Positions 1 through 64,000 of a DNA stretch of 64,000 nucleotides are shown here, piece after piece. The translations under genes were made by a program, and so were the position numbers. Source of the DNA: a virus; the IMG/VR virus record IMGVR_UViG_3300043137_000327, positions 1-64,000 of that record; one strand, 5' to 3'. The notes below the pieces were generated by a model. That model ran no database searches, was not told the DNA's origin, and worked only from the letters and a program-made list of their open reading frames with translations. How positions within the stretch are numbered: the first letter of the stretch is position 1; the number at the start of each line of letters is the position of its first letter.

Positions 1-74
1 TGGTAATTAGCTCATTTGGTTAGAGCATCTCGCTGATACCGAGAAGGTGGCAGGTTCGAATCCCGCATTACCAA
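1..74 (+). tRNA. tRNA-Ile (anticodon GAT)
   Basis: Hand-folded cloverleaf: acceptor tggtaat/attacca (7 bp), D-stem gctc/gagc, anticodon stem tctcg/cgaga with loop ctGATac, T-arm gcagg-TTCGAAT-cccgc, discriminator A. Confidence 0.6.
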
Positions 75-165
75 CAAATAAGGTAATAGTTCCCAGAGTT
101 GATGTGGCCACATCCGGACTCAAAAAAAGTAAAGTTACAGATGGATGCGTAACGCCTTATTAATT

Positions 166-236
166 ACGGGTATGGTGCAATGGTAGCATACGGGTCTCCA
201 AAACCTTTGATGGAAGTTCGAATCTTTCTATCCGTG
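166..236 (+). tRNA. tRNA-Trp (anticodon CCA)
   Basis: Acceptor acgggta/tatccgt, D-stem gtgc/gcat, anticodon stem cgggt/acctt with loop ctCCAaa, T-arm ggaag-TTCGAAT-ctttc. Confidence 0.55.
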
Positions 237-241
237 CTAAT

Positions 242-313
242 AGTTCTATGGTGTAACGGATAGCACCCTTCACTACGGATGAAGAAGTTTGGGTTCGAAT
301 CCTAATAGAACTA
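242..313 (+). tRNA. tRNA-Arg (anticodon ACG)
   Basis: Acceptor agttcta/tagaact, anticodon stem cttca/tgaag with loop ctACGga, T-arm ttggg-TTCGAAT-cctaa. Confidence 0.55.
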
Positions 314-319
314 CATAAT

Positions 320-389
320 GGTCAGTTTGGTCGTGGAGGCCGGTGGGTCTGCAAAACTTACGGAGTTGGTTCGATTCCAACATTGACCT
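320..389 (+). tRNA. tRNA-Cys (anticodon GCA)
   Basis: Acceptor ggtcagt/attgacc (one GU), anticodon stem tgggt/actta (two GU, or 6-bp extended) with loop ctGCAaa, T-arm gttgg-TTCGATT-ccaac. D-arm is short/atypical. Confidence 0.45.
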
Positions 390-456
390 CAACCGGTGAA
401 GGATATTGGATATATCGCCCGACGTGGAGTTGGGAAAGTGGTTCGATTCCACAAAC

Positions 457-526
457 TGCATGGCTTAGTGGAAAAGAGTTATCTCTCATAAGGATGACCA
501 AATGAGTTCGAACCTCATACATGCAA
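457..526 (+). tRNA. tRNA-Met/Ile2 (anticodon CAT). D-arm atypical and boundaries uncertain
   Basis: Anticodon stem tatct/ggatg with loop ctCATaa, T-arm atgag-TTCGAAC-ctcat, acceptor tgcatgg/acatgca (6 of 7 pairs). The D-region is shorter than canonical. Confidence 0.4.
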
Positions 527-594
527 CAATGTATATTATACTATACAAAAACCTGGTATTTAGGGGTAAATGTATAATATATTATACGAAATAT

Positions 595-668
595 GGTGTT
601 TATAGTGTTAATGGTTAGCACGTCAGTTTGTGGTACTGATAGTATGGGTTCGAATCCCATTAATCACC
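595..668 (+). tRNA. tRNA-His (anticodon GTG) with G-1
   Basis: Anticodon stem tcagt/actga (perfect) with loop ttGTGgt, T-arm atggg-TTCGAAT-cccat, acceptor gtgttta/taatcac, plus an extra 5' G (595) pairing with discriminator C668 as expected for tRNA-His. Confidence 0.6.
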
Positions 669-673
669 CCAAT

Positions 674-759
674 AGAGAGTTACCCAAGTTGGTGAAGGGG
701 CCTGTTTGCTAAACAGGTAGGATGTTAAAGTCGCAAGGGTTCGAGCCCCTTACTCTCTA
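674..759 (+). tRNA. tRNA-Ser (anticodon GCT), class II
   Basis: Acceptor agagagt/actctct (perfect), anticodon stem cctgt/acagg with loop ttGCTaa, long variable arm (about 19 nt), T-arm aaggg-TTCGAGC-ccctt. Confidence 0.6.
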
Positions 760-768
760 CTTAAAATT

Positions 769-843
769 GCCCGTATGGCGGAATTGGAATACGCAGTGGC
801 TTTAGACACCACACAATTGAAGGTTCGAGTCCTTCTATGGGTA
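769..843 (+). tRNA. tRNA with anticodon TAG (Leu-decoding) but a class-I short variable arm. The anticodon loop could also be read as 9 nt
   Basis: Acceptor gcccgta/tatgggt (all paired, 2 GU), D-stem gcg/cgc, anticodon stem gtggc/accac (C-A mismatch at loop end) with loop ttTAGac, 6-nt variable region, T-arm gaagg-TTCGAGT-ccttc, discriminator A. Confidence 0.4.
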
Positions 844-1310
844 CAAAATTTATAACTATGGTTTACAAAAAACTAACAGGTGAAAGTGTAGAATTGGAAG
901 AATATATTACAAATTATATAGATATGTATGATGATGTTGATATACTTATTGGATGTGATTCACAAAATCGTGCTGATAAAACGACATACGCCGTAGTAGT
1001 TGCTTTGTATCATAGAGGTAAAGGAGCACACGTATTATTCAGAAGATGGCAAACTAAAAAAGAATGGACTCGTTCTACTCGTTTGTTAAATGAAGTATGG
1101 TACGCTATTGAAACGGCAGAGATGATGAAGGAAGCAGGTATTCCGAAACCTCGTTGGATTGATGTGGATTTGAACCCAGACCCTAGATATAAATCTAACG
1201 AAGTATTCAGACAGGCGGTTGGTATGGTTGAAGGTATGGGATATGAAGTTAGATATAAAACATTAGGTCCAATCGCAACATATGCGGCTGACCATTTAGT
1301 AAAAATGTAA
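837..1310 (+). CDS. hypothetical protein, possibly RNase H-like (YkuK/DUF458-like)
   Basis: 157-aa ORF. The segment ILIGCDSQNRADKTTYAVVVALYHRGKGAHVLF resembles the GTDSQ core of the DUF458 RNase H-fold family. The start overlaps the 3' end of the preceding tRNA by a few nt. Confidence 0.35.
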   Translation: MGTKFITMVYKKLTGESVELEEYITNYIDMYDDVDILIGCDSQNRADKTTYAVVVALYHRGKGAHVLFRRWQTKKEWTRSTRLLNEVWYAIETAEMMKEAGIPKPRWIDVDLNPDPRYKSNEVFRQAVGMVEGMGYEVRYKTLGPIATYAADHLVKM

Positions 1311-1387
1311 AAAAATATTAGGAAATTTGAAAAACTTTCTGTATATTTGTATAAGTTCTTTGATAGATAGGTATTTAAAAAGCAAAC

Positions 1388-1461
1388 GCTCCGTTCGTCT
1401 AATTGGTTAGGACACTCCCCTTTCACGGGAGAGCTTACGGGTTCGAGCCCCGTACGGAGTA
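1388..1461 (+). tRNA. tRNA-Glu (anticodon TTC)
   Basis: Acceptor gctccgt/acggagt (G1-U72), D-stem gtct/ggac, anticodon stem ctccc/gggag with loop ctTTCac, T-arm acggg-TTCGAGC-cccgt. Confidence 0.55.
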
Positions 1462-1559
1462 CAAAAGATTAATGTAAATCGCCTATGTGGGTGAAACTAA
1501 TTCCTCGTTTGGGGAAAAGAAGATGTGATTTCTTTAATAGGTGTAGTTAATCTTTAATT

Positions 1560-1632
1560 GCCTCCGTAGCTCATTTGGTAGAGCAGCTGATTTGTAATCA
1601 GCAGGTGGTTGGTTCGAGCCCGACCGGAGGCT
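1560..1632 (+). tRNA. tRNA-Thr (anticodon TGT)
   Basis: Acceptor gcctccg/cggaggc (perfect), D-arm tagctcatttggtagagca, anticodon stem gctga/tcagc with loop ttTGTaa, T-arm gttgg-TTCGAGC-ccgac. Confidence 0.65.
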
Positions 1633-1636
1633 CAAT

Positions 1637-1710
1637 GGGATGTTAGTAGAGTTGGTTACAATGTCGCCCTGTCACGGCGAAGGTCACGGGTTCGAGTCCC
1701 GTACATCCCG
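1637..1710 (+). tRNA. tRNA-Asp (anticodon GTC)
   Basis: Acceptor gggatgt/acatccc (perfect), anticodon stem tcgcc/ggcga with loop ctGTCac, T-arm acggg-TTCGAGT-cccgt, discriminator G. Confidence 0.6.
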
Positions 1711-1715
1711 CATAT

Positions 1716-1789
<74 letters not shown>

Positions 1790-1807
1790 CTAACAAAAGA
1801 AAAGCGT

Positions 1808-2245
1808 ATGAGCATATTAATCAGAACTTTATTTTGTATCTTTGTAATGATGCCAGCAAGTGTTAGTAAATTTGATGGTAGAAAGTTTGAGGTTGAAAAG
1901 GAAAAAGAGGAAGTTGTTGTAAAGAAACAAAATGCACTTATAGTAACGGCAACAACCTATACTGTAAGTGAATCAGAAACCGATAGTTCACCAACCATAA
2001 CGGCTAGTGGATTTAGGTTAAGTAAAACAAATCCTAAAAAGCACAGGGTAATAGCTGTGAGTAGAGATTTAAAAAAGAAACTTAGATTTGGAGATAAGGT
2101 AAGAGTTACCGGAATTGGAAAACTAAGTGGTGTATATGTAGTTAGAGATTTGATGCATAGTAGGTGGAGAAAGAAAATTGATATTTTAATCAATCCGAAA
2201 GATAAACAAACTAAGTTTCATAAAGTTAAACTTTACATATTATAA
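1808..2245 (+). CDS. 3D-domain protein (MltA-like cell-wall-binding/hydrolase-associated domain) with N-terminal signal/TM segment
   Basis: 145-aa ORF with a hydrophobic N-terminus. ATTYTVSESETDSSPTITASGFRL...HRVIAVSRDL...FGDKVRV...GVYVVRDLMHSRWRKKIDIL matches the 3D (Asp-rich) domain pattern ATAYT..G.TASG...IAVDP...G.Y.A.DTG..IDI. Confidence 0.5.
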   Translation: MSILIRTLFCIFVMMPASVSKFDGRKFEVEKEKEEVVVKKQNALIVTATTYTVSESETDSSPTITASGFRLSKTNPKKHRVIAVSRDLKKKLRFGDKVRVTGIGKLSGVYVVRDLMHSRWRKKIDILINPKDKQTKFHKVKLYIL

Positions 2246-2248
2246 GTT

Positions 2249-2333
2249 GCCTCGGTGGTGTAATGGTAGCCACGAAGGACTTAAAATCCTTTGAACCGAA
2301 AGGTTCGTGCCAGTTCGAGTCTGGCCCGAGGTA
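2249..2333 (+). tRNA. tRNA-Leu (anticodon TAA), class II
   Basis: Acceptor gcctcgg/ccgaggt, anticodon stem aagga/tcctt with loop ctTAAaa, long variable arm tgaaccgaaaggttcg, T-arm gccag-TTCGAGT-ctggc, discriminator A. Confidence 0.6.
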
Positions 2334-2445
2334 CAATGTAATGATTCGAAAGAATAGCGGAACAGATGCTAAGAATGAAATGGAAACTTTTGAAACTCGT
2401 ACAAAGGAGTGGATTCGAAACAAACCGCACAGACATTACATTAAT

Positions 2446-2519
2446 GGGGATATAGCTCAGTTGGCTAGAGCATCTGCCTTGCACGTAGAGGGTCGTGGGT
2501 TCGAATCCCTCTATCTCCA
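2446..2519 (+). tRNA. tRNA-Ala (anticodon TGC)
   Basis: Acceptor ggggata/tatctcc with a G3-U70 pair (the Ala identity element), D-arm tagctcagttggctagagc, anticodon stem tctgc/gtaga with loop ctTGCac, T-arm gtggg-TTCGAAT-ccctc. Confidence 0.65.
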
Positions 2520-2571
2520 CTATCGTTGAAATAAACGATATTAGATTTTATCGTTAGATTAAACGATAATT

Positions 2572-2648
2572 GGACTTGTAGCTCAGTCGGTTAGAGCGCC
2601 GCACTCATAATGCGTAGGTCATAGGTTCGAGCCCTATCTGGTCCACCA
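2572..2648 (+). tRNA. tRNA-Met/Ile2 (anticodon CAT) with encoded 3' CCA
   Basis: Acceptor ggacttg/ctggtcc (one T-T mismatch), D-arm tagctcagtcggttagagc, anticodon stem ccgca/tgcgt with loop ctCATaa, T-arm atagg-TTCGAGC-cctat, discriminator A followed by CCA. Confidence 0.55.
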
Positions 2649-2706
2649 TAGTTAGAATAGTTTATCTTTTTTAAGTATTCTAATATTTATATAAAAGAAA
2701 AAAACT

Positions 2707-3108
2707 ATGAAAGGTAATTGTATAAATTGTGACAAAGAGTTTGATTATATGCCATCTCAAAAAAATGGTAAGTATTGTTCAAACAAATGTCAGGGTGAGT
2801 ACTCTGTAAAACAAAGATTTGTAAAGGGTAGTGTTTGGCATCATAATATGGCAATCTATCTTAAACGAATTAGAGGAAATAAATGTGAGGATTGTGGAAT
2901 CACAGAGTGGTTGGGACATGAAATTAGTATGCATGTAGACCATATTGATGGTGATAGAACAAATAATACTTATGATAATTTAAGAATACTTTGTCCTAAT
3001 TGCCATTCACAAACTCCAACATTCGCTAGTAGAAATGTTTCAGCCGAAGGTAAAAAGAAAATGGCTGAATCCGCTAGAAAGAATGGTAGGGGTCACAAGC
3101 GAAAGTAG
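2707..3108 (+). CDS. HNH homing-type endonuclease
   Basis: 133-aa ORF. Cys-rich N-terminus (CINCDKEF...CSNKC) and the HNH core HVDHIDGDRTNNTYDNLRILCPNCHS. Embedded in the tRNA array. The stop overlaps the 5' end of tRNA-Gly. Confidence 0.8.
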   Translation: MKGNCINCDKEFDYMPSQKNGKYCSNKCQGEYSVKQRFVKGSVWHHNMAIYLKRIRGNKCEDCGITEWLGHEISMHVDHIDGDRTNNTYDNLRILCPNCHSQTPTFASRNVSAEGKKKMAESARKNGRGHKRK

Positions 3109-3171
3109 CTCATTTGGTAGAGCATCACCTTGCCAAGGTGAGGGTAGCCGGTTCGAGCCCGGTCTTTCGCT
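3099..3171 (+). tRNA. tRNA-Gly (anticodon GCC)
   Basis: Acceptor gcgaaag/ctttcgc (perfect), D-arm tagctcatttggtagagc, anticodon stem tcacc/ggtga with loop ttGCCaa, T-arm gccgg-TTCGAGC-ccggt. Confidence 0.65.
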
Positions 3172-3227
3172 CAAATGGGCTTTAGTGGGAAGCCGCAAGA
3201 ACGATAGATGTTGTTCATCCACTAAAT

Positions 3228-3299
3228 GCGAGTATAGCACAATGGTTAGTGTTCCGGCCTTCCAAGTCGGAGATTTCGGTTCGAGTCCGAATACTCGCT
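3228..3299 (+). tRNA. tRNA-Gly (anticodon TCC)
   Basis: Acceptor gcgagta/tactcgc (perfect), D-stem gcac/gtgt, anticodon stem ccggc/gtcgg with loop ctTCCaa, T-arm ttcgg-TTCGAGT-ccgaa. Confidence 0.65.
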
Positions 3300-3380
3300 C
3301 AACTCAAGTACCCATACCGCCAACGATGGGCTAAGTTAGATACAATTCCGTATTGCGGGGAGTAGAATGCTTGAGAATTT

Positions 3381-3451
3381 TGCCTGATGGTGTAGCGGTA
3401 GCACAACTGTTTTTGGTGCAGTTAGGGTAGGTTCGAATCCTGCTCGGGTAA
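3381..3451 (+). tRNA. tRNA-Gln (anticodon TTG)
   Basis: Acceptor tgcctga/tcgggta (U1-A72 as in bacterial tRNA-Gln, two GU), D-stem gtgt/gcac, anticodon stem actgt/gcagt with loop ttTTGgt, T-arm gtagg-TTCGAAT-cctgc. Confidence 0.5.
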
Positions 3452-3461
3452 CAACAAAAAA

Positions 3462-3494
3462 CCTCACAATTATTTGGCAATGTGGGGTTTTTTT
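3462..3494 (+). terminator. Rho-independent terminator hairpin (cctcaca/tgtgggg + T7) closing the tRNA array
   Basis: 7-bp stem with an 11-nt loop followed by TTTTTTT. The loop and T-run overlap the -33/-7 elements of the next promoter. Confidence 0.6.
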
Positions 3495-3504
3495 CGTATA
3501 TTTA
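3473..3504 (+). promoter_or_regulatory. Bacteroidetes-type promoter, class A (TTTGGCAAT...TTTCGTATATTTA)
   Basis: TTTG at 3473-3476 and TAnnTTTA at 3497-3504 with about 20-bp spacing. Member of the repeated about 30-bp promoter family. Confidence 0.55.
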
Positions 3505-3522
3505 CGGAGTAAAATGTAAGTT

Positions 3523-4179
3523 ATGATAAACAATTTAAAGTTAATAAAGCCGTTACTAAACTTCGAAACGAAGGGTGACTTCTATATGCTATATGTTTTT
3601 AAACGTAAGAAGGACCAGCCTGAAGGTGAAAGGGATAATCATCAATCGGTAAGAACTATTAAAACTTATTGTATTGAGAGTATTGACCATTTAGAACGTA
3701 GATGGGATGAAGTAATTCAGATGTGTGAGATGTTTAAAGCAAGAGCATATATACACATTCAGAAACAAAATCATTTTGATGTAAGTTTGAATATGATGGT
3801 TACTCTCGCACAACGAATACAAGATGGTAACACAAATCAAAAAGGTTTATTCGATTCAGTAGTTGGTCAAATCAAAACGCAAGAGAAGAGATGGATTATT
3901 GATGTAGATGATATAAAAGATGCAAGTCCAATTATGATGGCGTATATTGATAATGAATGTAAACCATACGGTTCTAAAATTGAATCAATAATTCCAACAA
4001 AAAGTGGTCATCATTTGATTACTAAGAAATTTGATGTAATGGAATTTAAAAAAAAATATCCAAACATCGATATTCAGAAAAAGAATCCAACATTATTATA
4101 TTATCCAAATTCATTGGATTTAGAAAATAATAATTTGGAAACTATTAAAAAATTAAGAGATACTTTAAAAGAAGAATAA
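3523..4179 (+). CDS. hypothetical protein (first gene of the RNA-repair operon)
   Basis: 218-aa ORF immediately downstream of a class A promoter. No motif recognised confidently. Confidence 0.5.
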   Translation: MINNLKLIKPLLNFETKGDFYMLYVFKRKKDQPEGERDNHQSVRTIKTYCIESIDHLERRWDEVIQMCEMFKARAYIHIQKQNHFDVSLNMMVTLAQRIQDGNTNQKGLFDSVVGQIKTQEKRWIIDVDDIKDASPIMMAYIDNECKPYGSKIESIIPTKSGHHLITKKFDVMEFKKKYPNIDIQKKNPTLLYYPNSLDLENNNLETIKKLRDTLKEE

Positions 4180-4742
4180 TGAAAGTAATATTTTTAGACC
4201 ACGATGGTGTTATATGTTTATCCACAGAGTGGGGAGGTAGATTTAAGAAACAAAGAGAAGCAGGACGTAAACTAAGTCAATCAGTTGGTTCATTGCCAGT
4301 TCTTTCTCGATTTGATAATTTTAATAAGAAAGCAATCAATATACTAAATGAAATATTGGAAGAAACTAACGCTGAAATTGTTATCTCATCTGATTGGAAA
4401 CGATGGGCAAGTGTTGAGGAGATGGGTGAATATTATGAATCACAGGGAATCAAAAAGAAACCAATCGCCTTTACGAAAAACTTAGGTGATTGTGATGTAC
4501 CCGAAAACTTCATATGGTCACGACAATGGGATTTAGAACAATCTCGCTCATTGGAGATACTTCAATATCTTAGAGATAACAATGATATAACACATTGGGT
4601 TTCTATTGATGATTTGGATATGGGTAAGAATGGTGAGGATTGGAAAAACTGGGGGTTAGATAACTTCGTATTAACGCCTAAAAGTAGAGAAGGTATTAAA
4701 CAAAGTGGAATAAAAGAAAAGATTATAGAATTCTTAAAATAA
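4179..4742 (+). CDS. HAD-superfamily phosphatase (Pnkp 3'-phosphatase-like)
   Basis: 187-aa ORF. N-terminal HAD motif I FLDHDGVI (DxDG). Sits beside the kinase and ligase genes. Start overlaps the previous stop. Confidence 0.5.
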   Translation: MKVIFLDHDGVICLSTEWGGRFKKQREAGRKLSQSVGSLPVLSRFDNFNKKAINILNEILEETNAEIVISSDWKRWASVEEMGEYYESQGIKKKPIAFTKNLGDCDVPENFIWSRQWDLEQSRSLEILQYLRDNNDITHWVSIDDLDMGKNGEDWKNWGLDNFVLTPKSREGIKQSGIKEKIIEFLK

Positions 4743-4747
4743 GAGTT

Positions 4748-5401
4748 ATGAAAATAGTATTAGAAAAAGGACAGAAGTTATGGTTTACAAGTGATACACA
4801 CTACAACCATGCTAATATTTGTTCCGCTACAACAAAGTGGACAGACCCGGTGACTTGTAGAGAATTCAAAACATTAGAACATATGAACGCTCACCTCGTT
4901 GGTAACATCAACGAAATGGTCGGACAGGATGATATTCTATTTCACTTAGGTGATTGGAGTTTTGGTGGATTTGAAAGTATCGAACAATTCAGAAATCAAA
5001 TTGTTTGTAAAAACATTCACATCATTACAGGCAACCACGACCATCACATTGAAAACAACAGAGAAGGTTGTCAATCGCTTTTTGCTTCGGTAAACAAATA
5101 CCTAAACTTAAATGTGAAATTTCCAAATGGAAGTGGTGGATATGATGATATACGATTTGCTCTAATGCACTTTCCAATAGCAAGTTGGGATAATATGGCG
5201 AGAGGCGCTATCCATTTGCATGGGCACGTTCACTTTGAACCTAGGTTACGAATTGGTGCTGGAAAAATGATGGATGTGGGTGTGGATGGAAACGGATTGT
5301 ACCCAATTCAAATGAGTGAAGTATTGAGATTAATGAGAAACCAACCAATCAAAAGTATGTTCATATTTGACCATCACGAGATTGTGGAGAATTATAAGTA
5401 A
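4748..5401 (+). CDS. calcineurin-like metallophosphoesterase
   Basis: 217-aa ORF with the motifs FTSDTHYNH, LFHLGDWSFGG, ITGNHDHH and HLHGHVHF (metallophosphoesterase signature blocks). Confidence 0.7.
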   Translation: MKIVLEKGQKLWFTSDTHYNHANICSATTKWTDPVTCREFKTLEHMNAHLVGNINEMVGQDDILFHLGDWSFGGFESIEQFRNQIVCKNIHIITGNHDHHIENNREGCQSLFASVNKYLNLNVKFPNGSGGYDDIRFALMHFPIASWDNMARGAIHLHGHVHFEPRLRIGAGKMMDVGVDGNGLYPIQMSEVLRLMRNQPIKSMFIFDHHEIVENYK

Positions 5402-5402
5402 A

Positions 5403-5585
5403 ATGAAAAAGTGGATTTGTAAAATAATAGGTCACAAATACTCATATAATTTTGGGTGGATGCCCAATAAGTGTATATGTAATAGGTGTGGTATGAAATG
5501 GAAAAGCATTAGTAACCCATATTACATACCGGGTGAATCAAATCCATTAATAACCGATATGCATATTTGGATAGAAGATAAATAA
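5403..5585 (+). CDS. small Cys-rich (putative zinc-ribbon) protein
   Basis: 60-aa ORF MKKWICKIIGHKY...CICNRCGMKW starting at the ATG just after the previous stop. The ORF-track start at 5367 overlaps the upstream gene. Confidence 0.35.
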   Translation: MKKWICKIIGHKYSYNFGWMPNKCICNRCGMKWKSISNPYYIPGESNPLITDMHIWIEDK

Positions 5586-5591
5586 TAAATT

Positions 5592-6008
5592 ATGATACCA
5601 AAAATATTAACATTAGTAAGAGGGTTGCCAGGAAGTGGTAAAACGACATTCGCAAATACTATCACAAATGAATTTTCAGTATGTGAAGCTGATAAGTTTT
5701 TCTATGATAAGGAGGGAAACTATAACTTTGATAGTAATAAATTAACTGCTGCACATAAATGGTGTAGAGATGAGGTAGAAATGCGAATGAAAGATAATCA
5801 ACTTAATGAACAATTCTATCCGCATATTGTAGTATCCAATACATTCACCAAACGATGGGAAATGGATACATATTTTGGATTAGCAAAGCAATATGGATAT
5901 AGAGTTCATTCAATCATTGTTGAAAATAGACACGATGGTGATAATGTACATAATGTGCCAGAAGAAAAAATAAAACAAATGGCTAATAGATTTGAAATTC
6001 AATTATAA
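5592..6008 (+). CDS. pnk: polynucleotide 5'-kinase (T4 Pnk kinase-domain-like P-loop kinase)
   Basis: 138-aa ORF. Walker A [35 protein letters not shown] parallels T4 Pnkp [39 protein letters not shown] parallels T4 VPIDVLRSMYKSM. Confidence 0.75.
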   Translation: [138 protein letters not shown]

Positions 6009-6013
6009 AAGAA

Positions 6014-7159
6014 ATGGAAAATAATAATTCAGTTTGCTATGTAGCAACAATTAATGAAATCAAACCAATTGAAGGAGCTGATAACATTGAGTTAGCAGTA
6101 GTTGGTGGTTGGAATTGTATCACTAAAAAAGGTGAGCAAAAAATAGGTGATGAAGTTATCATCGCTACAACCGATGCCGTAATTCCGGAATCATTATCGG
6201 ATGAGATGGGAGTTACTAGCTATCTTCGTAAAGGTGGTAGAGTTAGGACTGTGAAATTAAGAGGTGTATATTCAGAATGTTTAATCATTCCAAATAAATT
6301 CTTACATGGTAGAAGTACTATCGGAGATTGGGATTTGAAAGAAGGTAGTGATTGTATGCATATTTTTGGTATTGTTAAATTTGAACCACCCGTAAAAATG
6401 GTTCAATTGGCAAGTGGTAAGAAAATCAGATACCAAGATAATCCAAACTTTCACGTATATTATAAGTTTCCAAACTTAAAGAATGTACCTGGAATGTTTA
6501 CTGAAGAAGATACGGTTGAAATCACTCGTAAAATTCACGGAACAAATGCCAGATATGGTATTGTTAGGAAACTTAAATTATCAGTTTGGCATAATATTAA
6601 GAAGTTCTTTGGATTTGGTAACAAATGGGATGAGTTCGAATTCGTAGTTGGTTCGCATAATGTTGAGAAAGGTTCAGATTCTAATGGATTCTACGATACA
6701 AACGTATGGTATGAAATCGATAAGAAATATGGTATCAAACAAAAGTTATGGGATTATGTTAAGAATGAAGATATGGATGTAGTTATCGGAGATGGTATCA
6801 CTTTATATGGTGAGATTTACGGAGCTGGAATCCAAAAGGGATACGATTATGGGTTGAGTGAGATTGAGTTCGTAGGATTCGATGTAAAGGAGGATGGTGA
6901 GTATTTAGACCCAATCAACTCTAAACTTTTAATCAAAGATATTTTGGAATTACCATATGTAGAGATTTTACACTTTGGTAGGTGGTCACAAGAAGTACAA
7001 GATAAGTATGTATTCAATAATTTCATTGAAGGTACTAAAGTGCCGGAGGAGGGTATTGTAATCAAACACCAATCTAAAGGTAGAGAGAAGATAGCAAAGG
7101 TAATAAATCCTGATTATTTAATTTTCGCTGAAAAACACAATGTTGGCGATTCTCATTAA
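6014..7159 (+). CDS. rnl: RNA ligase (T4 Rnl2-like nucleotidyltransferase) with N-terminal tRNA-binding OB-fold domain
   Basis: 381-aa ORF. N-terminus VATINEIKPIEGADNIELAVVGGWNCITKKGEQKIGDEVII resembles the Myf/EMAP-type tRNA-binding domain. Ligase motif I RKIHGTN (K-x-H-G), motif IIIa YGEIYGAGIQKG (T4 Rnl2 FGEFAGPGIQKN), motif IV PEEGIVIKH. Confidence 0.75.
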   Translation: MENNNSVCYVATINEIKPIEGADNIELAVVGGWNCITKKGEQKIGDEVIIATTDAVIPESLSDEMGVTSYLRKGGRVRTVKLRGVYSECLIIPNKFLHGRSTIGDWDLKEGSDCMHIFGIVKFEPPVKMVQLASGKKIRYQDNPNFHVYYKFPNLKNVPGMFTEEDTVEITRKIHGTNARYGIVRKLKLSVWHNIKKFFGFGNKWDEFEFVVGSHNVEKGSDSNGFYDTNVWYEIDKKYGIKQKLWDYVKNEDMDVVIGDGITLYGEIYGAGIQKGYDYGLSEIEFVGFDVKEDGEYLDPINSKLLIKDILELPYVEILHFGRWSQEVQDKYVFNNFIEGTKVPEEGIVIKHQSKGREKIAKVINPDYLIFAEKHNVGDSH

Positions 7160-7165
7160 AATAAA

Positions 7166-7197
7166 TTTGGAAAATCCAAATTAATATAGTATATTTG
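7166..7197 (+). promoter_or_regulatory. Bacteroidetes-type promoter, class B (AATTTGGAAAA...TATATTTG)
   Basis: TTTG 7166-7169 and TATATTTG 7190-7197, spacing 20. This places the first ORF-track ATG (7195) inside the promoter. Confidence 0.5.
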
Positions 7198-7224
7198 AAA
7201 AACAAAACGATAAAACTTAAAGAT

Positions 7225-7653
7225 ATGAACGTAAAGCAGGCCTTAAAGGCAAAAAACAAATTGGTTGCAGATTTGAAAGCTCAATATGAGATTTTGAAAA
7301 AGTATAATTCAATAGAAGAAGGAAATCCTCGTAGATATTCAATGGCAGAAGCATTGGATAAGGTTACTGAATTGACAAATGAGTTGGTTCAATTGAAAGC
7401 CGAATTGCATAGAGCAAACCAACCGGTGTATGATAAAATCTTCGCATTGGCTGAATTGAAAGGTTTGGTAAAGGAATTAAAGAAAGTTCCAACGGATGAA
7501 GGAAAGCAAGACTCCCGATATGGAAGTGTTGTTTCAGTAAAAGAAGTAGAATTATCAATTGTAGATATCCAAAAAAAAGTGGATATTCTAAATGTAAAAA
7601 TTGAGCAGTTGCAAGATGAATTGGATGTTCATAACGCAACAACTCAAATCTAA
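7225..7653 (+). CDS. hypothetical coiled-coil protein
   Basis: ORF 7195..7653 trimmed to the ATG at 7225 (MNVKQ...) because 7195 lies in the -7 element. Heptad-rich K/E/L sequence. Confidence 0.45.
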   Translation: MNVKQALKAKNKLVADLKAQYEILKKYNSIEEGNPRRYSMAEALDKVTELTNELVQLKAELHRANQPVYDKIFALAELKGLVKELKKVPTDEGKQDSRYGSVVSVKEVELSIVDIQKKVDILNVKIEQLQDELDVHNATTQI

Positions 7654-7836
7654 AAATATTGAGTGAGTGGGGTTTGAAACCATTTATTTAGTTTATTCTT
7701 ACAATTCTACTATGACACCAAATAGCGGATGAACGAATAAGATAATGAATAATTAACAAACTTCAAAAATATTAGGGTCTCTTGTCGCGTGATATCAATA
7801 AATTCAAACCTCGCTGAACCTGGATAACCTTTATAT

Positions 7837-8118
7837 TTGGAATCATTCCCCATAAACTCATTTTTATTAAAAGTAAAATTAAAAGTTATGTTTTGGACTT
7901 ATTACGCAATTTGCGTTATCTATTGTTTCTATCAACTATTCACAAAATATCAAAATAGATATAATGAAGGTATGATTGGATTATCACCTGGCTTAGATTC
8001 TATTATGGTGGTGATGATGGCTTGGGTATTAGCGCCTATCGATGTATCCCTAACTTGGATTCGTTGGTATAAAGAAGCTGAAGAAGCTCGTAGAAGAAAT
8101 GATAAAAAAATATTATAA
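7837..8118 (+). CDS. hypothetical membrane protein
   Basis: 93-aa ORF with two hydrophobic segments. Confidence 0.4.
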   Translation: MESFPINSFLLKVKLKVMFWTYYAICVIYCFYQLFTKYQNRYNEGMIGLSPGLDSIMVVMMAWVLAPIDVSLTWIRWYKEAEEARRRNDKKIL

Positions 8119-8142
8119 TATATACATATAGTTGTATATAAC

Positions 8143-8228
8143 GGAAGGATGGCAGAGTTGGTCTATCGCGCTTGACTTGAAATCAAGTGTACTGAAAGGT
8201 ACCGTGGGTTCGAATCCTACTCCTTCCG
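8143..8228 (+). tRNA. tRNA-Ser (anticodon TGA), class II
   Basis: Acceptor ggaagga/tccttcc (perfect), anticodon stem cttga/tcaag with loop ctTGAaa, long variable arm, T-arm gtggg-TTCGAAT-cctac, discriminator G. Confidence 0.6.
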
Positions 8229-8434
8229 CAAAAATAAATTGTAGTGTGTTGGAAAATGATTTGTACGTGTGCAAATCTGGCAGACAAGCCCTCCTGTCTC
8301 GGGGGTGATGAGTACGAAATAGGTTAGTAATATGGGGTAGACCACCAAGCCGGCCGGCGGATGTTACTAACTGAATCGCATCGTGGATGGTTCGAATCCT
8401 CCCATTACAGCTAAATCTTTATCTTATCATCATT

Positions 8435-8644
8435 ATGGGACGCCGCTCACCGAATAGCCGGAAATCTTTAGTAGCTGTATTTATAGCTAATATTTTAACT
8501 AAATCAATTTTTAATAAGAAAAAAAAATATCCTACTTACAATAAAGTAGATACTTTTCTAAATTGGGAAGAAGATGCTCATAAACGAGCGGCAGCAGGTA
8601 GAGATGGATGGGATGAAGATTGGTATCCACATGAAACGTTATAA
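8435..8644 (+). CDS. hypothetical protein
   Basis: ORF 8387..8644 trimmed to the internal ATG 8435, because the 5' part overlaps a T-arm-like RNA motif (ggttcgaatcc at 8389-8399). Confidence 0.25.
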   Translation: MGRRSPNSRKSLVAVFIANILTKSIFNKKKKYPTYNKVDTFLNWEEDAHKRAAAGRDGWDEDWYPHETL

Positions 8645-8653
8645 ATATAATAT

Positions 8654-8833
8654 ATGGAAGTTGAACAATTTACAATCATTAAAAACTTATTGGAAGAGAT
8701 TAGAGATGCTATAAAAGAGCAACAATCCAATCAGCAACCAACGACTAAGATTACAGTGGTTGGTAATAAACCACAAACTAATTCACCAATTAAAGCAAAA
8801 GGATTCAATCCAACTGAAGATTTTGAGTTTTAA
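8654..8833 (+). CDS. hypothetical small protein (59 aa)
   Basis: Unannotated short ORF MEVEQFTIIKNLLEEIRDAIKEQQ... filling the gap between 8644 and 8863. Confidence 0.3.
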   Translation: MEVEQFTIIKNLLEEIRDAIKEQQSNQQPTTKITVVGNKPQTNSPIKAKGFNPTEDFEF

Positions 8834-8862
8834 TTTATATTTATACCAAAGATAATATACAA

Positions 8863-9612
8863 ATGATAAAAGCAGGAAGATACGATTTAAACGAAGCATC
8901 GTTAGGTAGAATATATCAGCACGTTGTTTCTAATCCTAAAATGAAAAATTGGGGAGTCGTAACAGCAAGTAGAGGTGAATTAACATCTGCTGAAAATAAG
9001 CAACGAAACAAAGAATTAGAAGCTGATTTGCGTAAAATGGGATATGGATTTGTTCACGTAGATGGTATGTGGCAAGAATGTAGAAAGCCTGATACCGAAT
9101 ATAAGGATTGTCCGGATGATATGAAAGTTCCAACGCAAGAGAAATCGTTATTCATACCTAATATATCAAAAGAAGATGTTCAATCATTGGGTAAGAAGTA
9201 TGAGCAAGATAGTGTATTATTTGCAGATGAAGAAACTAAAGCAAAAGGTGAGGCAACATTCATCGATTCAAAATCAGGTGAAGCATTTAATATTGGAAAG
9301 TTCTCACCTGGAAAAGTAGCACAAGGATATAGTAAATTGAAAGGTGGGCAAGTATTTACATTTGAACCAAAAGATGAACCACAAAAAGTTGATGAACCAA
9401 AAGTTCAAACAAAAGCTGAGCCGGGTTCTCAAAAGATGGTAGCAAATCCGACACAATTGAAATCACTTTTACCAAAAGGTATAGCTGATAAGATGGTTAA
9501 GAACCCTGAAACGGGCAAAATGATTAAAGTAAAATCCGCTTTGAAGTATGATAAAGAATCGCCAGTATATAAAGCAACTGTTGCTATGGTTAAACAGGCT
9601 TCAAAAAAGTAG
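8863..9612 (+). CDS. hypothetical protein with Lys-rich C-terminus
   Basis: 249-aa ORF followed by a terminator. Confidence 0.5.
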   Translation: MIKAGRYDLNEASLGRIYQHVVSNPKMKNWGVVTASRGELTSAENKQRNKELEADLRKMGYGFVHVDGMWQECRKPDTEYKDCPDDMKVPTQEKSLFIPNISKEDVQSLGKKYEQDSVLFADEETKAKGEATFIDSKSGEAFNIGKFSPGKVAQGYSKLKGGQVFTFEPKDEPQKVDEPKVQTKAEPGSQKMVANPTQLKSLLPKGIADKMVKNPETGKMIKVKSALKYDKESPVYKATVAMVKQASKK

Positions 9613-9637
9613 TATTTCATAACTAATTGATAATCAA

Positions 9638-9664
9638 AGACTTACATATGTAGGTCTTTTTTTA
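9638..9664 (+). terminator. Rho-independent terminator (agacttac-atat-gtaggtct + T7)
   Basis: 8-bp stem (one GU), a 4-nt loop, then TTTTTTT at 9657-9663. Confidence 0.7.
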
Positions 9665-9712
9665 TGCCTAATGTGTTGATAATCAATACATTAAAAAATA
9701 TTTTAATAAATG

Positions 9713-9744
9713 TTTGGCAATACCGATTATTTTTCGTATATTGT
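9713..9744 (+). promoter_or_regulatory. Bacteroidetes-type promoter, class A
   Basis: TTTGGCAATACCGATTATTTTTCGTATATTGT. TTTG 9713-9716, TATATTGT 9737-9744. Confidence 0.6.
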
Positions 9745-9771
9745 ATAACAATTGAGAGTTAAACTATAAAA

Positions 9772-11946
9772 ATGAGTAATATGAGTTATCTATCCAAATT
9801 TAGTTCCAACAAAAAATCTAAAGTATCATCCGCATCATCCTTTTGGGCTGATGAATGGAGTAACTATGATGACGAAATGTTTACCGAATCTTACTATGAT
9901 GCTGAAACGGATTCATTTCAAACAAAAAAGTTATCATCTTCACAATCATCGACTGTGGAAATGTTAAGGTTATCGGCTCACCGAAGAGCAATTGGTAACT
10001 TTGTTAATATCTTAACCAACAAAAATATCCCTGTTAAGTTTTACAAAAAAGGTGATTCTTATACTGATGGTAAATCGGTAGTATTATCAGCCGAAGTTAA
10101 GCCAGAGAAATTTGATGTGGCGGTTGGATTAGCATTGCACGAAGCATCTCACATTAATTTAACAAATTTCGATACCTTTAGTAATTATTCAGTTCCTCAA
10201 AGTTTGAGAGAATTGTTTGAAGTAAAGGGAGTTTACAATGGGGAGGTTTGGCAGTTAATTAAGAACCTTACCAATTGGATTGAAGATAGACGTATTGACC
10301 AATACATCTTCAATACTTGTCCAGGTTATAGAGATTACTATCGTGCTTTATACGATGAATACTTTAATGATAAAGTAATTGATAAGGGTATTGTTTCCGA
10401 TGAATTTACTGATGAAACAATTGATTCATATATGTTCCGTGTTATCAATCTTACAAACCCTAACACTGTTTTAAACAAACTTAAAGGTTTGGCTAAGATT
10501 TATTCATTGGTTGAACTTAAAAACATTAGTAGATTAAAATCAACTTATGATAGTTTATTGGTAGCTGAGCAAATCGCTGAAATCATTGGTTTAGCAATTG
10601 ACCCGCTTCCACAATCACAACCAAAACCACAAGATGGTGGACAAGGTGAGCAAGATAAAGATGGTGAACCACAACAAACCGAAGGTAGTGGTGGTGAAGG
10701 TGGTGAAAGTGAGCAAAATGAGATTGACAATGATGCTTCAGATGATGAACAATCTCCTTCAACAGGCGGTGGTTCTATGAAAAATCAACCAAATATGAAT
10801 GGTAGTGAATCGGATGAAGATAGTAATTCTGAAGCTGATGGTGATAAAGATGATGCCAATGGTAAAGCTAAAGAAACATTATCTGATAATGTTAAGAAGC
10901 AACTTGACAAAAAGATTCAGAATCAGAAAGACTTTATCAATAACCAAATCAAAAAGAAAGCAATTACTAAGAAAGATAATCAGTTGCTTGATTCTGTTGA
11001 AAAAAGTGGTACTGAAATGGTTAGTGTGGGTGGAGAAGTTCAAACTAATGGTGTGTTCCTTAAAGGTACACAATGTATTGTATCAAAACGTATGACCGAA
11101 GAGTTGATGAAAGATTACGCTTTCCCATTCGCTGATTGGAGTACATATGGTGGCGAAGGTAAGTTCTACTCATACAATGAGGCAACTTTAAGAAAGGGTA
11201 TTCAATTGGGTACGTTGTTAGGTAAACGTTTGGCAATTCGTAGTGAAGAGCGTGTTACTGATAATCCCCGCCAAAAGAGTGGTAAGATTGACCGTAGATT
11301 GATTGCCGGACTTGGTTATGATTATGTAAATGTATTCAGTACTAAGGATGTAGATAAATTTAAGAAAGCTAACTTACATATCAGTTTAGATGGTAGTGGT
11401 TCTATGAGTGGTGGTACTTGGGATAAGGCACTTACAACTACAATCGCTATTTGTAAAGCAGCATCGATGGTTTCTAACTTAGATGTTCAGGTTACAATTA
11501 GAGGTATATGGGGTACGAAAGCTTACATCTGCCAGGCATATGATAGTAGAGTTGATAAGTTTGATAAAGTGAAACGTTTGTTCCCTGCACTTAGAGCTAA
11601 TGGTACAACGCCTGAAGGTTTATGTTACGAAGCAACTATGAAATACTTTGTTCCTACTACCAAAGATGTGGATTCATACTTCTTAAACATATGTGATGGT
11701 GAGCCAAACTTTAGTGAAGATGGTACTAACTATTATGGTGATGTTGCCGTACTACATACTCGTAAGATGGTTAAGAAAATTAAAGAGCAGGGTGTTAGAG
11801 TGATGGCTTATTTCGTATCTGATTACGACTCCGACTCATCAAAACGTAAATTCAAAACGATGTATGGTGAAGATAGCCGTTTTATTAACATTAACGATAT
11901 CATGCCAATCACTAAGACTTTGAATGAATTATTCCTTACTAAGTAG
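9772..11946 (+). CDS. VWA-domain protein, CobT-like (acidic central low-complexity region plus C-terminal von Willebrand A / MIDAS)
   Basis: 724-aa ORF. Asp/Glu/Gly/Ser-rich segment (about aa 280-370). MIDAS motif DGSGSMSGGTWDKALTTT (DxSxS). Immediately upstream of a MoxR-type AAA+ ATPase. Confidence 0.6.
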   Translation: MSNMSYLSKFSSNKKSKVSSASSFWADEWSNYDDEMFTESYYDAETDSFQTKKLSSSQSSTVEMLRLSAHRRAIGNFVNILTNKNIPVKFYKKGDSYTDGKSVVLSAEVKPEKFDVAVGLALHEASHINLTNFDTFSNYSVPQSLRELFEVKGVYNGEVWQLIKNLTNWIEDRRIDQYIFNTCPGYRDYYRALYDEYFNDKVIDKGIVSDEFTDETIDSYMFRVINLTNPNTVLNKLKGLAKIYSLVELKNISRLKSTYDSLLVAEQIAEIIGLAIDPLPQSQPKPQDGGQGEQDKDGEPQQTEGSGGEGGESEQNEIDNDASDDEQSPSTGGGSMKNQPNMNGSESDEDSNSEADGDKDDANGKAKETLSDNVKKQLDKKIQNQKDFINNQIKKKAITKKDNQLLDSVEKSGTEMVSVGGEVQTNGVFLKGTQCIVSKRMTEELMKDYAFPFADWSTYGGEGKFYSYNEATLRKGIQLGTLLGKRLAIRSEERVTDNPRQKSGKIDRRLIAGLGYDYVNVFSTKDVDKFKKANLHISLDGSGSMSGGTWDKALTTTIAICKAASMVSNLDVQVTIRGIWGTKAYICQAYDSRVDKFDKVKRLFPALRANGTTPEGLCYEATMKYFVPTTKDVDSYFLNICDGEPNFSEDGTNYYGDVAVLHTRKMVKKIKEQGVRVMAYFVSDYDSDSSKRKFKTMYGEDSRFININDIMPITKTLNELFLTK

Positions 11947-11953
11947 TAAAAAA

Positions 11954-11999
11954 CAATGGGTTCATAACGTGTTGATAATCAATAAGTTATGACCCATTG
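11954..11999 (+). repeat. long imperfect hairpin (caatgggttcataac / gttatgacccattg) enclosing the GTGTTGATAATCAAT motif
   Basis: About 14-bp inverted repeat directly after the CobT-like stop. There is no T-run, so it is probably a structured or regulatory element rather than a classical terminator. Confidence 0.45.
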
Positions 12000-12156
12000 A
12001 TTATCAATGAGTTACACATCTAAACTATACTAATATGAAGAATGGAATACTGACCTTATTGGGTAATTATAATCGATTCCTGCCGGGTTTATGTGAGAAT
12101 TTGACCCCTTATTTATGGTATATTTCTGAAATATTTTTAAAATAATTGATAATATA

Positions 12157-12188
12157 TTTGGCAATACCGATTATATTTCGTATATTTA
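12157..12188 (+). promoter_or_regulatory. Bacteroidetes-type promoter, class A
   Basis: TTTGGCAATACCGATTATATTTCGTATATTTA. TTTG 12157-12160, TATATTTA 12181-12188. Confidence 0.6.
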
Positions 12189-12238
12189 CTATGTAATAAC
12201 AATGAGAGTTATTATTAATCCTTTAAAAAAATAGAGTT

Positions 12239-13462
12239 ATGAGAAATTCAAAAAAAGAAGTGTTAGTAGGTTACACTAATGAAATCTACAAAGTTGAGAA
12301 TGTTGGTAATCGTTTTAACTTAGTTAATACGGCCGGTGAAGTAGAAACCGATTCTACAATCGTTTCATCTTTCCTTAGAAAGAAAGCAAACAAAAGTGGT
12401 TCAGCTATCCGTTCCCACATCAATAAAAACGGACAGAAATCGTTTCGTATGGTTGATATGAATCAATATACGGAAATGTTGGTTAAACCAATCAACACCG
12501 CAATCGCTGAGACTGTGGTTGAAAATCCAACCGACCATACGGCAGTTATCGATTTTATCCACAAAGATGGTATCTCCCTTAAACCTAAGAATCTTATTAT
12601 GACTGAATTGAAGTGGAAATACTTACTTCGTTCAGCAGTTAGAGCAAAAAATATTATGATGACTGGACCTGCAGGTAGTGGTAAAACTATGGCAGCTAAA
12701 GCATTAGTTGAAGCTCTTAATCGCCCGTTCTTCTACTTTAACTTAGGAGCAACGCAAGACCCCAGAGCATCACTTATTGGTAATACTCACTTCAGTAAAG
12801 CTGATGGTACTTACTTCAACGAATCAGCATTCGTTAAAGCTATTAAGACTCCGTATTCAGTTATCTTATTGGATGAGTTATCCCGTTCACATCCCGAAGC
12901 ATGGAATATCTTAATGACTGTGTTAGACCAAACCCAACGTTACTTACGTTTGGATGAGGCTGTTGATTCACCAATCGTTAAAGTAGCCGAAGGTGTTACC
13001 TTTATCGCTACCGCTAACATCGGTAATGAATTTACATCGACACGTGTTCTTGACCGTGCATTGGTTGACCGTTTCGTAACGATTGAGGTTGATGTGTTGA
13101 ACGCTGAGCAAGAGCTTGAATTACTTACTATGTTGTATCCCGATACAAACGCTGAGGACTTAAGAGCAATTGCCGAAATCACTCATCACACTCGTGAGCA
13201 AATCAAATCCGATGTGGGTAAAATTAGCACAGCAGTATCGACTCGTACTTCGGTAGAGATGGCTGGATTGATTTACGATGGGTTCAACTTAATCGAAGCA
13301 GCTGAAGTTGCTATCTTCCCAATGTATTCGCAAGATGGTGGTATGGATTCAGAACGTACTTACATCAAACAATTAGTTCAAAAGTATGTAAGAGCTGAAG
13401 ATAATTCAGGCTTATATGATAACGTTGTGGAAGAACCACAAAAGGATGAAATTGTTTGGTAA
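12239..13462 (+). CDS. MoxR-family AAA+ ATPase, CobS-like
   Basis: 407-aa ORF. Walker A MMTGPAGSGKTMAAKAL, Walker B ILLDELSRSHPEAWN, sensor region ATANIGNEF. Partner of the upstream VWA protein. Confidence 0.7.
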   Translation: MRNSKKEVLVGYTNEIYKVENVGNRFNLVNTAGEVETDSTIVSSFLRKKANKSGSAIRSHINKNGQKSFRMVDMNQYTEMLVKPINTAIAETVVENPTDHTAVIDFIHKDGISLKPKNLIMTELKWKYLLRSAVRAKNIMMTGPAGSGKTMAAKALVEALNRPFFYFNLGATQDPRASLIGNTHFSKADGTYFNESAFVKAIKTPYSVILLDELSRSHPEAWNILMTVLDQTQRYLRLDEAVDSPIVKVAEGVTFIATANIGNEFTSTRVLDRALVDRFVTIEVDVLNAEQELELLTMLYPDTNAEDLRAIAEITHHTREQIKSDVGKISTAVSTRTSVEMAGLIYDGFNLIEAAEVAIFPMYSQDGGMDSERTYIKQLVQKYVRAEDNSGLYDNVVEEPQKDEIVW

Positions 13463-13519
13463 AAATATAAGGGGTGGTATTACTCATAACTCATACTCAT
13501 AACTCTCCCACCCCGGTTG

Positions 13520-13556
13520 CATAGACCCCACTTTTAGTGGGGTTCTATGTTTTTTT
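13520..13556 (+). terminator. Rho-independent terminator (catagaccccac / gtggggttctatg + T7), second of a tandem pair
   Basis: 12-13-bp stem followed by TTTTTTT. Preceded by a weaker hairpin, gggtgg...ccaccc (13470-13514), whose loop carries ctcataa/ctcatac mini-repeats. Confidence 0.75.
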
Positions 13557-13593
13557 GAGTATAAAAATTTAATAACATTTAAAAATATAAATT

Positions 13594-13836
13594 ATGCCGT
13601 ATTTTGAAACAAACCCAGATGAAATTGAAGTTGATGTTAATGACTTTTTATCAGCATGTTCGAATAGTGAAATTAAAGATTTAGTTCAAGCCCTTAAAGA
13701 AGATGGGCATTTAGATGAGAGTGATGATGCTAACGATTTTGATATCTCTGTTCGTAAATTATTAGGTAATAGTTGGAGATTATCCAAAGAAGATGAGCAA
13801 ACAATTTTAAACATAACCAAAAAAATTATACTATAA
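13594..13836 (+). CDS. hypothetical acidic protein
   Basis: 80-aa ORF. Confidence 0.4.
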   Translation: MPYFETNPDEIEVDVNDFLSACSNSEIKDLVQALKEDGHLDESDDANDFDISVRKLLGNSWRLSKEDEQTILNITKKIIL

Positions 13837-14000
13837 TGGCACAACTAAAAGAATCAAAAACGAATTGGCATTTTCGAATTAGTGTAGTTAAATCTGCATT
13901 ACGAATTTGCGCTGGTATTGCATTATGTAAATCCGATATTTGGGTAGCAGGTGTGTTATTCATTGTAGCTGAAATATTGGGAATTGTTGAAGAACTTTAA
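13836..14000 (+). CDS. small membrane protein (54 aa, one TM helix)
   Basis: Unannotated ORF MAQLKESKTNWHFRISVVKSALRICAGIALCKSDIWVAGVLFIVAEILGIVEEL. Its ATG overlaps the previous stop (ATAATG). Confidence 0.35.
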   Translation: MAQLKESKTNWHFRISVVKSALRICAGIALCKSDIWVAGVLFIVAEILGIVEEL

Positions 14001-14089
14001 ACTCATAAATTATGATGCATAGTAGTCAAATTCCTATGGAAGTTATCGTAGGAATGCCAAACGGATTAGAATTATTCTATTTAAATTAA

Positions 14090-14120
14090 TTGGTAAATTA
14101 AAAATAAATTCGTATATTTG
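14090..14120 (+). promoter_or_regulatory. Bacteroidetes-type promoter (TTGG...TATATTTG) giving a near-leaderless transcript
   Basis: TTGG 14090-14093, TATATTTG 14113-14120. The ATG at 14125 is only about 5 nt downstream. Confidence 0.45.
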
Positions 14121-14124
14121 AATT

Positions 14125-14403
14125 ATGGAAAAAATTAAACAATACAAAAAACAAATCGTTACCTTTATTACAATATTTTTATTGGCAACGTATGGTATAT
14201 TCCCAGCATTAACAGCCGCTAATACCTTGCTAAATATATTAGGAGGTATAGGAGCATTATTATTTTTATTATGGGGAGGATTATCTCTATATGATTATGT
14301 TAAGAGTTCAAATGGAAATCCATATCCATCGCAGGTGGATGAAACTATAACAGAATCTCCAATTGTAAAACCAAAACGTAAGTACACTAAAAAAACAAAG
14401 TAA
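14125..14403 (+). CDS. hypothetical membrane protein
   Basis: 92-aa ORF with two predicted TM helices and a basic C-terminus. Confidence 0.45.
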   Translation: MEKIKQYKKQIVTFITIFLLATYGIFPALTAANTLLNILGGIGALLFLLWGGLSLYDYVKSSNGNPYPSQVDETITESPIVKPKRKYTKKTK

Positions 14404-14404
14404 T

Positions 14405-15328
14405 ATGGCGTATGATATGCAAGATGTTTGGGCACAAAGACAGGCTGAAATCGAAAGAGAACGAGAACAATTAAAAGTAGAACAACAATTAAAAATTAAA
14501 CAAATGATTAAGAAAATTTTAGTAGGTATTGGAGCATTTATCGGATTAGTAGTATTATTTAATTCGTGTGAAAGAATTGATGCAGGACACGTTGGTGTTA
14601 AGGTCAATCAGTATGGTGATAATAAAGGTGTAGATGATGTAGTAGCAGTTACAGGTATGGTATTTTATAATCCACTTACAACTGCCATTTATGAGTTCCC
14701 TACATTTATTCAACATAAGGAATACAAAGGAGAGAATTCATTCATCGTAAATAGTAAGGATGGTTCGGAATTTAATGTATCACCTATTATGAACTATTCA
14801 GTACAAAGGGATAAAGTACCGGCAATCTTTAGTAAGTATCGTAGACCTTTGGAAGATATCGAAGAAGGATTCTTAAAGACCGCAGTGTATGATGCATTCA
14901 GATTAGCAACTAACAAATATACGGCTGATGAATTGATTAGTAATAGAGCAGTATTTGAAATCGAAGTTCGTAGATTATTAGATGGGCAGTTATTAAAGGA
15001 GGGATTTGTAATCAATCAGTTCACATCGAATTTGATTTACCCTGAAACCTTTAAGAAATCTATTGAGGCTAAGAACAACGCAGTTCAGGCAGCATTGAGA
15101 GCAGAGAACGAAGTTAAAACGGCTGAAGCACAAGCGAAGATTAAAGTAGCAACCGCAGAAGGTAATGCACAGGCGATGTTAACATCAGCAAAAGCTGAAG
15201 CTGAATCAAATAGAATGAAGCAACAAACCCTAACACCATTGTTATTACAATTGGAGTACATCAACAAATGGGATGGTAAGTTGCCAGTTTATGGTGAAGT
15301 ACCACAAATGTTTAAGAACATTAAATAA
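14405..15328 (+). CDS. SPFH/band-7 (prohibitin/HflK-like) membrane protein
   Basis: 307-aa ORF with an N-terminal TM helix. The C-terminal Ala/Glu-rich coiled segment AALRAENEVKTAEAQAKIKVATAEGNAQAMLTSAKAEAESNRMKQ is typical of SPFH-domain proteins. Confidence 0.65.
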   Translation: MAYDMQDVWAQRQAEIEREREQLKVEQQLKIKQMIKKILVGIGAFIGLVVLFNSCERIDAGHVGVKVNQYGDNKGVDDVVAVTGMVFYNPLTTAIYEFPTFIQHKEYKGENSFIVNSKDGSEFNVSPIMNYSVQRDKVPAIFSKYRRPLEDIEEGFLKTAVYDAFRLATNKYTADELISNRAVFEIEVRRLLDGQLLKEGFVINQFTSNLIYPETFKKSIEAKNNAVQAALRAENEVKTAEAQAKIKVATAEGNAQAMLTSAKAEAESNRMKQQTLTPLLLQLEYINKWDGKLPVYGEVPQMFKNIK

Positions 15329-15371
15329 GATAGTTTGGAATGGAGTAGGGGTTCGATTCCCCTACTATCTT
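15327..15371 (+). ncRNA. tRNA-like acceptor/T-arm minihelix (no D or anticodon arms)
   Basis: aagata...tatctt outer stem enclosing gtagggg-TTCGATT-cccctac (7-bp stem, canonical T-loop). Starts at the SPFH stop codon. Confidence 0.4.
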
Positions 15372-15394
15372 CAATAACATAAAATTTAAAACAA

Positions 15395-15655
15395 ATGAAA
15401 ACATTTAAAGACTTAGAGTTCAAAGAGTTGGATTCGTTCTATAACGGAGTTCAATGTATTGTTAATTTCGAAAATGGATATGGTGCATCTATTGTGAAGC
15501 ATGATTATTCATATGGAGGTAAGGATGGATTATATGAATTAGCAGTATTGAAATCCGATGGAATTACATACGATACGCCGATTACGGATGATGTATTAGG
15601 GTATCTATCACCCAATGAAGTAACTGAAGTTTTAATCAAAATACAACAATTATAA
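15395..15655 (+). CDS. hypothetical protein
   Basis: 86-aa ORF. Confidence 0.4.
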   Translation: MKTFKDLEFKELDSFYNGVQCIVNFENGYGASIVKHDYSYGGKDGLYELAVLKSDGITYDTPITDDVLGYLSPNEVTEVLIKIQQL

Positions 15656-15656
15656 T

Positions 15657-15830
15657 ATGAAAAAATTTAGCATAAGTGAAATTCTTATAGTAGCAGTTTG
15701 TGTAGTGTGTATATTCGTAAGTGAATATATCTACTTAGTTCAGAATAACGTATTAAAGGCAATTTTTATTGGATTATGGCCTCCAACAATATTGGGATTA
15801 ATTAATTTTATTAACATTAAAAGAAAGTAA
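15657..15830 (+). CDS. small membrane protein (57 aa)
   Basis: Unannotated ORF MKKFSISEILIVAVCVVCIFVSEYIYLVQNNVLKAIFIGLWPPTILGLINFINIKRK between two called ORFs. Confidence 0.35.
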   Translation: MKKFSISEILIVAVCVVCIFVSEYIYLVQNNVLKAIFIGLWPPTILGLINFINIKRK

Positions 15831-15832
15831 AA

Positions 15833-16204
15833 ATGGAAAATTTAGATATAATAATTCTAACAACCATCGTTTCAACTTTGTTTATCGTATTTGGTATTCT
15901 GATGTATAAAGAGTTTTCTAATATGGAAAAAAATGGTTACCAGCACGACCCAAACGCTAAGAAGTATGGCAGAGATGCATTATTTGTTGTAATGCAACGT
16001 TTATTTGATGGTGAAACAGTTCCTAAAAAGGAAAAGAAAGCTGTATATCAAGCAATGTTTAGAACAATTGCGGATATGGAATCTGATGGTGTATATTTTG
16101 ATGATGATATTAAGCGAATGATAATTGAAAAGAAGGAAGAATTATATTGTGAATATAGTGGATTACCATCTGTAAAAGCATACGAAATAGAAGTAAAAGT
16201 TTAG
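15833..16204 (+). CDS. hypothetical protein with N-terminal TM helix
   Basis: 123-aa ORF. Confidence 0.4.
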   Translation: MENLDIIILTTIVSTLFIVFGILMYKEFSNMEKNGYQHDPNAKKYGRDALFVVMQRLFDGETVPKKEKKAVYQAMFRTIADMESDGVYFDDDIKRMIIEKKEELYCEYSGLPSVKAYEIEVKV

Positions 16205-16208
16205 TTAT

Positions 16209-16508
16209 ATGAAAAAATTTATCAATCCATTACTAAGATTGGGTACTGCAATTGCATTGTTAAGTGTAATCTATATGCAGAATAATGAAATTAAAGAGTT
16301 GAAAGAAAAAGCACCTGCGATGCGAGGGAACATTCAAACTATACAAACTATCGATTCATTGGAAACGATGATTGATTCAGTTAGTGCTGAAAATTTACCA
16401 CTACAAATACAATTAGGTAGATATGAAATTGCTTTGGAATTATTAAAAGAAAAAAATAAAAAAGCAGCTGAAGAATTTGAATTAATACTCACAACTCAAA
16501 CTGAATAA
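16209..16508 (+). CDS. hypothetical protein with N-terminal signal/TM
   Basis: 99-aa ORF. Confidence 0.4.
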   Translation: MKKFINPLLRLGTAIALLSVIYMQNNEIKELKEKAPAMRGNIQTIQTIDSLETMIDSVSAENLPLQIQLGRYEIALELLKEKNKKAAEEFELILTTQTE

Positions 16509-16509
16509 T

Positions 16510-17055
16510 ATGAAAAATAAATCATATGATAAATTGATACTTATGGCAATTTATATTTTGTTATTAGCATGTATCACATTTTTTTCATCATGTAGTAAAG
16601 AAGATATATTTCCAAACAATAGTATTGAAATGAATATCGATACCCGTTTACCAATTGATGTGAATGGGTATTCTCATTTTAAGTTGTATTCAACTACAAC
16701 TCAAAACATCCATACAATATCAGGCTCAATTAGAATAAATGGAAGAGTGCCAGATAATCCAAGAGAGAAAGTGGAATGGGAAAGCTCTCATTATTGGACA
16801 CTGAAGCAAGGTGAGTCCATTGGTACAATATATCGTAGGACGTGGCGAGGATTGGGATGGCAAATCGTAGATAGTATTAAGGTAGTTAATCTTAAATCTG
16901 CGCAAGTACCAACTATCAACCCTATATGTTACAATTCGGCAGATGGTAGTATCAATACAGTAATAGCTCCGATGTATAATATGAAAGGGGATACGTTAAC
17001 TATTGTAGCTAAATCAAATAGATTGGCAAAAATAGTTAAAATAATACTTGATTAA
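16510..17055 (+). CDS. putative lipoprotein
   Basis: 181-aa ORF with a signal peptide and lipobox-like FFSSCSK. Confidence 0.45.
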   Translation: MKNKSYDKLILMAIYILLLACITFFSSCSKEDIFPNNSIEMNIDTRLPIDVNGYSHFKLYSTTTQNIHTISGSIRINGRVPDNPREKVEWESSHYWTLKQGESIGTIYRRTWRGLGWQIVDSIKVVNLKSAQVPTINPICYNSADGSINTVIAPMYNMKGDTLTIVAKSNRLAKIVKIILD

Positions 17056-17078
17056 TTCAAATATTTTTTGTATATTGT
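17047..17078 (+). promoter_or_regulatory. Bacteroidetes-type promoter (TTG...TATATTGT)
   Basis: TTG 17048-17050, TATATTGT 17071-17078, spacing 20. Confidence 0.4.
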
Positions 17079-17101
17079 GTAACAATTAAAACTTAAACGA
17101 T

Positions 17102-17470
17102 ATGATAAAAGCACTGAAACGAAAACTTTTTCCTCCTTACAAAATGAATGAGAAGGAACAACTTACATACGATGTTATTCAAATGTTGTGTGAGCAACCG
17201 GATACTGATTTAAAAATCGCACCTCTTACTGGCAGATACTTTATGGTCAATAAGCGTTTATCATATTGGGCAAAGGTGGAAGATTTTAGTATATCGATTA
17301 CCAATCATAAATTTACATTAACTAATACAATCAATTCGGAATACCAAAAAAAGCTAGTTGAAATGGTAAACCTATTTATTGAAGCCGATAGAAATGAGTT
17401 TGAAGAAACTATATTTCAAAATGAGGTTGAACTATTGGAGAATATTATTAGTAACATTAAAAATAAATAA
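17102..17470 (+). CDS. hypothetical protein
   Basis: 122-aa ORF. Confidence 0.45.
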   Translation: MIKALKRKLFPPYKMNEKEQLTYDVIQMLCEQPDTDLKIAPLTGRYFMVNKRLSYWAKVEDFSISITNHKFTLTNTINSEYQKKLVEMVNLFIEADRNEFEETIFQNEVELLENIISNIKNK

Positions 17471-17473
17471 GTT

Positions 17474-17737
17474 ATGGGAAAAATGAAAGAGTTATTTATG
17501 GAATATCAACAACATATGACTGGAAGTAATTCTGATATGGTTGATGATGAGTATCAATTTCAACAATGGTGTGAACAAAAAGCCAATGAAGAGATAGAAT
17601 TTTGGAATCAAATTAAAAATGGTTCAATAATTCCAGATGAATTATTTTATGATGATGAGTACCATAATTCCACATATCATCCAACCAAAGAAGAAGAGGA
17701 TGAGGCATTTAAATTGTTTAACGAACAAAAATCGTAA
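17474..17737 (+). CDS. hypothetical acidic protein
   Basis: 87-aa ORF. Confidence 0.4.
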   Translation: MGKMKELFMEYQQHMTGSNSDMVDDEYQFQQWCEQKANEEIEFWNQIKNGSIIPDELFYDDEYHNSTYHPTKEEEDEAFKLFNEQKS

Positions 17738-17780
17738 AGTGGATATATTAACCGAAATAATAGAAACGGCTGATAATATA

Positions 17781-18077
17781 ATGTATGAATTGGAGTCAAA
17801 TGGATTCTATGAGCAATATATATTCTGTGACATATTCAAACTTAGAAGAGAATTAGAAATACAAATGCAACGTAATTGGGAACAATTAAATGATATCCAT
17901 TTATTGGATGAACAATTTGCAGAAATAGTTGAAAGACTTACAACCGAAGGTATTCATAAAACGTTTGGTGAAATGGTAATGGATGGAACTATTATAATGA
18001 ATTCAGTTAACGCTGATGGAGAACTTCTTTATAAATTAAACCCTGAAATTGATATAGATGATTTACAATCCGAATAA
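17781..18077 (+). CDS. hypothetical protein
   Basis: ORF 17637..18077 trimmed to the ATG at 17781 to avoid a 100-nt overlap with the upstream gene. Confidence 0.35.
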   Translation: MYELESNGFYEQYIFCDIFKLRRELEIQMQRNWEQLNDIHLLDEQFAEIVERLTTEGIHKTFGEMVMDGTIIMNSVNADGELLYKLNPEIDIDDLQSE

Positions 18078-18390
18078 CGAATTAACCGATGAGCAAATGG
18101 CTAAATTAAGTGAAGCTGATTTCTTTGAATACTTAGATAGCAAAGCGGCTTACTTAAAACAATTCACCACACCCATCGGTCAATATCACGCAAAGCAATT
18201 CGCCGCAATGACAAAAGGTGAAGCATTAACAACTGAAGAGCTAAAGAGAGCTAAAGAATTGGGTAAGGTTGGTGATGATGAGAGAGCCCGTAAGATAGCT
18301 GAAGCAGCGGAAAGAAAGGGTGGAGACCCGAAGTTCAAAGATGATGGTATCGTAAATATTAAAACAAACCGAACGCAATGGTTCGATTAA
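18058..18390 (+). CDS. hypothetical protein
   Basis: 110-aa ORF. Confidence 0.4.
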   Translation: MIYNPNNELTDEQMAKLSEADFFEYLDSKAAYLKQFTTPIGQYHAKQFAAMTKGEALTTEELKRAKELGKVGDDERARKIAEAAERKGGDPKFKDDGIVNIKTNRTQWFD

Positions 18391-18400
18391 ACCAAATAAT

Positions 18401-18757
18401 ATGAATTTAGATTTTAAGAAGCCAACAATAATTACGGCACAGCAATATGGTACAAAAGTATCAGTTGAATTAGACCATAGTGATACCGATATCGATGAAT
18501 TAATGGAAGCATTCCACACATTGGTAGTTGGATTAGGGTATCACGAATCTGGTTGGAGAGAATGGATTGCTGAAAGAGCATATGAATACAAAGAAGAGGA
18601 GATGGAAAATGCAATAGATAGGGGTTTATATGAACCATCACCTGAATTGAGAAGAGCAGCTGAAGAGTATGTTAATGTGTTGCAAGAATTACAAGAACAG
18701 CAAATCAATGAAGAGGAATTTGATGATTATGGTAGTAGAAAAAATAAAAAGAAATAA
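18401..18757 (+). CDS. hypothetical acidic protein
   Basis: 118-aa ORF. Confidence 0.4.
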   Translation: MNLDFKKPTIITAQQYGTKVSVELDHSDTDIDELMEAFHTLVVGLGYHESGWREWIAERAYEYKEEEMENAIDRGLYEPSPELRRAAEEYVNVLQELQEQQINEEEFDDYGSRKNKKK

Positions 18758-18987
18758 TGGGATTTAATCAATGTTATCTTAAAAGTGTTGAAGATTTAAA
18801 TGAGGAGTTGAATAAAAATGGATTAGAGGAATTTGTAAAACGTTATCAAAAATACGATTCTTTAACTGGCTCATCCGAATCATTTGAATTTTTAGAAGTA
18901 AAAATAATGGAATATGAGTTACATAAAACAAAAGAGTATGAGAATATTAAAAACAATAATATTAATCTTATCAATAGCTTTAATTAG
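18757..18987 (+). CDS. hypothetical protein
   Basis: 76-aa ORF. Confidence 0.3.
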   Translation: MGFNQCYLKSVEDLNEELNKNGLEEFVKRYQKYDSLTGSSESFEFLEVKIMEYELHKTKEYENIKNNNINLINSFN

Positions 18988-20059
18988 CTGTCAGAAAGAA
19001 GATGTATTACCATTAGCACCTACAACCGAAACCAAACCGGTAGCTAAAGAAGATTTACCTCAATGGTTGAATATACCAAATGGATTTGCTTCGTTTGTGC
19101 AATTCGATTTCAATAATGATAAAGTTGATGATGTAGTTATGTTCGATGGGTACGATGTAAATGTAGCATATACTTGGCCAGGACCAACATTTTATATTGG
19201 AAATCCATTAACAAAAACCAATTTACCAATAGATAATAAAAAAATATTTGGTAGTAAACTGATAGCTGCAGATTTCGATGGGGATGGATATAAAGATATT
19301 TTCGTTCAATCAGGAATGGACCCGTCTGGAACTGATTGGAGTACTTGTTGGTATTGCGACCCTATATTACCCAATAACATTATGTTTAACGATGGTGGTA
19401 AATCATTTAAAGTAAAGGAGTTAAGTGATTGGAAAGGAATTTGGAGAACCGCATCCGCTGGCGATATCGATAAAGATGGTGATGTTGATTTACTAATATT
19501 TAGTACACATCATGCAAAAGGATTATCTAATAAGTTATTAATAAATGATGGTAAAGGAAATTTTACTGTACGAAAAAGTGATATAGACTCAATTGAATGG
19601 GCTGATGTAACTGAATTAATTGATGTAAATAATGATGGCTATTTGGATTTGGTTATTAACGATGTTATTAATAATCCGACTTACACAAACCGATTCAGAA
19701 TTTTGTGGGGCGATGGTGCAAATTTTACACAATCTAATTCAATTCGTATAGATGTAGCAAAATCTGCTACTATATCGGAAGTAGATGTGTATGATTTTGA
19801 TAAAGATGGATTTAAAGAACTTATAATAGCTACAAACTCGTCAGATGGAAAATGGAAGCTAAATATGTTTAAGACCATTAATAATGTTACTTATGTTGAA
19901 AATACAAATGATATCATCGATAATACATCCAATAGTATAGCATATAATGATATGATAAATATAGCTGATATAGATGGTAATGGTAAAGTGGATGTATTCG
20001 TAAATAATAAATCTCTAAATATCAGATGGGAATTTGATAAAATATTAAATCGTAAATAA
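18938..20059 (+). CDS. lipoprotein with FG-GAP/VCBS-type repeats (beta-propeller-like)
   Basis: Signal peptide and lipobox ILSIALISCQKE. Repeated motifs DFDGDGYKDIF, DIDKDGDVDLLIF, DVNNDGYLDLVIN, YDFDKDGFKELIIA and DIDGNGKVDVFVN. Confidence 0.55.
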   Translation: MRILKTIILILSIALISCQKEDVLPLAPTTETKPVAKEDLPQWLNIPNGFASFVQFDFNNDKVDDVVMFDGYDVNVAYTWPGPTFYIGNPLTKTNLPIDNKKIFGSKLIAADFDGDGYKDIFVQSGMDPSGTDWSTCWYCDPILPNNIMFNDGGKSFKVKELSDWKGIWRTASAGDIDKDGDVDLLIFSTHHAKGLSNKLLINDGKGNFTVRKSDIDSIEWADVTELIDVNNDGYLDLVINDVINNPTYTNRFRILWGDGANFTQSNSIRIDVAKSATISEVDVYDFDKDGFKELIIATNSSDGKWKLNMFKTINNVTYVENTNDIIDNTSNSIAYNDMINIADIDGNGKVDVFVNNKSLNIRWEFDKILNRK

Positions 20060-20109
20060 ATTAGGATACTCCAATTTTTTTTACTATCTTTACATAAATC
20101 TTAAAACTT

Positions 20110-20601
20110 ATGGCGTACAATAAATTCAGATGGTGGACTAAAGGTAGACCAAATAAGCCACTTAAAGCAGATGCTCCACTCTTATTAAAAATCCGTAATG
20201 GTGACTTTGATTATTCTTATATGTTTAGTGAAGCTATACAAGTTAGAGAAACTGCCAAGAAAGCCGGTGAGGATGCTTATAAGAATTATGGGGGTACGGA
20301 TGAGCAAAATCGTATTGAGGCTTCTTTGGAAGCTGGTAGGATGAAGCGAATTAAAGCTCTTAAATTAGAAATAGAAGCCGATAAAAATGAGAAATCTATT
20401 TTATGGAAACTTCGTAAGGAACTTACATTGGAATTCGGTAAGGATTTATGGGATAAAGCTATGGAAAGGCAAAGAGGTAAGGGTACATTAGAAGATTTAT
20501 ATTTATGGTATAAGAAGCAAGTTAAGGAAGGTACTACCAAATCGGAAATAGATATTCAATTCAGACGTTCGAATACTAAAGGACTTGAATACTTATTATA
20601 G
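20110..20601 (+). CDS. hypothetical protein
   Basis: 163-aa ORF. Confidence 0.45.
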   Translation: MAYNKFRWWTKGRPNKPLKADAPLLLKIRNGDFDYSYMFSEAIQVRETAKKAGEDAYKNYGGTDEQNRIEASLEAGRMKRIKALKLEIEADKNEKSILWKLRKELTLEFGKDLWDKAMERQRGKGTLEDLYLWYKKQVKEGTTKSEIDIQFRRSNTKGLEYLL

Positions 20602-20644
20602 GTGGTTATATATTGTTTAATTAAACTTAATAAAATGGACGAAG

Positions 20645-20884
20645 GTGATAGTAAAAACAATCAAACAGCTGAAAAGCAGGAAAAACAGATTGATGCTATA
20701 CAAAGATATGGCACTGATGCTGGCTCTATTCTTCAATCCATTTGGCTTCGATGCCGTACAATATTCCCTATTGCTACTGACAGGAAGTTTATGGAAAGCG
20801 AACTTCGTTTTGTATTGTATAGCGGGATTGTTTTTTGGACTTTATATATGGTTTACGAAGCGATTAAATAAAATAGAAAAATAG
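20645..20884 (+). CDS. hypothetical membrane protein (the alternative frame 20602..20871 is equally possible)
   Basis: 79-aa ORF with two hydrophobic helices. It overlaps a competing ORF in another frame and the choice cannot be settled by eye. Confidence 0.3.
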   Translation: MIVKTIKQLKSRKNRLMLYKDMALMLALFFNPFGFDAVQYSLLLLTGSLWKANFVLYCIAGLFFGLYIWFTKRLNKIEK

Positions 20885-20889
20885 TTTTT

Positions 20890-21216
20890 ATGTATAAAAA
20901 TCTTATAATCAAAACAAATGAATATTTTGAAGCAATATCCTCAAAGGATTTAGCTACATTATCCGAAATGTATTCTGATAGGATTTCATTGGTAGATTGG
21001 AATGGTAGTTGGTTTAAGCCGAATAATGTATTAGATGCTAATAAACAACTTTTTGAAAATGATTTCGAAATAAAAGTTTTAGATATCGTTCAATCCGATA
21101 CCAAAACATTTAATACCATAGTAATTAAAATTGATGGTGAAATTATAGAAATAATGGATGTAATTGAATTTGATGATGATTTCAGAATTATATCTATAAA
21201 AGCATATAAGGGATGA
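20890..21216 (+). CDS. hypothetical protein
   Basis: 108-aa ORF. Confidence 0.4.
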   Translation: MYKNLIIKTNEYFEAISSKDLATLSEMYSDRISLVDWNGSWFKPNNVLDANKQLFENDFEIKVLDIVQSDTKTFNTIVIKIDGEIIEIMDVIEFDDDFRIISIKAYKG

Positions 21217-21569
21217 TAAAGCCAATGCTATTACATATCGATATTGGAAATCAATCGTTGGTTAGTTGGGCTAGTGCTAACAAATACATAATACATTCGG
21301 AACTAATTAGGTATTGTGAAAAATTGATTTTAGGTGAATTTGATATGATTGAAGCTATTATGATTTCAAATTTGGCAGATAATGTAGTATTTATGGTTAG
21401 TGAGAAAAATGTATCCGATACATTAGATAAAGCTATGAGTTATTTCTTAGAAATAGAAGAGTATGAACAATGTAGCAAAATTCGTGATTTACTAATACTT
21501 ATTTCAAATAGAAACCAAAGTATTAAAAAAGATGGAAGAGCAATTAAAAAAACTAATTTACAAAATTAA
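21213..21569 (+). CDS. hypothetical protein
   Basis: 118-aa ORF. Confidence 0.4.
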   Translation: MIKPMLLHIDIGNQSLVSWASANKYIIHSELIRYCEKLILGEFDMIEAIMISNLADNVVFMVSEKNVSDTLDKAMSYFLEIEEYEQCSKIRDLLILISNRNQSIKKDGRAIKKTNLQN

Positions 21570-21708
21570 AGATTCGTTAAAGCAAATTGATTTGGATGGA
21601 ACAACGCATCCTTTGTTAGATGATATCTACGATTATTGTGAAGAGATGGATGATATTATTTATTCCCAAGAAGATGATGGAATAAGTATATCCGATTATA
21701 TGGATTAA
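21532..21708 (+). CDS. hypothetical small acidic protein (58 aa)
   Basis: Unannotated ORF MEEQLKKLIYKIKDSLKQIDLDG... filling the gap before 21718. It overlaps the previous ORF's end by 38 nt. Confidence 0.25.
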   Translation: MEEQLKKLIYKIKDSLKQIDLDGTTHPLLDDIYDYCEEMDDIIYSQEDDGISISDYMD

Positions 21709-21717
21709 ATAAAACAA

Positions 21718-22059
21718 ATGAATAAGTTATTTTTGGGATTTGTCTATGGATTCATAGCACAAGTATTGACTTTTTTGCAGCTGCAAGGAAATATTAAATA
21801 CAATTGGTATCATAAATATCCAATAGTATTGTTGGCAATGGCTGTACCCATTAGCTGGTTATACATAAAATCGGTAGAACAATTCGTACACACATTTAAT
21901 GGTGATATCTGGCCATCCCGTCTTATTGGATTTGGGATTGGCATAATTGTGTTTGCTCTAATGAGCTTCTTTTTATTTAATGAATCAATCAACCTAAAAA
22001 CATTCATTTGTCTAATTTTGGCTTGTGGAATTTTAGGAATACAATTATTTTGGAAATGA
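21718..22059 (+). CDS. hypothetical membrane protein
   Basis: 113-aa ORF with four hydrophobic segments. Confidence 0.45.
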   Translation: MNKLFLGFVYGFIAQVLTFLQLQGNIKYNWYHKYPIVLLAMAVPISWLYIKSVEQFVHTFNGDIWPSRLIGFGIGIIVFALMSFFLFNESINLKTFICLILACGILGIQLFWK

Positions 22060-22265
22060 GAAAAGTAGATTTAGTAAACGTGGGAGATGAATTGTATGAA
22101 ATCGTAAAGAGATATCCTATGAATAGATTCTCCATCAGTCTTAGTGGAGAAAATGCAGAAATCATTAAAAAATGGGTTGGCTCTGAAAAAATACTAATAG
22201 CGAAACAAACGGGTGAATATTTGTTTGTAAACTTAATAGAAAATGCCAAATTGGTTGATGAATAA
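22056..22265 (+). CDS. hypothetical protein (not GroES-like)
   Basis: ORF trimmed to the ATG at 22056, which forms an ATGA overlap with the upstream stop. The sequence does not resemble a co-chaperonin. Confidence 0.35.
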   Translation: MRKVDLVNVGDELYEIVKRYPMNRFSISLSGENAEIIKKWVGSEKILIAKQTGEYLFVNLIENAKLVDE

Positions 22266-22278
22266 AATGTTATTATAA

Positions 22279-22310
22279 TTTGGTAATTATAAATAATTTT
22301 CATATATTTG
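22279..22310 (+). promoter_or_regulatory. Bacteroidetes-type promoter upstream of groEL
   Basis: TTTG 22279-22282, TATATTTG 22303-22310, spacing 20. Confidence 0.5.
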
Positions 22311-22345
22311 TAACAATAAACGAAATAAAACAAAAATTAAATTAA

Positions 22346-23980
<1,635 letters not shown>

Positions 23981-24004
23981 TCACATTAAGATATATTGTA
24001 ATAT

Positions 24005-24028
24005 AAGGGGGGAATTTCCCCCCTTTTT
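24005..24028 (+). terminator. Rho-independent terminator (gggggg-aattt-cccccc + T5)
   Basis: Perfect 6-bp GC stem and T-run directly after groEL. It abuts the next promoter. Confidence 0.8.
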
Positions 24029-24029
24029 A

Positions 24030-24061
24030 TTTGGCAATATCGAATATTTTTCGTATATTTG
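24030..24061 (+). promoter_or_regulatory. Bacteroidetes-type promoter, class A, giving a leaderless mRNA
   Basis: TTTGGCAATATCGAATATTTTTCGTATATTTG. TATATTTG ends at 24061 and the ATG is at 24067. Confidence 0.55.
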
Positions 24062-24066
24062 TGTAT

Positions 24067-24300
24067 ATGAAATCAGAAAACCTAAAAAGAGAAATTAACG
24101 AAGGACATTATTTAGAATTAATGGATAGGTTATATGTGTTAGCATCCACATTACACGACCATTGTTTAGAACATCCATTAGCTGAATACGATGAAGAAAT
24201 TTACACATCCATAGAAACAGCTATTGAAGCAACCTATGATGCATATCAATTGGTAGGAAGTAAAGAATTTGAAAATGAAGATGAGAATAACGCACATTAG
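24067..24300 (+). CDS. hypothetical protein
   Basis: ORF 24031..24300 trimmed to the ATG at 24067 because 24031-24061 is the promoter. Confidence 0.4.
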   Translation: MKSENLKREINEGHYLELMDRLYVLASTLHDHCLEHPLAEYDEEIYTSIETAIEATYDAYQLVGSKEFENEDENNAH

Positions 24301-25057
24301 TGATACACATAATAAGCACAACCAACTCAATGGTTTATTGCCAGGCGGTGATTTGCTTATTCATAGTGGTGATATATCTTCATTGGGTAGGAAGAGAGAA
24401 GTTGAATCATTCATCAAATGGTTTAATGATATCGATAACTACACTCATAAAGTATTCATAGCAGGTAATCACGATATGTCTTTTGATTCTGAACAATTAA
24501 TGCAGACTAAAATTGATTACTTTGATGGTAAACGTTCTGTATGGGATACCGAAGGTAATGAGCACATTCCATCCGAAGGTAAGCCAGATTGGTTAAAGGA
24601 ATTATTAGGGATTCACTTACGCCCAAATGTTTCATATTTAGAAAATTCAGATATAACAATTGATGGGTTGAAAGTATGGGGTTCACCAATCACACCATCA
24701 TTTGGATATGGTTGGGCGTTCAACAAAGATAGGGGATATGATATAAACGAAGTATGGAATCTTATTCCAGATGATACTAAGATTGTTATTACTCACGGAC
24801 CTATTCATAGCTATTGTGATAGAACTGATAGAGGTGGATTGAATGTTGGATGCGAACAACTATACCATAAATTGAATGAAGTTAAACCTCAATTACATTT
24901 TTCAGGCCACATTCACGAGGCATATGGATATAGGAATACTAAATGGGGATACGCATTTAATGGATGTAATTGCGATTTGAGTTATTTGGTAAATAACAAA
25001 CCAATGACTTTTGATTATGATTTTGTAAAAAACGATATAGTAGAATTTTTAATGTAA
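24269..25057 (+). CDS. calcineurin-like metallophosphoesterase (true start probably the ATG at 24281)
   Basis: Motifs ITHISDTHNKHN, LLIHSGDISSLGR, FIAGNHDMSF, ITHGPIH and FSGHIHEAYG. Confidence 0.65.
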   Translation: MKMKMRITHISDTHNKHNQLNGLLPGGDLLIHSGDISSLGRKREVESFIKWFNDIDNYTHKVFIAGNHDMSFDSEQLMQTKIDYFDGKRSVWDTEGNEHIPSEGKPDWLKELLGIHLRPNVSYLENSDITIDGLKVWGSPITPSFGYGWAFNKDRGYDINEVWNLIPDDTKIVITHGPIHSYCDRTDRGGLNVGCEQLYHKLNEVKPQLHFSGHIHEAYGYRNTKWGYAFNGCNCDLSYLVNNKPMTFDYDFVKNDIVEFLM

Positions 25058-25350
25058 TGAAAAAAATAATGATAGTGCTAATGTTATTGGGAGTGATAGC
25101 ATTGGAAGCAAAGCCAAAGTATAGAATAGAAACTTGGGTTTACAATGGCGAAAGATATTATCAACCACAGCAAAGAGTGTGGTATAAAACTAATTATTTT
25201 TATTTACCATTTAAAATATGGAAAGCCGGACAATATCCATTAAAGAGTAAAAATGAAGCTGAGTGGATTATTCAAAATTGGGAAAATGAATACCAAGCAA
25301 AAAGAGATTATAAACATTCTCAATTTATAGAAATAGATGAAAAAAGATAA
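25057..25350 (+). CDS. hypothetical secreted protein (signal peptide)
   Basis: 97-aa ORF with a hydrophobic N-terminal leader. Confidence 0.4.
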   Translation: MKKIMIVLMLLGVIALEAKPKYRIETWVYNGERYYQPQQRVWYKTNYFYLPFKIWKAGQYPLKSKNEAEWIIQNWENEYQAKRDYKHSQFIEIDEKR

Positions 25351-25816
25351 AATATATTTGTATTTGGATGATGTTCGAATACCAACAGAAGGAAAGTGGG
25401 AAGTGGTTAAAAATTATGATGAGTTTGTAGCTCACATTAATTTGAATGGATTGGAAAACTATGAACTTATTTCATTAGACCACGATTTAGGAGAAGCTGC
25501 TATGATTGAATATTATAGTAATGTTAAGCCAAATTATGAATTAGATTATAAAAGGATTGATGAAAAGACTGGTATGGATTGTGCAAGATTTTTAGTTGCA
25601 GAAGCTATGAATAAGAAGATACAATTACCAACGGTATATGTTCATTCCGCTAATCCAATTGGTTCGGCTAATATGATGGGATATATTAACAACTATTTCA
25701 GAAATAATAAATTGCCAGAAACGTGTACGAAAGTAAATATAGAGCACACTTATACTGAATTTTTATCTGAAGAGGAAAGGAATAGCCGATATAATATTAT
25801 GAAACAATATAAATAA
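25337..25816 (+). CDS. hypothetical protein
   Basis: 159-aa ORF. Confidence 0.45.
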   Translation: MKKDKIYLYLDDVRIPTEGKWEVVKNYDEFVAHINLNGLENYELISLDHDLGEAAMIEYYSNVKPNYELDYKRIDEKTGMDCARFLVAEAMNKKIQLPTVYVHSANPIGSANMMGYINNYFRNNKLPETCTKVNIEHTYTEFLSEEERNSRYNIMKQYK

Positions 25817-25822
25817 TAAGTT

Positions 25823-25975
25823 ATGGGTACATTAAATATACTCGCGATAGTAATAGTGGTATTTATGTGTTGGCTTTGTTTTGAAGCATGGAGAGCTCCA
25901 TTGATGCGAGAAAATGAAGATGGTAGTTGGACAACTATTAAACCACAAAGAAAACTTTTTAAAAAAAGAAAATAA
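25823..25975 (+). CDS. small membrane protein (50 aa)
   Basis: Unannotated ORF MGTLNILAIVIVVFMCWLCFEAW.... Its stop overlaps the next ATG (TAATATG). Confidence 0.3.
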   Translation: MGTLNILAIVIVVFMCWLCFEAWRAPLMRENEDGSWTTIKPQRKLFKKRK

Positions 25976-25976
25976 T

Positions 25977-26606
25977 ATGAAAGTACAATTTAAAGATACA
26001 TTTTTTGAAAGTGTAGAAAAGTTAGTTTGGTATGATACTAAACTATGGCGAGTATGGGAAGTTATTAGATATGGTATCCCACGATTTGTTGGAAACATTT
26101 GGAAATTCCGTAAGGAATTATATAGCCATCGTTGGTATGATTATCGATATTCATTGGAACTATTACATCGCTCACTAACAATTATGGAAGCAAAGTTATC
26201 AGTAGATGGATTTGAGGTAAGCGAAAGCAGGGATAAAAAAACTGCTAAAATGCGTAGAGCAATTCAATTATTAGATAATCGTTTAAATGATAATTACATT
26301 GACCAAGCCGAAAAGGAATTAGGTGAATTGATTATGAAATCATTTGAATTCGAACCTACGGATGATGGATTATACACATTAAAGGATAATGAAACTAAAA
26401 AAGAAAAACAACATAATTCCAAAGTATTCAAATTAGCACAAAATATTGATGAGAAAGAGTGGAAAGAACTTTGGAAAATATTTGAAGGACAGAATATAAA
26501 CGAATATAAAAAATTATCAAAATCATTAACGCCAGAAGAACATAAACGAAGGAATATATGGAACGAATGGTTTGATGGTACTGATATGAGGGGTTGGTGG
26601 GATTAA
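25977..26606 (+). CDS. hypothetical protein
   Basis: ORF 25914..26606 trimmed to the ATG at 25977 (MKVQFKD...). Confidence 0.4.
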   Translation: MKVQFKDTFFESVEKLVWYDTKLWRVWEVIRYGIPRFVGNIWKFRKELYSHRWYDYRYSLELLHRSLTIMEAKLSVDGFEVSESRDKKTAKMRRAIQLLDNRLNDNYIDQAEKELGELIMKSFEFEPTDDGLYTLKDNETKKEKQHNSKVFKLAQNIDEKEWKELWKIFEGQNINEYKKLSKSLTPEEHKRRNIWNEWFDGTDMRGWWD

Positions 26607-26620
26607 AAGCACGCCAATAA

Positions 26621-26652
26621 TTTGGAAAATTGAAAAAGTTTTAGTAAATTTA
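26621..26652 (+). promoter_or_regulatory. Bacteroidetes-type promoter, class B
   Basis: TTTG 26621-26624, TAAATTTA 26645-26652. Followed by a rare canonical SD, AAAGGAGG, at 26672-26679. Confidence 0.4.
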
Positions 26653-26685
26653 CAATATAACAAACAAAAAAGAAAGGAGGACACG

Positions 26686-26862
26686 ATGGCTTTATTTAAA
26701 GAACTTACAGAGTTAAAAGAAAAATTAAAGTATTACGAAAATATGACACCTGTAAATAATATGGGTAAGTGGAGTAGAAGTGTTGCCATTGAAAGTTATA
26801 CTAAAAAGATTTCTAAATTAGAAAACGAAATTAAAAAATTAAAAGAAAATGGCAAAAAGTAA
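26686..26862 (+). CDS. hypothetical small coiled-coil protein (58 aa)
   Basis: Unannotated ORF MALFKELTELKEKLKYYENMTP... preceded by AAAGGAGG 7 nt upstream. Confidence 0.4.
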   Translation: MALFKELTELKEKLKYYENMTPVNNMGKWSRSVAIESYTKKISKLENEIKKLKENGKK

Positions 26863-27085
26863 AAAGTCAAATGCGAAAGCACATAAATTGAAAGCAAATA
26901 CCAAATGGTTCGTATCTAATAACAAAGCACAAAAGAATGTGGATGTTATTAATATAATTCCATTTTTAAAAGTATGGTATAGTAAACGATATTTTTTAGA
27001 AACGGGATTATTTACTCCCGCATTTGGAATAGCAGTTAGCTTCTTAAAATGGAATTATTACTTTACGATTCAGAAAGCATATTAG
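26849..27085 (+). CDS. hypothetical basic/membrane protein
   Basis: 78-aa ORF. Confidence 0.3.
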   Translation: MAKSKKSNAKAHKLKANTKWFVSNNKAQKNVDVINIIPFLKVWYSKRYFLETGLFTPAFGIAVSFLKWNYYFTIQKAY

Positions 27086-27086
27086 T

Positions 27087-27596
27087 ATGAAAATCAGCGG
27101 TTGGGAAAAGCTACATGGCATAACGTATAAAGGATATTCTATAATCAATCCAATACATAATGCAATACATACACAATACATAGCTGATGTTTTGGATATA
27201 CAATCGCATCGTAAAATAGAATTGAAATTGGATACCGATGCCGGGTTTCAAAATGACCCATATGTTCTAACAATACGTGATAGATTGAATAATGTAGTAG
27301 TTAAACGAATGGTGGATTTTGAAATGTTAAAACGTATTTCTAGCTTCAGAATGATATATGAATATTGTATTGATGATTATATAAGGGAAGTTGAAAAGAC
27401 TTGGACAGGAAGTGCTACAATTACATCTACACCAATTTCACATTCAATTGTGAGTAATGTAACTAAAAGAATAAATGGCGGACTTACCCAATTTGATACG
27501 GATTATGGTACAATGTCTTTACCAACTTTTGATGACTTCGCAAAAATGAGGGGTAGTACTTCAGCTAGACAATTTACACAAACATTAATAAATTAA
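27087..27596 (+). CDS. hypothetical protein
   Basis: 169-aa ORF. Confidence 0.45.
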   Translation: MKISGWEKLHGITYKGYSIINPIHNAIHTQYIADVLDIQSHRKIELKLDTDAGFQNDPYVLTIRDRLNNVVVKRMVDFEMLKRISSFRMIYEYCIDDYIREVEKTWTGSATITSTPISHSIVSNVTKRINGGLTQFDTDYGTMSLPTFDDFAKMRGSTSARQFTQTLIN

Positions 27597-27607
27597 ATAA
27601 ATAAGTT

Positions 27608-27880
27608 ATGGAATTACAAATTACAAAAGATGAGTTAGTAGAAAAGTTACAAAATGAAGCAGTGAGTGTAACATTTACAAAAGCTGATGGTAGTGACCGT
27701 ACAATGTTATGTACAAAGATGGTGAGTAAAATCCCCGAAGCACAACATCCGAAAACGGAAAAAGTTGCTAAGTTGGATGAAAACGGAAACGTAATAGAAA
27801 CCGATTTAATTACGGTATTTGATTTAGAAAAGGAAGGGTGGAGAAGTTTCAATTTCAGTAAAGTAAAAGCTATTCAATAG
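27608..27880 (+). CDS. hypothetical protein
   Basis: 90-aa ORF. Confidence 0.4.
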   Translation: MELQITKDELVEKLQNEAVSVTFTKADGSDRTMLCTKMVSKIPEAQHPKTEKVAKLDENGNVIETDLITVFDLEKEGWRSFNFSKVKAIQ

Positions 27881-28345
27881 ATGGAAACAAAAGATGAATT
27901 GGATGGATATCATTGGCAAGATGTACTTTGGCAAACTATGAATGCCATGCGTTCTACAAATGCTACAATTGATTCTTTGTACGATGATTTGGATGCTCAA
28001 ATGGCTAAGATGAATGGAATTAAACCAATTCATTTTAAGAATCCCGAAAAGCTGAATGGTCCGATGCATATGCGAGGAGAAGTTTATGAAATTACTTTCT
28101 TTGGTAGAAGCCTATCTTTAAAAGAAGATAATTGGACTTGGCAAATAAAGCAAATGAAAGATGGCGTACCATATGGATTTGAGCACACATTATCTATTTT
28201 GAAATATCCACAAAGAGAAGGATATGCTACAATGATTAAAAACTCATATGGTGAATCTACAAAGAGTGAGGTAATTTTGAATAGTTTATATAGTATGCAC
28301 TTTATAGCTCAACAATTGGGGTCATTAACCGAATTACCTTTTTAA
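27881..28345 (+). CDS. hypothetical protein
   Basis: 154-aa ORF. Confidence 0.45.
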   Translation: METKDELDGYHWQDVLWQTMNAMRSTNATIDSLYDDLDAQMAKMNGIKPIHFKNPEKLNGPMHMRGEVYEITFFGRSLSLKEDNWTWQIKQMKDGVPYGFEHTLSILKYPQREGYATMIKNSYGESTKSEVILNSLYSMHFIAQQLGSLTELPF

Positions 28346-28364
28346 TAAAACTTTAAAATAAGGT

Positions 28365-28619
28365 ATGATAACACAAATTTGGAAATATAGATTGCGAGAG
28401 CAAGGTATTGAAATACCAATGGATGCTAAAGTATTATCAGTTCAGCTGCAGGATGACATACCACATATATGGGCTATGGTTAATCCACATAGGGAGCGAG
28501 AACTTAGAAACTTTGTAATTATTGGAACGGGTCAAAGTTTTGATGATACTAATATGAAATATATCGGAACGTATCAACACAATCCATTCGTTTGGCACTT
28601 ATTTGAAATAGTAAAATAA
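28365..28619 (+). CDS. hypothetical protein
   Basis: 84-aa ORF. Confidence 0.4.
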   Translation: MITQIWKYRLREQGIEIPMDAKVLSVQLQDDIPHIWAMVNPHRERELRNFVIIGTGQSFDDTNMKYIGTYQHNPFVWHLFEIVK

Positions 28620-28624
28620 ATTAT

Positions 28625-29098
28625 ATGTCACATATACCAACGCCACCACCAATGACATTGACACAAAGGTTACAAACATTAGCAACAACTATGAATGGAG
28701 TTGGAGTTGTAAATATAGCACAACCAAATTCAAATGTTGCTCAACAAATAAAAGATGTAGCGGAGCAGCAGGCTCGTATGGTATTGGATGAATGGTTAAA
28801 AAATAACAAAGGATTATTTCAGCAGGATACTAACAAATTGAAAATTCGAAATATTCATAAACTAATCGGAATGGCATACGATGAACGATTGAGTGTAATC
28901 GGAGTTTTAGAGGAGGACAAATATTATGAATTCAGTTTGAATAGTGATAAATTAAATACGGCTGAAACTATCTTATTGTATAGAAGGCAAACCGATAGTG
29001 GACACTACATAATGGAATATAAAACAAAAACATTATGGTTAACTAAGTGGGAAATTGATATGCCCGAAAAACTTATAATTTGTATGCAAACAATTTAA
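28625..29098 (+). CDS. hypothetical protein
   Basis: 157-aa ORF. Confidence 0.45.
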   Translation: MSHIPTPPPMTLTQRLQTLATTMNGVGVVNIAQPNSNVAQQIKDVAEQQARMVLDEWLKNNKGLFQQDTNKLKIRNIHKLIGMAYDERLSVIGVLEEDKYYEFSLNSDKLNTAETILLYRRQTDSGHYIMEYKTKTLWLTKWEIDMPEKLIICMQTI

Positions 29099-29102
29099 TA
29101 AA

Positions 29103-29312
29103 ATGGAAAATAAAAAAATTACATTTAGAATACCTGGAGTTAATTTATTAATTGGATTGGTAACGGCAATGATTGGTCACAATATTCATAGTAGTACTTT
29201 TTGGTCAATTATGGATTTCATCTTTTGGCCATTAGCTTGGATTAAATGGTTTATCTTTCAAGAAGTAAATCTTACAATTATCAAATCAGCATTTGACTGG
29301 TTTTTAAAATAA
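29103..29312 (+). CDS. hypothetical membrane protein
   Basis: 69-aa ORF with two TM helices. Confidence 0.4.
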   Translation: MENKKITFRIPGVNLLIGLVTAMIGHNIHSSTFWSIMDFIFWPLAWIKWFIFQEVNLTIIKSAFDWFLK

Positions 29313-29316
29313 TATT

Positions 29317-29637
29317 ATGAGTATAACAATTTCAAACGATGATACATCTAAACTAACTATGAAGGGTAGCGGAAAACTGATTATCAAAACTGCTATGGAA
29401 TTAGTTGGTTCAAAAACGGAATTGCCAATATCAATAGAAGCTGATTTTACAAATATACCAACTGAATTACATTATTTGTATTATCAAATGTTAGTATCAC
29501 AATATGATACACGCCAAATGGTGCATAGTAGTTTGTATGATAAAGAAGAGCCATATCCAATGACAATAGAAGAAAAACAAAAGGAGTGGCATTGGAATAG
29601 ATTAACAAAATTAGTTTTGAAAGCAATAGGAAAATAA
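29317..29637 (+). CDS. hypothetical protein
   Basis: 106-aa ORF. Confidence 0.4.
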   Translation: MSITISNDDTSKLTMKGSGKLIIKTAMELVGSKTELPISIEADFTNIPTELHYLYYQMLVSQYDTRQMVHSSLYDKEEPYPMTIEEKQKEWHWNRLTKLVLKAIGK

Positions 29638-29638
29638 T

Positions 29639-29833
29639 ATGAAAGATGAAAGATTAGAAACCTTATCGGAAATGGTTCGTAGAGGTAGACCCGTTTCAGT
29701 AGATGAAGCATTTGAAGTTATTCAATATCAAGAAAAGTTAAAAGAGGAACGAAAAGCACACATGGGATGGTTGGATATGCTATTCAATTCGACGCCTATT
29801 GGCCAATTAATAAATCTTTTTAAAAACAAATAA
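29639..29833 (+). CDS. hypothetical protein
   Basis: 64-aa ORF. Confidence 0.35.
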   Translation: MKDERLETLSEMVRRGRPVSVDEAFEVIQYQEKLKEERKAHMGWLDMLFNSTPIGQLINLFKNK

Positions 29834-29921
29834 GATATGTTAGTAGGGGTATTTGATTTAATTTGGTTAATAATAGAAGCAACTTCAAAGTTACTAATAA
29901 AACTATTCAAAAAGAAATAAG

Positions 29922-30251
29922 ATGAAAGGATATTATGTAATATATGAGTGTTCAAAAAACCAATGGTTAGCGGAAGGGCTTGGTTGGTTAAACGATAGGG
30001 ATTATTATCCACAAACAATTGGAACGAAGCACGCAATTCAAATAAGCCAAAGTTATAACTACAATCCAAACTTACCGCAAGTGGAGGTTATAGATACACA
30101 AACTGCGAATGTATTAATGGATGGTGGGGATAGGATTAATCCCAATAGGATAAAACTATTTGATACGATGAATGAAGCCGAAGTGTTTCTTTTAAAAACA
30201 TTGGCATCGGATAATGGTGAATTTTATTCAATAAGAAAAATATACTCTTAA
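29922..30251 (+). CDS. hypothetical protein
   Basis: 109-aa ORF. Confidence 0.4.
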   Translation: MKGYYVIYECSKNQWLAEGLGWLNDRDYYPQTIGTKHAIQISQSYNYNPNLPQVEVIDTQTANVLMDGGDRINPNRIKLFDTMNEAEVFLLKTLASDNGEFYSIRKIYS

Positions 30252-30252
30252 T

Positions 30253-30531
30253 ATGGTACAAAAATACACAAAGAAGCCCGTAGTAATAGAGGCAATCCAA
30301 TACAAAGGATATATGACCGATGAAGTAAAGAATTTCATAGGCGATAGTTTAATATCAGAAAACCGATGGGGTGATGAAGGTGGACCAGTTGGTTACTTTA
30401 TTAAAACATTGGAAGGGACATCGTATATGTTAGATAGAAACGATTATATAATCAAAGGAGTGAAAGGAGAATTTTATCCGTGTAAGCCTGATATTTTTGA
30501 AATGACTTATAATAAAACCTTTATCAAATAA
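30253..30531 (+). CDS. hypothetical protein
   Basis: 92-aa ORF. Confidence 0.4.
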   Translation: MVQKYTKKPVVIEAIQYKGYMTDEVKNFIGDSLISENRWGDEGGPVGYFIKTLEGTSYMLDRNDYIIKGVKGEFYPCKPDIFEMTYNKTFIK

Positions 30532-30532
30532 T

Positions 30533-30775
30533 ATGGACAAGCAAGAAAGAACTTTAATAGCAGTATTAGGATGTATAGCATTCGGACTAATATTCAGTTT
30601 ACTATATGGAATAGCAAACGAACTGCATGATATCAGAATGGAATTATTTAATATCAAAACAAAGCATCACGTTATTGTAGAGTATCAATACAAAGGAATA
30701 GCAAAGGATACAATAGTAGTGTATAAAGAAAGAACAATTGTTAAGCATATGAAAGCACCACTAAAAGAATTCTAA
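30533..30775 (+). CDS. hypothetical membrane protein
   Basis: 80-aa ORF with an N-terminal TM helix. Confidence 0.4.
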   Translation: MDKQERTLIAVLGCIAFGLIFSLLYGIANELHDIRMELFNIKTKHHVIVEYQYKGIAKDTIVVYKERTIVKHMKAPLKEF

Positions 30776-30776
30776 T

Positions 30777-31001
30777 ATGAATATTAAAAAGAATGCAATA
30801 GGGTTTAAAAGAATAACACGCACTACATACATAACAAAGGGATGGCGTAGCGTAAGTGGATATAAGACGAGAGGATTTCGAAATAGAGTTAGGTTAGTAA
30901 ATAGAAGTAGAACATACATTGCAAATCCCAAAATAACCCAACATGTGAAACGAAACCGAATACACAAAATGGTTGTAAAGAGTAAACGAATTACATTATG
31001 A
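30777..31001 (+). CDS. hypothetical highly basic protein (possible nucleic-acid binding)
   Basis: 74-aa ORF rich in R/K. Confidence 0.35.
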   Translation: MNIKKNAIGFKRITRTTYITKGWRSVSGYKTRGFRNRVRLVNRSRTYIANPKITQHVKRNRIHKMVVKSKRITL

Positions 31002-31393
31002 ATAGAGAGGAGCACTTAATGAAAACATTTCCTTTAGAAGATGGGACTACCTATATTCAGAACTTAGATAAAAGTTTCAGATATTGCCAAAGCCAGATAG
31101 AAGATAATGGTAAGTGTAAAGAGCAATGTGAACATTGTAAAGAATATTATGCACCATTGGAAAACGAACCGAAAGGGGCGGGGGCTGGGGGAGAAGTCGA
31201 AAAGGGAAATTTTATTGATAGTGCGTCTTTGGAGTTGGGAGAGTCTTTGGAGCTAAGAGAGTCCTTAGAGTTGGGAGAGTCCGTTGAGCAGAGTGATGTG
31301 GATAGTAGTGGGGATAAATTGAATAAGATATACGAGAAGTTGGATAGGGATTATATGTACAATTGGATTAGAAATCATAAAAATCGAAAATGA
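30998..31393 (+). CDS. hypothetical protein with SLELGE/SLELRE tandem repeats
   Basis: 131-aa ORF. The coding sequence contains four tandem 18-bp units (31228-31300). Confidence 0.4.
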   Translation: MNREEHLMKTFPLEDGTTYIQNLDKSFRYCQSQIEDNGKCKEQCEHCKEYYAPLENEPKGAGAGGEVEKGNFIDSASLELGESLELRESLELGESVEQSDVDSSGDKLNKIYEKLDRDYMYNWIRNHKNRK

Positions 31394-31429
31394 TAATATA
31401 TAATTAAAAGGATTAATTAAAAATAGTTT

Positions 31430-31567
31430 ATGAAAACGAATTTCAAAGAAAAATTAGGTTATTGGGCAGAAACGTTACTTATGTTCGGTGGATTGATGAT
31501 AGGCATCGCAATGGTATGTGGTGGGTTCTATATGATATATACCATTTTCAAAGCCATATTCAACTAA
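31430..31567 (+). CDS. small membrane protein (45 aa)
   Basis: Unannotated ORF MKTNFKEKLGYWAETLLMFGGLMIGIAMVCGGFYMIYTIFKAIFN. Confidence 0.3.
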   Translation: MKTNFKEKLGYWAETLLMFGGLMIGIAMVCGGFYMIYTIFKAIFN

Positions 31568-31585
31568 TCAAATACAACAAACGAA

Positions 31586-31816
31586 ATGGATAAGGTAGTA
31601 CAAAGGATATTGGAATTGAAAAAAGAAATCCAAACTCCTAACATCAAATTGGCAATTCAAAAGTTGCAACAATCCCTATGTGAATCAAATACAAAGATTA
31701 GCGCATCGGAAAAGAAGGATAAAAATAATTTAGCTAATATTGACATTGAGAATGATATCAGTAAAGTAAAAGATGAAGATATAGAAGCATTCCTTTTTAA
31801 TAGGTATAATAGATAA
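31586..31816 (+). CDS. hypothetical protein
   Basis: 76-aa ORF. Confidence 0.35.
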   Translation: MDKVVQRILELKKEIQTPNIKLAIQKLQQSLCESNTKISASEKKDKNNLANIDIENDISKVKDEDIEAFLFNRYNR

Positions 31817-31820
31817 GAGT

Positions 31821-32180
31821 ATGAATAACACAGCCATAGTATGGATGATAGTAACGCTAGTATGGATAGTATCCCTATATAAGATAGTAGGTATCCATAA
31901 GATAGTAAACGTATTAACTATGTTTAAAACAAAAGCGTATTGGAATCCCTTATACAATAAGATAGAGGCGATAAGCTGGATTAGTAAGATAGGAATCATA
32001 GTACCGGGCTTAGTATGGGGAAAAGAAATTTGGTACTTACACATCGTAACCCTGATATCGAGCTCCTTACTGATATGGGTAAAGGCTGAGAAAGGATTAC
32101 CTACGTTAATAGTATTCAATACGATATGGATAGGGATAAGCAGTTGGGTATTGGTTAAGAATATCTTATTACATTTATAA
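31821..32180 (+). CDS. hypothetical integral membrane protein
   Basis: 119-aa ORF with four hydrophobic helices (W-rich). Confidence 0.45.
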   Translation: MNNTAIVWMIVTLVWIVSLYKIVGIHKIVNVLTMFKTKAYWNPLYNKIEAISWISKIGIIVPGLVWGKEIWYLHIVTLISSSLLIWVKAEKGLPTLIVFNTIWIGISSWVLVKNILLHL

Positions 32181-32558
32181 GGAGTATAAACAATAATAGA
32201 TAAGGGATAGTGAGTAGAAGATTAGGGAATAGAAGGGATTGGATTGAATTGGGTTTAAGCGTATTAATGATGGGTAGTGTAGTATTTGTATTCCTTAATG
32301 GATTGGTACACATAATCAATTGGATATGGGGTATCTAAGAGCATAGCAGTGTATATCAGCTGATGCAGTATCAAAATATAATCATAAGAGTAAATTAGTG
32401 GTAAAAAGTGGGGATTTGTGTTAAAGTGTGTGAGGGAATCCAAAGATGTCAAAATATATATGTACATACTAACACACTACAATAAAATCATAACACTATA
32501 TTAGAGTGTTAAAAAGAATCAGTATATCCCACCCTTTTGCGTTCTTAGCAAAAAAAAA

Positions 32559-32757
32559 TTATCCACAGCCATTTTCACATTTGTTAGTAACTTTATTTGG
32601 TTACAAAAGTAAATCGGGTATACAAATGTACCGCTCCGAAAGCGTGGAGGCGTCTACATTCTGCTTCGGTCGTGCGCCGCACAGACACCGCACTGCAAAG
32701 GATTGCATCGGAATACTGAATAAAAATCAAAATTGTTAATAAAAAAAGTTATCCACA
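32559..32757 (+). promoter_or_regulatory. pair of perfect DnaA-box 9-mers (TTATCCACA at 32559-32567 and 32749-32757) bracketing a GC-rich structured island. Candidate replication origin or ncRNA locus
   Basis: Two identical 9/9 matches to the DnaA-box consensus, with similar flanks (AAAAAATTATCCACAGCC and AAAAAGTTATCCACACCCC), in the same orientation, inside an 830-bp non-coding stretch. Confidence 0.35.
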
Positions 32758-32761
32758 CCCC

Positions 32762-32792
32762 TTGGATATATGGACTTTTTTTCGTATCTTTA
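32762..32792 (+). promoter_or_regulatory. Bacteroidetes-type promoter with conserved +1 block (TCGTATCTTTATAGGGTGG)
   Basis: TTGG 32762-32765, TATCTTTA 32785-32792. The same TCGTATCTTTnnAGGGTGG block recurs at 49340-49360. It leads into about 220 nt with no ORF. Confidence 0.4.
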
Positions 32793-33012
32793 TAGGGTGG
32801 AAGGGCGGGAGTAGAGAAGCTGAGAGCTCTGCTAACTGATTGATTCTCAATGGCTCTGGCTAACTCGTTGGTTTCCAATAAAAAATATTTCACATTTCCA
32901 AAAAATAAATGATAAATAATTAGGCTATTACGGCAGAATTGTCTATCTTTATTATATAAAGGGAGAGAGAGTAAAAGACCTCCCATCACTTAAAATCTAA
33001 AATATAAACGAT

Positions 33013-33348
33013 ATGAGTTACACTTCAATGAATTACGAAAGGTTTGGTTTGTACAAAAACATTCCAGCTACTAAACAGCCTGTTAAGAAGGCAGGTTTAC
33101 CTACTATTACTTTTACTGATATGTTTGGTAGAAACTTCTTTTTTCCTTATCGTACTAAAAAACAACGTTCCGAAATTTCAGACATTTTGAGGTTGTTAAA
33201 GGCTGAGAATAATCAATTGAATCGTATTCTTTCCGACTATTCAGTTAAGATGGGTAAGTATGTGAATGAGAGCAAGTTGAGAGCTGAATTAAAAACAGCG
33301 TTTGGTTTTTCAAAATCGAATATCGACTCAATCTTATCTATCCACTAA
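33013..33348 (+). CDS. hypothetical protein
   Basis: 111-aa ORF. Confidence 0.45.
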   Translation: MSYTSMNYERFGLYKNIPATKQPVKKAGLPTITFTDMFGRNFFFPYRTKKQRSEISDILRLLKAENNQLNRILSDYSVKMGKYVNESKLRAELKTAFGFSKSNIDSILSIH

Positions 33349-33362
33349 TCAAAACTAATACT

Positions 33363-33563
33363 ATGAAAAATTATCAAATCATTCTTACGGCTTTTGCTTC
33401 GTTCTTTGTGGCCATTAACATCTTAAATGGTACGGCCCAACAATATGTACATTTCGCAGGTGAACTTAATGAATTGGGATGTGCAGTTATCGCTTTAACG
33501 ATGGGTGTGTTATCTACCTATTGTATTGATTGGAAATCATTTTTTAACTTTTTAAATAAATAA
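33363..33563 (+). CDS. hypothetical membrane protein
   Basis: 66-aa ORF with two TM helices. Confidence 0.35.
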   Translation: MKNYQIILTAFASFFVAINILNGTAQQYVHFAGELNELGCAVIALTMGVLSTYCIDWKSFFNFLNK

Positions 33564-33566
33564 GAT

Positions 33567-33920
33567 ATGAGCAGTTATAGTAGATTCGACAGACACACAC
33601 ATATGAGTTCAGAAACACGTAGAGAGATTTTGGATATCATTATGGAAATTGGCTATGGTGAAGGTACGTTTATGTTAACCAATAGTTTATATGGTTTATA
33701 CGATGGGTATCTATACGATGAAATGATTAGTTACGCTGATGAGGTTACGATGAGTAATGATTTGTACCGTAGAATTCTAAAGATATTCAGCATCGCTTGT
33801 AAGTATCCTAAACATAGTCGATACGATGCACCGGTTGAAGTGAGTGATGAGGTTGAGGTGATTGAGTATAGAGAGGGTATGGGAGTGGCAGAAGGAAAAC
33901 AATATTTAGCAACTATATAA
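33567..33920 (+). CDS. hypothetical protein
   Basis: 117-aa ORF. Confidence 0.4.
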   Translation: MSSYSRFDRHTHMSSETRREILDIIMEIGYGEGTFMLTNSLYGLYDGYLYDEMISYADEVTMSNDLYRRILKIFSIACKYPKHSRYDAPVEVSDEVEVIEYREGMGVAEGKQYLATI

Positions 33921-33931
33921 ATTAATCAGTT

Positions 33932-34132
33932 ATGAGTACTATGAAATTAAAAGAGTTTATGTTTACGTTTGAAGGTGGTGGATGGAATACCGTTTGGGCT
34001 AAGACACGTAAGGGAGCAGTTAAGGCTGCACTGAAAGAGTATAAGGATTCACCTACATTAAATCCTATTCCATCTTCAGTACACCAAGCAACTGAAGCAG
34101 GTTTGAAATCGGCATTATCATTATTCTATTAA
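33932..34132 (+). CDS. hypothetical protein
   Basis: 66-aa ORF. Confidence 0.35.
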   Translation: MSTMKLKEFMFTFEGGGWNTVWAKTRKGAVKAALKEYKDSPTLNPIPSSVHQATEAGLKSALSLFY

Positions 34133-34145
34133 AAATCAATTAGTT

Positions 34146-34445
34146 ATGAGTAAGAAAATCACACAAGAATCAGTTCAGGCATTTATAGATTGTAGACCCT
34201 TTAAGAAATCTAATATGGAAGTAGTAAGGGAAGGCACCATATACTATCTAAAGCTATTCGGAAATAAGATAGCAGCTATCGAAGCAGATGGTCGTATGTG
34301 GGTATCCAACGCTGGATGGAAAACTAAGACTACAAAGGAGAGGTTAAATGGATTGCCAGGCGTAAGTGTTAACCAAAAGGATTGGGGATGGTATCTGAAT
34401 GGGATGCCTTGGGATGGTAAACCCATCTTTATCACCAAATTCTAA
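34146..34445 (+). CDS. hypothetical protein
   Basis: 99-aa ORF. Confidence 0.4.
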   Translation: MSKKITQESVQAFIDCRPFKKSNMEVVREGTIYYLKLFGNKIAAIEADGRMWVSNAGWKTKTTKERLNGLPGVSVNQKDWGWYLNGMPWDGKPIFITKF

Positions 34446-34496
34446 TCCATTGATTATCAACACGTTAGAAAAACTTTAAAAATAATCACTCAAATG

Positions 34497-34528
34497 TTTG
34501 GCAATACCGAATTTATTTCGTATATTTA
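34497..34528 (+). promoter_or_regulatory. Bacteroidetes-type promoter, class A
   Basis: TTTGGCAATACCGAATTTATTTCGTATATTTA. Preceded at 34446-34460 by the inverted GTGTTGATAATCAAT motif. Confidence 0.6.
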
Positions 34529-34536
34529 CTAAGTAA

Positions 34537-34917
34537 ATGAGAGACAATAAAACAATTAATATGAGTTATACTATTCCACGCGGTTACACTATTACCCCAA
34601 AAGTGAAGTTCTTACGAACTAAGGAAGGCAAGAAACGTACACAATTAGTAGAGTTAACCCACAAACGTAAGGGTATCGCTAAACTATTCGGTAACGAAGA
34701 GTACGCCATTAAGTACATCCAATCATTGGAAATCAATAAGGTAACATCCAACGCCTTAGCCGGTAAGGGAGCACCATCCATTGGTAAACACGCAATACTA
34801 TTAGCCGGCAAAGATGCAGTAGCTGATAAAGAGCTAAATGGTATATACGATGATATGACTAATGAGGAGGCGACTCAATTGAACAATCCCTTTTACCAAC
34901 CCTTAAAATTAATCTAA
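34537..34917 (+). CDS. hypothetical protein (start may be the ATG at 34561)
   Basis: 126-aa ORF directly downstream of a class A promoter. Confidence 0.45.
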   Translation: MRDNKTINMSYTIPRGYTITPKVKFLRTKEGKKRTQLVELTHKRKGIAKLFGNEEYAIKYIQSLEINKVTSNALAGKGAPSIGKHAILLAGKDAVADKELNGIYDDMTNEEATQLNNPFYQPLKLI

Positions 34918-34918
34918 T

Positions 34919-35212
34919 ATGAAGTACGAAGAATACACAATTGAGCTAACAGAAACTAACCAACTTAAAGCATATCCAACCGCAGTTGCTAAATCAAATG
35001 GAGGATACGACCGTAATATACCACTTAGTGAATATGTGACTGAAGTATATATCGAACAATGTATTCAGAATGGTTTAAATATAAGTGAGCGTGGTTCGTA
35101 TATAACCCTAGCTAAAGATGGTAAGGCTATCCTAACAATCAATGATAATATTGAGTTGGCCATCGATGCAATGAAATTCAGATTACCAATCACCGTACAA
35201 TATAAAGCATAA
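34919..35212 (+). CDS. hypothetical protein
   Basis: 97-aa ORF. Confidence 0.4.
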   Translation: MKYEEYTIELTETNQLKAYPTAVAKSNGGYDRNIPLSEYVTEVYIEQCIQNGLNISERGSYITLAKDGKAILTINDNIELAIDAMKFRLPITVQYKA

Positions 35213-35215
35213 TCT

Positions 35216-35428
35216 ATGACGTATAATGAATACAATGGCTGGACCAATTGGGATACGTGGAATGCGTATAACTGGCTAAGTGAATCTGAAGGGGTGTGGA
35301 AATCAGCATGTAGGACTACCGGTCCTGCTGAACTAAGGGATTTATTCGGTGATTATATCCAATCGCACGATGAAATCGACTTAGATGAGGTTAATTGGGA
35401 TGAACTATATGAAAGTTTATCAGATTAA
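35216..35428 (+). CDS. hypothetical acidic Trp-rich protein
   Basis: 70-aa ORF. Confidence 0.35.
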   Translation: MTYNEYNGWTNWDTWNAYNWLSESEGVWKSACRTTGPAELRDLFGDYIQSHDEIDLDEVNWDELYESLSD

Positions 35429-35429
35429 A

Positions 35430-35461
35430 TTTGGCAATATGGAATTTATTTCGTATCTTTA
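35430..35461 (+). promoter_or_regulatory. Bacteroidetes-type promoter, class A
   Basis: TTTGGCAATATGGAATTTATTTCGTATCTTTA. Confidence 0.55.
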
Positions 35462-35524
35462 TATAAATCAAAGAGGTGAAGTTGGGGACCTGTATTAAAC
35501 ACCCAATGGATTAAATCGATTAAA

Positions 35525-35761
35525 ATGGCTAACAAAGCAAACAACAAAAAGGCAGCAAGCAAGGTAACATCTAAGGTTACAAGTAAGAACCGTAAAGCAC
35601 CTAAGAAGGTAGCAACTACTTACGAAACACCAGTAGCTAACATCCAAAAGATTACATACGCATCAGGCCGTGTATCTTATAGAGTTAGAGTAGCAGGTGA
35701 ATCTCAATCTACAACTTCTTTAAAGAAGGCTCGTGAGATTAAGAGAGAATTGTTCGCCTAA
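35525..35761 (+). CDS. small basic protein (possible histone-like DNA-binding protein)
   Basis: 78-aa ORF with a K/A/S-rich N-terminus (KVTSKVTSKNRKAPKK). Followed by the GC hairpin gggaccgg...ccggtccc (35775-35808). Confidence 0.4.
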   Translation: MANKANNKKAASKVTSKVTSKNRKAPKKVATTYETPVANIQKITYASGRVSYRVRVAGESQSTTSLKKAREIKRELFA

Positions 35762-35855
35762 CATATCTTAGGAAGGGACCGGTGGTGGATACCTATATAG
35801 CCGGTCCCATCCTTACTAATTTTTAAACTATTAATTAAATATAAAACAAAGCAAG

Positions 35856-36047
35856 ATGAAAAAAGTATTATTCGCAGCAGTAGTTGCATTAACATTGGGA
35901 TTGACAGCATGTGGTAACGGAGCATCTAAGACCGAAACCGCAACCGATTCAACGGCAATAGATACGACAGCAGTAACAGCAGTAGATACAACTACGGCTC
36001 AGATTACGGCAGATACCGCATCTACATTTACTAAGGAAGTAAAATAG
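35856..36047 (+). CDS. small Thr-rich lipoprotein
   Basis: 63-aa ORF with a signal peptide and lipobox LTACG, then T/A/D-rich repeats. Confidence 0.45.
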   Translation: MKKVLFAAVVALTLGLTACGNGASKTETATDSTAIDTTAVTAVDTTTAQITADTASTFTKEVK

Positions 36048-36073
36048 TAAAGAGGGGGCATCCCCCCCTATAA

Positions 36074-36144
36074 GCGGTGGAAGTGTAATGGTTGCACACC
36101 TGGCGTCCAGCTAGGAGGAGGTGGTTCGAATCCACACCGCCGCT
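36074..36144 (+). tRNA. atypical tRNA-like gene (TCC/Gly-like anticodon loop cgTCCag with G instead of U at position 33). Possible pseudo-tRNA
   Basis: Acceptor gcggtgg/ccgccgc, D-stem gtgt/gcac, anticodon stem cctgg/ctagg, T-arm ggtgg-TTCGAAT-ccaca. Flanked by GC hairpin 36052-36069 upstream and terminator 36215-36244 downstream. Confidence 0.4.
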
Positions 36145-36214
36145 CAACGCAATTCGGTATATTTGGTTATTCTCTGATTGATTGATTTACATTTACACAA
36201 AGCGTTACATTAGA

Positions 36215-36244
36215 AGATGGTCACACCGAATGACCATCTTTTTT
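36215..36244 (+). terminator. Rho-independent terminator (agatggtca / tgaccatct + T-run)
   Basis: 9-bp perfect stem, 7-nt loop, TTTTTT. Confidence 0.7.
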
Positions 36245-36264
36245 ATTTTAAAACTGACAAACAT

Positions 36265-36669
36265 ATGACATATACATTGGTTAGCAAGATACCAACCCGT
36301 AAAGAGGTGCTTAGAATAGGTAGGGCAGCTGAACGATGGTGTAGGGATAATATGGGTATCAATAAGAGAAAGAAGTTTGACCCAACTATAACATATTACA
36401 AATCACTACCTACTGATAGGTGTATGGGTGAGTACAGGCATTGGGATAACGAAATCATTGTGTATTACAATAACACTCCCAATATCAAAGCACTTATACA
36501 AACAATCATACACGAATGGCAACATCAGTTACAGCCAATGAGTAAGTATGATGCTATGTTAGATGAGGTGGGATACGAAGAACATCCCTTAGAGATAGCT
36601 GCGGAGGCGGCAGAGAGAAAGCATTATAAACGCCTATGGCAGGCAATCAAACCTAAATTAAATAAATAA
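36265..36669 (+). CDS. putative zinc metallopeptidase (HExxH)
   Basis: ORF trimmed to the ATG at 36265 because 36217 lies in the terminator stem. Contains IIHEWQHQLQ (HExxH). Confidence 0.4.
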   Translation: MTYTLVSKIPTRKEVLRIGRAAERWCRDNMGINKRKKFDPTITYYKSLPTDRCMGEYRHWDNEIIVYYNNTPNIKALIQTIIHEWQHQLQPMSKYDAMLDEVGYEEHPLEIAAEAAERKHYKRLWQAIKPKLNK

Positions 36670-36672
36670 GAT

Positions 36673-36882
36673 ATGAATGAAGCAATTGTAGTATTAGAGA
36701 AAGCGGAGGCGGTGTTAATGAAACGTATCCGTGCAATGAGAGATGGTAGCCCGAAATGGAGTGCCAGTGCCCGCCTGAATGAGATACGTTCGGCATTGAA
36801 ATTGATTAAAACATATGAGTTGGAGGGTGATATGATTATCGCAGAATCCCTAATGTTAAATCCACCCATTGCACAGGCGTAG
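36673..36882 (+). CDS. hypothetical protein
   Basis: 69-aa ORF. Confidence 0.35.
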   Translation: MNEAIVVLEKAEAVLMKRIRAMRDGSPKWSASARLNEIRSALKLIKTYELEGDMIIAESLMLNPPIAQA

Positions 36883-37183
36883 TACAATTGTAAATAACAT
36901 TTGTAAACAAAACGATTCGGACACTAATAAAAATAAAATCAGCAAGTATATGAATAATACCCATAGTATAGTAAAGGCATATAGTAGTATAGAGAACATA
37001 CATAGTATAGAGGAACAAAGGAATAAGACAATGGCAGACCCTAAGTATATACAATGGTGTAAAGATATGAAAGTATCCCAACTCTATACGAGTAGAGAAC
37101 TTATACACAATGCTAATAGGCTGATGAAGCAGTACACCCATAAGATAGGAGTAGAATAGTATAGATAGTAAATAGTAAAGGAA

Positions 37184-37217
37184 GGTCACATTCGTAATTG
37201 AGTGTGGCCTTTTTTTT
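37184..37217 (+). terminator. Rho-independent terminator (ggtcaca / tgtggcc + T8)
   Basis: 7-bp stem (one GU), 12-nt loop, TTTTTTTT. Confidence 0.8.
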
Positions 37218-37286
37218 ATGCTCACTCGTTAGACCCCCCCCCCAACTGAATATCACGTAAAGCCAAAAAGCAGAGTTGTGCTCACG

Positions 37287-37324
37287 CCGGGTCGGGTACG
37301 CTTAAATACCGAGCCCGGTTTTTT
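37287..37324 (+). terminator. GC-rich hairpin plus T6 (ccgggtcgggta / taccgagcccgg)
   Basis: Interrupted 12-nt inverted repeat followed by TTTTTT. It lies 43 nt after a C10 homopolymer. Confidence 0.55.
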
Positions 37325-37408
37325 CGCTGTAGAAACCCTTTTTGATACATATGTGTGATACACATACCCCATTAAACCCCCTCTGAACACTTTTTATTTT
37401 ATTGAGGA

Positions 37409-37705
37409 TTGATATTTATATACATAAAGAATGATATTATGTTGAGACAAACTGATTACATTAAGATGGCAGATGATTACTCTACATCAATAGGGATGGC
37501 AACTTACATTAATTTTGAATCTAAGGATGATATGATTAAGAAACGTAAGGGAGAAGAGGCAACAATCAATGAGATAATAGCAATTTCGATAGAAAATGGT
37601 ATATATCAGCAACTAATAAGAAAGGTATTCGAATTACAAAAGAAACGTAGTAAATCTATAAAGGATTCTACCATATATAAAAAGGCTTTCCAACTATGCA
37701 ACTAA
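37409..37705 (+). CDS. hypothetical protein
   Basis: 98-aa ORF. Confidence 0.35.
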   Translation: MIFIYIKNDIMLRQTDYIKMADDYSTSIGMATYINFESKDDMIKKRKGEEATINEIIAISIENGIYQQLIRKVFELQKKRSKSIKDSTIYKKAFQLCN

Positions 37706-38727
37706 CACCACAACAAAACCCACAAAGGTACTCTTCGAAGGATGGGGTATATACTATATCAGCACAATCAGAAGCGGTTGGAAATGCTACTATAAAGCCT
37801 TTGGTAATAGAGAAGGTATCGGATAAGGTTATTGAATTGAAATCGGATTTGGATATATCGATTAAGGGAGTGATAGTATGGATTGAAGATTTAAATGTAT
37901 GGATGACATCGCCAAACTTAGTAAAGGATTTGGAAGATTCGGTTTCGATTAACCCCCACTATACCTATGAGGAGTTTACATCCGTATTAGGAGCAAAGAT
38001 GGGTAAATCAATTCCTATCTTAAAGATTAATCTATCTACTATAAGGGAATCCATACTAAAAGAAAAGGTAAAGGGTTCATTCGCCGGAGTTAAATCCGTT
38101 GATTGGGCATTAGGAGATGGTGATGTGATAGAAGGATTAATAGAGCAGATAAATTGGACTTTGACCGCTAACTCTAATAAACCAAAGGATTCCTATTCTA
38201 TTTTTGATTTAAACCTCTTAGGTGATTATTCAGTAAACGCATTACAAATAACCCCCTTAGATGAGAACGCAAGAATCAATGAAGAGGTTCTGGCATCCAA
38301 CTTAAAGTTAATCAACGATAGGTTAGTTCAGTTAAGAAGGGATTTTAATTCTATTAAGGAAACGTTCTACTTTGGAAACTCAACTGCTTTATCTTCTACT
38401 AAGTATAATGTATTGGCTTCGGTAGAGGATGGTGATGATTTCTCCGTACAAGTCGTTACTAAGGATTCTAAGATGGTATCCAAATCGGATTTACCTTCTA
38501 CACAACTATCGGATGTTCAATCCAAAGCCGTTGGGGAAGTAAAGGATTCCGTTACACAAACCTCAACTACATTAGAAGAGAAGATATCCCAAAACGGAGC
38601 TACTATAAAGGCCGCACAACAGGGTGATGCAAACGCACAAGCGGCATTGGATACACAAATTAGAGAATCGCAATCTACGATACAATCCCTAATCCAAAAG
38701 TTAAGGGCTAATAAATTAGAAGTATAA
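37696..38727 (+). CDS. hypothetical protein (possibly structural)
   Basis: 343-aa ORF with a Ser/Thr/Gln-rich C-terminal half. Confidence 0.5.
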   Translation: MQLTPQQNPQRYSSKDGVYTISAQSEAVGNATIKPLVIEKVSDKVIELKSDLDISIKGVIVWIEDLNVWMTSPNLVKDLEDSVSINPHYTYEEFTSVLGAKMGKSIPILKINLSTIRESILKEKVKGSFAGVKSVDWALGDGDVIEGLIEQINWTLTANSNKPKDSYSIFDLNLLGDYSVNALQITPLDENARINEEVLASNLKLINDRLVQLRRDFNSIKETFYFGNSTALSSTKYNVLASVEDGDDFSVQVVTKDSKMVSKSDLPSTQLSDVQSKAVGEVKDSVTQTSTTLEEKISQNGATIKAAQQGDANAQAALDTQIRESQSTIQSLIQKLRANKLEV

Positions 38728-38738
38728 TATATTTCATA

Positions 38739-39506
38739 ATGAAACGTTACATTTTCAAATCCGGCTTAGATATCGTTGCTCCACTCAAATGTGGAACTCG
38801 TTGGTTAGAGGGTTTAGATGTCGAAAATCGTATCGATACTTATTCATTTGGCATAGAGGATTTAAAAGAAAACATACATAGTGGAACTACTTTCATATGG
38901 AGAGGAGTAAGGGAACATTTTCTTTCCGCAATAGAAACCGATTATCATATCGAACCTGATAGAACGGATATATGGGAAAGTATATTATATTATCAAAAGT
39001 ATGGCGGACATTGGTATCCCTACTTATATAAGAAATTATACCCTATATGGAAAAAAACTCGTTTCCGATTTTGGAAATTAAGAGCCCTTTCCGAATTGAA
39101 TGAGGTAGCATCCGTAATACCCTACCATTTTAAAAAATATCACTTCATTGTACCCAAAGGATTTAGTACTGCTGAGGAAGCTCTAAATTCTCTATCATCC
39201 AAACATACCACTCGATTGGAAAGATTGATTGGTGACGAAGAGAAGTGGCTTCAATTAATGGTTGAGCCTCAATATAGTGAGAGAAGTTGGGAAGATTATT
39301 CGGATTTGGAAGATTCTCGTTTGAAAATGTTGGGTGAGGTAATGAATTTAAAAGCGGAAATTGAATTGAATGATAGAACATATCTTAATAGTTTAGAATC
39401 ACAAAGAATACAAATAAGAGAATTAGAGAAATCGAATTATAAATTACAAGCTAAGTTAGATTATACCGAAAATCTATTAGGTGGAAAACTTAATAAACTA
39501 ATTTAA
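38739..39506 (+). CDS. hypothetical protein, weakly sulfotransferase-like
   Basis: 255-aa ORF. N-terminal PLKCGTRWLEG resembles the PAPS 5'-PSB loop PKxGTTW. Ends with KLI. Confidence 0.3.
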   Translation: MKRYIFKSGLDIVAPLKCGTRWLEGLDVENRIDTYSFGIEDLKENIHSGTTFIWRGVREHFLSAIETDYHIEPDRTDIWESILYYQKYGGHWYPYLYKKLYPIWKKTRFRFWKLRALSELNEVASVIPYHFKKYHFIVPKGFSTAEEALNSLSSKHTTRLERLIGDEEKWLQLMVEPQYSERSWEDYSDLEDSRLKMLGEVMNLKAEIELNDRTYLNSLESQRIQIRELEKSNYKLQAKLDYTENLLGGKLNKLI

Positions 39507-39591
39507 ACAACTATCAATAGAGATAAGAAAAATTTCTTTTTGACGGAGCGACGTTCTCCCCCAACCCCCTTCCCCCTAAAATTAATATGAT

Positions 39592-40224
39592 ATGAGAAAG
39601 ATTTGGTACTTTGGTGATTCAAATACGGAAACATTTAATCCCAAATATATGTGGGTTAAGGAGTATATAGATTGGAAAGGTTATATCCCTAAACATTGGA
39701 CAGAGATTGTGGCTGAACGTATGGGATTAGTATCTCACAATTTAGGAGAAAGTGGATGTGATAACTATACTATATTCGATACATTAATAAATAACTTAGA
39801 TAGTATTTCAGATAACGATATTGTGGTGATTGGGTGGACTATACCAATTAGAGGTAGGATTGCCAATTTGGATATAAACGAATGGATTACGATAGTTCCA
39901 CACGGAGAACCAAATTTAAAATGTATATCCAATAATTCAATATGGGAATTAGTATCATTAAGAGATTCAGAATTATACATCGATGAAGTATTGGGTTGGC
40001 AAAAGCTGATTAGAAGAGCACTATCCAATAATAAGGTAGTATTCTGGTCTTACTTCGGAGAATTTTCAAATAAAGGTATAGTGGATTATAAATATTGGTT
40101 AGGTAAAACTGATATCCTTTCTATAAAAAGTGAAACTAAGGGATTTGTTCCCAATAGTCATTTTGGCGAAATGGGTAATGTGGTGATATCGGATGTTATT
40201 TTTAATGAAATTAATAAGGATTAA
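39592..40224 (+). CDS. putative SGNH/GDSL-family hydrolase
   Basis: 210-aa ORF with an N-terminal WYFGDSNTETF block (GDS(N) motif). Confidence 0.35.
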   Translation: MRKIWYFGDSNTETFNPKYMWVKEYIDWKGYIPKHWTEIVAERMGLVSHNLGESGCDNYTIFDTLINNLDSISDNDIVVIGWTIPIRGRIANLDINEWITIVPHGEPNLKCISNNSIWELVSLRDSELYIDEVLGWQKLIRRALSNNKVVFWSYFGEFSNKGIVDYKYWLGKTDILSIKSETKGFVPNSHFGEMGNVVISDVIFNEINKD

Positions 40225-40225
40225 A

Positions 40226-40257
40226 TTTGGAAATGTAAATAATTATTCTTATATTGT
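40226..40257 (+). promoter_or_regulatory. Bacteroidetes-type promoter, class B, giving a leaderless transcript
   Basis: TTTG 40226-40229, TATATTGT 40250-40257. ATG at 40263. Confidence 0.45.
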
Positions 40258-40262
40258 AAGTT

Positions 40263-40565
40263 ATGAATGTTAGTGTTTTGAATAAGTTAGAAAAAGGTTG
40301 GATATCATTGGATTGGTCTATATACTTAGTCAGAATGAATCTAACTTCAAAGCAATTATCTGAATTAGTTGATAAGTTGGATAATTGGAAATCTAATAAA
40401 TCTTGCAAAAGTATAATATTAGTAAAGTATAAAGTATTACCGGCGTATATTATATTAAATCGAATCGACTTTAAAAAATTAGGGAAGTATTTGATGGATA
40501 CAATGGTAAAGAGAGAAATGTATGAAGAATGCGCTCGTTTACAATTAATGATGGATAAATTATGA
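40263..40565 (+). CDS. hypothetical protein
   Basis: 100-aa ORF. Confidence 0.4.
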   Translation: MNVSVLNKLEKGWISLDWSIYLVRMNLTSKQLSELVDKLDNWKSNKSCKSIILVKYKVLPAYIILNRIDFKKLGKYLMDTMVKREMYEECARLQLMMDKL

Positions 40566-41803
40566 AAAATGTTGTTATAGTTGGCGGAGGTACAGCCGGT
40601 TGGTTAACCGCCTTAGTAGTAAATAAATTTTGGAAAGATACTAATGTTACTCTAATAGAGAGTTCTAAGATTGGTGTATTGGGAGCGGGTGAGGGTGGTA
40701 CTCCCAACTTTGGAAGAATGTTGAGTCTATTGGATATAAATCATAAAGAATTTTTTGAAAAAACAAATTCAACTGTAAAAGGTGGAATACATTTATTTAA
40801 TTGGACGGGTAATAATGAATTATCCAAACATTTATTTGTTGGAGAAGAGCCAAATAGATTTACCAAAAACTATGCATATCATTTTGATGCAAGGTTGGTA
40901 GCTGAATACTTTAAGAACGTTTCTATTAGTAGAGGAGTTAATTGGATTGATGGTGAAGTTGATACAATTAACAATATTGAAGATACAATTAAATCCATTT
41001 CGTTAAAAGATAATACTGTAATTGATTTGGATTTTATATTTGATTGTAGCGGATTCAGACGTATATTAATCGATGGTGTACATTCCGATGAATGGGTTGG
41101 ATATGAAAAATATCTAATGATGAATAAAGCATTCACATTCTTTTTACCACAATTCGATAAAAATATTGGCTATTCAAACACATATACTCATATGGTTTCG
41201 ATGAATTGTGGTTGGATGTTCCAAATACCATTACAACATAGATGGGGATGTGGATATGTTCATAATGATAATTATATCACAATAGATGAGGCTAAGAAAG
41301 AAGTGGAAAATTATTTAGGATATGAGGTAACTATACAAAAAACATTTGATTTTAAACCTGGTACCCACAAAAGAAGTTGGATTGGTAATTCAATATCAAT
41401 TGGATTATCTTATGGATTTATAGAACCATTAGAAGCAACTTCATTAATGTCTACCATTATGCAACTAAAAAGATTGATTGATATAGATTTTAATGAAGAA
41501 GCTAAAGATAGGTACAATGATTGGTGTTATCAAATAAATGAACAAAATTTAAACTTTATAAGATACCACTATCTATGCGAAAGAGATGATACTGATTTTT
41601 GGAAAGATTGTACATCCATGCCGTTGCCTGATAAATTGTATAAAATCTTAGATAAGAATAATTCGTTAATTCCAAAAAGTGATTCACAATTGTTGGATAT
41701 GTTGGAGTTGAAGGAATCTTCTGTCAATGAATTAACATTTTGTGTAAATAACTATTCTACAATTTTTATGAAAAATAAAAAACATAAAAACAAACTAATA
41801 TAA
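40562..41803 (+). CDS. flavin-dependent halogenase (tryptophan-halogenase family)
   Basis: 413-aa ORF. FAD-binding VIVGGGTAGWLTA and halogenase-type CGWMFQIPL (the GWxWxIP motif). Ends with KLI. Confidence 0.55.
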   Translation: MKNVVIVGGGTAGWLTALVVNKFWKDTNVTLIESSKIGVLGAGEGGTPNFGRMLSLLDINHKEFFEKTNSTVKGGIHLFNWTGNNELSKHLFVGEEPNRFTKNYAYHFDARLVAEYFKNVSISRGVNWIDGEVDTINNIEDTIKSISLKDNTVIDLDFIFDCSGFRRILIDGVHSDEWVGYEKYLMMNKAFTFFLPQFDKNIGYSNTYTHMVSMNCGWMFQIPLQHRWGCGYVHNDNYITIDEAKKEVENYLGYEVTIQKTFDFKPGTHKRSWIGNSISIGLSYGFIEPLEATSLMSTIMQLKRLIDIDFNEEAKDRYNDWCYQINEQNLNFIRYHYLCERDDTDFWKDCTSMPLPDKLYKILDKNNSLIPKSDSQLLDMLELKESSVNELTFCVNNYSTIFMKNKKHKNKLI

Positions 41804-41804
41804 T

Positions 41805-42443
41805 ATGGAAAAAATAGTATTCGATGATGATACCTTTATTTGGAAAACAAAATTAAATCTTACCTCATTTAAAGATGAAATATTAGGTTTATGTAATGAG
41901 GTAGTTAATAGTTCCGATGAATTTAATTTTGATGCATTTCCTTATTCCAGAATACAAGATGATGTAAATTTCTTAGGTAATATTGTTATTAAAACTAAAT
42001 TAGATGAAATTGCTCAATTATCTATAAACTATTGCAAACAAATACATGATGATAAAGGTATAGATATTAATATGGTAGAAACCGATGCATGGGTTAATAT
42101 CGTAAGAGCTGATAATCCAGTGCAACCAAATTTTAAAGAAGGACATGAGAAATACCATATACATACTGAAATAAACAAAGCTAATAAAGCATTTGTACCA
42201 TCTTACACTTATGTATATTATGTTCAAATGCCTGATAATATAACAGGCGATGATGCGGTTTTATATTTTAAAAGTAAAAATGGTAATGAGTATTCGGTTT
42301 TACCAAATGAAGATGAATTAATAATTATGGAAGCAGATGTTCCACATGCACCAAATTCTTCACCAAATTCTACTAAAGATAGAATTGTATTTGCAGGAAA
42401 TGTTGGATTTAATTACATTAAAAAAGAAAAATCTCTAATATAA
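41805..42443 (+). CDS. hypothetical protein (possible cupin/dioxygenase)
   Basis: 212-aa ORF with HEKYHIHTE...VPHAP His clusters. Ends with SLI. Confidence 0.3.
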   Translation: MEKIVFDDDTFIWKTKLNLTSFKDEILGLCNEVVNSSDEFNFDAFPYSRIQDDVNFLGNIVIKTKLDEIAQLSINYCKQIHDDKGIDINMVETDAWVNIVRADNPVQPNFKEGHEKYHIHTEINKANKAFVPSYTYVYYVQMPDNITGDDAVLYFKSKNGNEYSVLPNEDELIIMEADVPHAPNSSPNSTKDRIVFAGNVGFNYIKKEKSLI

Positions 42444-42450
42444 TAATAAT

Positions 42451-43020
42451 ATGTTTATAAAGTATTTTGAAAATTTTTTAACAAAAGATGAATGTAATTC
42501 TATAATAGATATGGGTGAATCTATTGAATTAATGGAAATGAAGTCATCATATATAGTTAATGGTAAATTGGTTGGAGAAAATGTAAAATGGGATGGTAAT
42601 AAAAGAGTAGGAGGATATTTTATTAATGAATTATTAGAAACACAATTAATCAAAGAAGTATCTAAAAAAATAATTAATCTTTCAAATGAGTTAAATCCCT
42701 TTAATGGTGTAACTTATACATCTATTCCAAAATATTCGTTTAATAGATATGGTGTAGGTGATTTTTTAGATTGGCATTCGGATAGTCACGAAATATTGAA
42801 TGGTGCAACTATAACCTATGTTATCCAACTCAATGATGAATATGATGGTGGTAATGTAAAATATATAATAAATGATGTTGAGTATTCGGTTAATAAAAAG
42901 CAAGGTAGTATTTTTGTATTTGATTCAAATATAACACATTCAGTAGATACAGTATTGAGTGGTGTACGATACTCGATAAATGTTTGGCCATCCAAAATAG
43001 TTAAAAAATCTTTAATATAA
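42451..43020 (+). CDS. 2OG-Fe(II) oxygenase (prolyl-hydroxylase-like)
   Basis: 189-aa ORF. HxD...H...R triad DWHSDSH ... ITHSVDTV ... RYSINVW. Ends with SLI. Confidence 0.5.
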   Translation: MFIKYFENFLTKDECNSIIDMGESIELMEMKSSYIVNGKLVGENVKWDGNKRVGGYFINELLETQLIKEVSKKIINLSNELNPFNGVTYTSIPKYSFNRYGVGDFLDWHSDSHEILNGATITYVIQLNDEYDGGNVKYIINDVEYSVNKKQGSIFVFDSNITHSVDTVLSGVRYSINVWPSKIVKKSLI

Positions 43021-43778
43021 TGTTAGTAGATAATAAATTTATATATCTAAGCCTACCAAGATGCGCATCGACTGCATTTCATTATTCTTGTATTGTATCC
43101 GATTTAAATGTTAAAACCTACACCAATACGTTGATACCACTAAATGATAATGTTGATTTTAAATCGATTGATAAATCTAATTTAATGAATCACATTTATC
43201 ATGGACATGAATCGATTATTGATTTACAATCTAAATTTGGCATAAATTATCCCGTAATCGCGGTAAAGAGGGATAGGCATGAAAGATTTTATTCACTATA
43301 TAAACATATTTTGTTTGATTTAAAAAGAAGCGGCTATCCTAAAATTTATGATGCATTTTCTAAACTTACATTGGATGAGTTATTTTTTTTTACTAAAAAT
43401 GATATAATTAATAAAAAGCAAAGATGGGATGTAATATGTAGATATTTAATTGATTTGAAATTAATAGATAAAAAAGTAGATATTATAAATTGGGAGCAAA
43501 CTATATTTGGATATGCTATAAATATGATTGATATATTACTGACACCTATATCATATTGGACAAATAATGATTCAAATATTATTTGGTTCGATTTTACTAA
43601 AATGAATGAGTTAGAAAGTTGGGTTTCCGAAAAAGTAAATAAACCTTTTAAATTAGAATCAGCAAATTCTAGTAAACATATTGAATGTAATGTTATATTG
43701 GATGATGTATTTATAAACAAATACAATGATATCTATGATTATTACGATTTACCAAAATCAATTAATACCTTAATATAA
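43020..43778 (+). CDS. hypothetical protein, weakly sulfotransferase-like
   Basis: 252-aa ORF. N-terminal LSLPRCASTAFHYS resembles the PRSGST sulfotransferase P-loop. Ends with TLI. Confidence 0.3.
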   Translation: MLVDNKFIYLSLPRCASTAFHYSCIVSDLNVKTYTNTLIPLNDNVDFKSIDKSNLMNHIYHGHESIIDLQSKFGINYPVIAVKRDRHERFYSLYKHILFDLKRSGYPKIYDAFSKLTLDELFFFTKNDIINKKQRWDVICRYLIDLKLIDKKVDIINWEQTIFGYAINMIDILLTPISYWTNNDSNIIWFDFTKMNELESWVSEKVNKPFKLESANSSKHIECNVILDDVFINKYNDIYDYYDLPKSINTLI

Positions 43779-43780
43779 TA

Positions 43781-44068
43781 ATGATTAACTATAAAGAAAT
43801 ATTTGAAGCGTGGAAGATATCGTTTAAACCCACACCTAAGCAAGAAGAATTAGCTATAAAACGATTAAAGGTTTGTTTGGGATGTAATTATAGGCAAGAA
43901 ATATTAAAAGGAGTAAACTGGTCGGCAATATGTGGTGATTGTGGTTGCCCATTGAACAAAAAAGTATTTTCACCTATGTTCAATCCATGTACTCAAAAAA
44001 AATGGAAAGATGTAGATTCATTATATATGGATATTGTAAATGATAAAGATAATAAAACGATTATTTAA
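43781..44068 (+). CDS. Cys-rich zinc-ribbon-like protein
   Basis: 95-aa ORF with CLGCNYRQ...CGDCGCPLN...C. Confidence 0.4.
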   Translation: MINYKEIFEAWKISFKPTPKQEELAIKRLKVCLGCNYRQEILKGVNWSAICGDCGCPLNKKVFSPMFNPCTQKKWKDVDSLYMDIVNDKDNKTII

Positions 44069-44116
44069 ATAGTCATATATTTATAAGTGTAAAAAATAAA
44101 TAAATAAAAAATTCAT

Positions 44117-45607
44117 ATGAAAGCAACCATTATAGGTAGTGATTTATTGCAAAAAGGAAATGATGTACAATTTTTGGAAATAAACACAAATACGACCATT
44201 TATAATAGTGGAGCCGAAATGTTAGATTATACCGCATTATTTGAAATGTTGGTATCTAATAATATATCGGAGTTTCACTTTATTTGGACAGAAGTAACAG
44301 CATATACTCCATTAGAAGAGTCCTTCCGATTTAAGGAATTATTGGAAGAAAAATGTATTGAAAACGATATATCTTTTACAGATTACGTTGTTCCAATGAA
44401 TTCTATAACTGTGCCTTTTATAGAAGATGCCTCTCATAAATTTATTCTAAGACAGTCATATGATACAACTGCACTAATAGATGAAACATATTGTGCTGAT
44501 AAATTTGAGTTTTTTAATTTAATGAGTGGTTCTCAATATACTCCATCTACATATTTTAGTGGTAGTACATTACAATTAAATGAATTTAATAGTTTAGATA
44601 CATCCAATCCAAATGTACCAAATACGTTAATCAAAGCTAAATCGCCAACATATGATTTAGATATGTATCCTGCGTTATACACACTTAGTGATATTTCGGA
44701 GTTAACGGATTTAAAAAATGAATTGGGTTCTGATTATTTAGTACAGGAATTTATTTATTCAGACGATAACATTGTAGATGATAGATATTCAATCATTCGT
44801 AGTATAGATATTATATATGGTTCAGAGTTAGATGTTATAAACTTAGGAGGATATAAGCAGAGTACAATAATTCCAATGAATTTTACTGAAGATGAGTTTG
44901 TATCTGGCACAAAGAGATTAAATCAAAAAAGTAGAATAAAGTATATATCTAAACCGATTAGTCGATTTATGGGAGTAGATTATCATACTGATGATGATTC
45001 TGTTATTTTGGATTATACAGGTTCATTGGTAGATGTTGATACCATACAATTGGGAGATTATATAAAATCGGTAAACTTCCAAGATATACACGGAAATAAT
45101 GCAGCTGCATTAGACCAAACTCTTTTAGAAACATATGGTTGGGAAGCTACTTTACCGGAAATAAATGAAACACTAACGCCCGAATCATCTAGTTTAGTAA
45201 ATGTAGTTTCGGCATCTGTTGATACCATCTACATACGAATTACATTAGAAGATGGTAAAAGTTGGGTAGATTCACCTTCTTGTACATATTTCATAGAAGA
45301 AAATGATTCAACTAAGACCCGTTTTGAAAAAGTAAATAATATGGTAGTAGGTGATAAATTGGTTGTAACGGATTCATTGACAAACGAATTAACTACAATA
45401 GTAATTACATCATTGGAAATGGAACATGCACAAAAAACCATTTATAATTTAGATTTCGAACCATCGGATTTATTCTTAGTAGATGTAGGTGATGGATTAT
45501 TTAGTGTGATGCACAACTCGTGTTGGTGTCCTTGGAACTATTGTGGGTATTTTTGTAACTACTACGGATGCCCAACCTGCGGTGGTGGTGGTTTTGAAAA
45601 AGTATAA
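44117..45607 (+). CDS. hypothetical protein with Cys-rich C-terminal tail
   Basis: 496-aa ORF. The last 35 aa are HNSCWCPWNYCGYFCNYYGCPTCGGGGFEKV. Confidence 0.5.
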   Translation: MKATIIGSDLLQKGNDVQFLEINTNTTIYNSGAEMLDYTALFEMLVSNNISEFHFIWTEVTAYTPLEESFRFKELLEEKCIENDISFTDYVVPMNSITVPFIEDASHKFILRQSYDTTALIDETYCADKFEFFNLMSGSQYTPSTYFSGSTLQLNEFNSLDTSNPNVPNTLIKAKSPTYDLDMYPALYTLSDISELTDLKNELGSDYLVQEFIYSDDNIVDDRYSIIRSIDIIYGSELDVINLGGYKQSTIIPMNFTEDEFVSGTKRLNQKSRIKYISKPISRFMGVDYHTDDDSVILDYTGSLVDVDTIQLGDYIKSVNFQDIHGNNAAALDQTLLETYGWEATLPEINETLTPESSSLVNVVSASVDTIYIRITLEDGKSWVDSPSCTYFIEENDSTKTRFEKVNNMVVGDKLVVTDSLTNELTTIVITSLEMEHAQKTIYNLDFEPSDLFLVDVGDGLFSVMHNSCWCPWNYCGYFCNYYGCPTCGGGGFEKV

Positions 45608-45632
45608 TTAAAAATAATTAAAAATATATAAA

Positions 45633-45773
45633 ATGGCAAATAACCTTAGAGTACATAGACCAGCATCAGTAATTAAAGCAAACATTACTCCAATTTCAAA
45701 TGAATTGAAATCAAAAGTATCAGTAGCATTTAGTGAAATTGTAAGCAAAATTAAAGCTAAACATTTGAATTAA
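45633..45773 (+). CDS. small protein (46 aa)
   Basis: Unannotated ORF MANNLRVHRPASVIKANITPISNELKSKVSVAFSEIVSKIKAKHLN. Its stop overlaps the next ATG (TAATG). Confidence 0.3.
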   Translation: MANNLRVHRPASVIKANITPISNELKSKVSVAFSEIVSKIKAKHLN

Positions 45774-46468
45774 TGGCATCATCCAGATTACATCAATTAA
45801 TGATAGTTGATAGTATCGTGGGTGATGAAATTGGAAATATATTATTATCAAAAATAGAAATAGATTATGGTAATGATATTAAAAAACATAGTGATTTTAC
45901 ATTAAGAAATATTGTTCACGATGTTTCCAATTACATCGAAATAGTATTAAATTCCGATTGGAATATTTTAAATAAAATTACCATACAAGAGATACAACAA
46001 CTATGGGATGAATATATTACAAATTATCGTAATAATTATTCATCCCATAATTATATCGAAACTAATACAATTTTATTAGATAGTAGAGTTGATGGTATTG
46101 GATATTATTGGGTTGATTTAAATACTCGTTATTCAATTGAAATGATTGTCAGAATGGAAAATTGTGGTAGATGTAATTATGGTAATACTTTAATAGAATT
46201 ACGAGAAACCACAAAAGATTCAAGTAAATCCCACGTCGTTATTGTATATAATATAGCATCCGGTTTAATAAGACAAATCAAAGGTAAAAACGATATAATA
46301 CCATCCAAAGAATATTGGGATGAAATATTTAATTTCTATATGAATAGTCCATATTATATAGCTGGGCACGAATATACACAAAAAGAAGGGTTAGATTTTA
46401 AACCTGAAATGTTTAGTAAAGAGAAATATCAATTAGTTAAATCTAAAATTATAAATAAAATATTTTAA
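45773..46468 (+). CDS. hypothetical protein
   Basis: 231-aa ORF. Confidence 0.45.
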   Translation: MASSRLHQLMIVDSIVGDEIGNILLSKIEIDYGNDIKKHSDFTLRNIVHDVSNYIEIVLNSDWNILNKITIQEIQQLWDEYITNYRNNYSSHNYIETNTILLDSRVDGIGYYWVDLNTRYSIEMIVRMENCGRCNYGNTLIELRETTKDSSKSHVVIVYNIASGLIRQIKGKNDIIPSKEYWDEIFNFYMNSPYYIAGHEYTQKEGLDFKPEMFSKEKYQLVKSKIINKIF

Positions 46469-46483
46469 AAATAACTAGATATT

Positions 46484-47050
46484 ATGAATTATACTATAAA
46501 CAATAATTTTTGTGATAAAACTGAAGCTAATTCTATAATTGATTTTTGTATCAAATATGGCGAACCCTTTTCATATCAACCAAACGAAGTCTGGGATTGT
46601 AGAAGAATATATGATGAATCATTTAAAACAAAAATATTAAATAAATTAATCAATTATTACAAAAATGGTGAATTCAAATTATGGTTTGATTATAATCATT
46701 TTAATGTAAAAAATTTTAATATTAGTTTAACTTCGTATTATGATGGTAGATTTTTAAACTTACATAAAGATAAAGTAAGTGAGCTAACTACTGTTATAGT
46801 TTTATCAGATGGGTTTGATGGTGGTCAATTTGCAATATCTGATAATATTAATCCATCTATTAATTTTGAAAACTTAAATGGTATTAAGACCTTCGATTTA
46901 AAATTGGGAGATTCCATATCTTTCAATGGCTCCAACGTATATCACGGAGTTTTACCGGTGACTAAAAATATACGATATGCATTAAATATTTGGATGACAG
47001 AATCAGACTACGATTATCCACCAACTAAAATTAATAAAACATTGATATGA
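46484..47050 (+). CDS. 2OG-Fe(II) oxygenase (prolyl-hydroxylase-like)
   Basis: 188-aa ORF. LHKDKVSE ... VYHGVLPV ... RYALNIW (HxD...H...R). Ends with TLI. Confidence 0.55.
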   Translation: MNYTINNNFCDKTEANSIIDFCIKYGEPFSYQPNEVWDCRRIYDESFKTKILNKLINYYKNGEFKLWFDYNHFNVKNFNISLTSYYDGRFLNLHKDKVSELTTVIVLSDGFDGGQFAISDNINPSINFENLNGIKTFDLKLGDSISFNGSNVYHGVLPVTKNIRYALNIWMTESDYDYPPTKINKTLI

Positions 47051-47694
47051 GAGTTGCAATATTGACAAGCGCAAGAAGTGGCTCTACTAGCTTATATCAT
47101 CTAATAGAAGCTCATCTAAACAAAAAAAATCACATTTGTATATCAGAACCATTTAACAATTATTGGAGAGAAAAGATAAATATACAAACGTATGATATAG
47201 ATTTTTTTGAAAATAAAGAAGATGTTTTTATTAAAACATTTGTTAGTAAATCTCAAAAGCCAAATAGTTTGTTAGATAATGAAGATGGATATTGGAATTG
47301 GTTTTTTAATTACTTTGAAAAAGTAATTTTATTAGATAGATTGGATAAGGATTTACAAAGTGAAAGTCTAGCATATCATATGAAAAAAGATGATATTCAT
47401 AGTTGGCAGAAAAAGCAAATTTATGATTTATCAATAACTACATCGGAAGAAATACAAAATAGTAAAAATATACTATTAAATGAATCCAATATGATGCACG
47501 AATTTTCTAAAAAAGGCTACCCCTTATATTATTTTGAAGATATTTTTATCAAAAAAGATAAAGGTAAAATCATTGATATTTTTAAATATTTGGATATAAA
47601 TTTGAACGAATCGATATATAATGATTATGTATATTCGGATGCGTGTAAAATTAGATTGAATATTGGAGAAACTAAATTTAAAAGTATAATATAG
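47047..47694 (+). CDS. sulfotransferase-like protein
   Basis: 215-aa ORF. N-terminal ILTSARSGSTSLYHLI (the RSGST 5'-PSB loop of Stf0-type sulfotransferases). ATGA overlap with the upstream gene. Confidence 0.4.
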   Translation: MRVAILTSARSGSTSLYHLIEAHLNKKNHICISEPFNNYWREKINIQTYDIDFFENKEDVFIKTFVSKSQKPNSLLDNEDGYWNWFFNYFEKVILLDRLDKDLQSESLAYHMKKDDIHSWQKKQIYDLSITTSEEIQNSKNILLNESNMMHEFSKKGYPLYYFEDIFIKKDKGKIIDIFKYLDINLNESIYNDYVYSDACKIRLNIGETKFKSII

Positions 47695-47711
47695 AAATCT
47701 AATATATTATA

Positions 47712-47743
47712 TTTGGTATTGTCACAAATTTTTACTATATTTG
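47712..47743 (+). promoter_or_regulatory. Bacteroidetes-type promoter, class B, giving a leaderless mRNA
   Basis: TTTG 47712-47715, TATATTTG 47736-47743. ATG at 47749. Confidence 0.45.
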
Positions 47744-47748
47744 TGACT

Positions 47749-48072
47749 ATGATAATAGTACCCGAAACACCCATAACAGACATTAGTTTCCAAAAATGGA
47801 ACAATTGTATTAGAATTGATTTAAAAGATGAAGAATTGGATGAATCATTCCACTACTATGTAATCCCATTATTAAATGTAAGCCAAGAAGAATTAGAAGA
47901 ATCACTCGATAGTATTCCCGCATTGTGGTCATCCGAATCAAATGAGTTCGAATCTGAAGAGGGAGTTACCCTATATACTATGCGTTTATTCGATGAAGAT
48001 ATGCCAGAATTGACTACTGAAGAGGAGGTTGAAATACTTTATAAAATTTTAACAAAAAAAGACCTCTATTAA
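47749..48072 (+). CDS. hypothetical acidic protein
   Basis: The ORF-track start (TTG at 47713) lies in the promoter. Trimmed to the ATG at 47749. Confidence 0.4.
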   Translation: MIIVPETPITDISFQKWNNCIRIDLKDEELDESFHYYVIPLLNVSQEELEESLDSIPALWSSESNEFESEEGVTLYTMRLFDEDMPELTTEEEVEILYKILTKKDLY

Positions 48073-48104
48073 TTTGGAAATTTGAAAAAAATTTTGTATA
48101 TTTG
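48073..48104 (+). promoter_or_regulatory. Bacteroidetes-type promoter, class B
   Basis: TTTG 48073-48076, TATATTTG 48097-48104. About 75-nt leader before the HD gene. Confidence 0.45.
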
Positions 48105-48182
48105 AGGTATCTTTTTATTATTACTATAAAGCAGACAGCACATAAGCACTAAAAGATTAAATAAAACTTAAATAAATAAAAA

Positions 48183-48830
48183 ATGAAACAAAAGACAGAA
48201 AAAGAACTGAAAGATAATTACGAGAGGTTTATTGCTATTATCAAAAAGTATTTTACAGGAGACAGATTAGAAAAACTTCTTTTTATGTATTCTGAAAATG
48301 AGTTAGGAGTAAATCTTGCAATAGCACCAGCAAGTGGTAATGTAGGTTATCATAATTGCTATACAGGTGGATACATTGACCATATTTTTAATGTTTGTAA
48401 AAACTCTCTTAGAGTAAAAGAATTATTTATTAGTTTAGGAGGTAAAGTAGATTTTACAGATGAAGAATTAATATTTTGTGCATTACATCACGATTTAGGT
48501 AAATTAGGTTCTAAAGGTAAACCATATTATATAATAAATCCATCAGATTGGCACGTTAAGAATCAGGGTAAAGTATTTACACCAAACCCAGAATTATCAC
48601 ATATGACTCATACTGATAGAACTATGTTTTTATTACAGCAATATAATATTCAGGTTACCGAAGCAGAATATTTTGGTATGAAATTAACCGATGGGTTATA
48701 TGATGAAGATAATGCCAAATATTTAAAAGTATTTGATATCAGTAAGAGAATGAAATACAAAATTCCTTATATCATGCATTGGGCAGACCATATGAGTACC
48801 GTTATAGAATCGCAAGATAATGATTTATAA
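48183..48830 (+). CDS. HD-domain phosphohydrolase
   Basis: 215-aa ORF with GYIDHIFNV (H) and CALHHDLGKLG (HD). Confidence 0.5.
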   Translation: MKQKTEKELKDNYERFIAIIKKYFTGDRLEKLLFMYSENELGVNLAIAPASGNVGYHNCYTGGYIDHIFNVCKNSLRVKELFISLGGKVDFTDEELIFCALHHDLGKLGSKGKPYYIINPSDWHVKNQGKVFTPNPELSHMTHTDRTMFLLQQYNIQVTEAEYFGMKLTDGLYDEDNAKYLKVFDISKRMKYKIPYIMHWADHMSTVIESQDNDL

Positions 48831-48856
48831 TGACAATTTGTCAAAATATATTTAAA

Positions 48857-48885
48857 AAGTATGACTAATCGTCATACTTTTTTTA
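48857..48885 (+). terminator. Rho-independent terminator (aagtatgac / gtcatactt + T7)
   Basis: 9-bp perfect stem, 5-nt loop, T-run. Confidence 0.8.
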
Positions 48886-48941
48886 TTGGTATAAAAGTTG
48901 TAATATATAACTTATATTTTTTAAACTAAAACAAAACTATT

Positions 48942-49328
48942 ATGCATTCAACGAATTTAAATCACTTAATTGACAGGTTATTCGATACTCAATTACCTTC
49001 AACGTATTCATCTACAAAATATACATCAACTATTACGGATTACGATGTAAAGCAATCGGAAGATGGTAAACAACAATTAACATTAAGCGTTTTAGGACAC
49101 GATGTTAAGAATATCAAATTAGATGTTACCGAAGATACGGTAACAATTAAAGCAAAAAAAGAAGAAGGAAGCTCTACGTTAGTTGAAGATATCGATGCTA
49201 CATTTAGTGTAGGTAAAGATTACGATGGAACTAAAACTGAAGCTAAATTTTCCAATGGGTTACTTATTTTAACAATTGATAAGAAAGAAGAAAGGAAGAG
49301 TAAATCTATCCAAATTAAAGTTGGATAA
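48942..49328 (+). CDS. small heat-shock protein (Hsp20/alpha-crystallin domain)
   Basis: 128-aa ORF. ...LTLSVLGHDVKNIKLDVTEDTVTIKAKK...EAKFSNGLLILTIDKK matches the ACD beta-sandwich pattern (...LPG...I.V...L.I...F.LP...A...NGVL.I..PK). Confidence 0.55.
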   Translation: MHSTNLNHLIDRLFDTQLPSTYSSTKYTSTITDYDVKQSEDGKQQLTLSVLGHDVKNIKLDVTEDTVTIKAKKEEGSSTLVEDIDATFSVGKDYDGTKTEAKFSNGLLILTIDKKEERKSKSIQIKVG

Positions 49329-49384
49329 TTCGATTTTTTATCGTATCTTTGAAGGGTGGTAGCGTGTAGTTATCACCTTTTTTT
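49321..49384 (+). promoter_or_regulatory. promoter (TTGG...TATCTTTG) immediately followed by a hairpin + T-run. Either the terminator for the Hsp20 gene or an attenuator
   Basis: TTGG 49321-49324, TATCTTTG 49344-49351, conserved AGGGTGG at +1, then stem agggtgg/tcacctt and TTTTTTT (49353-49384). Confidence 0.4.
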
Positions 49385-49404
49385 ATTTAAAAATACTTAT
49401 TAGT

Positions 49405-49581
49405 ATGATATACAACGAGAAAATACAAATGTTATTAGAATCTTTAGATGGAAAATTAAGGATTTTACAAAACGGAATTACGGGTGCACAACACATGTCA
49501 CCATCTGAAGCTCACACTACATTAGAAGATGCTAGAAAGATAGTGGAACGTATCTCCGAATTGACGAGAATAAATAGATAA
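49405..49581 (+). CDS. hypothetical small protein (58 aa)
   Basis: Unannotated ORF MIYNEKIQMLLESLDGKLRILQNGITGAQHMSPSEAHTTLEDARKIVERISELTRINR. Its stop abuts the next ATG. Confidence 0.35.
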   Translation: MIYNEKIQMLLESLDGKLRILQNGITGAQHMSPSEAHTTLEDARKIVERISELTRINR

Positions 49582-49582
49582 T

Positions 49583-50674
49583 ATGAATTGGCTTAAATTT
49601 TTAGTCGGATTATCTGCACTAATTATCGCCGGATGTGCAGCATATTTCTCCGTAACAGGCTTAGGCGTTCTATTCGCAGGCGCATCTATATCTGTAATGG
49701 TGATGGCTAGTTCTTTGGAATTGGCTAAATTAGTTGCGGCAACATATCTTAAACAAAAATGGGATGAATTGCAGGGATTTAACAAATGGTATTTAACTAT
49801 TTCAGTTGGAGTACTTATGTTAATTACTTCGGCAGGAATTTTTGGGTATCTATCAAATGCTTTCCAAGCACAATCTCTTCAATTACAACAAGTAGATAGA
49901 GAAATAGCCGTTCATCAAACAAAAATTGAGCAAAATACGGCTCAAATTACCCAACTTTCTACTCAAATTACCGAATTCAACGCCAATCAGGGTAAAATAT
50001 TAGATGGTGGCAAGGTAAACTCTCGTCTTATTCGTTCAATCGATAATAGAGATAAGCAAATTGCCAAAATTAATGATAAAATTTCCAATTTACAAACTGA
50101 AAATGCTCAGGAAACCGAAAAAATCAATCAAATTAAGATTTCTAATTTAGATTTAGAAAAAGAAGTTGGTGGATTCCGTTTTGTTGCCGAAGCATTTGGT
50201 ATGGAATTGAAAAATGTTGTAAAATTCTTCATATTTTTGATTGTAATCGTATTTGACCCGTTAGCAGTAGCGTTAATTATCGCTTTTAATGGTTTAGTTT
50301 CAGATAAAAAGAAACAACAAAGAGAGATTTTAACCGAAATGATGGAAAATGATGAAAAATTAGGTTTATACGAGGTATATGGTGATACCAAAGAAGATAT
50401 AGTGGAAAATATTCCACAAAATATTGAAGATAATGGAAAAAATTTACCAATTGAAGAAGAAAATGAAATTATAGTGGAAAATACTCCACAAGAAGAAGAA
50501 TCTATCCCTACTCTAAAATGGGAAGAATTTATGCATCCCGAATACCCTTGGGATAATAAAAAACTTTGGATTAATAACCCAAAAGCGGTTCAATATTGGT
50601 TAAACACCAAAGGAGGTTCGGTTCGTGAACTCAACAAAATCAAAAACGATACGGACAACATAAAAACATATTAA
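49583..50674 (+). CDS. membrane-anchored coiled-coil protein
   Basis: 363-aa ORF with two N-terminal TM helices, a Q/I-rich coiled coil, a third TM helix and an acidic C-terminus. Confidence 0.5.
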   Translation: MNWLKFLVGLSALIIAGCAAYFSVTGLGVLFAGASISVMVMASSLELAKLVAATYLKQKWDELQGFNKWYLTISVGVLMLITSAGIFGYLSNAFQAQSLQLQQVDREIAVHQTKIEQNTAQITQLSTQITEFNANQGKILDGGKVNSRLIRSIDNRDKQIAKINDKISNLQTENAQETEKINQIKISNLDLEKEVGGFRFVAEAFGMELKNVVKFFIFLIVIVFDPLAVALIIAFNGLVSDKKKQQREILTEMMENDEKLGLYEVYGDTKEDIVENIPQNIEDNGKNLPIEEENEIIVENTPQEEESIPTLKWEEFMHPEYPWDNKKLWINNPKAVQYWLNTKGGSVRELNKIKNDTDNIKTY

Positions 50675-50678
50675 AATA

Positions 50679-50710
50679 TTTGGTTTTTTCATAATTTTTG
50701 TTTATATTTG
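50679..50710 (+). promoter_or_regulatory. Bacteroidetes-type promoter upstream of uvdE
   Basis: TTTG 50679-50682, TATATTTG 50703-50710. Confidence 0.45.
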
Positions 50711-50735
50711 TTAAATAACATTTAAACTTTAAAAT

Positions 50736-51683
50736 ATGAATTTAGGTTACGCTTGTATTAATATGTCAATGGGTAAAAAAGTTACCACAAATCGTACTAT
50801 GGTTAAACGCACTTTCAATGAGAAGGGTTTGGATTATGTATCCGAACTTGCATTACTCAACGCAAAGGATGTTATCCGAATATTAGAATGGAATAGATTA
50901 AATAATATATATTTCTTTCGATTATCATCTGCTCTTATTCCTTGGGGCGATAATATTGATATTACTCAATTAAAAGATTACAACGCAATTAAATTCGAAT
51001 TGAAGAAAGCCGGTGATTACGCTAAACTTCATAATATTCGTATTACATCACATCCCGGCCCATTCAACGTATTAGTTTCACCAAGCGAATCGGTAGTTCT
51101 TAAAACTATCGCTGATTTAGAATTGCATGGTAAAGTGTTTGATATGATGGGATTATCTCAAACTCCATACAATAAGATTAATATCCATTGTAATGGTGTT
51201 TACGGAGATAAAAAATCTGCATTGGATAGATTCATCAAAAACTTCCAAAGACTCTCTAAATCGGTTCAAAATCGATTAACAATAGAGAATGATGATAAAG
51301 CATCTATGTACTCTGTTAAGGATTTAATGTATGTACATAATGCAATTGGTATTCCTATTGTATTCGATTATCATCACCACACATTTTGTACAGGCGATTT
51401 AACCGAACAACAGGCATTAGCACTCGCAGTATCGACTTGGCCTAAAGATATTACGCCGGTAGTACATTATTCGGAATCGAAAGCATTGCACGAAAATAAC
51501 GCAAAAGAAAAACCACAAGCTCACTCATTATACATTAATTCACTTCCTAATACATACGGATTGAATGTAGATATAATGGTTGAAGCCAAAGCTAAAGAAT
51601 TAGCTATATTACCTTATTTAAAAAACAAAATCAATGAAAAGAAAGTACGCAATGTTCATCGGGAGATGGCAGAATTGGCATAG
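50736..51683 (+). CDS. uvsE: UV DNA damage endonuclease (UvdE/UvsE)
   Basis: 315-aa ORF with strong block similarity to UvsE: RLSSALIPW (RFSSSIVP), ITSHPGPFNVL (TSFHPNQF), INIHCNGVYGDK (INIHIGGAYGNK), TIENDDKASMYS (TLENDDKTYT), VFDYHHH (VFDFHHF), DIMVEAKAKE (DFMIEAKQKD). Confidence 0.85.
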   Translation: MNLGYACINMSMGKKVTTNRTMVKRTFNEKGLDYVSELALLNAKDVIRILEWNRLNNIYFFRLSSALIPWGDNIDITQLKDYNAIKFELKKAGDYAKLHNIRITSHPGPFNVLVSPSESVVLKTIADLELHGKVFDMMGLSQTPYNKINIHCNGVYGDKKSALDRFIKNFQRLSKSVQNRLTIENDDKASMYSVKDLMYVHNAIGIPIVFDYHHHTFCTGDLTEQQALALAVSTWPKDITPVVHYSESKALHENNAKEKPQAHSLYINSLPNTYGLNVDIMVEAKAKELAILPYLKNKINEKKVRNVHREMAELA

Positions 51684-52014
51684 TGGACATGAATGGTTAA
51701 TTAACCAACAATTGGAAAAAGGAAATGATGTTTGGGTAGCAATTAGAGATGTACCTGAAGATGAGAATAATCCAAAATCAGCACATAAAGTTATGTTAGA
51801 TTTAATGGAAGAACCATTTTTCCAAAATAACTTTGATAAGATTTTATTATCAATTATTCCCGATATCGAATCGGTAAACTATGGTAGAGGTGTAGGTTAT
51901 GATGTAATCTATCACGAACCACCAACTGAAATTGCTACAATTAGTGGAACTGCTATTAGAACGGGCCATATGAAATCGGATGGAACTATCACTTATGATA
52001 AAAGCAAAGGATAA
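51652..52014 (+). CDS. HxGH cytidylyltransferase-fold nucleotidyltransferase (NMN adenylyltransferase-like)
   Basis: Motif MFIGRWQNWHSGHEWLI matches the (F/Y)xGRFQPxHxGH signature of NadM/NMNAT-type enzymes. It overlaps the 3' end of uvdE in another frame. Confidence 0.45.
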   Translation: MFIGRWQNWHSGHEWLINQQLEKGNDVWVAIRDVPEDENNPKSAHKVMLDLMEEPFFQNNFDKILLSIIPDIESVNYGRGVGYDVIYHEPPTEIATISGTAIRTGHMKSDGTITYDKSKG

Positions 52015-52265
52015 TGGTAGTAGAACGTAAAAGACACATAGCTAAAACCATTTCATATCGTATTGTAAGTACCTTAATTGGATTCTTATTAATGTGGTTA
52101 ATTAGTGGTTCAGTTAAAGTTGGAGCCGCTTTTGGGATAGCAGAATTAGTTTACAAACCCATCCAATATTATCTTCACGAAAGAGTATGGTATAAATGGA
52201 TTAAATATGGATTAAAAATCGAACAAAATGGAAAATCAGCAAGGAAAAACAAACAAACAAATTAA
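52014..52265 (+). CDS. hypothetical membrane protein
   Basis: 83-aa ORF. Confidence 0.4.
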   Translation: MVVERKRHIAKTISYRIVSTLIGFLLMWLISGSVKVGAAFGIAELVYKPIQYYLHERVWYKWIKYGLKIEQNGKSARKNKQTN

Positions 52266-52344
52266 ATATTCAGAAGATGTATCATTTTACTCTTTAATAG
52301 GATTGGTGATAACATTATTGATTACAATATTAATAAAATAAAAT

Positions 52345-52980
52345 ATGAAACTAATCGTTGACAAACAAAAAAATGGATTAACTAACCCTGAATTTACAAA
52401 ATACTTAAAAAATCGAGTAGAAAAATCCGAATTAACTCAATTTGAGGCAGATATACTAAGAGATACCCTATTTGCCGCATTAAAGGGAATGGGTGGCGTT
52501 GGATTATCTGCAAACCAAATTGGAGTTAATAAAAGAGCTTGTGTTATTAAATTTAATGATACTGAATTATTTTTATTAAATCCAATCATAACAGAGCGTT
52601 CTAAAGATGGATTCATATTCTATGAAGGATGTCTTTCAATTCCCGATTCAATAAAAAAGCCAATAAGAACAATTCGTTCCAACTATGTTGTAGTTCAAAC
52701 TGATAATTTAGGTGAACTTAGATTTGAGATTAATCCAGAGGAAGATAGAGTAGGAGATGCGGTATCTGAAGATACTATGAAAACAGTTATCGTTCAGCAT
52801 GAAATTGACCACTTAGATGGAATCACAATTAAAGATAGAGTCTATTCAACAACTGTTGTTAAAAAGCAAGAGTATGGTAGAAATGATAAAGTTATAATGA
52901 AATCGCCAGATGGGGAACTAATTGAGGTCAAAGTTAAAAAAGCAAACAATTATTTTTTACAAGGATACGAAATAGTATAA
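52345..52980 (+). CDS. def: peptide deformylase
   Basis: 211-aa ORF with all three PDF motifs: GVGLSANQIG, EGCLSIPD and VQHEIDHLDG. Confidence 0.85.
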   Translation: MKLIVDKQKNGLTNPEFTKYLKNRVEKSELTQFEADILRDTLFAALKGMGGVGLSANQIGVNKRACVIKFNDTELFLLNPIITERSKDGFIFYEGCLSIPDSIKKPIRTIRSNYVVVQTDNLGELRFEINPEEDRVGDAVSEDTMKTVIVQHEIDHLDGITIKDRVYSTTVVKKQEYGRNDKVIMKSPDGELIEVKVKKANNYFLQGYEIV

Positions 52981-52981
52981 T

Positions 52982-53224
52982 ATGGAAATAGTAATAATTT
53001 TTTTAGTTGTGTTATTATGTGCAGCTGGATATACAATATTTAATATTCTAAATAAATTGGAAAAATATGAAGATTTTTTAGAAGAGGAATTACAAAGAAA
53101 CGAAGCATTGCTGGAAGCATTAAGAGAAATTGATTCTCGTGAAATGTTTGAGAAGGATGATGAAGTAGGTTCTATATTTTATCAAATAAAAGAAACTATC
53201 GAAAGATTCAAACAATTTAATTAA
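52982..53224 (+). CDS. hypothetical protein with N-terminal TM helix
   Basis: 80-aa ORF. Confidence 0.4.
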   Translation: MEIVIIFLVVLLCAAGYTIFNILNKLEKYEDFLEEELQRNEALLEALREIDSREMFEKDDEVGSIFYQIKETIERFKQFN

Positions 53225-53226
53225 AA

Positions 53227-53916
53227 ATGCCAAGAAAAGCCAAAAGTAAACAATACTTCACAAAAGATACCGAAGATGCAATTGTAGAGTACAACTCAAC
53301 AGAAGACCAACGTATTAAAGACAAAATTTATAAAGATAGAATTAAACCTGCGTTTGACAAACTTGCAGAAATAGTTTATAATAAATGGAAATTTACATAT
53401 TTCGATGATGACCCACAAGATGTAATGTGTGAGGTTGTTGCATTTATGATTGAAAAAATTCATATGTATAAAGCCGGAAAAGGTAAAGCATTTAGTTATT
53501 TCACCATTGTAGCCCGAAACTATCTTATTTTAAACAATAATTCAAATTATAAGAGATATAAAAATACCGATGTAATGTCGTCTTTGCCAGATAATTGGGA
53601 TACCGAAAACAATTGGGCAGAGGAAGTTCGTAATGATGAATATAGAACATTCAATGATAGAATGTTATTGTATTGGGATACACATTTGGAAAACTATTTT
53701 CAAAAGAAAAGAGATATTCAGATAGCAGATGCGGTATTGGAATTATTTAGAAGAGCAAATTATATCGAAAGTTTCAACAAAAAATCATTATATCTACTTA
53801 TTAGAGAAATGACAGGTTACCCAACTCATTATATAACAAAGGTTGTTAATAAAATGAAAGAAAAACAAATGGCTCTTTATAATGAATTTGATAAAGTGGG
53901 TGACATAAAAATTTAA
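53227..53916 (+). CDS. hypothetical protein, possibly a phage sigma-factor-like transcription regulator
   Basis: 229-aa ORF. The segment AFSYFTIVARNYLI loosely resembles sigma-70 region 2.x (FSTYA.WWIR). Located just before the structural gene block, which lacks TTTG/TAnnTTTG promoters. Confidence 0.25.
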   Translation: MPRKAKSKQYFTKDTEDAIVEYNSTEDQRIKDKIYKDRIKPAFDKLAEIVYNKWKFTYFDDDPQDVMCEVVAFMIEKIHMYKAGKGKAFSYFTIVARNYLILNNNSNYKRYKNTDVMSSLPDNWDTENNWAEEVRNDEYRTFNDRMLLYWDTHLENYFQKKRDIQIADAVLELFRRANYIESFNKKSLYLLIREMTGYPTHYITKVVNKMKEKQMALYNEFDKVGDIKI

Positions 53917-53920
53917 TATT

Positions 53921-55615
53921 ATGATATCATTAGGTATTTCCGCATTTTACCACGATTCTGCGGTATGTTTATTTGAAGATGGGAAAGTTATATCGGCAAT
54001 AGAAGAAGAGAAGTTATCAGGCATAAAGCATGATAACTCTTTTCCATTACAAGCGATAAAATGGGTTTTGAGTAACTCTAATAAAACTATATCAGATGTA
54101 GATACTATATGCTGGTATGAAGAACCAAGTTTAAAATACGATAGAGTAAAGAATACTTTAGGTAAGTATTGGTGGAAGAATAGAAAGACTTGGAAAAAAT
54201 TCAAAGAAGAATTCGAATCAACCGAAGGTAATTTAAAAGATTATTTATCTAAGACAATAAATTTTAATGGTAATATACAATATGTAAAACATCATTATTC
54301 TCATTTAGCTTTTTCATATTACACTTCTCCATTTCACGACGCAGTTGGTATATCAATAGATGGTGTGGGTGAATGGGATACTGCATTAGCAGTTAGATGT
54401 AAAGATAATACATTTGAAGAAATAAATTCAATGAAATTTCCAAACTCATTGGGATTAGTATATTCTACAATTACTGCGTATTTAGGATTCAAACCAAACA
54501 ATGGTGAGTACAAAGTAATGGGGTTAGCACCATATGGCGACCCATCAAGATATAAACATATTTTTGATAAAATATTTAGATTCAATAAAAAAGGAGTAAT
54601 AGAAATAAATCAAAAGTATTTTACTTGGCAATATTCTAATACCGATATGTACACATATGATTTAGTAAAATTAATTGGTATAGAACCAAGAGAAGCTGAA
54701 TCAAATATAGAACAGCATCATATGGATTTAGCCGCATCTTTACAAAAGTGGTATGAAAGTTGTTTTTATTTCTTTGTTAATAATTGTATGCAAAATGCCG
54801 ACACTGCTAATTTAGTATTGGGTGGTGGTTCTGCTTATAATGGTACTGCTAATGGTAAAATAAAAAAACATACAGCCGTTACGGAGTTATGGATTCCATT
54901 TGCACCATCTGATGCCGGTTCGGCAATTGGAGCATGCTTATATCATTGGCATAACATATTGGGTAACCCTAAAGTAATAGGAGGTGATAATATTTCTCCA
55001 TATTTAGGACCTGAATGGGATAATAAAGAATTGATGGAAATCATATTAAAAGAACGAAAGAGTAATGTTACTAAATATGATAGTATTAAAATGCTTTGTA
55101 AGGATGTAGCAAACCTTATAAACGAAGGTAATATTATTGGTTGGTTTCAGGGCAGAACTGAATTTGGTGCAAGAGCATTGGGTAATCGTTCTATATTAGG
55201 TAATCCACATCTTTCAGATATTAGAGATAGAATTAATAAGGTTGTCAAAAAAAGAGAAATGTTTAGACCATTTGCTCCATCGGTAACATTTGAAGATTAT
55301 GATAAGTATTTTTCATCGGAAGGTGAAGTACCATATATGAATCAAGTTGTTAAAGTGACCGAATATAAATCAATTCCATCGGTAACTCACGTTGATAAAT
55401 CAGCAAGAATACAAACCGTTAGAAAAGAGATGAATCCTTTATATTACGACTTATTAAAAGAATTTGAAAAAGTGAGTGGTACACCAATACTTTTAAATAC
55501 TTCATTTAATTTAAGAGGACACACAATGACAAATGACCCTAAAAAAGCAATTTGGACTTTTTATAATTGTGACATGGATTATTTGGTATTGGGTAATTAT
55601 TTGATAAGTAAATAA
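53921..55615 (+). CDS. carbamoyltransferase (NodU/CmcH/TobZ family)
   Basis: 564-aa ORF. The N-terminus MISLGISAFYHDSAVCLFEDGKVISAIEEEKLSGIKHD closely parallels the family N-terminus (ILGI..HDSAA.L..DG.IVAA.EEER..R.KHD). The length is typical of the family. Confidence 0.75.
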   Translation: MISLGISAFYHDSAVCLFEDGKVISAIEEEKLSGIKHDNSFPLQAIKWVLSNSNKTISDVDTICWYEEPSLKYDRVKNTLGKYWWKNRKTWKKFKEEFESTEGNLKDYLSKTINFNGNIQYVKHHYSHLAFSYYTSPFHDAVGISIDGVGEWDTALAVRCKDNTFEEINSMKFPNSLGLVYSTITAYLGFKPNNGEYKVMGLAPYGDPSRYKHIFDKIFRFNKKGVIEINQKYFTWQYSNTDMYTYDLVKLIGIEPREAESNIEQHHMDLAASLQKWYESCFYFFVNNCMQNADTANLVLGGGSAYNGTANGKIKKHTAVTELWIPFAPSDAGSAIGACLYHWHNILGNPKVIGGDNISPYLGPEWDNKELMEIILKERKSNVTKYDSIKMLCKDVANLINEGNIIGWFQGRTEFGARALGNRSILGNPHLSDIRDRINKVVKKREMFRPFAPSVTFEDYDKYFSSEGEVPYMNQVVKVTEYKSIPSVTHVDKSARIQTVRKEMNPLYYDLLKEFEKVSGTPILLNTSFNLRGHTMTNDPKKAIWTFYNCDMDYLVLGNYLISK

Positions 55616-55638
55616 TTATTAGTATATAAACAAACAAT

Positions 55639-56043
55639 ATGAGCGCAGAATTTAAATTATTTGATGGTAAAAACTTATCATCATTATTCAAAGATATATA
55701 CGATAATCAGCAAGTAAAAAAGAAGAACATTTCTGAAATGATTGAATCTCTTCGTAAATTGATTAAGAATGTTGGTGAAGCAACTGTTCTTGCTCCAATT
55801 ATACGAGATTTGATTGATACATCAGTTAAAAATGATGACCATTTAATTAAACTTGCAACAATTGCACAAAGATTGGCATCTGCTGAAGCTAAGGGTATTG
55901 GCGAAGATGGCTGGTTAAGTGAAAGTGAAAAGAGTCAATTATTAACTGATTTAGAAGATACAGTTAATGAACTTGATAAAAAGAACGAAGAGAAAATAGT
56001 TGATATTCAAATAGAATTAGATGAATTAAAATCTAAAATATAA
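55639..56043 (+). CDS. hypothetical coiled-coil protein
   Basis: 134-aa ORF. Confidence 0.45.
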   Translation: MSAEFKLFDGKNLSSLFKDIYDNQQVKKKNISEMIESLRKLIKNVGEATVLAPIIRDLIDTSVKNDDHLIKLATIAQRLASAEAKGIGEDGWLSESEKSQLLTDLEDTVNELDKKNEEKIVDIQIELDELKSKI

Positions 56044-57275
56044 TGGATAATATAAAATCGTATTTAGTAACAGTAGATAAAGTATTTCCGATAGATGTTG
56101 AATTTAATCCACATGAATCCGGCGAAGATGCTGATTTTATATCCGTCTATAATAAAAACAAAGATTTTTCTGATAAAGATGCTAGACTATATGGTGCTAT
56201 AACATTTATATATCCGGATATGACTACTGAATATTATGCGTATCCATTCGATAAGAATAATTTTACAATGCCAATTAAAGGAGAAACTGTATTGGTGTTA
56301 GAAATAGATAAATCTAATATATTTTGGTTACCATATTCGGTAACACCATATTCTAATTATAGAAGAGATTATGTTACATACAAACAATTAAGTCCTACCG
56401 ATAATACAAAACCACAATCTTCAAATGAAGGTGGTAAAACTCTTAGAGAAACTAAGGATTCGGGAGGAACAACAAATGCACCCAATGTAGATACATCCAA
56501 ATCGAATTATAAAGTAAATGAAAAAATAAAATTCTTAAAACCAAAGCAAGGAGATACAATCATTTCTGGTAGAGTTGGTAATACATTGCGTTTTAGTGAA
56601 TTTCATTTAACCGAAGATGGTAAGACTTCATCTCCATCTATATTCATTCGCAACAAACAAAACCCAGAATTGGATTCCAAAAAAATCGGTGAGTTAGTAG
56701 AAGAAGATATCAACAAAGATGGTACATCTATTTATATAACTTCAAATAAAGTTAAAGTTCCATTTAACGAAGAGGTTAAGAAAGAAAAGAAAGCATTTAA
56801 AGATTATCCAAATTCTAAAGATTTAAGTGGAGACCAATTATTTGTAAATTCCGATAGAATCATATTATCAGCAAAAGCAAAAGAATTTATTATTTTTGGT
56901 AAAGGTAATACAGGTATAATAACCGATGGACAATATTCAGTAGATGCCGAAAAGGATATCCATTTACATACGAATAAAAATATAACTATTCAATCCGCTG
57001 GCTCAAATCAAATATTTTTAAATTCAGAAAATGGTAAAATATTTTTAGGTAAAAATAAAGGAGAAGGTGCAGCTGGAGCAGATGTACAAAAAATGGTATT
57101 AGGTGGTGAGTTAGTTAAATTAATGGGAGAACTCATAGATGAAATAACAAAGCAAATATATGCAACGCCAGTTGGACCAACTGCAGCCGGGCCTGTAAAT
57201 GTTGCGGCATTTAAAGCAATAAAGGGAAAGCTAAATACACTATTATCTGCTAAAAATTATTTAAGTAAATCATAA
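56043..57275 (+). CDS. putative virion/baseplate structural protein
   Basis: 410-aa ORF, first of a run of large co-directional genes ending in clear baseplate genes. Gly-rich C-terminal ...ATPVGPTAAGPVNVAA. Confidence 0.4.
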   Translation: MDNIKSYLVTVDKVFPIDVEFNPHESGEDADFISVYNKNKDFSDKDARLYGAITFIYPDMTTEYYAYPFDKNNFTMPIKGETVLVLEIDKSNIFWLPYSVTPYSNYRRDYVTYKQLSPTDNTKPQSSNEGGKTLRETKDSGGTTNAPNVDTSKSNYKVNEKIKFLKPKQGDTIISGRVGNTLRFSEFHLTEDGKTSSPSIFIRNKQNPELDSKKIGELVEEDINKDGTSIYITSNKVKVPFNEEVKKEKKAFKDYPNSKDLSGDQLFVNSDRIILSAKAKEFIIFGKGNTGIITDGQYSVDAEKDIHLHTNKNITIQSAGSNQIFLNSENGKIFLGKNKGEGAAGADVQKMVLGGELVKLMGELIDEITKQIYATPVGPTAAGPVNVAAFKAIKGKLNTLLSAKNYLSKS

Positions 57276-58507
57276 TGTCTTGGACACTATTCAAAGTAAA
57301 TGTTTTAAAGTCTATGGTATCCTTTCAATTTTCAAAGGATATGGATTCATTTGCTGATTTCTATGCAAACGAATATGATAGATGTATAAAAAGAGGCGGT
57401 GATATGATATATGGTGTTCCTGTTATGAATGGGAATGTTAGTGGTATGGCTGACGTGATTAAGAGAGCACTAAAGAAAGGACAAGATTCGGATGGTGAGA
57501 ACTTCAATATATTACAAGAAATATATCCCGCTGCGTTTGATGCATATTGGTTGGGAGCAGAAATGGCTCCAATTCCAAATCCATTATTAAAACCATTAGG
57601 TTGGCAATCAACTCCACCTGCACCCGGTGCAATTATGAATATTGGACCAAATCCGATAATGTTAGCATCATCTGCGGCATTACATAAAGCCGAAGTAGAA
57701 GCTACAAAAGCATTGGAAGATAAGTTGAAATCGGTAACAATTAATATACCACCATTTGGTGAATTGAATGTTTATGAAACAATTCAAAAGATATTAAAAA
57801 AAGAACCCATTGATTCAAATATAATAAAACACCCAGCTATAAAAGCCGGAAAAAATATAATACAAAGAGTAAAAGAAGCAAAAAAGAAGAAACCATCAAT
57901 CGGTTCTCAATTGAAAAAAGCTATTAAGTTTCCATTTCCAGAATTACCAAAGAAAAAGGAAATCATAGAAAAAGCTAAACAAAAGTTATTAGATACTGCG
58001 GTAGAAGAGCTGAAGAAGCAATTAATAGATGTAATAGAAGAAACTATACTTTCTCCAATTACATCAGCAATACAATTAGCGGTTTCGATATCAAATAGCA
58101 TACCATCACCAAAACCAACTCCAGCTCAAATTAAAAAGTTTGTAAAGGATACAATAGATGGTGTTGTGCCTGATATAGATTTACCTGACATTTCTATACC
58201 AAAGATACCTACAAAGGAGGAATTTAAGAAAATGGTAGATGATGCTATACCAACTAAAGAAGAATTATTGGTAATGGCGTATGATTTAATTAAGGATAAA
58301 ATACCACAAATTCCTAATATATTTTTCATACCACCAACAATTAAATTTAGTTTTCAAACAAATATAATGCTTAATCCATTTGTTAATGTAGCTAAAACAC
58401 ATTTGATGGGAGTTAGTGGAATAATGTCTGTTATGGCACAATACCCACCACCTGCACCACCTGCGCCAGCTATACTAAATTGGACTGGTTATAAAATCAT
58501 AGGTTAA
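57275..58507 (+). CDS. putative virion structural protein (Pro-rich C-terminus)
   Basis: 410-aa ORF with ATGA overlap with the upstream gene. C-terminal QYPPPAPPAPAILNW. Confidence 0.4.
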   Translation: MSWTLFKVNVLKSMVSFQFSKDMDSFADFYANEYDRCIKRGGDMIYGVPVMNGNVSGMADVIKRALKKGQDSDGENFNILQEIYPAAFDAYWLGAEMAPIPNPLLKPLGWQSTPPAPGAIMNIGPNPIMLASSAALHKAEVEATKALEDKLKSVTINIPPFGELNVYETIQKILKKEPIDSNIIKHPAIKAGKNIIQRVKEAKKKKPSIGSQLKKAIKFPFPELPKKKEIIEKAKQKLLDTAVEELKKQLIDVIEETILSPITSAIQLAVSISNSIPSPKPTPAQIKKFVKDTIDGVVPDIDLPDISIPKIPTKEEFKKMVDDAIPTKEELLVMAYDLIKDKIPQIPNIFFIPPTIKFSFQTNIMLNPFVNVAKTHLMGVSGIMSVMAQYPPPAPPAPAILNWTGYKIIG

Positions 58508-58564
58508 TACATTAGTATTAAATTTATTCTTTCAATATTTATTATAAACATACACACAATTATT

Positions 58565-59071
58565 ATGGATTCAAAATTATTAGTAGGTCTAATTAAGGAA
58601 GTTGTTAAAAACGAAGTTAAACAACAAGTTAAAGAAGAATTGGCTAAATTAATTAAATCTGGTGCAATTACATTGAACTCACAAAGAAAAACAACATCTC
58701 CAACATTAAGAGAAATGGCGGAGGTAAATACTACTGCTCCTGTCAGAAAGCAACCAGTATCAGTACAACAAAGAACACAACAACCTCAAAGGGAATTTTC
58801 AAAAGACCCTATGATTAATGAGATTTTAAACATGACTCAACCATTTACATCGGAACAACGTAAGGAAGGTGCTCAAGCGATTGGAAGTGTATTGGATATG
58901 ATTAAGCCTGAATTGAGAGTTGATGAAAGCGAATGGGAAACTATGGATTTTAGAGATGTAAATGTACCAGCCGGTACACCAACTTTTGAATCAACGGGCG
59001 ATGGATTACAAGATGCTACAATAAAAGCATTGACAAGAGATTATTCAGAATTAGTAAAGAGATTTAAATAA
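58565..59071 (+). CDS. hypothetical protein (structural module)
   Basis: 168-aa ORF. Its stop overlaps the start of the gp25-like gene. Confidence 0.4.
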   Translation: MDSKLLVGLIKEVVKNEVKQQVKEELAKLIKSGAITLNSQRKTTSPTLREMAEVNTTAPVRKQPVSVQQRTQQPQREFSKDPMINEILNMTQPFTSEQRKEGAQAIGSVLDMIKPELRVDESEWETMDFRDVNVPAGTPTFESTGDGLQDATIKALTRDYSELVKRFK

Positions 59072-59502
59072 TGGCAATAGAGCTTGGTAAAGTTAATGTA
59101 ACCGATTTGGTTGATAACAACTATAAGGTATTGGGGATTGGGATAAATAGAAGTTCCGATTCGAATGGTATCTTTGCGGTAAACTATACTACCTTAGCTC
59201 AAGCTAAAGATAATTTAATCAATTTAATATTGACTAAAAAAGGAGAGAGATTGATGCAACCTGAATTTGGTTGTGATGTTTGGAAAGTGTTATTTGAACC
59301 AATGATGGATATTGAAATGGCATTGGAAAACTCAATAACAAGCGCAGTTTCTATTTGGTTACCATATTTAAATATCAATGAAATAATATTCGATTACGAT
59401 GATAATGATACCGATAATAATCGTATAGCATTGGATATAAAATTTTCATTGGCATCTAATCCTAATTTAATGGAATCGGTACAAATAAATGTAAATAATT
59501 AA
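59071..59502 (+). CDS. baseplate wedge protein, T4 gp25 / P2 gpW family
   Basis: 143 aa. NLINLILTKKGERLMQPEFGCDVWKVLFEPM aligns with T4 gp25 SLLGIITTRKGSRPFDPEFGCDLSDQLFENM (shared PEFGCD core). Confidence 0.8.
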   Translation: MAIELGKVNVTDLVDNNYKVLGIGINRSSDSNGIFAVNYTTLAQAKDNLINLILTKKGERLMQPEFGCDVWKVLFEPMMDIEMALENSITSAVSIWLPYLNINEIIFDYDDNDTDNNRIALDIKFSLASNPNLMESVQINVNN

Positions 59503-59504
59503 TA

Positions 59505-61523
59505 ATGGCAATAAACCCTATTAAAAAAACTTTTGGAACTAATAGAACTTTAAACTATTTGGGTAAGGATTTTGATTCTTTCAAAAAAAATCTTATCGAT
59601 TATACTAAAACGTATTTTCCAAATGCATATTCTGATTTTAATGAATCATCTCCAGGTATGGTATTCATTGAACAGGCAGCAGCATTGGGAGATGTTCTTG
59701 CATTTTATCAGGATACTCAATTAAAAGAATCAATGTTGGCACATGCTACCGAACGTAAAAACGTTTTAGCATTAGCACAATCTATGGGGTATAAACCAAA
59801 AATTACATCTCCAGCCATTACAACGGTAACCATATATCAATTAGTTCCATCAAAAGGAGCACCTAATTATGAGCCGGATTCATCATATTATCTTAAAATA
59901 AAAGATGGTATGGAAATTGAATCATCTACAAATAGTTCGATAACATTTATAACAATTTCTGGAGTAGACTTTGCAAATGAAACAGATAGAGATATAGATG
60001 TATATGAGAGAGATACAAATGGTGTACCATTACAATATTTAATTAGTAAAAAAACAAAAGCCATTTCGGCAAGAGAAGTAACAACCACTCTTTCATTTGG
60101 TTCATATGAAGAATATCCTGTTACGAATTTGGATGATACGGATATTATACAAATAACAAATGTAACATCAACCGATGGTACAAAGTGGTATGAAGTTCCG
60201 TATTTAGGACAAGAAACTGTATTTGTAGAGCAACCCAATACTGATGCAAATGGTGGCGATTTAAACAATTCAGTATCAGTTCCATATATTTTAGAAGTTA
60301 AAAAAGTACCACATAGATTTTCTACAAAAGTAAATTCCGATAACACTATTTCATTACAATTTGGTAGTGGTGATGTTACTATGGATGATGAAACCATTTT
60401 GCCAAATCCTAAAAATGTAGGATTAGGATTAGCCAATTCCATAAATAGATTAAACCAAGGAATAGATGCATCTAACTTTTTAAAAACTAATACATTTGGA
60501 GTAGTACCAACTAACACAAATCTAATTGTAAAATATTTAGTGGGTGGTGGAGTAGCATCTAATGTAAACCAAGGTGATTTGGTTTCAATTCGTAAAATAG
60601 AATTTGAAGAAGATTTACTATCATTTAATACCGATGATGAACGTAATCTTTATAATACAATAAAAGGAACTGTTGCCGTTGAAAATTTAGAAGCAGCTGT
60701 TGGTGGAAGAGGTGCTGAATCGGTTGAAGAAATCAGACAAAATGCCTTAGCAATGTTTGGTTCTCAAAATAGAGCAGTAACTAAGCAAGATTATATGGTA
60801 CGAGCATTATCTATGTCAGAACGATATGGTAGTGTTGCCAAAGTATATGTTTCTCCCGATGGAGAAATTGATAATAATTCTCCTGCATCTATATTGGCTT
60901 CTCCAAATAATATTTCAGAATTTGTTGGAATAGTTGAAGGATTGAAAGATAAATCTAAATCAGAAATACAAACTGAATTAGTAAAATATTTAACACAAAA
61001 GAAAACAGCTATTGCTGAAGTAAACAACCCATTTGCAATCAATATGTATGTATTGGGATACGATGGTAATAAAAAATTAACTCAACTTAATGAAGCAATT
61101 AAGCAAAATCTAAAAACTTATTTAGGAGAGTATCGAATGATGACTGATGCAGTTAATCTAATCGATGGTTTCATTGTAAATATAGGATTAGATTTTGAAA
61201 TTATATGTTATTCTAATTATAACAAAAGAGAAGTAGTTACTAATTGTTTATCACAATTGCAAGATTATTTTAATATAGATAATTGGACATTTAATAAGCC
61301 AATAAACATTTCAGAAATAGAATTGATATTAGCAAATGTGGATGGGGTAATGAGTGTACCATCTATTAAAATAACTAATCTATGTGGAGATGCTGGAAAC
61401 TATTCTCCTAATAGATATAATATAGAACAAGCAACAAAAGGAAAGATTGTCTACCCTTCCTTAGACCCTTGTATCTTTGAAGTAAAATATCCTAACAAAG
61501 ACATAAAAGGAAGAGCTTTATAA
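59505..61523 (+). CDS. putative baseplate wedge protein (gp6/J-like), assigned by synteny
   Basis: 672-aa ORF directly after the gp25/W homolog, as in P2 (W-J) and Mu. The size is similar to T4 gp6. No motif verified. Confidence 0.4.
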   Translation: MAINPIKKTFGTNRTLNYLGKDFDSFKKNLIDYTKTYFPNAYSDFNESSPGMVFIEQAAALGDVLAFYQDTQLKESMLAHATERKNVLALAQSMGYKPKITSPAITTVTIYQLVPSKGAPNYEPDSSYYLKIKDGMEIESSTNSSITFITISGVDFANETDRDIDVYERDTNGVPLQYLISKKTKAISAREVTTTLSFGSYEEYPVTNLDDTDIIQITNVTSTDGTKWYEVPYLGQETVFVEQPNTDANGGDLNNSVSVPYILEVKKVPHRFSTKVNSDNTISLQFGSGDVTMDDETILPNPKNVGLGLANSINRLNQGIDASNFLKTNTFGVVPTNTNLIVKYLVGGGVASNVNQGDLVSIRKIEFEEDLLSFNTDDERNLYNTIKGTVAVENLEAAVGGRGAESVEEIRQNALAMFGSQNRAVTKQDYMVRALSMSERYGSVAKVYVSPDGEIDNNSPASILASPNNISEFVGIVEGLKDKSKSEIQTELVKYLTQKKTAIAEVNNPFAINMYVLGYDGNKKLTQLNEAIKQNLKTYLGEYRMMTDAVNLIDGFIVNIGLDFEIICYSNYNKREVVTNCLSQLQDYFNIDNWTFNKPINISEIELILANVDGVMSVPSIKITNLCGDAGNYSPNRYNIEQATKGKIVYPSLDPCIFEVKYPNKDIKGRAL

Positions 61524-61524
61524 T

Positions 61525-62589
61525 ATGCATAAATTTTTCACATCATCGTATGATAGTAGTATCTACCTACAACAACCCGAACAAAACGCTGGTAGGGATG
61601 AAATATTGGAGGTTGGTAAACTTTATTATGGGTCTAACAAAGATATAGCTAGAACTCTAATAAAATTTAATGTAGCCAATATGGTAATACCATCTGGCTC
61701 TATTGTTTATTTAAATCTAAAATCATCTCAAGCGGAAGAAATACCATTGGAATATACAATCCATGCTAATGCCATTTCTCAAAGTTGGACGATGGGGACG
61801 GGTACTAAATTTGATAATATAACATCCGATGGAGTTAGTTGGAAATATAGAAATGGATTAGATAGTTGGCAAGATAATACAATAGGAGGTACAGCAGTAT
61901 ATACGGCCGGAACTACCGGCTCTGCAAATGCAGAAGGTGGTACATGGTACACTGCTTCACAATCATCACAATCTTATAATTACGAAGATGCTGATATCCG
62001 AATGGATGTAACGAATATTGTTAATTTATGGTTAAGTGGTTCTATACCAAATAACGGATTTATTGTACATCATAGTTTAGAAAATGAAGAAAACGCATTA
62101 GATTATGGTGTATTGAAATTCTTTTCTAAAGAAACTAATACAATATATGAACCAAAATTAGAAGTAGTTTGGAATGATAGTTTATTTTCAACGGGAAGTT
62201 TAACACCAACAACGGGTTCAGCAGAAGAAGGATATAAAGTAGTTTTAACTAATTTAAAATCAAAGTATCCTGCAAATGAAACTATAAAAGTAAGAGTGAA
62301 GGCTAGAGATATGTATCCATTGAAATCATTTGGTACAACGTTTGAATACGACCATATTAAATACTTACCATCGGGGTCATCTTACTATCAATTAGAAGAT
62401 TATAAAACCGGAGAAGTAATATATCCATTTGGCGAATATACAAAAATAAGTTGTGATTCAACATCAAATTATTTCAATATGAGTTTAAACTCATTACCGA
62501 TTAATAGAACTTACAAATTAAAAATTAAAATTATCGAAAATAGTATTGCAACTATCATAGATGATAAATTAATTTTTGAAATAGAATAA
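61525..62589 (+). CDS. putative baseplate/tail-fibre-associated protein (gpI position)
   Basis: 354-aa ORF downstream of the J-like gene. Gly/Thr/Ser-rich. Confidence 0.35.
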   Translation: MHKFFTSSYDSSIYLQQPEQNAGRDEILEVGKLYYGSNKDIARTLIKFNVANMVIPSGSIVYLNLKSSQAEEIPLEYTIHANAISQSWTMGTGTKFDNITSDGVSWKYRNGLDSWQDNTIGGTAVYTAGTTGSANAEGGTWYTASQSSQSYNYEDADIRMDVTNIVNLWLSGSIPNNGFIVHHSLENEENALDYGVLKFFSKETNTIYEPKLEVVWNDSLFSTGSLTPTTGSAEEGYKVVLTNLKSKYPANETIKVRVKARDMYPLKSFGTTFEYDHIKYLPSGSSYYQLEDYKTGEVIYPFGEYTKISCDSTSNYFNMSLNSLPINRTYKLKIKIIENSIATIIDDKLIFEIE

Positions 62590-62590
62590 A

Positions 62591-63730
62591 ATGACAACAT
62601 TAGAGGCGATTGCACAAAAATTAGAAGAAAAGAGAAAATCGGATTTAGAATCAATATTATCTATATCCGGCTCTCAAGCTATTGCCAAAAATGAGTACGG
62701 GGTTACGGTGGTTAATGATAATAATATAGCATCATCTTTATTATTTAAAGAATTGGTTAAACCAAAATATGATGAAACGGAATTATTAAAAGCCATCGAT
62801 GTAAATGTAAAAGAGCTTAAACCTGATATTCCTACTCCAAATTTAAATTTAGTTCCTAAACCATTATACGATGAGGAAGTACTTCAAAATGAAGATTTAA
62901 GAAAGCAAGTAGCCGATTTAAATACGGAAGTATCTAACTTAAATGTAACTATATCAGATTTAGAATCGCAAGTTCAATCTGAAATAAATAATAGATTATC
63001 AATTGAACAAACTAATGATGCATTAGTAAATCAATTGAATACATTGGTACAAACTATTGATGATTTTGCTTTACAGATACAAAATTCACTACAAAAATCC
63101 GTAGAGGAAGGTATTCTTAGAGCTTCATTACAATCACAAAATACCGGGTTTAAAGCACAAATACAGGCATTAATTAAACAAATAGATTCATTGAACTCTA
63201 TCATAGAAGGATTACAATCTCAATTGGGAGCAGTTCAAAATCAGCAAGCTATTGTACAAGGAACGCAATCACAAGCTATGGCAGCTGGTGCGGATGTTGT
63301 AAATGATGTAGCTATTGTCAAATTGGAACAAAAGGAAGATGCAAACGCATTAGATTTATGGGCTAGATTTAGTGCAAAGGGCGATAATCAATGGAAAAAT
63401 GGAAAAGGTTTATCAATAACCAATAATGATAAACAGCCAATATCTGTATCAATCACAACCAAAAATCCAAATAATAGAGAATTTTACAAAATACCTACAA
63501 AGAGTTTTAATATTGAAGCCGGTGGACAGAAAGATGTGGAGTTTACATTAAACTTTGATGCAGTTGGCGATTTGGATTCTTATAAAAAAGGTGGCTGGTT
63601 CAATGGTTCAAGTCATTCAAAAGAATATAAAGATGGTTCGTTGAAAGTAACAATAACACGTTCCGATGGAACTGCTAAATCAAAAGAATATACCGCAGGT
63701 TTTGGAAAATATCACCCAGATTCATACTAA
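62591..63730 (+). CDS. putative tail fibre/coiled-coil structural protein
   Basis: 379-aa ORF. Central Q/L/I-rich coiled coil followed by a beta-rich C-terminal domain. Confidence 0.35.
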   Translation: MTTLEAIAQKLEEKRKSDLESILSISGSQAIAKNEYGVTVVNDNNIASSLLFKELVKPKYDETELLKAIDVNVKELKPDIPTPNLNLVPKPLYDEEVLQNEDLRKQVADLNTEVSNLNVTISDLESQVQSEINNRLSIEQTNDALVNQLNTLVQTIDDFALQIQNSLQKSVEEGILRASLQSQNTGFKAQIQALIKQIDSLNSIIEGLQSQLGAVQNQQAIVQGTQSQAMAAGADVVNDVAIVKLEQKEDANALDLWARFSAKGDNQWKNGKGLSITNNDKQPISVSITTKNPNNREFYKIPTKSFNIEAGGQKDVEFTLNFDAVGDLDSYKKGGWFNGSSHSKEYKDGSLKVTITRSDGTAKSKEYTAGFGKYHPDSY

Positions 63731-63736
63731 TAAATT

Positions 63737-64000
63737 ATGAGTATTAAAAAATATACAAACTTCGAATCAATTGATGTATTAGCATCAAATCAAGGGGAGT
63801 TCTTGCAAGAAAACGATAAATTTATAGTTAATCAAAATCAAATAGAAGATACTGATTTTGGTGATTGTAGACATGATGTGATGGAAGTATCGGTTTACGA
63901 TATCAATAACAATCTATTACCTCAAAAGAGTGGTAACAATGTTGCTTATATTAAAACGGGCGATATTAAAAACTATATGTACAACCTTACTAATAAAGGT
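63737..64000 (+). CDS. hypothetical protein (5' partial, continues beyond the window)
   Basis: ATG at 63737. The reading frame stays open to the end of the window. Confidence 0.4.
   Translation, partial: MSIKKYTNFESIDVLASNQGEFLQENDKFIVNQNQIEDTDFGDCRHDVMEVSVYDINNNLLPQKSGNNVAYIKTGDIKNYMYNLTNKG

Follow-up and report, generated by a model that had tools for sequence, protein, structure and literature searches.

The window analysed here is a stretch of 64,000 nucleotides from a virus (IMG/VR virus record IMGVR_UViG_3300043137_000327, positions 1 to 64,000). Its flagged site, at 9713-9744 on the plus strand, carries the -7 box TATATTGT, a TAnnTTGY variant, and lies 58 nt downstream of a terminator hairpin (9639-9656) and ahead of ATG 9772, which starts a 724-aa protein. 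The site is a member of a family of 20 similar sites in the window, which are given below as predicted promoters together with two neighbouring hairpins.

1318-1349, + strand: predicted promoter, TTAGG ... TATATTTG, weight-matrix score 24.1 bits, 46 nt upstream of tRNA-Glu (1388); absent from an earlier note's list
3473-3504, + strand: predicted promoter, TTTGG ... TATATTTA, upstream of an RNA-repair-like cluster starting at 3523; its -33 element lies within the loop of the terminator hairpin 3463-3486
7166-7197, + strand: predicted promoter, TTTGG ... TATATTTG; next ATG at 7225
9713-9744, + strand: predicted class A promoter (flagged site), TTTGGCAATACCGA ... CGTATATTGT; predicted transcription start site (TSS) at about 9749
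12157-12188, + strand: predicted class A promoter, upstream of AAA ATPase gene 12239; conserved leader TATGTAATAACAATGAGAG
14089-14120, + strand: predicted promoter, TTGG ... TATATTTG; ATG 14125 at TA+12, leaderless candidate
17047-17078, + strand: predicted promoter, CTTGA ... TATATTGT; ATTGT-N3-ACAAT palindrome across the predicted TSS
20061-20092, + strand: predicted promoter, TTAGG ... TATCTTTA; absent from the earlier list
22279-22310, + strand: predicted promoter, upstream of GroEL gene 22349
24030-24061, + strand: predicted class A promoter, 10 nt past terminator 24007-24021; ATG 24067 at TA+13, leaderless candidate
26621-26652, + strand: predicted promoter, TTTGG ... TAAATTTA; a rare AGGAGG lies ahead of ATG 26686
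32761-32792, + strand: predicted promoter, CTTGG ... TATCTTTA, in a long non-coding region; G-rich sequence downstream, with no ORF for 228 nt
32920-32951, + strand: predicted promoter, TTAGG ... TATCTTTA, 69 nt upstream of ATG 33013; the weakest site (leave-one-out 14.3 bits)
34497-34528, + strand: predicted class A promoter; ATG 34537 at TA+16, with a second in-frame ATG 24 nt further
35430-35461, + strand: predicted class A promoter, TATCTTTA, 71 nt upstream of ATG 35525
40226-40257, + strand: predicted promoter, TATATTGT; ATG 40263 at TA+13, leaderless candidate
47712-47743, + strand: predicted promoter, TATATTTG; ATG 47749 at TA+13, leaderless candidate
48073-48104, + strand: predicted promoter, TATATTTG, 86 nt upstream of ATG 48183
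49320-49351, + strand: predicted promoter, GTTGG ... TATCTTTG; overlaps the stop codon of the Hsp20 gene
50679-50710, + strand: predicted promoter, TATATTTG, upstream of endonuclease gene 50736
9639-9666, + strand: predicted intrinsic terminator, 7-bp stem plus T run, ending the unit upstream of the flagged promoter
49356-49383, + strand: hairpin plus T run immediately 3' of the predicted promoter at 49321; conserved

A bipartite motif and its place among the genes

The earlier note had counted about 18 intergenic sites sharing TTTG and a downstream TAnnTTT(G/A), and inspection of the sequence located the motif at all 17 of the coordinates it listed. The pattern TTGG-N19-TAnnTT occurs 18 times on the plus strand and never on the minus strand, compared with about 3 matches per strand in shuffled sequence; two of the 18 (10507 and 25659) lie within genes and are chance matches. 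Scanning the window with a weight matrix derived from its own motif sites added 1319, 20062 and 32921, each with TAGG in place of TTGG, which brought the family to 20. Leave-one-out scores of these sites range from 14 to 44 bits, and the best scores outside the family are 9.9 bits on the plus strand and 13.2 bits on the minus strand. Every one of the 20 is on the plus (gene) strand and is intergenic or overlaps the final 7 nt of a gene; coding sequence makes up 89.4% of the window and intergenic sequence 10.6%. The bipartite motif is not equally frequent inside coding regions, where equal frequency would, by the earlier note, have spoken against its reading. This specificity is limited to the bipartite form: the bare octamer TAHHTTTG, with 50 matches on the plus strand (34 of them coding) and 56 on the minus strand, was dropped as a criterion because coding DNA and the opposite strand carry it just as often. 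Five intergenic -7 boxes (7832, 8836, 36158, 44076 and 48913) have no -33 element at any spacing and were excluded from the count.

The distance between the two boxes is rigid. All 20 sites share the spacing TTTG-N20-TA (equal to TTGG-N19-TA), which corrects the range of 19-20 bp given earlier, and half-site matrices allowed to vary in spacing returned 20 plus-strand matches at the canonical spacing and none at -3 to +4. In that scan 17048, which has TTGA at -33, fell below the half-site cut-off and 17267 was among the 20 matches; the latter lies inside a gene, has TATATCGA as its -7 box and is probably a chance match. TTGG is present in 16 of the 20 sites and TTTG in 13, while the -7 box reads TAnnTTT in 17 and strictly TAnnTTTG in nine, with A at position -5 in eight. 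The form TAnnTTT(G/A), which had been ascribed to the earlier sites, does not hold for three of them (9714, 17048 and 40227), which have TATATTGT.

Hairpins containing GC pairs and followed by a T run were found at 3463-3486, 9639-9656, 24007-24021 and 49356-49376, and terminators adjoin the upstream side of 9714 and 24031, with one overlapping 3474. The hairpin at 49356-49376, with its T7 run, is kept in 19 of 20 relatives despite differing stems. Lying directly behind the previous gene or a terminator, the sites would cut the early and metabolic part of the genome, including a tRNA cluster, into short units. The last family member is at 50679, and the block of baseplate genes from 50.7 to 64 kb, which has no family promoters, is presumably expressed otherwise, from late promoters or by read-through; nothing obvious as a late-promoter motif was seen by eye in the gaps of this block. 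An Rfam scan of the window returned tRNAs only, with nothing credible in the non-coding region 32150-33050.

Proposed promoter architecture, relatives and the probable host phylum

The primary sigma factor of Bacteroidota (sigma-ABfr) reads TTTG at -33 and TAnnTTTG at -7 (Bayley 2000; Vingadassalom 2005; Chen 2007, as cited in PMC6847099), and genome-wide promoter maps of the phylum are available (PMC9723704, PMC7366714). In host promoters the -7 element spans -12 to -5 (PMC9723704); its T-12, A-11, T-8, T-7, T-6 and G-5 are near-invariant, G is avoided at -10 and -9, and transcription starts 4-5 nt beyond the box (PMC6847099). The layout of the phage sites fits this consensus in both elements. 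In a clade-wide logo of 313 unique sites, T-12, A-11, T-8 and T-7 are each present in 100% and T-6 and G-5 each in 65%, and none of the 20 window sites has G at -10 or -9, in agreement with the TAHHTTTG of PMC6847099. The same -7 positions, a TTG about 20 nt upstream, an AT-rich spacer with T-rich tracts near -18 and a predicted TSS 4-5 nt beyond the box are thus common to both. The phage family differs from the host promoters in its additional conserved C-14 G-13 and A at -37, in its rigid spacing, in a G-5 that is nearly invariant in the host but is found in 45% of window sites and 65% clade-wide, and in a nearly invariant TTTGG that in host promoter sets is weak or barely detectable (PMC6847099). 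Because its -33 element is far stronger than in host promoters, the phage consensus is not simply the host average.

Geometry alone has no power to discriminate here, since a consensus scan also fits class A, a subclass considered below, to sigma-70 as TTGGCA-17-TATATT, at 10 of 12 consensus positions with a 17-bp spacer; this match stems from the common TTG ... TA ... T frame. The first 50,000 nt of T4, a control rich in sigma-70 promoters, gave no matrix match above 8 bits. With the restriction to gene strand and gaps, the rigid spacing, T-8 and T-7 in all 313 sites and the empty T4 control, the earlier proposal of Bacteroidota -33/-7 promoters has held up well. We consider it highly probable that the motif marks some 20 promoters of a Bacteroidota phage, which would be read by the host RNA polymerase with its primary sigma (sigma-ABfr type). 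In the scheme that we infer from the sequence for initiation, TSS position, polymerase and sigma usage and infection timing, TTTGG at -36 to -32 would be the -33 element contacted by sigma region 4, the T-rich stretch with CG (-19 to -13) and TATATTT(G/A) (-12 to -5) would form the -7 element contacted by region 2, and transcription would start about 12 nt past the T of TA.

The phage is a large, low-GC, T4-like myophage of a widespread uncultured clade with contigs of up to 287 kb. Relatives were located through proteins and through the motif itself; megablast of 11 kb against cultured phages found no match. Among cultured phages the nearest relative is Flavobacterium phage immuto (host Flavobacterium sp. 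LMO8), which has 17 plus-strand and 3 minus-strand matches above 10 bits, nearly none of them in structural modules. Across 1.93 Mb of uncultured relatives there are 479 plus-strand versus 22 minus-strand matches above 12 bits and 393 versus 2 above 20 bits, counts that include orthologous sites and are not independent, and such scans favour look-alikes because the matrix derives from sites of the window itself. Alignments with relatives confine conservation to the promoter block, with diverging flanks, and among orthologues of the 47749 gene the spacer sequences change while both boxes and their distance stay fixed.

Several observations bear on the host. The extended consensus ATTTGG-N14-TTTCGTATATTTG matches, among the matches listed, 111 Bacteroidota among 120 bacterial genomes (92%), at loci that are not phage DNA. 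Shine-Dalgarno (SD) motifs precede 7 of 104 genes, where 9.9 would be expected at random, and the region before the start is rich in A at -13 to -11, with A at -3, as described for F. johnsoniae (PMC6847099). These features, together with a Flavobacterium phage relative that has the same family, agree with the host clue given earlier, at the level of the phylum, and support a Bacteroidota host, in which use of the motif by the host polymerase is predicted. GroEL was considered as a host marker and is uninformative, its matches being scattered over many phage groups. The phylum call for this large clade of uncultured big phages comes from sequence only and draws on four independent lines of evidence.

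Class A sites and candidate leaderless starts

The class A sites form a genuine and conserved subclass, which recurs in five or more diverged lineages. At the sequence level it is defined by an extended -33 box (TTGGCAATAY, -35 to -26), by the lack of G-5 in its -7 box and by a conserved stretch of about 25 nt (...GTAATAA..ATGAGAG) that would be the first to be transcribed from the predicted TSS. The class had been introduced as five sites near-identical over about 30 bp; a distinct subclass stands, although six coordinates were given for it and one of them, 3473, matches at the motif ends only. With statistics inflated by orthologous copies, G at -5 occurs in 2 of 19 class A sites versus 204 of 309 others (Fisher 1.9e-6), the strict -7 box in 1 of 19 versus 139 of 309, and a downstream TGAGAG in 6 of 19 versus 4 of 309. 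The class-specific GCAATAY box co-occurs with a non-canonical -7 box; the conserved block extends from about -35 to +25, with flanks that cannot be aligned. Sites 9714 and 12158 are nearly identical over 30 bp, a match that narrows to about 9 + 10 bp when relatives are compared, so part of it may reflect recent copying. The three sites with TATATTGT (9714, 17048 and 40227) have in common an ATTGT-N3/4-ACAAT palindrome over the predicted TSS, and F. psychrophilum has TAnnTTGY as a motif class of its own (SM5; PMC9723704). Two further candidate features were rejected: the ATG of an ATGTAA start-stop mini-ORF at the predicted class A transcription start is AAG in several copies, and GAGAG in the class A leaders, considered as an SD equivalent, lies at distances from the ATG that vary from 2 to about 50 nt.

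These properties raise the question of whether class A, and perhaps also the TATATTGT subclass, needs a phage factor that binds GCAATAYSGA or the initial transcribed sequence, and so forms a separate temporal class in the manner of T4 middle promoters with MotA/AsiA. The discreteness of the class across lineages, the scarcity of the host-critical G-5 and of the strict -7 box, the conserved TGAGAG and surrounding block, and the palindrome and SM5 parallel of the TATATTGT sites speak for such a factor, which we nevertheless regard as unlikely. Pfam and PHROGs searches of 79 window proteins, a set that covers a minority of the small ORFs and part of the genome, revealed no sigma factor or sigma-like protein, RNA polymerase, DNA-binding protein or obvious transcription regulator, and the window yielded no homologue of MotA/AsiA or gp55. 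Extended conservation is, moreover, a known property of ordinary phage early promoters, as in T4. The class keeps the perfect TTTGG and the canonical spacing, and so may be just a strong promoter that needs no helper; the probable recent copying and the inflated statistics noted above weigh in the same direction. If a factor did exist, the Bacteroidota sigma-A polymerase would be diverted to class A by a phage protein, in what would be the first switch resembling sigma appropriation to be described for this type of sigma.

Among the promoters predicted for the host polymerase, several lie so close to a gene that its mRNA would start at or beside the AUG, given that four to five of the 20 have an ATG at TA+12, +13 or +16. 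The window ATGs 14125, 24067, 40263 and 47749 are at TA+12 or TA+13, which agrees with the distance of 4-6 nt after the -7 box reported for them. Over the clade, TA-to-ATG distances form a bimodal distribution that peaks sharply at 11-13 nt: an ORF-opening ATG falls at TA+11-13 in 78 of 341 unique sites (23%) and at 14-20 in 6. Of 29 orthologues of the 47749 gene, 25 retain the spacing of 11-13 with a varying spacer sequence; the start of the 24275 phosphoesterase lies at TA+11 or +12 in the orthologues of nine lineages, and four annotated immuto CDSs begin at TA+11 or +12. A promoter TA sharply positioned about 12 nt before the start codon is the diagnostic by which Zheng et al. (2011; PMC3160421) recognized leaderless genes, and the phage sites display the same fixed distance and sharp peak. 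The start-codon peak and its conservation in orthologues lend indirect support to the leaderless mRNAs implied by the earlier note, which are predicted here for four window genes.

The candidate leaderless share, some 20-23% of promoters in the phage clade, compares with 3.7-5.5% of mRNAs in the host phylum (PMC7366714, PMC9723704), and predicted leaders longer than 10 nt make up 87% in F. johnsoniae (PMC6847099). Leaderless mRNAs are thus suggested to be several-fold commoner in the clade's phages than in their hosts, which is a testable statement about translation in a phylum that does without SD pairing. The combined proposition, that class A is a second, phage-controlled promoter class and that about one-fifth of the clade's units are routed through leaderless mRNAs, appears distinctly improbable to us; if it were true, leaderless routing would serve to secure translation where the host does not use SD pairing.

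Remaining alternatives and known systems

A further possibility is that the repeats are not promoters but elements for protein binding, recombination or replication, or selfish elements, or that they are promoters for an RNA polymerase or sigma factor of the phage itself. The promoter reading is drawn from the sequence, the motif is conserved beyond host promoters with their weak -33 element (PMC6847099), and large phages frequently encode their own transcription machinery. The conserved positions are, however, exactly those that the host sigma reads, and the extended consensus is single-copy in many Bacteroidota chromosomes without phage genes, among the matches listed. The sites invariably point the same way as the genes, start codons cluster at the distance that a TSS would predict, spacers drift between boxes held at a fixed distance, and no RNA polymerase or sigma domain emerged from the 79 proteins searched. 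We therefore judge any such origin very improbable.

Ordinary sigma-70-type promoters of a low-GC host outside Bacteroidota, resembling TAnnTTTG through AT richness, are extremely unlikely: the class A score of 10/12, a TTG-N20-TA geometry equal to -35/-10 and closest baseplate homologues that include a phage recorded on Microcystis would fit them, but T-8 is universal at a position for which sigma-70 favours A, conservation extends past the hexamer to T-6 and G-5, the matrix is silent across a 50-kb stretch of early and middle genes of T4, the genome matches and start contexts point to Bacteroidota, and both immuto and the "Microcystis" phage have the same promoter type, the latter with a bS21 gene as well. 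The host of this last phage is probably a member of Bacteroidota instead, as judged from these sequence features.

T4 has many short early units with near-consensus host-type promoters that are more conserved than the host's own, and its structural genes lack them. The phage described here, for which host-polymerase promoters remain the preferred reading, resembles T4 in being a T4-like myophage with many short units, conserved host-type promoters and structural genes without them, and possibly in a second promoter class that might need a phage activator; it differs in the predicted sigma-ABfr rather than sigma-70 specificity, its matrix finding 0 sites in T4 1-50 kb. That Bacteroidota phages have host-type promoters is expected and already reported, and current understanding is not overturned. 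In the Bacteroides fragilis phage Bf12P1 (PMC13139388, 2026), early, middle and late units were likewise assigned promoters by intergenic position and -7/-33 elements of the TTTG type. Bf12P1 is a much smaller phage of another host order, and its prediction is backed by single-cell RNA read density, whereas that for the present phage is backed by sequence; Bf12P1 is not known to have a promoter subclass or a leaderless enrichment. With about 20 near-consensus promoters predicted in the window and more than 300 clade-wide, and a -33 element far clearer than in host promoter sets, the family could be used to define what the Bacteroidota primary sigma reads and could supply strong parts for the genetics of Flavobacteriia and Bacteroides.

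Predicted promoter sites in the window and their specificity

The bipartite motif TTTG-N20-TA was present at every coordinate of the earlier note, and a weight matrix made from the sites yielded 20 family members, adding 1319, 20062 and 32921 to the 17 already listed (sites are named by their start, with a possible 1-nt offset, so that 9713 and 9714 are the same). TTGG-N19-TAnnTT had 18 + strand occurrences and none on the − strand, where about three per strand would be expected. Family sites scored 14-44 bits in leave-one-out, and the best non-family scores were 9.9 bits (+ strand) and 13.2 bits (− strand). Measured from the preceding stop codon, all 20 sites start within the range from 7 nt upstream to 366 nt downstream; coding sequence takes up 89.4% of the window. 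The refuting condition of the earlier note, that the motif be as frequent within genes, does not apply to the bipartite motif; it applies only to the bare octamer TAHHTTTG, which was unspecific, with 34 of its 50 + strand copies within genes and 56 copies on the − strand. When half-sites were scored apart at variable distance, 20 + strand matches shared a single spacing, and shifts of −3 to +4 yielded none (the 20 include 17267, a probable chance match, and 17048 lies below the cut-off); the spacing is fixed, not 19-20 as first described. The flagged site (9713-9744), read earlier as TAnnTTT(G/A), is actually TATATTGT, and class A, the near-identical subclass presented as five sites, had six coordinates (3473, 9713, 12157, 24030, 34497 and 35430). 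The promoter-family finding itself is correct and well supported.

The window is a low-GC (~32%) portion of a large phage genome whose genes here all lie on the + strand. It encodes GroEL, an AAA ATPase, a carbamoyltransferase, a baseplate wedge protein, an RNA ligase and further RNA-repair-like proteins, plus 19 tRNA genes (ARAGORN), 17 of them within the first 3.5 kb. The stretch 50.7-64 kb, where the baseplate genes are, contains no family member. Promoter 1318-1349 sits 46 nt upstream of tRNA-Glu (1388), within the 17-tRNA cluster (1-3452), and relatives (L001, L002) have a promoter of the same type ahead of tRNA genes. Terminators lie 58 nt before 9714 and 10 nt before 24031, and a third overlaps 3474: within 3463-3504, the loop of this hairpin (CTCACA ... 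TGTGGG) holds the −33 TTTGG, and its T run also serves as the T-rich spacer, so that terminator and promoter overlap compactly where the tRNA cluster ends.

Probable promoter type and host

The conserved positions of the sites coincide with the published Bacteroidota primary-sigma promoter, as the earlier note had proposed. That promoter has TTTG around −33 (PMC7366714, PMC6847099), a −7 element TAnnTTTG at −12 to −5 (PMC9723704) with T-12, A-11, T-8, T-7, T-6 and G-5 almost invariant, no G at −10 or −9, and 4-5 nt from the −7 element to the start site (PMC6847099). The logo of 313 unique clade sites reads A-37, T-36, T-35, T-34, G-33, G-32, a T-rich stretch from −19 to −15, C-14, G-13, and T-12, A-11, T-10, A-9, T-8, T-7, T-6, G-5, with T-8 and T-7 at 100%. 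Class A also matches TTGACA-17-TATAAT at 10 of 12 positions, because the TTG ... TA frame is common to both, but the invariant T-8 and the conserved −6 and −5 are no sigma-70 features, and the first 50 kb of T4, of similar GC and with abundant early and middle promoters of the sigma-70 type, gave no matrix match above 8 bits. On every sequence criterion testable, the family consists of Bacteroidota primary-sigma promoters, polymerase use and start sites being predicted.

The same signal extends to relatives. Megablast with 11 kb of the window gave no close nucleotide match among cultured phages; the baseplate protein shares 39% identity with its counterpart in vB_FspM_immuto, a 160-kb phage of Flavobacterium sp. 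LMO8, and is about equally near an uncultured 484-kb phage and 'Microcystis phage' Mel-JY01. Searches of viral contigs recovered 135 related loci, on contigs of up to 287 kb, which places the window in a clade that is widespread and uncultured. Over 1.93 Mb from uncultured relatives, + and − strand matches numbered 479 and 22 above 12 bits, and 393 and 2 above 20 bits. Alignments of orthologous and paralogous sites retain the promoter block, while flanking intergenic DNA is unalignable. Immuto shows this geometry in a variant form, AGTTGC ... TTCNTATATTTAG, and 17 + against 3 − strand matches above 10 bits, which cluster among small early-type genes and are almost lacking from structural modules. 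Many short early units, near-consensus host-type promoters and structural genes without them recall T4.

Four independent lines (promoter type, cultured relative, consensus scan and start context) point to a Bacteroidota host, at phylum level only, upholding the proposed host clue. The closest cultured relative, immuto, infects Flavobacterium. The extended consensus ATTTGG-N14-TTTCGTATATTTG, searched with one genome per species, matched at least 120 loci; 111 of the 120 matches listed are titled Bacteroidota (Kapaibacterium, checked separately, is counted among them). The matches listed include Prevotella, Bacteroides, Alistipes, Chitinophagaceae, Sphingobacterium, Seonamhaeicola, Schleiferiaceae, Vicingus and Kapaibacterium, with no phage genes among their bacterial loci. 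Shine-Dalgarno sequences are unused (GGAG/GAGG/AGGA in 7 of 104 window genes versus 9.9 at random), and A is enriched at −13 to −11 (0.67-0.70) and −3 (0.61), the Shine-Dalgarno-free, A-rich pattern of F. johnsoniae (PMC6847099). ATG 26686 is preceded by a near-perfect Shine-Dalgarno, AAAGGAGGACACG (26665-26688), rare among window genes.

Mel-JY01 (L260-L261; PP395634.1, 1-100000) has six + and no − strand matches above 12 bits, GACTTGCATACGTTGAAAAGATTTCGTAAATTTGT three times among them, and an annotated ribosomal protein bS21 gene. With Bacteroidota-type promoters despite a cyanobacterium as recorded host, its host assignment may be worth a second look.

The family is of a known type and no surprise. 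Promoters of this kind had earlier been predicted in a B. fragilis phage, where expression data back them (PMC13139388). New here are the clade, a clear −33 element, the subclass structure and a high, conserved share of leaderless arrangements; the family can serve in assigning hosts and as a collection of promoters.

Predicted leaderless starts

The proposal of leaderless starts is likewise supported, though indirectly. Counting from the T of the −7 element's TA, the ATG stands at TA+12 at 14125 and at TA+13 at 24067, 40263 and 47749, so that its A coincides with the expected start site or adjoins it. For 341 unique clade sites, the spacing between TA and the first ATG that opens an ORF of 40 codons or more is bimodal, with 78 (23%) at 11-13 nt, only six at 14-20 nt and a wide spread of leadered cases beginning at 21 nt. 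Four annotated immuto genes begin at TA+11 or +12. In 25 of 29 distinct orthologues of the 47749 gene (46-91% protein identity), a promoter is kept whose TA lies 11-13 nt from the ATG, with freely varying spacer sequence, and nine lineages place the start of their 24275 phosphoesterase orthologue at TA+11 or +12. Such a fixed TA-to-ATG distance is accepted as the mark of leaderless genes in sequence data (PMC3160421), and we infer that mRNAs of the clade's TA+11 to +13 genes are leaderless. Their predicted share is several-fold above those reported for F. psychrophilum (5.5%; PMC9723704) and B. thetaiotaomicron (3.7%; PMC7366714), of the host phylum.

Class A and neighbouring regions

Class A is a real subclass, as the earlier note had partly recognised, but its reported 30-bp near-identity narrows to about 9 + 10 fixed bp across relatives; with so few fixed positions, the near-identity of 9714 and 12158 probably reflects recent copying in part. 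Besides those of the window, sites starting TTGGCARTA are present in five or more diverged relatives.

Class A against other sites (328 unique cores, orthologues included and hence not independent)
G at −5: class A 2/19, other sites 204/309 (Fisher p 1.9e-6)
Strict TAHHTTTG: class A 1/19, other sites 139/309
TGAGAG within the first 35 predicted transcribed nt: class A 6/19, other sites 4/309 (Fisher p 3e-6)

The conserved block spans about −35 to +25 (TTGGCAATAY ... TTTCGTATATTTAC TATGTAATAA..ATGAGAG). A second downstream variant, TATATTGTRTAACAATTGAGAG, common to 9714, 17048 and sites in two relatives, has an ATTGT-N3/4-ACAAT palindrome lying across the predicted start. In F. psychrophilum, TAnnTTGY is a motif class of its own (PMC9723704). 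Pfam or PHROGs searches with 79 proteins of the window turned up no candidate regulator. Class A may depend on a phage factor or have a distinct timing, but this is rather unlikely.

Class A promoters precede both RNA-repair-like sets, one of a HAD_SAK_2 protein, metallophosphatase, AAA_33 kinase-like protein and RNA ligase (3523-7159), the other of a metallophosphoesterase and a cyclic-phosphate-processing receiver domain protein (cREC_REC; 24275-25816). Immediately upstream of the flagged promoter lies a gene for an S-adenosylmethionine lyase family protein (8863-9612; PF23780); such lyases are a typical early anti-restriction function, which fits an early-gene neighbourhood. Intergenic 15329-15394 (GTAGGGGTTCGATTCCCCTAC) resembles a tRNA T-arm and part of the acceptor stem, and may be a tRNA remnant, with no tRNA call by ARAGORN or Rfam.

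Promoter 49321 is directly followed by a 10-bp hairpin and T7 run (49320-49383), the hairpin starting 2-4 nt ahead of the predicted start site. Promoter, hairpin and T run are kept in 19 of 20 relatives (among L061-L136) with differing stems and compensatory changes in 7 of 10 pairs; the hairpin may be the upstream Hsp20 gene's terminator overlapping the next promoter, a promoter-proximal attenuator or a tiny RNA. Positions 32180-33013 (~830 nt; GC above the surroundings) lack a convincing ORF or Rfam match and hold promoters 32762 and 32921 and two perfect TTATCCACA nonamers (32559-32567, 32749-32757), the DnaA-box consensus; the region could be replication-origin-like or a non-coding RNA region. 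AGGGTGG(A/T)AG begins the sequence right after promoters 32762 and 49321 (32793-32890; 49352-49360), and the 228 ORF-free nt after 32762, with a folding energy of −10.3 kcal/mol over the first 50 nt, may represent a small RNA.

Follow-up and report, generated by a model that had tools for sequence, protein, structure and literature searches.

Upstream of the gene at 33013, this phage carries a conserved region without genes, termed hub in the following, in which two perfect copies of a DnaA-box-type 9-mer (TTATCCACA) stand at fixed distances from promoters of the host type. Because of this arrangement, some of the phage's transcription is probably linked to the replication initiator of its host; a corresponding link for its replication is possible. 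The best indication of how the region functions is the register lock between the boxes and the promoter elements, which is absent from the earlier note on this DNA. The data are best explained by a conserved gene-free transcription-control region in a large T4-like myophage, uncultured and from freshwater. A promoter hub gated by DnaA-box operators and equipped with sigma-A-type promoters of the host is the mechanism favored here, a proposal held with about even confidence.

DnaA boxes regulate a handful of bacterial promoters and assist the origins of lambda and of plasmids. We know of no case in which they are wired into promoters of large virulent-type phages, and of none in phages of Bacteroidota. 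Here, dozens of diverged phages, mainly recovered from metagenomes of freshwater lakes, keep a perfect box at an exact distance from a promoter of the host type. Should DnaA bind it, early transcription and perhaps also replication would be coupled to the replication-initiation state of the host; the physiology of the host and the outcome of infection would then be connected in a way open to testing, in a phage-host group of ecological importance that has received little genetic study. With a different binder, the hub would still be a well-defined multi-operator switch, but of ordinary interest. For an uncultured family, the analysis also yields the consensus of a promoter, a set of operator-like palindromes, and a repeat dispersed over intergenic DNA.

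Layout and coding status of the hub

The hub is part of an intergenic gap of 832 bp (32181-33012), which in the window (the whole stretch of 64,000 nucleotides analysed) is second in length only to an 836-bp gap in the tRNA array. Its features are compiled in Table 1. The comparison set comprises about 80 related loci (designated L001 and so on) from lake metagenomes, found via the anchor gene at 33013. Since these relatives share a phylogeny, the counts of contexts given below are not counts of independent events. Among 50,697 phage records, blastn found no match to the region.

The description of the gap as non-coding, put forward in the earlier note, is borne out by the relatives, in which every mechanical open reading frame (ORF) of the gap is broken by stops. 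A small gene on the GC-rich island was considered and rejected after translation by hand: TAG interrupts the + frame from 32597 in L004, L005, and L011, and in L003 the - frame from 32708 reaches a stop after 14 codons. In relatives, tblastn detected stops in the remaining mechanical ORFs (32210-32989) as well. The first gene after the hub has 114 homologues in metagenomes and none in cultured phages; it matches no PHROG and reaches Pfam families only below threshold, and the AlphaFold model of its protein (pLDDT 78) has no fold match in the PDB. An ORF profile search for the host over 185,579 species genomes found nothing.

Several sequence modules of the hub are shared with relatives. The AGTGG/AGTGT units recur there in groups of three to four with a spacing of 10-11 nt, the most distant relatives included, and the array is inverted in L080. 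The AT-rich segment (GC content 0.20-0.28) shows the same layout in the distant relatives L063-L075. Operator-like sites are found in relatives as TTTACAwATGTAAC palindromes and TGTAAC half-sites, in 2-6 copies and in a phase of about 10 nt; TACAnnTGTA occurs only three times in the window, always in intergenic DNA. Beside the box and the AGTGG repeats, other candidate protein-binding motifs of the hub are TTTACAAATGTAAA, GTGCGCCGCAC, and TTGATAATCAA.

Table 1. Features of the hub and associated elements (window coordinates)
Feature	Position	Strand	Remarks
Hub, conserved gene-free control region	32339-33012		674 bp, roughly 0.7 kb
Phased short direct repeats	32397-32432	+	AGTGG at 32397 and 32407, then degenerate TGTGT and AGTGT; spacing ~10 nt
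AT-rich segment (ATGTCAAAATATATAT...)	32416-32511	.	flanked by imperfect inverted repeat 32416-32434 / 32469-32487, followed by palindrome
Palindrome AACACTatattagAGTGTT	32491-32511		3' of AT-rich segment
CCCACCC-TTTTG block and A-run	32528-32558	+	conserved; candidate ancestral promoter P0
Box 1, DnaA-box-type 9-mer TTATCCACA	32559-32567	+	
Operator-like palindromes and half-sites	32574-32630	+	around -33-like TTTGG (32596-32600)
TTCACATTTGTTAG	32574-32587		operator-like palindrome/half-site
TACAAATGTA	32621-32630		operator-like palindrome/half-site
GC-rich island	32613-32715	.	conserved cores 1 and 2
Island core 1, GAAAGCGTGGAGGCGTCTAC	32638-32657		identical in L001
Island core 2, palindrome GTGCG-C-CGCAC and AGAC	32672-32686		single-copy
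Box 2, DnaA-box-type 9-mer TTATCCACA	32749-32757	+	about -48 to -40 of promoter PB
Promoter PB	32762-32792	+	-33 TTG 32762-32764, 20-nt spacer, -7 TATCTTTA 32785-32792
G-cluster leader GGGTGGAAGGGCGGGAG	32795-32811	+	start of predicted PB transcript
Two copies of dispersed intergenic palindromic element	32831-32879	+	GCTAACTgaTTGATTCTCAAT and GCTAACTcgTTGGTTTCCAAT
AT-rich spacer, then promoter PC for 33013 gene	32880-32955	+	GC as low as 0.125
PC elements	32920-32923; 32944-32951		-33-like TTAG; -7 TATCTTTA
First gene after hub	33013-33348	+	111 aa, function unknown; anchor for finding relatives
Copies of recurrent promoter upstream of genes	3495, 9735, 12179, 14111, 24052, 34519, 35452, 49342		

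Register of the boxes with host-type promoters

The promoter that had been noticed earlier together with its AGGGTGG start block is a real one, conserved in relatives and of the kind used throughout the window. PB matches the recurrent promoter TTTGGCAATAyCG..TTTCGTATATTTA of this phage; the pattern TTG-N20-TAnnTTT(A/G) has at least nine copies including PB, all intergenic and on the + strand, the eight others lying 14-73 nt before genes. In Flavobacterium, the -7 box of sigma-A promoters is TAnnTTTG, located at -12 to -5 (PMC9723704). PB reads as a Bacteroidota sigma-A-type promoter (-33/-7), with transcription predicted to start near G32797. From the promoter type, the rarity of SD-like motifs (5 of 108 genes), and a protein 39% identical to one of a Flavobacterium phage, a clue limited by a Microcystis phage protein of the same score, we infer that the host belongs to the Bacteroidota.

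PB alone among the copies lacks the TTTGGCAATA block at -33. Box 2 stands there instead; 4 nt separate its end from the -33 TTG, and 27 nt separate it from the -7 element. Even the residual TTG is replaced by CTAG in L004, L008, L019, L020, and L023, and this complete loss of -33 in some lineages suggests activation, not repression. The cassette of box, PB, and leader is duplicated in L008, L018, L021, and L076 and is found in a different gene context in L080.

The twin boxes reported in the earlier note were confirmed, both on the + strand, 190 nt apart, and flanked as AAAAAATTATCCACAGCC and AAAAAGTTATCCACACCC. The same note had considered that the 9-mer might be a chance occurrence, absent at the same place in related genomes; the relatives instead show conserved, position-locked 9-mers. 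At the box-2 position, 27 nt upstream of -7, 39 distinct contexts are available from relatives, 31 with TTATCCACA, two with TTTTCCACA, and one with TTATTCACA, i.e. 34 of 39 fit the DnaA consensus TTWTNCACA; two of the remaining contexts carry TTATCAACA, and three are without a box. Wherever both are present, TTATCCACA lies exactly 40 nt before TTTATAGGG, and in the information profile the conservation of box 2 nearly equals that of the -7 element, with a variable spacer. Most box variants in relatives are TTTTCCACA or TTATTCACA, both of which fit the consensus, and the changes fall at positions 3 and 5, the two that DnaA tolerates; TTATCAACA, present in a few lineages, breaks the consensus at position 6. 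In 45 loci, relaxed boxes amount to 2.08 per kb in hubs versus 0.085 per kb in flanking DNA, a 24-fold enrichment. According to the consensus and binding classes described for E. coli DnaA boxes, TTATCCACA and TTTTCCACA are efficient binders (PMC5835720), and boxes of the E. coli type mark the predicted oriC of a Bacteroidetes genome (PMC4755523). The two 9-mers are supported as conserved and presumably functional sites of the DnaA-box type rather than chance matches.

The number of boxes per hub varies from one to five in relatives (two in the window, four in L076). L080 harbors five same-strand boxes within 320 bp, in head-to-tail arrays at 12- and 21-nt spacing. Distant relatives have none; their hub, with island core and repeats retained, lacks PB as well, which marks the boxes as a later add-on and not as the core function of the hub. 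An apparent third box, ATCCACA, upstream of box 2 in relatives was discarded as the spacer of a minus-strand canonical promoter.

Box 1 is represented in relatives by TTATCCACA or TTTTCCACA at the same register, the variants being mostly TTTTCCACA; three lineages show TTATCAACA or TTTTCAACA, and still others have no box. In the listed contexts with a box, a conserved CCACCC precedes the start of the box by exactly 31 nt; box 1 is positioned exactly 20 nt after the conserved CCCACCCTTTTG and 28 nt before the next -33-like TTTGG. A spacing of TTTG-N20 puts box 1 where a -7 element would fall, and at this position distant relatives have TTACAATTG, a near match to -7 that is part of a TTACAATTGTAAAC palindrome. 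Box 1 is thus a candidate for occupying the -7 position of an older promoter, P0. A common promoter register of both boxes was rejected, TAAATTTGG being the extended -33 context of the phage and not a -7 element. As the distances to -33 differ (4 nt versus 28 nt), a single mechanism for both boxes is not assured.

In the favored mechanism, the hub would consist of protein-binding modules arranged in series and connected to sigma-A-type promoters of the host, with the two TTATCCACA 9-mers acting as operators in fixed register with these promoters. A protein bound to the boxes, most likely the host DnaA, would control initiation by RNA polymerase there and may act as a class-II-like activator where -33 has decayed (CTAG, several lineages) or as a repressor in the manner of mioC and dnaAp2. 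PB would give rise to a long non-coding leader comprising the G clusters, two dispersed palindromes, and PC, with read-through into the small early genes from 33013.

The G-cluster leader motif occurs a single time in the window, both strands considered. In relatives, it directly follows a -7-like element on the 3' side in 38 of 40 distinct contexts, the other two being truncated by contig ends; the G runs are retained, and the bases between them vary. G4Hunter scores reach 1.36 for a 25-nt segment in the window, which places the leader in the top 0.2% of the window, and 1.4-1.85 for the first 20 nt of the leaders in relatives. A similar start, AGGGTGGTAG, is found at an ordinary gene promoter at 49342. 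Leaders of relatives measure 147-449 nt and contain from one to more than eight copies of the dispersed element (cATAACnnnTTGATAATCAAnnnGTTATg). In the window, its hub copies lie at 32833 and 32861 and further ones at 9620, 9676, 11965, 11997, and 34450, always in intergenic DNA. Two features previously singled out in this stretch lose weight: the palindrome AGAGCTCT (32823-32830) is present, but not conserved in relatives, and the CTAACT units (32831-32851, 32859-32879) exist, but are not hub-specific repeats, because they are copies of the dispersed element. Downstream, the PC block GCAGAATTGTCTATmTTTAyTATrTAAA is conserved in L001 and others, and cassettes of the same layout precede the genes at 9772 and 34537. 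A pairing of the G-rich 5' end with CTCCCATCAC (32975) was rejected because this segment is absent from L001.

Origin, dimeric operator, or structured RNA

The hub could also be the replication origin of the phage, or one of several, with DnaA on the boxes and transcription from PB across the G-cluster leader opening the adjacent AT-rich DNA, either through an R-loop or through transcriptional activation, in a manner reminiscent of ori-lambda, T4 oriF/oriG, or ColE1. Such an origin, which would be compatible with promoter gating, is regarded as unlikely, though tenable. In its favor, the DnaA-type boxes of the hub form the only such cluster in 64 kb, and up to five of them stand on the same strand in L080. 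The phased 10-nt AGTGG repeats and the TGTAAC repeats resemble iterons, AT-rich DNA is at hand (32440-32520 and 32880-32930, with the minimum GC given in Table 1), the strongly G-clustered leader is strictly coupled to its promoter, the gap is the largest intergenic one apart from that in the tRNA array, and lambda provides the precedent of an origin activated by DnaA-stimulated transcription. Contig ends accumulate in the hub as well: the 600 nt before the anchor gene contain 18 of them and the 600 nt downstream 7, an excess that repeats and hypervariability account for as well as genome termini do.

Other observations argue against an origin. Neither GC nor GC3 skew, calculated for the 64 kb of the window, shows the switch expected from the replication origin that had been proposed earlier: cumulative GC skew rises monotonically through the hub, and GC3 skew, positive before (0.29) as well as after it (0.20), decreases, the opposite of an origin signature, while gene orientation is the same throughout. 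Unwinding modules of origins comprise a GC cluster, DnaA-trio repeats, and an AT-rich DUE. No trinucleotide run resembling a DnaA-trio was seen beside either box, in the window or in relatives, and the DNA after box 2, CCCCTTGGATATATGGAC(T)7, is promoter spacer and not a box-proximal unwinding module. PHROG and Pfam searches with about 40 neighbouring proteins, most of the small ORFs among them being unannotated, revealed no recognisable initiator, helicase, or primase near the hub. Distant relatives dispense with the boxes, the AT-rich stretch at 32880-32930 belongs to a generic cassette that also precedes other promoters, and T4-like phages replicate largely by recombination.

A more elaborate version, judged rather unlikely, sees in the hub a DnaA-gated, transcription-primed origin or a DnaA sink common to a widespread clade of freshwater large Bacteroidota phages. 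Host DnaA would assemble on the one to five boxes and license PB, and the G-cluster start of the PB transcript would form an R-loop or a G-quadruplex, giving the phage replisome access to opened AT-rich DNA nearby. The replication-initiation status of the host would then be sensed directly by a virulent T4-like phage.

Another protein could read the 9-mer. It may be the operator of a dimeric regulator, encoded by the phage or by the host, in which case its likeness to a DnaA box would be coincidence or mimicry; this, too, is unlikely. In several lineages (L004, L015, L016, L019), box 2 and a downstream ATGTGGA form the inverted repeat TCCACAT-N9-ATGTGGA, a symmetry more common among operators of dimeric regulators than among sites of monomeric DnaA, and L076 shows TCCACA-N6-TGTGGA at box 1. 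TTATCAACA is tolerated, the boxes arose inside one clade of the phage family, and the hub is rich in other palindromic operators (TTACAnnTGTAA, GTGCGCCGCAC, TTGATnnnTCAA) that need binders other than DnaA. However, it is the full 9 nt and not a 6-nt half-site that follows the DnaA consensus in the great majority of box-2 contexts, substitutions fall at the tolerated positions, and many lineages have no inverted partner (CCCCTTGACTTTATCAG). The head-to-tail spacing in L080 is likewise closer to DnaA arrays than to dimer operators, and among the nearby genes none was identified as coding for a DNA-binding protein.

It is very improbable that the island and/or the PB transcript represent structured non-coding RNA, an sRNA or a cis-regulatory element, each with its own promoter. 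The island had been perceived as a GC-rich switch with nested complementarity. The switch is evident (GC 0.50-0.63 at 32620-32719 versus 0.20-0.35 on either side) and the small complementarities are present, but they do not go beyond chance: in folding against dinucleotide shuffles, z is -0.07 and -0.20 for the two strands of the island and -0.54 for 32540-32800. Promoters do lie upstream, the sole minus-strand canonical promoter of the whole data set points into the island in 20 loci of relatives, and island cores and leader are conserved, core 2 even where the neighbouring ORF of relatives is only 38-53% identical. GNRA-like and UUCG-like loops can be made out in the window copy. On the other hand, the Rfam scan at gathering thresholds returned tRNAs only, a scan of 32100-33100 at E <= 10 gave three chance-level matches, none on the island, and ARAGORN reported nothing in the region. 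RNAalifold yields -5.7 kcal/mol for the island with a positive covariation term (+0.42) and one compensatory pair, and -1.0 kcal/mol for the leader, again with a positive covariation term and one compensatory pair, so a folded leader was rejected. The hairpins are conserved in sequence without covarying and belong to the dispersed DNA repeat, and island content is exchanged between lineages. An sRNA gene or ORF-less transcript, as suggested before, also fits poorly with the ordinary promoter PC that follows and with the lack of any visible hairpin-plus-T-run in 32340-33012, canonical ones occurring elsewhere in the window; a terminator scan of 31500-33500 gave one terminator-like site, at 31504. 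The island is best explained as a putative protein-binding sequence, GC-rich and variable between lineages (palindrome GTGCGCCGCAC), and not as folded RNA.

That two DnaA-like 9-mers lie by chance in a functionless AT-rich spacer has a practically negligible probability and is already refuted by the comparative data, i.e. the enrichment in hubs and the position lock across dozens of diverged relatives with varying neighbouring bases; TTATCCACA does occur five times in the window (1.1 expected from shuffling), including three copies inside ORFs (4218, 12555, 30005) that share no flanking sequence and show no sign of function, but scaling of the shuffle mean gives about 0.014 copies for 832 bp, so that two by chance would be of the order of 1e-4, conservation not yet counted.

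Comparison with known systems

Transcripts of the E. coli mioC gene run into oriC. The mioC promoter is repressed through a DnaA box, the quality of which sets the degree of repression (PMC5835720). As in mioC and dnaA p2, a consensus box (TTATCCACA or TTTTCCACA) is combined in the hub with a promoter of the sigma-70 family. In contrast to these, the hub belongs to a lytic-looking phage and has a promoter of the -33/-7 type of Bacteroidota, binding is predicted, and the box replaces the extended -33 block.

In lambda, DnaA-stimulated transcription activates the origin (PMC3985674). Like the hub, the pR/pO-ori-lambda region is a control region of a phage with DnaA boxes of the host type next to promoters (pO and the oop RNA promoter). 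The lambda boxes, however, lie downstream of pO, and the lambda origin is situated inside the O gene beside its initiator, whereas no initiator gene, lambda-type ori iterons, or skew signal were seen here. DnaA boxes flanking a block of repeats are shared with oriR of plasmid P1 and oriC-type origins. Closely spaced box clusters, as in L080, are reminiscent of datA and DARS (PMC5835720). Different from these systems, the window has two boxes only, without an adjacent rep gene, 19-bp iterons, a DnaA-trio-like repeat, or a skew switch.

T4 oriF and oriG, ColE1 RNA II, and the mitochondrial CSB II represent transcript-primed origins. They share with the hub a strong promoter and a G-rich initial transcript followed by AT-rich DNA, and the G clusters of the hub leader are located on the non-template strand and conserved as runs. 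The AT-rich stretch of the hub, in contrast, is part of a generic promoter cassette, and a AGGGTGGTAG-like start is also found at 49342.

PeSLs of T4-type phages are units of promoter and stem-loop in hyperplastic regions and serve as mobile regulatory cassettes. In both cases, short cassettes of promoter plus palindrome are repeated between small variable ORFs, and their copy number and order vary among relatives. The sequences are unrelated to those of the T4 PeSLs, which makes this an analogy only; the cassettes described here are concentrated in one hub and carry, in addition, a DnaA-type box and a G-cluster leader.

Conserved DnaA-type boxes in the hub

The 832-bp gap at 32181-33012 is the largest intergenic stretch of the window except for an 836-bp gap within the tRNA array. 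Inside it, 3' of a doubtful 42-codon GTG ORF, lies the control region termed the hub (32339-33012). All mechanical ORFs of the region are broken by stop codons in the copies of relatives; the region is therefore non-coding, as the earlier note had held. The first gene downstream, the anchor gene, encodes a protein of 111 aa with 114 homologues in metagenomes, for which a confident structure model was obtained, but no known fold was matched. A hyperplastic region adjoins the hub: 31430-32338 and the matching upstream regions of relatives show small ORFs that are purine-/GT-rich, membrane-like in look and highly divergent between relatives.

A DNA search of cultured phages with the region gave no match. 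A profile scan yielded 73 loci, most from samples with freshwater-lake-like record names, to which IMG/VR and long contigs (216 kb and 245 kb) added others. These relatives, with anchor proteins from 100% down to 38% identical, are the basis for the comparative reading of the non-coding region; the loci share kinship, so box counts are not independent events.

The twin 9-mers described in the earlier note (box 1 and box 2) are present: TTATCCACA starts at 32559 and again 190 nt further on, at 32749, in the same orientation and with near-identical A-rich left flanks. Five exact copies occur in the window (1.1 expected), the remaining three within ORFs and with unrelated flanks. At the matching place in related genomes the 9-mer is conserved and position-locked, TTATCCACA lying exactly 40 nt upstream of TTTATAGGG in every relative that holds both. 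Read at this position in 39 distinct sequence contexts, box 2 is TTATCCACA in 31, TTTTCCACA in two, TTATTCACA in one and TTATCAACA in two, and is absent from three. The distance from a conserved CCACCC to the start of box 1 is 31 nt in the listed contexts carrying box 1; close relatives of the window have TTATCCACA there, and another large group has TTTTCCACA. In an information profile of 43 distinct cassettes, box conservation nearly equals that of the -7 promoter element, and the intervening spacer varies freely. Across 45 loci, the density of relaxed boxes is 2.08 per kb in hubs versus 0.085 per kb in flanks. Judged by this conservation, a chance origin of the predicted boxes is excluded, even with related loci.

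Hubs carry 0 to 5 boxes. Locus L076 has four, two per strand, and five same-strand boxes within 320 bp (TTTTACACA, TTTTCCACA, then TTATCCACA three times) are found at 812-1139 of L080 (IMGVR_UViG_3300021962_000330). L080 represents another phage lineage, in which the downstream gene differs and the AGTGG repeat array is inverted. The L080 hub precedes an HExxH-motif gene resembling, by eye, window ORF 36217-36669.

DnaA is the best candidate for binding the predicted boxes, since the full 9-mer fits the consensus, its variation fits the tolerances of DnaA, L080 shows head-to-tail arrays, and the predicted oriC of a Bacteroidetes genome is marked by boxes of the E. coli type (PMC4755523). The accepted consensus is TTWTNCACA, and TTATCCACA (R1/R4 type) and TTTTCCACA (mioC type) are the efficient binders in E. 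coli (PMC5835720), so that most box variation found here falls on two DnaA-tolerated positions. Speaking against DnaA are the inverted partners TCCACAT-N9-ATGTGGA of several lineages, as would be expected of a dimeric regulator, and the tolerance of TTATCAACA at the box position. No candidate regulator gene was found.

Features of the hub and other sites (window positions unless a locus is named)
Feature	Position	Strand	Remark
Phased AGTGG/AGTGT repeats	32397-32432
AT-rich stretch in imperfect inverted repeat, with palindrome AACACT..AGTGTT	32416-32511
Box 1; box 2	32559-32567; 32749-32757	+
Promoter PB	-33 TTG 32762-32764; -7 TATCTTTA 32785-32792	+	one of the recurrent copies
G-cluster leader GGGTGGAAGGGCGGGAG	after PB start	+	sole such motif in window, both strands
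cATAACnnnTTGATAATCAAnnnGTTATg, two hub copies	32831-32879		palindromic element
Promoter PC	-7 32944-32951		second ordinary promoter after AT-rich spacer; conserved
Anchor gene	33013-33348
Recurrent promoter copies	3495, 9735, 12179, 14111, 24052, 32783, 34519, 35452, 49342	+
Minus-strand promoter	~10 nt upstream of box 2; L046 near 2477	-	L046, L048, L050, L051, L061 and others
tRNA-Ser; second tRNA-Gly(tcc)	8143-8229; 36074-36145		outside main tRNA array
GroEL; tryptophan-halogenase-like; carbamoyltransferase	22349-23980; 40562-41803; 53921-55615		auxiliary genes

Promoters and transcripts of the hub

The best-supported reading of these sequences is a multi-operator promoter region, in which the putative DnaA-type boxes would gate the firing of host-type promoters. 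At least nine plus-strand copies of one promoter, all intergenic, occur in the window (consensus TTTGGCAATAyCGAwTwwwTTTCGTATATTTA; layout TTTG, 20-nt spacer, TAnnTTT(A/G)), 14-73 nt upstream of a gene in all copies but one. They match the -7 box of Flavobacterium sigma-A, TAnnTTTG at -12 to -5 (PMC9723704). The promoter reported at 32762-32792 together with AGGGTGG, here PB, is confirmed as one of these copies. It is exceptional in that the next gene is 230 nt away, and it alone lacks the TTTGGCAATA block, carrying TTATCCACAccccTTG in its place. With the inferred start near 32797, box 2 spans about -48 to -40 of PB. Box-less relatives (L031, L032, L043) have an ordinary TAAATTTGGCAATATGG block at the box-2 position. 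In five loci (L004, L008, L019, L020, L023) CTAG replaces the TTG of PB, giving it the look of a promoter that would need a bound activator. A 20-nt spacing from the TTTG of a conserved CCCACCCTTTTG places box 1 at the expected -7 position, where distant relatives show TTACAATTG. The next -33-like TTTGG (32596) lies 28 nt from box 1 and is followed by TTTACAwATGTAAC palindromes, of which relatives have 2-6 copies in ~10-nt phase. A tandem operator-like palindrome of the same family, TACAATTGTAAATAACATTTGTAAAC, occupies a second intergenic site at 36883-36910, which suggests that one regulator may control both.

Among 40 distinct contexts of relatives, 38 have the G-cluster leader immediately after a -7-like element, and contig ends cut the other two; the G runs of the leader are conserved and the bases between them change. 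By G4Hunter, the 25-nt segment of the window ranks in the top 0.2%, below the maximum. The strongest G4-/i-motif-prone tracts lie at 31171-31195, 39555-39579 and 37223-37247, and GGGGCGGGGGCTGGGGG (within an ORF) and CCCCCAACCCCCTTCCCCC (intergenic, before gene 39592) score above the leader. At 49329-49404, a promoter and a transcript start resembling the leader, AGGGTGGTAGCG, are followed by a GGTG..CACC hairpin and T7, which may form an attenuator before the gene at 49405.

Of the ORF-less transcript proposed earlier, the promoter and the lack of an ORF stand; the sRNA gene is not supported, as the stretch resolves into leader, dispersed palindromes and PC. AGAGCTCT and two CTAACT units lie downstream of PB as described. 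cATAACnnnTTGATAATCAAnnnGTTATg recurs at 9620, 9676, 11965, 11997 and 34450 (spans 9620-9700, 11965-12020, 34450-34475), always intergenic; it usually follows a stop codon or terminator and precedes the next promoter. Its conservation is one of sequence, not of covariation, and the element may serve as an operator for a protein or as a site of RNA processing. Leaders of relatives (147-449 nt) contain from 1 to >8 palindromic units each, and by RNAalifold the leader has no common fold (-1.0 kcal/mol). PC shares its layout with the cassettes that precede genes 9772 and 34537. Since no hairpin-plus-T-run was seen within the region (canonical terminators occur elsewhere in the phage), PB transcripts most likely continue into 33013 and the small genes beyond.

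Origin function and the GC-rich island

A replication origin in the hub, which can coexist with promoter gating, would agree with the DnaA-type boxes (up to five in L080), the phased short repeats, the AT-rich segments, the promoter feeding G clusters and the pile-up of contig ends. It is nevertheless unlikely: cumulative GC skew climbs straight through the hub, GC3 skew is positive on either side (falling from 0.29 to 0.20 across it), and the skew analysis proposed earlier thus lends an origin no compositional support in the 64-kb window. Furthermore, no DnaA-trio-like repeat was seen beside the boxes, no replication gene was recognised among ~40 neighbouring proteins, and the AT-rich stretch 3' of the leader is part of a generic cassette. 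The contig ends (loci L003-L061; in the 600 nt on either side of the anchor gene, 18 upstream versus 7 downstream) are as expected if assemblies break at repeats or in hypervariable cassettes; genome termini are another option.

The GC-rich block noted between the boxes is real (GC 0.50-0.63 at 32620-32719, 0.20-0.35 in neighbouring stretches). Its reading as a folded RNA is rejected, and structured-RNA and sRNA readings are not supported: Rfam and tRNA searches over the island gave no match, the 103-nt fold (-28.4 kcal/mol on the plus, -29.4 kcal/mol on the minus strand) equals dinucleotide shuffles (z = -0.07 and -0.20; -0.54 for 32540-32800), and the consensus of eight aligned homologous islands scores -5.7 kcal/mol, its covariation term being positive and one pair compensatory. 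In our reading, the island is a set of putative protein-binding sites that varies between lineages. The core GAAAGCGTGGAGGCGTCTAC is unchanged in L001; the palindrome GTGCG-C-CGCAC with AGAC after it occurs once per genome and is kept in relatives with anchor proteins only 38-53% identical; other lineages have different GC-rich blocks at this position, e.g. GCTCCAGGGCGAGATAAAA and CTGCGAAGCGC. In 20 loci a canonical minus-strand promoter, the only one in the data set, is directed into the island from just upstream of box 2, which then lies between divergent -33 elements; genes are otherwise all on a single strand. This promoter, degenerate in the window, may drive an antisense or non-coding transcript, still allowing the island a role as RNA.

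Upstream repeats, AT-rich stretch and palindrome, CCACCC block, TGTAAC repeats and island core are common to the window and its most distant relatives. As these relatives lack both the boxes and PB, the hub predates its DnaA-type boxes; on this comparison, a single clade gained the predicted boxes and kept them fixed thereafter.

Host and known systems

The window covers 64 kb of a phage genome that is AT-rich (GC ~32%), and its plus strand holds every sizeable ORF save one overlapping mechanical ORF. Seventeen of 19 tRNA genes form a single array at 1-3452; GroEL, RNA ligase, carbamoyltransferase, halogenase-like and T4-type baseplate wedge genes are present. Relative L076 (216-kb contig Ga0480408_0000007) encodes a heme oxygenase and a ferredoxin-dependent bilin reductase at 5062-6187. 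The nearest cultured relatives, Flavobacterium phage vB_FspM_immuto and Microcystis phage Mel-JY01, each share only ~39-40% identity in the baseplate wedge protein, and a species-genome scan with the anchor protein gave no match. A Bacteroidota host is likely in view of the promoter type, scarce SD-like motifs (5 of 108 genes) and A-rich start-codon contexts, as in Bacteroidota.

DnaA-regulated promoters and DnaA-assisted phage control regions are known already. No example with this promoter architecture is known to us, nor any from phages of Bacteroidota type or from large T4-like phages. The lambda system illustrates that an origin in the hub could go together with promoter gating (PMC3985674).

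Follow-up and report, generated by a model that had tools for sequence, protein, structure and literature searches.

A phage gene block of tailoring-type enzymes centred on an ATP-grasp-Hint protein with a hypervariable Cys-rich tail: a possible RiPP-like system

The block of tailoring-type genes at positions 38739-47694 of the analysed window (a 64,000-nt stretch of DNA from an uncultured large phage) is centred on a 496-aa protein that fuses an ATP-grasp-like amidoligase domain, a Hint domain and a Cys-rich tail, a protein that has not been described before. It is tentatively proposed that the block forms one RiPP-like system: the Hint domain would release a disulfide-rich peptide, which enzymes sharing a C-terminal tag would decorate. 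Among the four kinds of substrate that the preliminary description of this DNA had considered (a phage-encoded peptide, virion proteins, host surface polymers or nucleic acid), the RiPP-like option is favoured, with the Cys-rich tail as a strong candidate for the substrate of the tailoring enzymes.

All 13 ORFs lie on the + strand (Table 1), with successive spacings of 85, 38, -4, 1, 7, -1, 2, 48, 25, -1, 15 and -4 nt, and gene calling on an identical 115.7-kb JGI contig gave the same set, so that the tight packing reported earlier is borne out. The core order (halogenase, 2OG oxygenase, 2OG oxygenase, 252-aa gene, zinc-ribbon gene, central gene, micro-ORF, 2OG oxygenase) is kept in ~80 IMG/VR loci (uncultured viral contigs), in which the central gene is 59-84% identical and a minority of which carry a sulfotransferase-like gene. 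Homologs of the central gene at ~25% identity still adjoin 2OG oxygenases, APS kinase, zinc-ribbon homologs and sulfotransferase- or GDSL-like genes, while no homolog of the proposed system was found among GenBank phages and GTDB genomes. The gene set is thus co-conserved rather than scattered, which, together with a true halogenase and PF13640 oxygenases, supports the original view of a cluster of tailoring-type enzymes.

Table 1. Features of the block (positions are those of the window)
Feature	Coordinates	Strand	Matches and remarks	C-terminus
255-aa protein, variable member	38739..39506	+		NKLI (tagged)
Probable SGNH/GDSL-type hydrolase, 210 aa, variable member	39592..40224	+	invariant residues	untagged here
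100-aa protein, variable	40263..40565	+	sub-threshold matches only	untagged
Flavin-dependent halogenase, short form, 413 aa	40562..41803	+	Pfam Trp_halogenase E 1.9e-87	KNKLI (tagged)
Divergent probable 2OG-Fe(II) oxygenase, 212 aa, core	41805..42443	+	PF13640 E 0.0065, 17.8 bits, sub-cut-off	KSLI (tagged)
P4H-type 2OG-Fe(II) oxygenase, 189 aa, core	42451..43020	+	PF13640 E 5.1e-13, 50.2 bits	KSLI (tagged)
252-aa conserved protein	43020..43778	+	directly upstream of zinc-ribbon gene in this clade's loci	NTLI (tagged)
Cys-rich zinc-ribbon-like protein, 95 aa	43781..44068	+	PHROG 13558	KTII (tagged)
Central gene, residues 1-285: ATP-grasp-like amidoligase domain	44117..44971	+	apparently circularly permuted	
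Central gene, residues 290-467: Hint (Hedgehog/intein) domain	44984..45517	+	invariant His466-Asn467 end	
Central gene, residues 468-496 + stop codon: tail	45518..45607	+	six Cys, SCWCPWNYCGYFCNYYGCPTCGGGGFEKV; proposed released, modified peptide	
46-aa micro-ORF	45633..45773	+	directly downstream of central gene	untagged
231-aa protein, variable member	45773..46468	+		NKIF (hydrophobic pair)
P4H-type 2OG-Fe(II) oxygenase, 188 aa, core	46484..47050	+	PF13640 E 8.5e-8, 33.5 bits	KTLI (tagged)
Probable sulfotransferase, 215 aa	47047..47694	+	RSGST PAPS-loop; orthologs' matches	KSII (tagged)

The central protein had previously been noted for its Cys-dense C-terminal tail, which is indeed real and conserved, while the ATP-grasp-Hint fusion preceding it had been overlooked. 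The ligase domain is always followed in the same protein by a Hint domain ending in an invariant His-Asn and then by a hypervariable tail, and this ATP-grasp-then-Hint architecture was not found in PDB or BFVD. The Hint domain lacks both the N-terminal Cys/Ser nucleophile and the TxxH block, which leaves only C-terminal Asn cyclisation as a plausible activity. The residue after the His-Asn pair is variable, the three relatives without the His also have no tail, and Asn cyclisation (as in inteins and BILs) is the only role known for an invariant HN at the C-terminus of a Hint domain. In some relatives the tail is followed by a second self-cleaving module (i.e. a mini-intein without a usable C-extein, or a Peptidase_S74-like chaperone), which would mark the end of the tail as a processed terminus.

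The tail itself measures ~29 aa here and 5-84 aa across relatives, and it is dispensable in some members. When 33 close relatives of normal length were compared (comparison A1), C469, W470, C471, P472, C476, G477, C480, C485 and C488 were invariant and the loop positions showed an entropy of 1.3-3 bits; across the full set of 120 close homologs, a minority differ at Trp470 and Pro472. The number of cysteines is even in 255 of the 259 distinct tails. The AF2 model of the tail is of low confidence (pLDDT <50).

The two small genes that flank the central gene were rightly regarded as genes, as each is conserved in more than 50 loci. The 95-aa protein matches a PHROG of unknown function (E 4.4e-7) and keeps a CxxC...CxxCGCP...C pattern in 54 orthologs; its gene adjoins the central gene in all loci read, close and distant; in the distant L086, L089 and L090, the homolog follows the central gene immediately. 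The micro-ORF is kept in 53 loci as MA..ERPxQxIK...P.S..LK.K...A.Q.V...IK.KHL, and in L087, L086 and L089 the place after the central gene is taken by a homolog or an equivalent small ORF. The micro-ORF product contains no Cys, Trp or Tyr and is unlike a classical precursor peptide.

Nearly every flanking protein family closes with the same tag, x-[LIV]-[ILV]-COOH (typically K-[ST]-L-I), at a frequency of 0.9-1.0 at gene positions -5..-1 and +2..+5 and of 0.02-0.05 in the central gene and its micro-ORF (0/53 micro-ORF homologs), giving a profile that is sharply centred on this untagged pair. In seven non-homologous families the tag is present in 97-100% of orthologs; the counts are 48/48 for each of the two P4H-type oxygenases and 54/54 for the 252-aa protein, and two hydrophobic residues terminate all 37 halogenase orthologs and 12 of the 13 homologs of the 231-aa protein. 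The codons vary synonymously (five Ser codons, TTA/TTG/CTA for Leu, ATA/ATT for Ile, and all three stops), and the tag was found neither in ~100 other closely spaced genes in the window nor in the halogenase/2OG enzymes of HTVC008M and P-SSM2, used as pelagiphage/cyanophage comparison. A protein-level tag common to nearly all flanking families marks the block, independently, as one system. Very short C-terminal motifs common to unrelated enzymes of one pathway are likewise found in C-terminal targeting peptides, such as the peroxisomal PTS1 (-SKL), encapsulin cargo-loading peptides and class I PDZ ligands ([S/T]-x-hydrophobic-COOH). As an analogy only, the block tag ([S/T]-[L/I]-[I/L]-COOH) formally fits the last of these; no PDZ domain, TPR domain or compartment was detected within the block.

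Of the enzymes, the flavin-dependent halogenase was correctly recognised from the start: its profile matches include PrnA (E 1e-53), VirX1 (1.3e-47) and the peptide halogenase entry 5uao (MibH; 1.9e-33), and GGGTAGW, the catalytic Lys, GWMFQIP and EPLE are all in register with PrnA. The PrnA match stops near residue 436 of 538, which means that the C-terminal module binding (free) Trp is absent. None of the five loci with Trp-free tails has a halogenase within 10 kb, and the enzyme is present in L087 (with a Trp-containing tail) and in most close-clade loci; yet L056, L065, L037 and L063 have Trp-rich tails and no halogenase in the available sequence, and the correlation is confounded by phylogeny. 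The two prolyl-hydroxylase-type 2OG oxygenases also stand, both exceeding the PF13640 cut-off of 27 bits. The 212-aa protein, whose gene is found in nearly all loci, is probably a third, as suggested by the invariance of H120, H181 and R193 across 40 homologs and by the PF13640 match of its homolog L086:7600-8262 (5.2e-5). The 215-aa RSGST protein has no Pfam match itself, and its assignment as a probable sulfotransferase follows from the invariant R10-S-G-S-T-S15 of the family and from its orthologs, of which 4/19 match Sulfotransfer_1 (9.8e-5) or Sulfotransfer_3 (1.8e-4) and two match Stf0, besides a weak profile match to the CurM sulfotransferase (E 0.71) and the APS kinase gene found next to the system in relatives.

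From the folds, conserved residues, synteny, tag, even Cys counts and tail hypervariability, we infer a route in which the 496-aa protein would be scaffold, maturase and precursor in one. Its Hint domain, having lost the N-terminal splicing chemistry, would cut behind Asn467 through Asn cyclisation and free a peptide of ~29 aa, whose six cysteines (8-12 elsewhere) would pair as disulfides. Before or after release, the halogenase might act on Trp (Trp470 being nearly invariant), the three P4H-type oxygenases on Pro472 and other residues, and the sulfotransferase(s) on Tyr475. The K-[ST]-L-I tag would recruit these enzymes by docking on the untagged core (i.e. the ATP-grasp-Hint protein or the 46-aa protein), and the ATP-grasp domain may catalyse ATP-dependent formation of an amide bond on the peptide or at its C-terminus.

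Cyanophages and a pelagiphage also carry halogenase and 2OG oxygenase pairs while lacking the central protein and its homologs, so that such enzymes can have other substrates. It is somewhat unlikely, in our view, that the block tailors a glycan or small metabolite (capsule/LPS decoration, or an antibiotic-like compound), with the ATP-grasp-Hint protein as the amide ligase of the pathway and the Cys tail incidental. A set of sulfotransferase, carbamoyltransferase and SGNH genes does recall Nod-factor or polysaccharide decoration. A carbamoyltransferase gene lies 6 kb downstream of the block within the window, and relatives have genes for carbamoyltransferase, Glyco_transf_25, epimerase, UDP-glucose dehydrogenase, dTDP-sugar isomerase and APS kinase next to the system; these neighbours fit glycan decoration equally well and count against the RiPP-like reading. 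Iyer et al. (2021) predicted the same role for the cyanophage halogenase/2OGFeDO/carbamoyltransferase cluster (PMC7824862). The cyanophage clusters (S-SSM6a, P-SSM2; PMC7824862) and VirX1 indeed resemble the block in that a T4-like aquatic phage carries a halogenase (28-36% identity for the cyanophage and pelagiphage enzymes) beside 2OG-Fe(II) oxygenases, with a carbamoyltransferase nearby. However, the cyanophage and pelagiphage enzymes have no tag and their halogenases are ~70-120 aa longer, while the described cyanophage cluster has no sulfotransferase-like genes, zinc-ribbon gene or micro-ORF. Moreover, glycan tailoring leaves unexplained both the constant ligase-Hint-HN fusion with its even-Cys hypervariable tail and the centring of the tagged block on this gene; the upstream sugar and carbamoyl genes are mostly untagged in L004 and L089, and the halogenase has no module for free tryptophan.

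We regard it as unlikely that the 496-aa protein stays uncleaved as a scaffold, with the tail as a Zn/Fe-binding or redox module and the docked enzymes modifying another protein (virion, host or their own C-termini). CxC and CxxC spacings are also typical of metal sites, a zinc-ribbon partner is present in every locus examined, and the Peptidase_S74-type trimerising chaperone of some relatives is typical of virion fibres. The tag, moreover, is a conserved free C-terminus, and the ATP-grasp relatives RimK, TTLL and LysX act on protein C-termini. In comparison with RimK/S6, tubulin tyrosine ligase/TTLL and LysX/LysW, the block domain has small-molecule ligases as its closer structural neighbours, and the micro-ORF product is basic without an acidic C-terminal tail. 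A tail of such variable length and sequence, dispensable in some members, would be unusual for a cofactor site, and neither the invariant HN nor the coincident loss of His and tail fits an uncleaved protein. Finally, T4-like phages are known for hypervariable islands of auxiliary genes, the G+C content of the block (26-29%) is the lowest in the window and at many junctions stop and start codons overlap in TTAATATAATG or ATATGA, but that these are independent auxiliary metabolic genes with 'LI-stop' as a DNA signal (translational coupling or an AT-rich initiation region) is highly improbable, as the ending persists through synonymous codons and all three stops, also occurs with 18-85 nt to the next gene (255-aa, 95-aa and 215-aa genes) and is absent from the other tightly packed window genes, the window shows no excess of the exact word YTAATATAA (7 matches versus 10 expected), and gene order is conserved.

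The favoured release of a modified peptide is comparable to RiPP pathways with Trp halogenases (MibH) and ATP-grasp maturases (graspetides) and to conotoxin-type sets, in which a ribosomal hypervariable Cys-rich core likewise stands beside a conserved pro-region and enzymes of the same chemical classes are encoded alongside; the conotoxin-type modifications comprise bromo-Trp, hydroxy-Pro, sulfo-Tyr and disulfides. Unlike in RiPPs, the 'leader' would be a folded two-domain enzyme of 467 aa, release would be autocatalytic instead of by a protease, and the enzymes bear a C-terminal tag in place of a leader-binding RRE domain. The block's ATP-grasp domain is closer to GspS/YgiC-type ligases than to graspetide synthetases. 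Compared with BIL domains, BUBL BIL2, pretoxin-HINT and Hedgehog autoprocessing, the Hint domain is without the nucleophile and TxxH block, sits downstream of a fused ligase and would release a short peptide rather than a toxin domain or ubiquitin-like protein.

For the remaining flanking genes, the earlier assignments hold in part. Of three sulfotransferase calls, that of the RSGST protein stands through its orthologs only, and those of the 255-aa and 252-aa proteins are unsupported by profile searches, the resemblance being at motif level. The 255-aa protein (with a 'PLKCGT' loop) has no Pfam, PHROG or NCBIfam match, orthologs in L024 and L063 only and no profile relation to the 252-aa family. 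For the latter, none of 592 homologs has a Pfam domain, 1/34 orthologs weakly matches Sulfotransfer_2 (0.049), and the hhalign alignment with the RSGST family is confined to the P-loop region (probability 27%). The probable SGNH/GDSL hydrolase has no Pfam match, but 11 homologs all keep S10 (in GDS), G55, N58 and H190; the tag is carried by 8 of 10 homologs, and tagged GDSL-like genes occur in the distant loci L089 (267 aa, E 5e-4) and L090 (214 aa, E 2.9e-4). The 231-aa protein has no Pfam match and its PDB profile search was uninformative, while the 100-aa gene recurs in L006, L037 and L057. In L087, a tagged enzyme shows sub-threshold radical SAM and SPASM matches.

The central gene of the block encodes a 496-aa protein in which an ATP-grasp-like domain, a Hint domain and a Cys-rich tail (residues 468-496) are fused. 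For a RiPP system, the tail is a candidate core peptide and the Hint domain a candidate means of its release. The best-supported model, which we hold tentatively, is that of a RiPP-like system: a disulfide-rich, hypervariable peptide would be set free autocatalytically, the tagged enzymes (i.e. flanking block enzymes with a short hydrophobic C-terminal ending, typically K-[ST]-L-I-COOH) would modify this peptide, and the ATP-grasp domain would perform a ligation step.

The window belongs to a large low-G+C phage; a 115.7-kb JGI contig is identical to it and related contigs reach 280-330 kb. It also codes for an Hsp20, and its T4-type baseplate wedge protein has its best cultured relatives, at 39-40% identity, in Flavobacterium phage immuto and Microcystis phage Mel-JY01. 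All genes read in the block and its surroundings lie on the + strand, the thirteen ORFs of the block being as the preliminary description had them, and the G+C content of the window is lowest here (0.257-0.288 at 40001-48000 versus 0.30-0.40 elsewhere). No terminator-like hairpins occur within the block, which is compatible with its co-transcription; the first ones 3' of it are listed in the table. A sigma-70 promoter scan returned fewer sites than in shuffled sequence. Elsewhere in the window are a full-length GroEL-type chaperonin (PHROG 5725, E 3e-183), which may be relevant to the folding of this phage's unusual proteins, and a 63-aa ORF in which a Thr/Ala/Asp-rich segment comes after a signal of lipoprotein type (MKKVLFAAVVALTLGLTAC...).

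Positions of the features discussed (L numbers denote related IMG/VR loci)
Feature	Sequence	Position
Block of thirteen genes	window	38739-47694
255-aa protein	window	38739-39506
210-aa SGNH protein	window	39592-40224
212-aa oxygenase	window	41805-42443
189-aa oxygenase	window	42451-43020
252-aa protein	window	43020-43778
Zn-ribbon protein	window	43781-44068
496-aa central protein	window	44117-45607
46-aa protein (micro-ORF)	window	45633-45773
188-aa oxygenase	window	46484-47050
215-aa RSGST protein	window	47047-47694
Small ORFs with tag-like endings	window	7888-8118; 13594-13836; 34537-34917
GroEL-type chaperonin	window	22349-23980
63-aa ORF	window	35856-36047
First terminator-like hairpins 3' of block	window	48854-48882; 49351-49381
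NolO-type carbamoyltransferase	window	53921-55615
NolO-type carbamoyltransferase	L004	770-2407
NolO-type carbamoyltransferase	L087	5017-6681
NolO-type carbamoyltransferase	L089	7976-9547
38-aa micro-ORF	L004	2404-2520
38-aa micro-ORF	L087	7352-7468
38-aa micro-ORF	L089	7857-7973
38-aa micro-ORF	L091	9431-9547

Megablast gave no match of the block to GenBank phages. With tblastn, the co-occurrence of the gene set in other genomes was borne out by about 80 IMG/VR loci that carry the 496-aa gene, in near-constant order (halogenase, 212-aa oxygenase, 189-aa oxygenase, 252-aa gene, Zn-ribbon, 496-aa gene, micro-ORF, 188-aa oxygenase); the 215-aa gene is present in about one third of these loci, and the 255-, 210-, 100- and 231-aa genes are sporadic.

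The flavin-dependent halogenase proposed from its motifs matches Pfam PF04820 with 294.4 bits (cut-off 21; E 1.9e-87), PrnA with E 1e-53 and VirX1 with E 1.3e-47, and its FAD loop GGGTAGW, already pointed out in the preliminary description, is the same in the PrnA alignment. The catalytic Lys ('nstvKggihlfnw' opposite 'ngafKaaikfvnw' in PrnA) and the Glu of EPLE ('fiEPLEats' opposite 'flEPLEstg'), which we take to be K79 and E346 in PrnA numbering, are both found, while in the WxWxIP region GWMFQIP lies opposite GWTWKIP, with Phe in place of the second Trp. Since the protein is short (413 aa versus 497-554 aa in solved Trp halogenases) and its PrnA alignment stops at residue 436 or earlier, of 538, the C-terminal module that binds free tryptophan is absent.

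The two P4H-type 2OG-Fe(II) oxygenases also stand (PF13640 at 50.2 bits for the 189-aa protein and 33.5 bits for the 188-aa protein; cut-off 27), and the iron triad HxD/E...H and the 2OG-binding basic residue can be read in both. The 212-aa protein scores 17.8 bits, below this 27-bit cut-off; in its family H120 (in HTE), H181 and R193 are invariant over 40 homologs, one of which matches PF13640. Three sulfotransferases had been proposed as well, of which the RSGST protein is supported via its orthologs alone, whereas the 252-aa and 255-aa proteins (the PF03567-like candidates) are without profile support. The RSGST protein of the window itself has no Pfam sulfotransferase match (PF00685 / PF13469), but 4 of 19 orthologs do, at 9.8e-5 or 1.8e-4, and two match Stf0 at 0.1; the profile match of the family to the CurM sulfotransferase is weak (E 0.71), with the 5'-phosphosulfate-binding loop R10-S11-G12-S13-T14-S15, invariant over 19 homologs, opposite 'SPRSGSTLL' of CurM ST. 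In the 252-aa family, one of 34 orthologs has a sulfotransferase match (E 0.049), the PDB profile search returned no sulfotransferase, and the homolog search gave at least 120 close relatives, none of them annotated. hhalign gave no support for kinship with the RSGST family, either of the 252-aa protein (probability 27%, the P-loop alone being aligned) or of the 255-aa protein (0.1%). The residues PRCAST...HGH...RDRHERFYS resemble HS 2-O-sulfotransferase motifs. As for the SGNH assignment of the 210-aa protein, its Ser, Gly, Asn and His are invariant, and it is on these residues that the assignment is based. PDB profile searches of the 252-aa, 215-aa, 212-aa, 231-aa and 210-aa families gave uninformative or spurious matches.

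These enzyme classes, and phage clusters of halogenases and 2OG oxygenases, are already known, and a halogenated-metabolite role in glycan or small-molecule tailoring has been proposed for cyanophage clusters (Iyer et al. 2021, PMC7824862). The main rival to the RiPP-like model, which we consider unlikely, is that the enzymes tailor a glycan or a small molecule in the same manner, and the carbamoyl, sugar and APS kinase genes nearby speak for it. The cyanophage cluster consists of a halogenase, a 2OGFeDO and a carbamoyltransferase together with a HemK-like methylase, a HAD phosphatase and a cupin (PMC7824862); the first three are present in the window, and no methylase, HAD or cupin was detected among the 13 block genes. 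The glycan or small-molecule rival leaves unexplained both the Hint-tail architecture and the centring of the tag on it.

The central protein carries no Pfam domain; its close homologs, about 496 aa long, number 621, and its wider family of 273 clusters at 50% identity extends down to 24% identity. Searched by sequence alone, the family has no significant match in Pfam, PHROGs, NCBIfam or PDB, and an AlphaFold model from 35 close homologs was unusable (pLDDT 47); with homologs at 22-28% identity added, a diverse alignment of 113 sequences led to pLDDT 87 and pTM 0.77. Residues 1-285 then show an ATP-grasp fold, with E21-x-N23, R112, D116, D122, K173 and R228 invariant in the 113-sequence alignment; of these, E21-x-N23, K173, R112 and R228 (ExN, Lys and Arg) are candidate Mg/ATP ligands. 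Residues 290-467 have a Hint fold (Foldseek E 6e-8 and TM 0.78 against the Hedgehog autoprocessing domain), and their profile matches that of the genuine mini-inteins found farther downstream in some relatives with 97.9% probability (E 3.3e-13).

In fact, this Hint domain is degenerate. Where an intein has its nucleophilic Cys, Ser or Thr (position 1), the close clade has His290 and the distant clade Lys, and S-P-S-C, which is not conserved, lies opposite the TxxH of block B. The terminal H466-N467, on the other hand, is invariant in the 113 diverse homologs, HN being present in 55 of 59 representatives. It is followed at +1 by S, T, A, G, D, P, N, Q, F, Y, V, I or L (i.e. by no conserved nucleophile), and because the Cys, Ser or Thr that splicing needs is not kept there, the domain does not qualify as a splicing intein and would at most cleave at its C-terminus. 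Judged by inteins and BIL domains, the one plausible chemistry left is Asn cyclisation, with a predicted cleavage between Asn467 and residue 468.

The tail behind this site follows the pattern x-C-W-C-P-W-x-Y-C-G-x-x-C-x-x-x-x-C-x-x-C-...-K-hydrophobic in 33 normal-length close relatives, in which the Cys residues, Trp470, Pro472 and Gly477 are invariant, Trp473 and Tyr475 nearly so, and the loops hypervariable; when the set is widened to all 120 close homologs, a minority of tails have other residues in place of Trp470 and Pro472. Across the whole family the tail sequence changes completely and its length ranges from 5 to 84 aa, yet the Cys count is even in 255 of 259 distinct tails (6 in 177, 8 in 70, 10 in 6 and 12 in 2), which suggests that the Cys residues pair, disulfides being the simplest case. 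No tail is present in the three representatives that lack this His of the HN pair. In many relatives a second self-cleaving module follows the tail, either a mini-intein or a Peptidase_S74-like intramolecular chaperone. The appended mini-intein is canonical, with Cys at its start and HN at its end, and since only 1-6 residues without a +1 nucleophile come after this HN, splicing is impossible. Together, Cys evenness, hypervariability, the joint loss of His and tail, and the appended modules argue for the tail being a cargo with processed ends. That the protein would instead remain uncleaved, as a scaffold with a metal-binding tail, we regard as less likely, indeed improbable.

One or two mini-inteins stand at the extreme C-terminus in P0122, P0124, P0128, P0130-P0133, P0216, P0243 and other family members. 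The Peptidase_S74-like module, identified by motif alone (...KSD..YKENI...GVIAQEL...VDY.KIDVEFKKIN), is appended in P0119, P0150, P0156, P0158, P0163, P0173, P0180, P0181, P0200, P0347 and P0370. In some relatives the intein Cys directly follows the HN of the family. Relatives built as Hint(HN)-peptide-(Cys1)intein recall the layout of SICLOPPS, used for engineered peptide cyclisation, and by this analogy their products could be cyclic peptides. The 46-aa ORF was set aside as a precursor, since Cys, Trp and Tyr are all missing from it and its sequence is well conserved, not hypervariable.

An ending [KN]-[KST]-[LI]-I is found on 8 of the 13 block proteins, and elsewhere in the window on only 2 of about 105 ORFs. 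Among orthologs, two hydrophobic residues end the halogenase (37/37), the 212-aa (49/50), 189-aa (48/48), 188-aa (48/48), 252-aa (54/54), Zn-ribbon (53/54) and 215-aa (19/19) proteins; for the central protein and the micro-ORF product the counts are 1/60 and 0/53. The frequency of the tag is 0.89-1.00 at positions -5 to -1 relative to the central gene, 0.02 at the gene itself, 0.05 at +1, 0.78-0.92 at +2 to +5, and 0.1-0.25 beyond about ±8 genes. Tagged genes also surround central-gene homologs at about 25% identity; in HTVC008M and P-SSM2, neither of which has such a central gene, the halogenase and 2OG genes do not carry the tag. Among the tagged proteins of other loci are GDSL-like and sulfotransferase-like ones, 2OG oxygenases and an enzyme whose radical SAM and SPASM matches are sub-threshold. 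The tag is read as a candidate docking signal for an untagged core component. An explanation at the DNA level is highly improbable, and an LI-stop ending as DNA signal was rejected, because the tag codons vary synonymously with all three stop codons in use and the DNA word is not enriched in the window, which places the selection on the protein. The endings KKIL, KKIIL and LKLI of three small window ORFs outside the block could mark dispersed tag carriers or be due to chance.

The RiPP-like model has a bolder form, which is doubtful: a new peptide logic, in which the degenerate Hint domain would free a hypervariable, disulfide-rich mini-peptide, a halogenated, hydroxylated and sulfated 'phage conotoxin', with every tailoring enzyme brought in by K-[ST]-L-I-COOH. 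The cargo would sit behind a degenerate, C-terminal-cleaving Hint domain in the phage protein itself, and a tag of three to four residues would be read by the ATP-grasp-Hint scaffold or the 46-aa partner, with no leader-binding domain.

No relatives of the central protein were found in 50,697 GenBank phage records (tblastn) or in a scan of GTDB genomes, and no two-domain structural match in PDB or BFVD, the BFVD matches covering the Hint domain alone. In the searchable literature, no description was found of the tag or, when ATP-grasp was looked for together with Hint or intein domains in phages or RiPPs, of the architecture. Among phages, halogenases and 2OG oxygenases occur widely as 'auxiliary' genes without known substrate, for which this lineage offers a concrete candidate in the same block. 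If true, the model would imply a new autocatalytic route for the release of ribosomal peptides, a new family of hypervariable disulfide-rich peptides (present here in uncultured viral and metagenomic contigs alone, not in cultured phages or GTDB), and, in the tag, a minimal C-terminal means of assembling a multi-enzyme pathway, which could be used for engineered enzyme recruitment. The tag also provides a simple rule to delimit the system in metagenomes and to find further member enzymes, such as the one weakly matching radical SAM/SPASM.

Whether the halogenase gene goes with the tail Trp was considered across loci. In the clade with Trp-free tails no halogenase lies within 10 kb in five loci; an APS kinase is directly upstream in 3/5, a Zn-ribbon homolog follows the central gene in 3/5 (L086, L089 and L090), and tagged genes follow it in 4/4 loci with DNA read. 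A halogenase is present at one locus whose tail contains Trp and is followed by an intein, and likewise in the majority of close-clade loci with enough flank. A strict rule was rejected, since four Trp-tail loci of this clade show no halogenase in the sequence examined, and the correlation is suggestive but confounded by phylogeny.

The NolO-type carbamoyltransferase lies 6 kb 3' of the block in the window and directly upstream of the system in relatives, often beside an APS kinase, Glyco_transf_25, DUF6734 and sugar-nucleotide enzymes, mostly untagged. In several related loci it adjoins a conserved 38-aa micro-ORF, which ends in ...DPFIY(N/K)H where read (L089 and L091).
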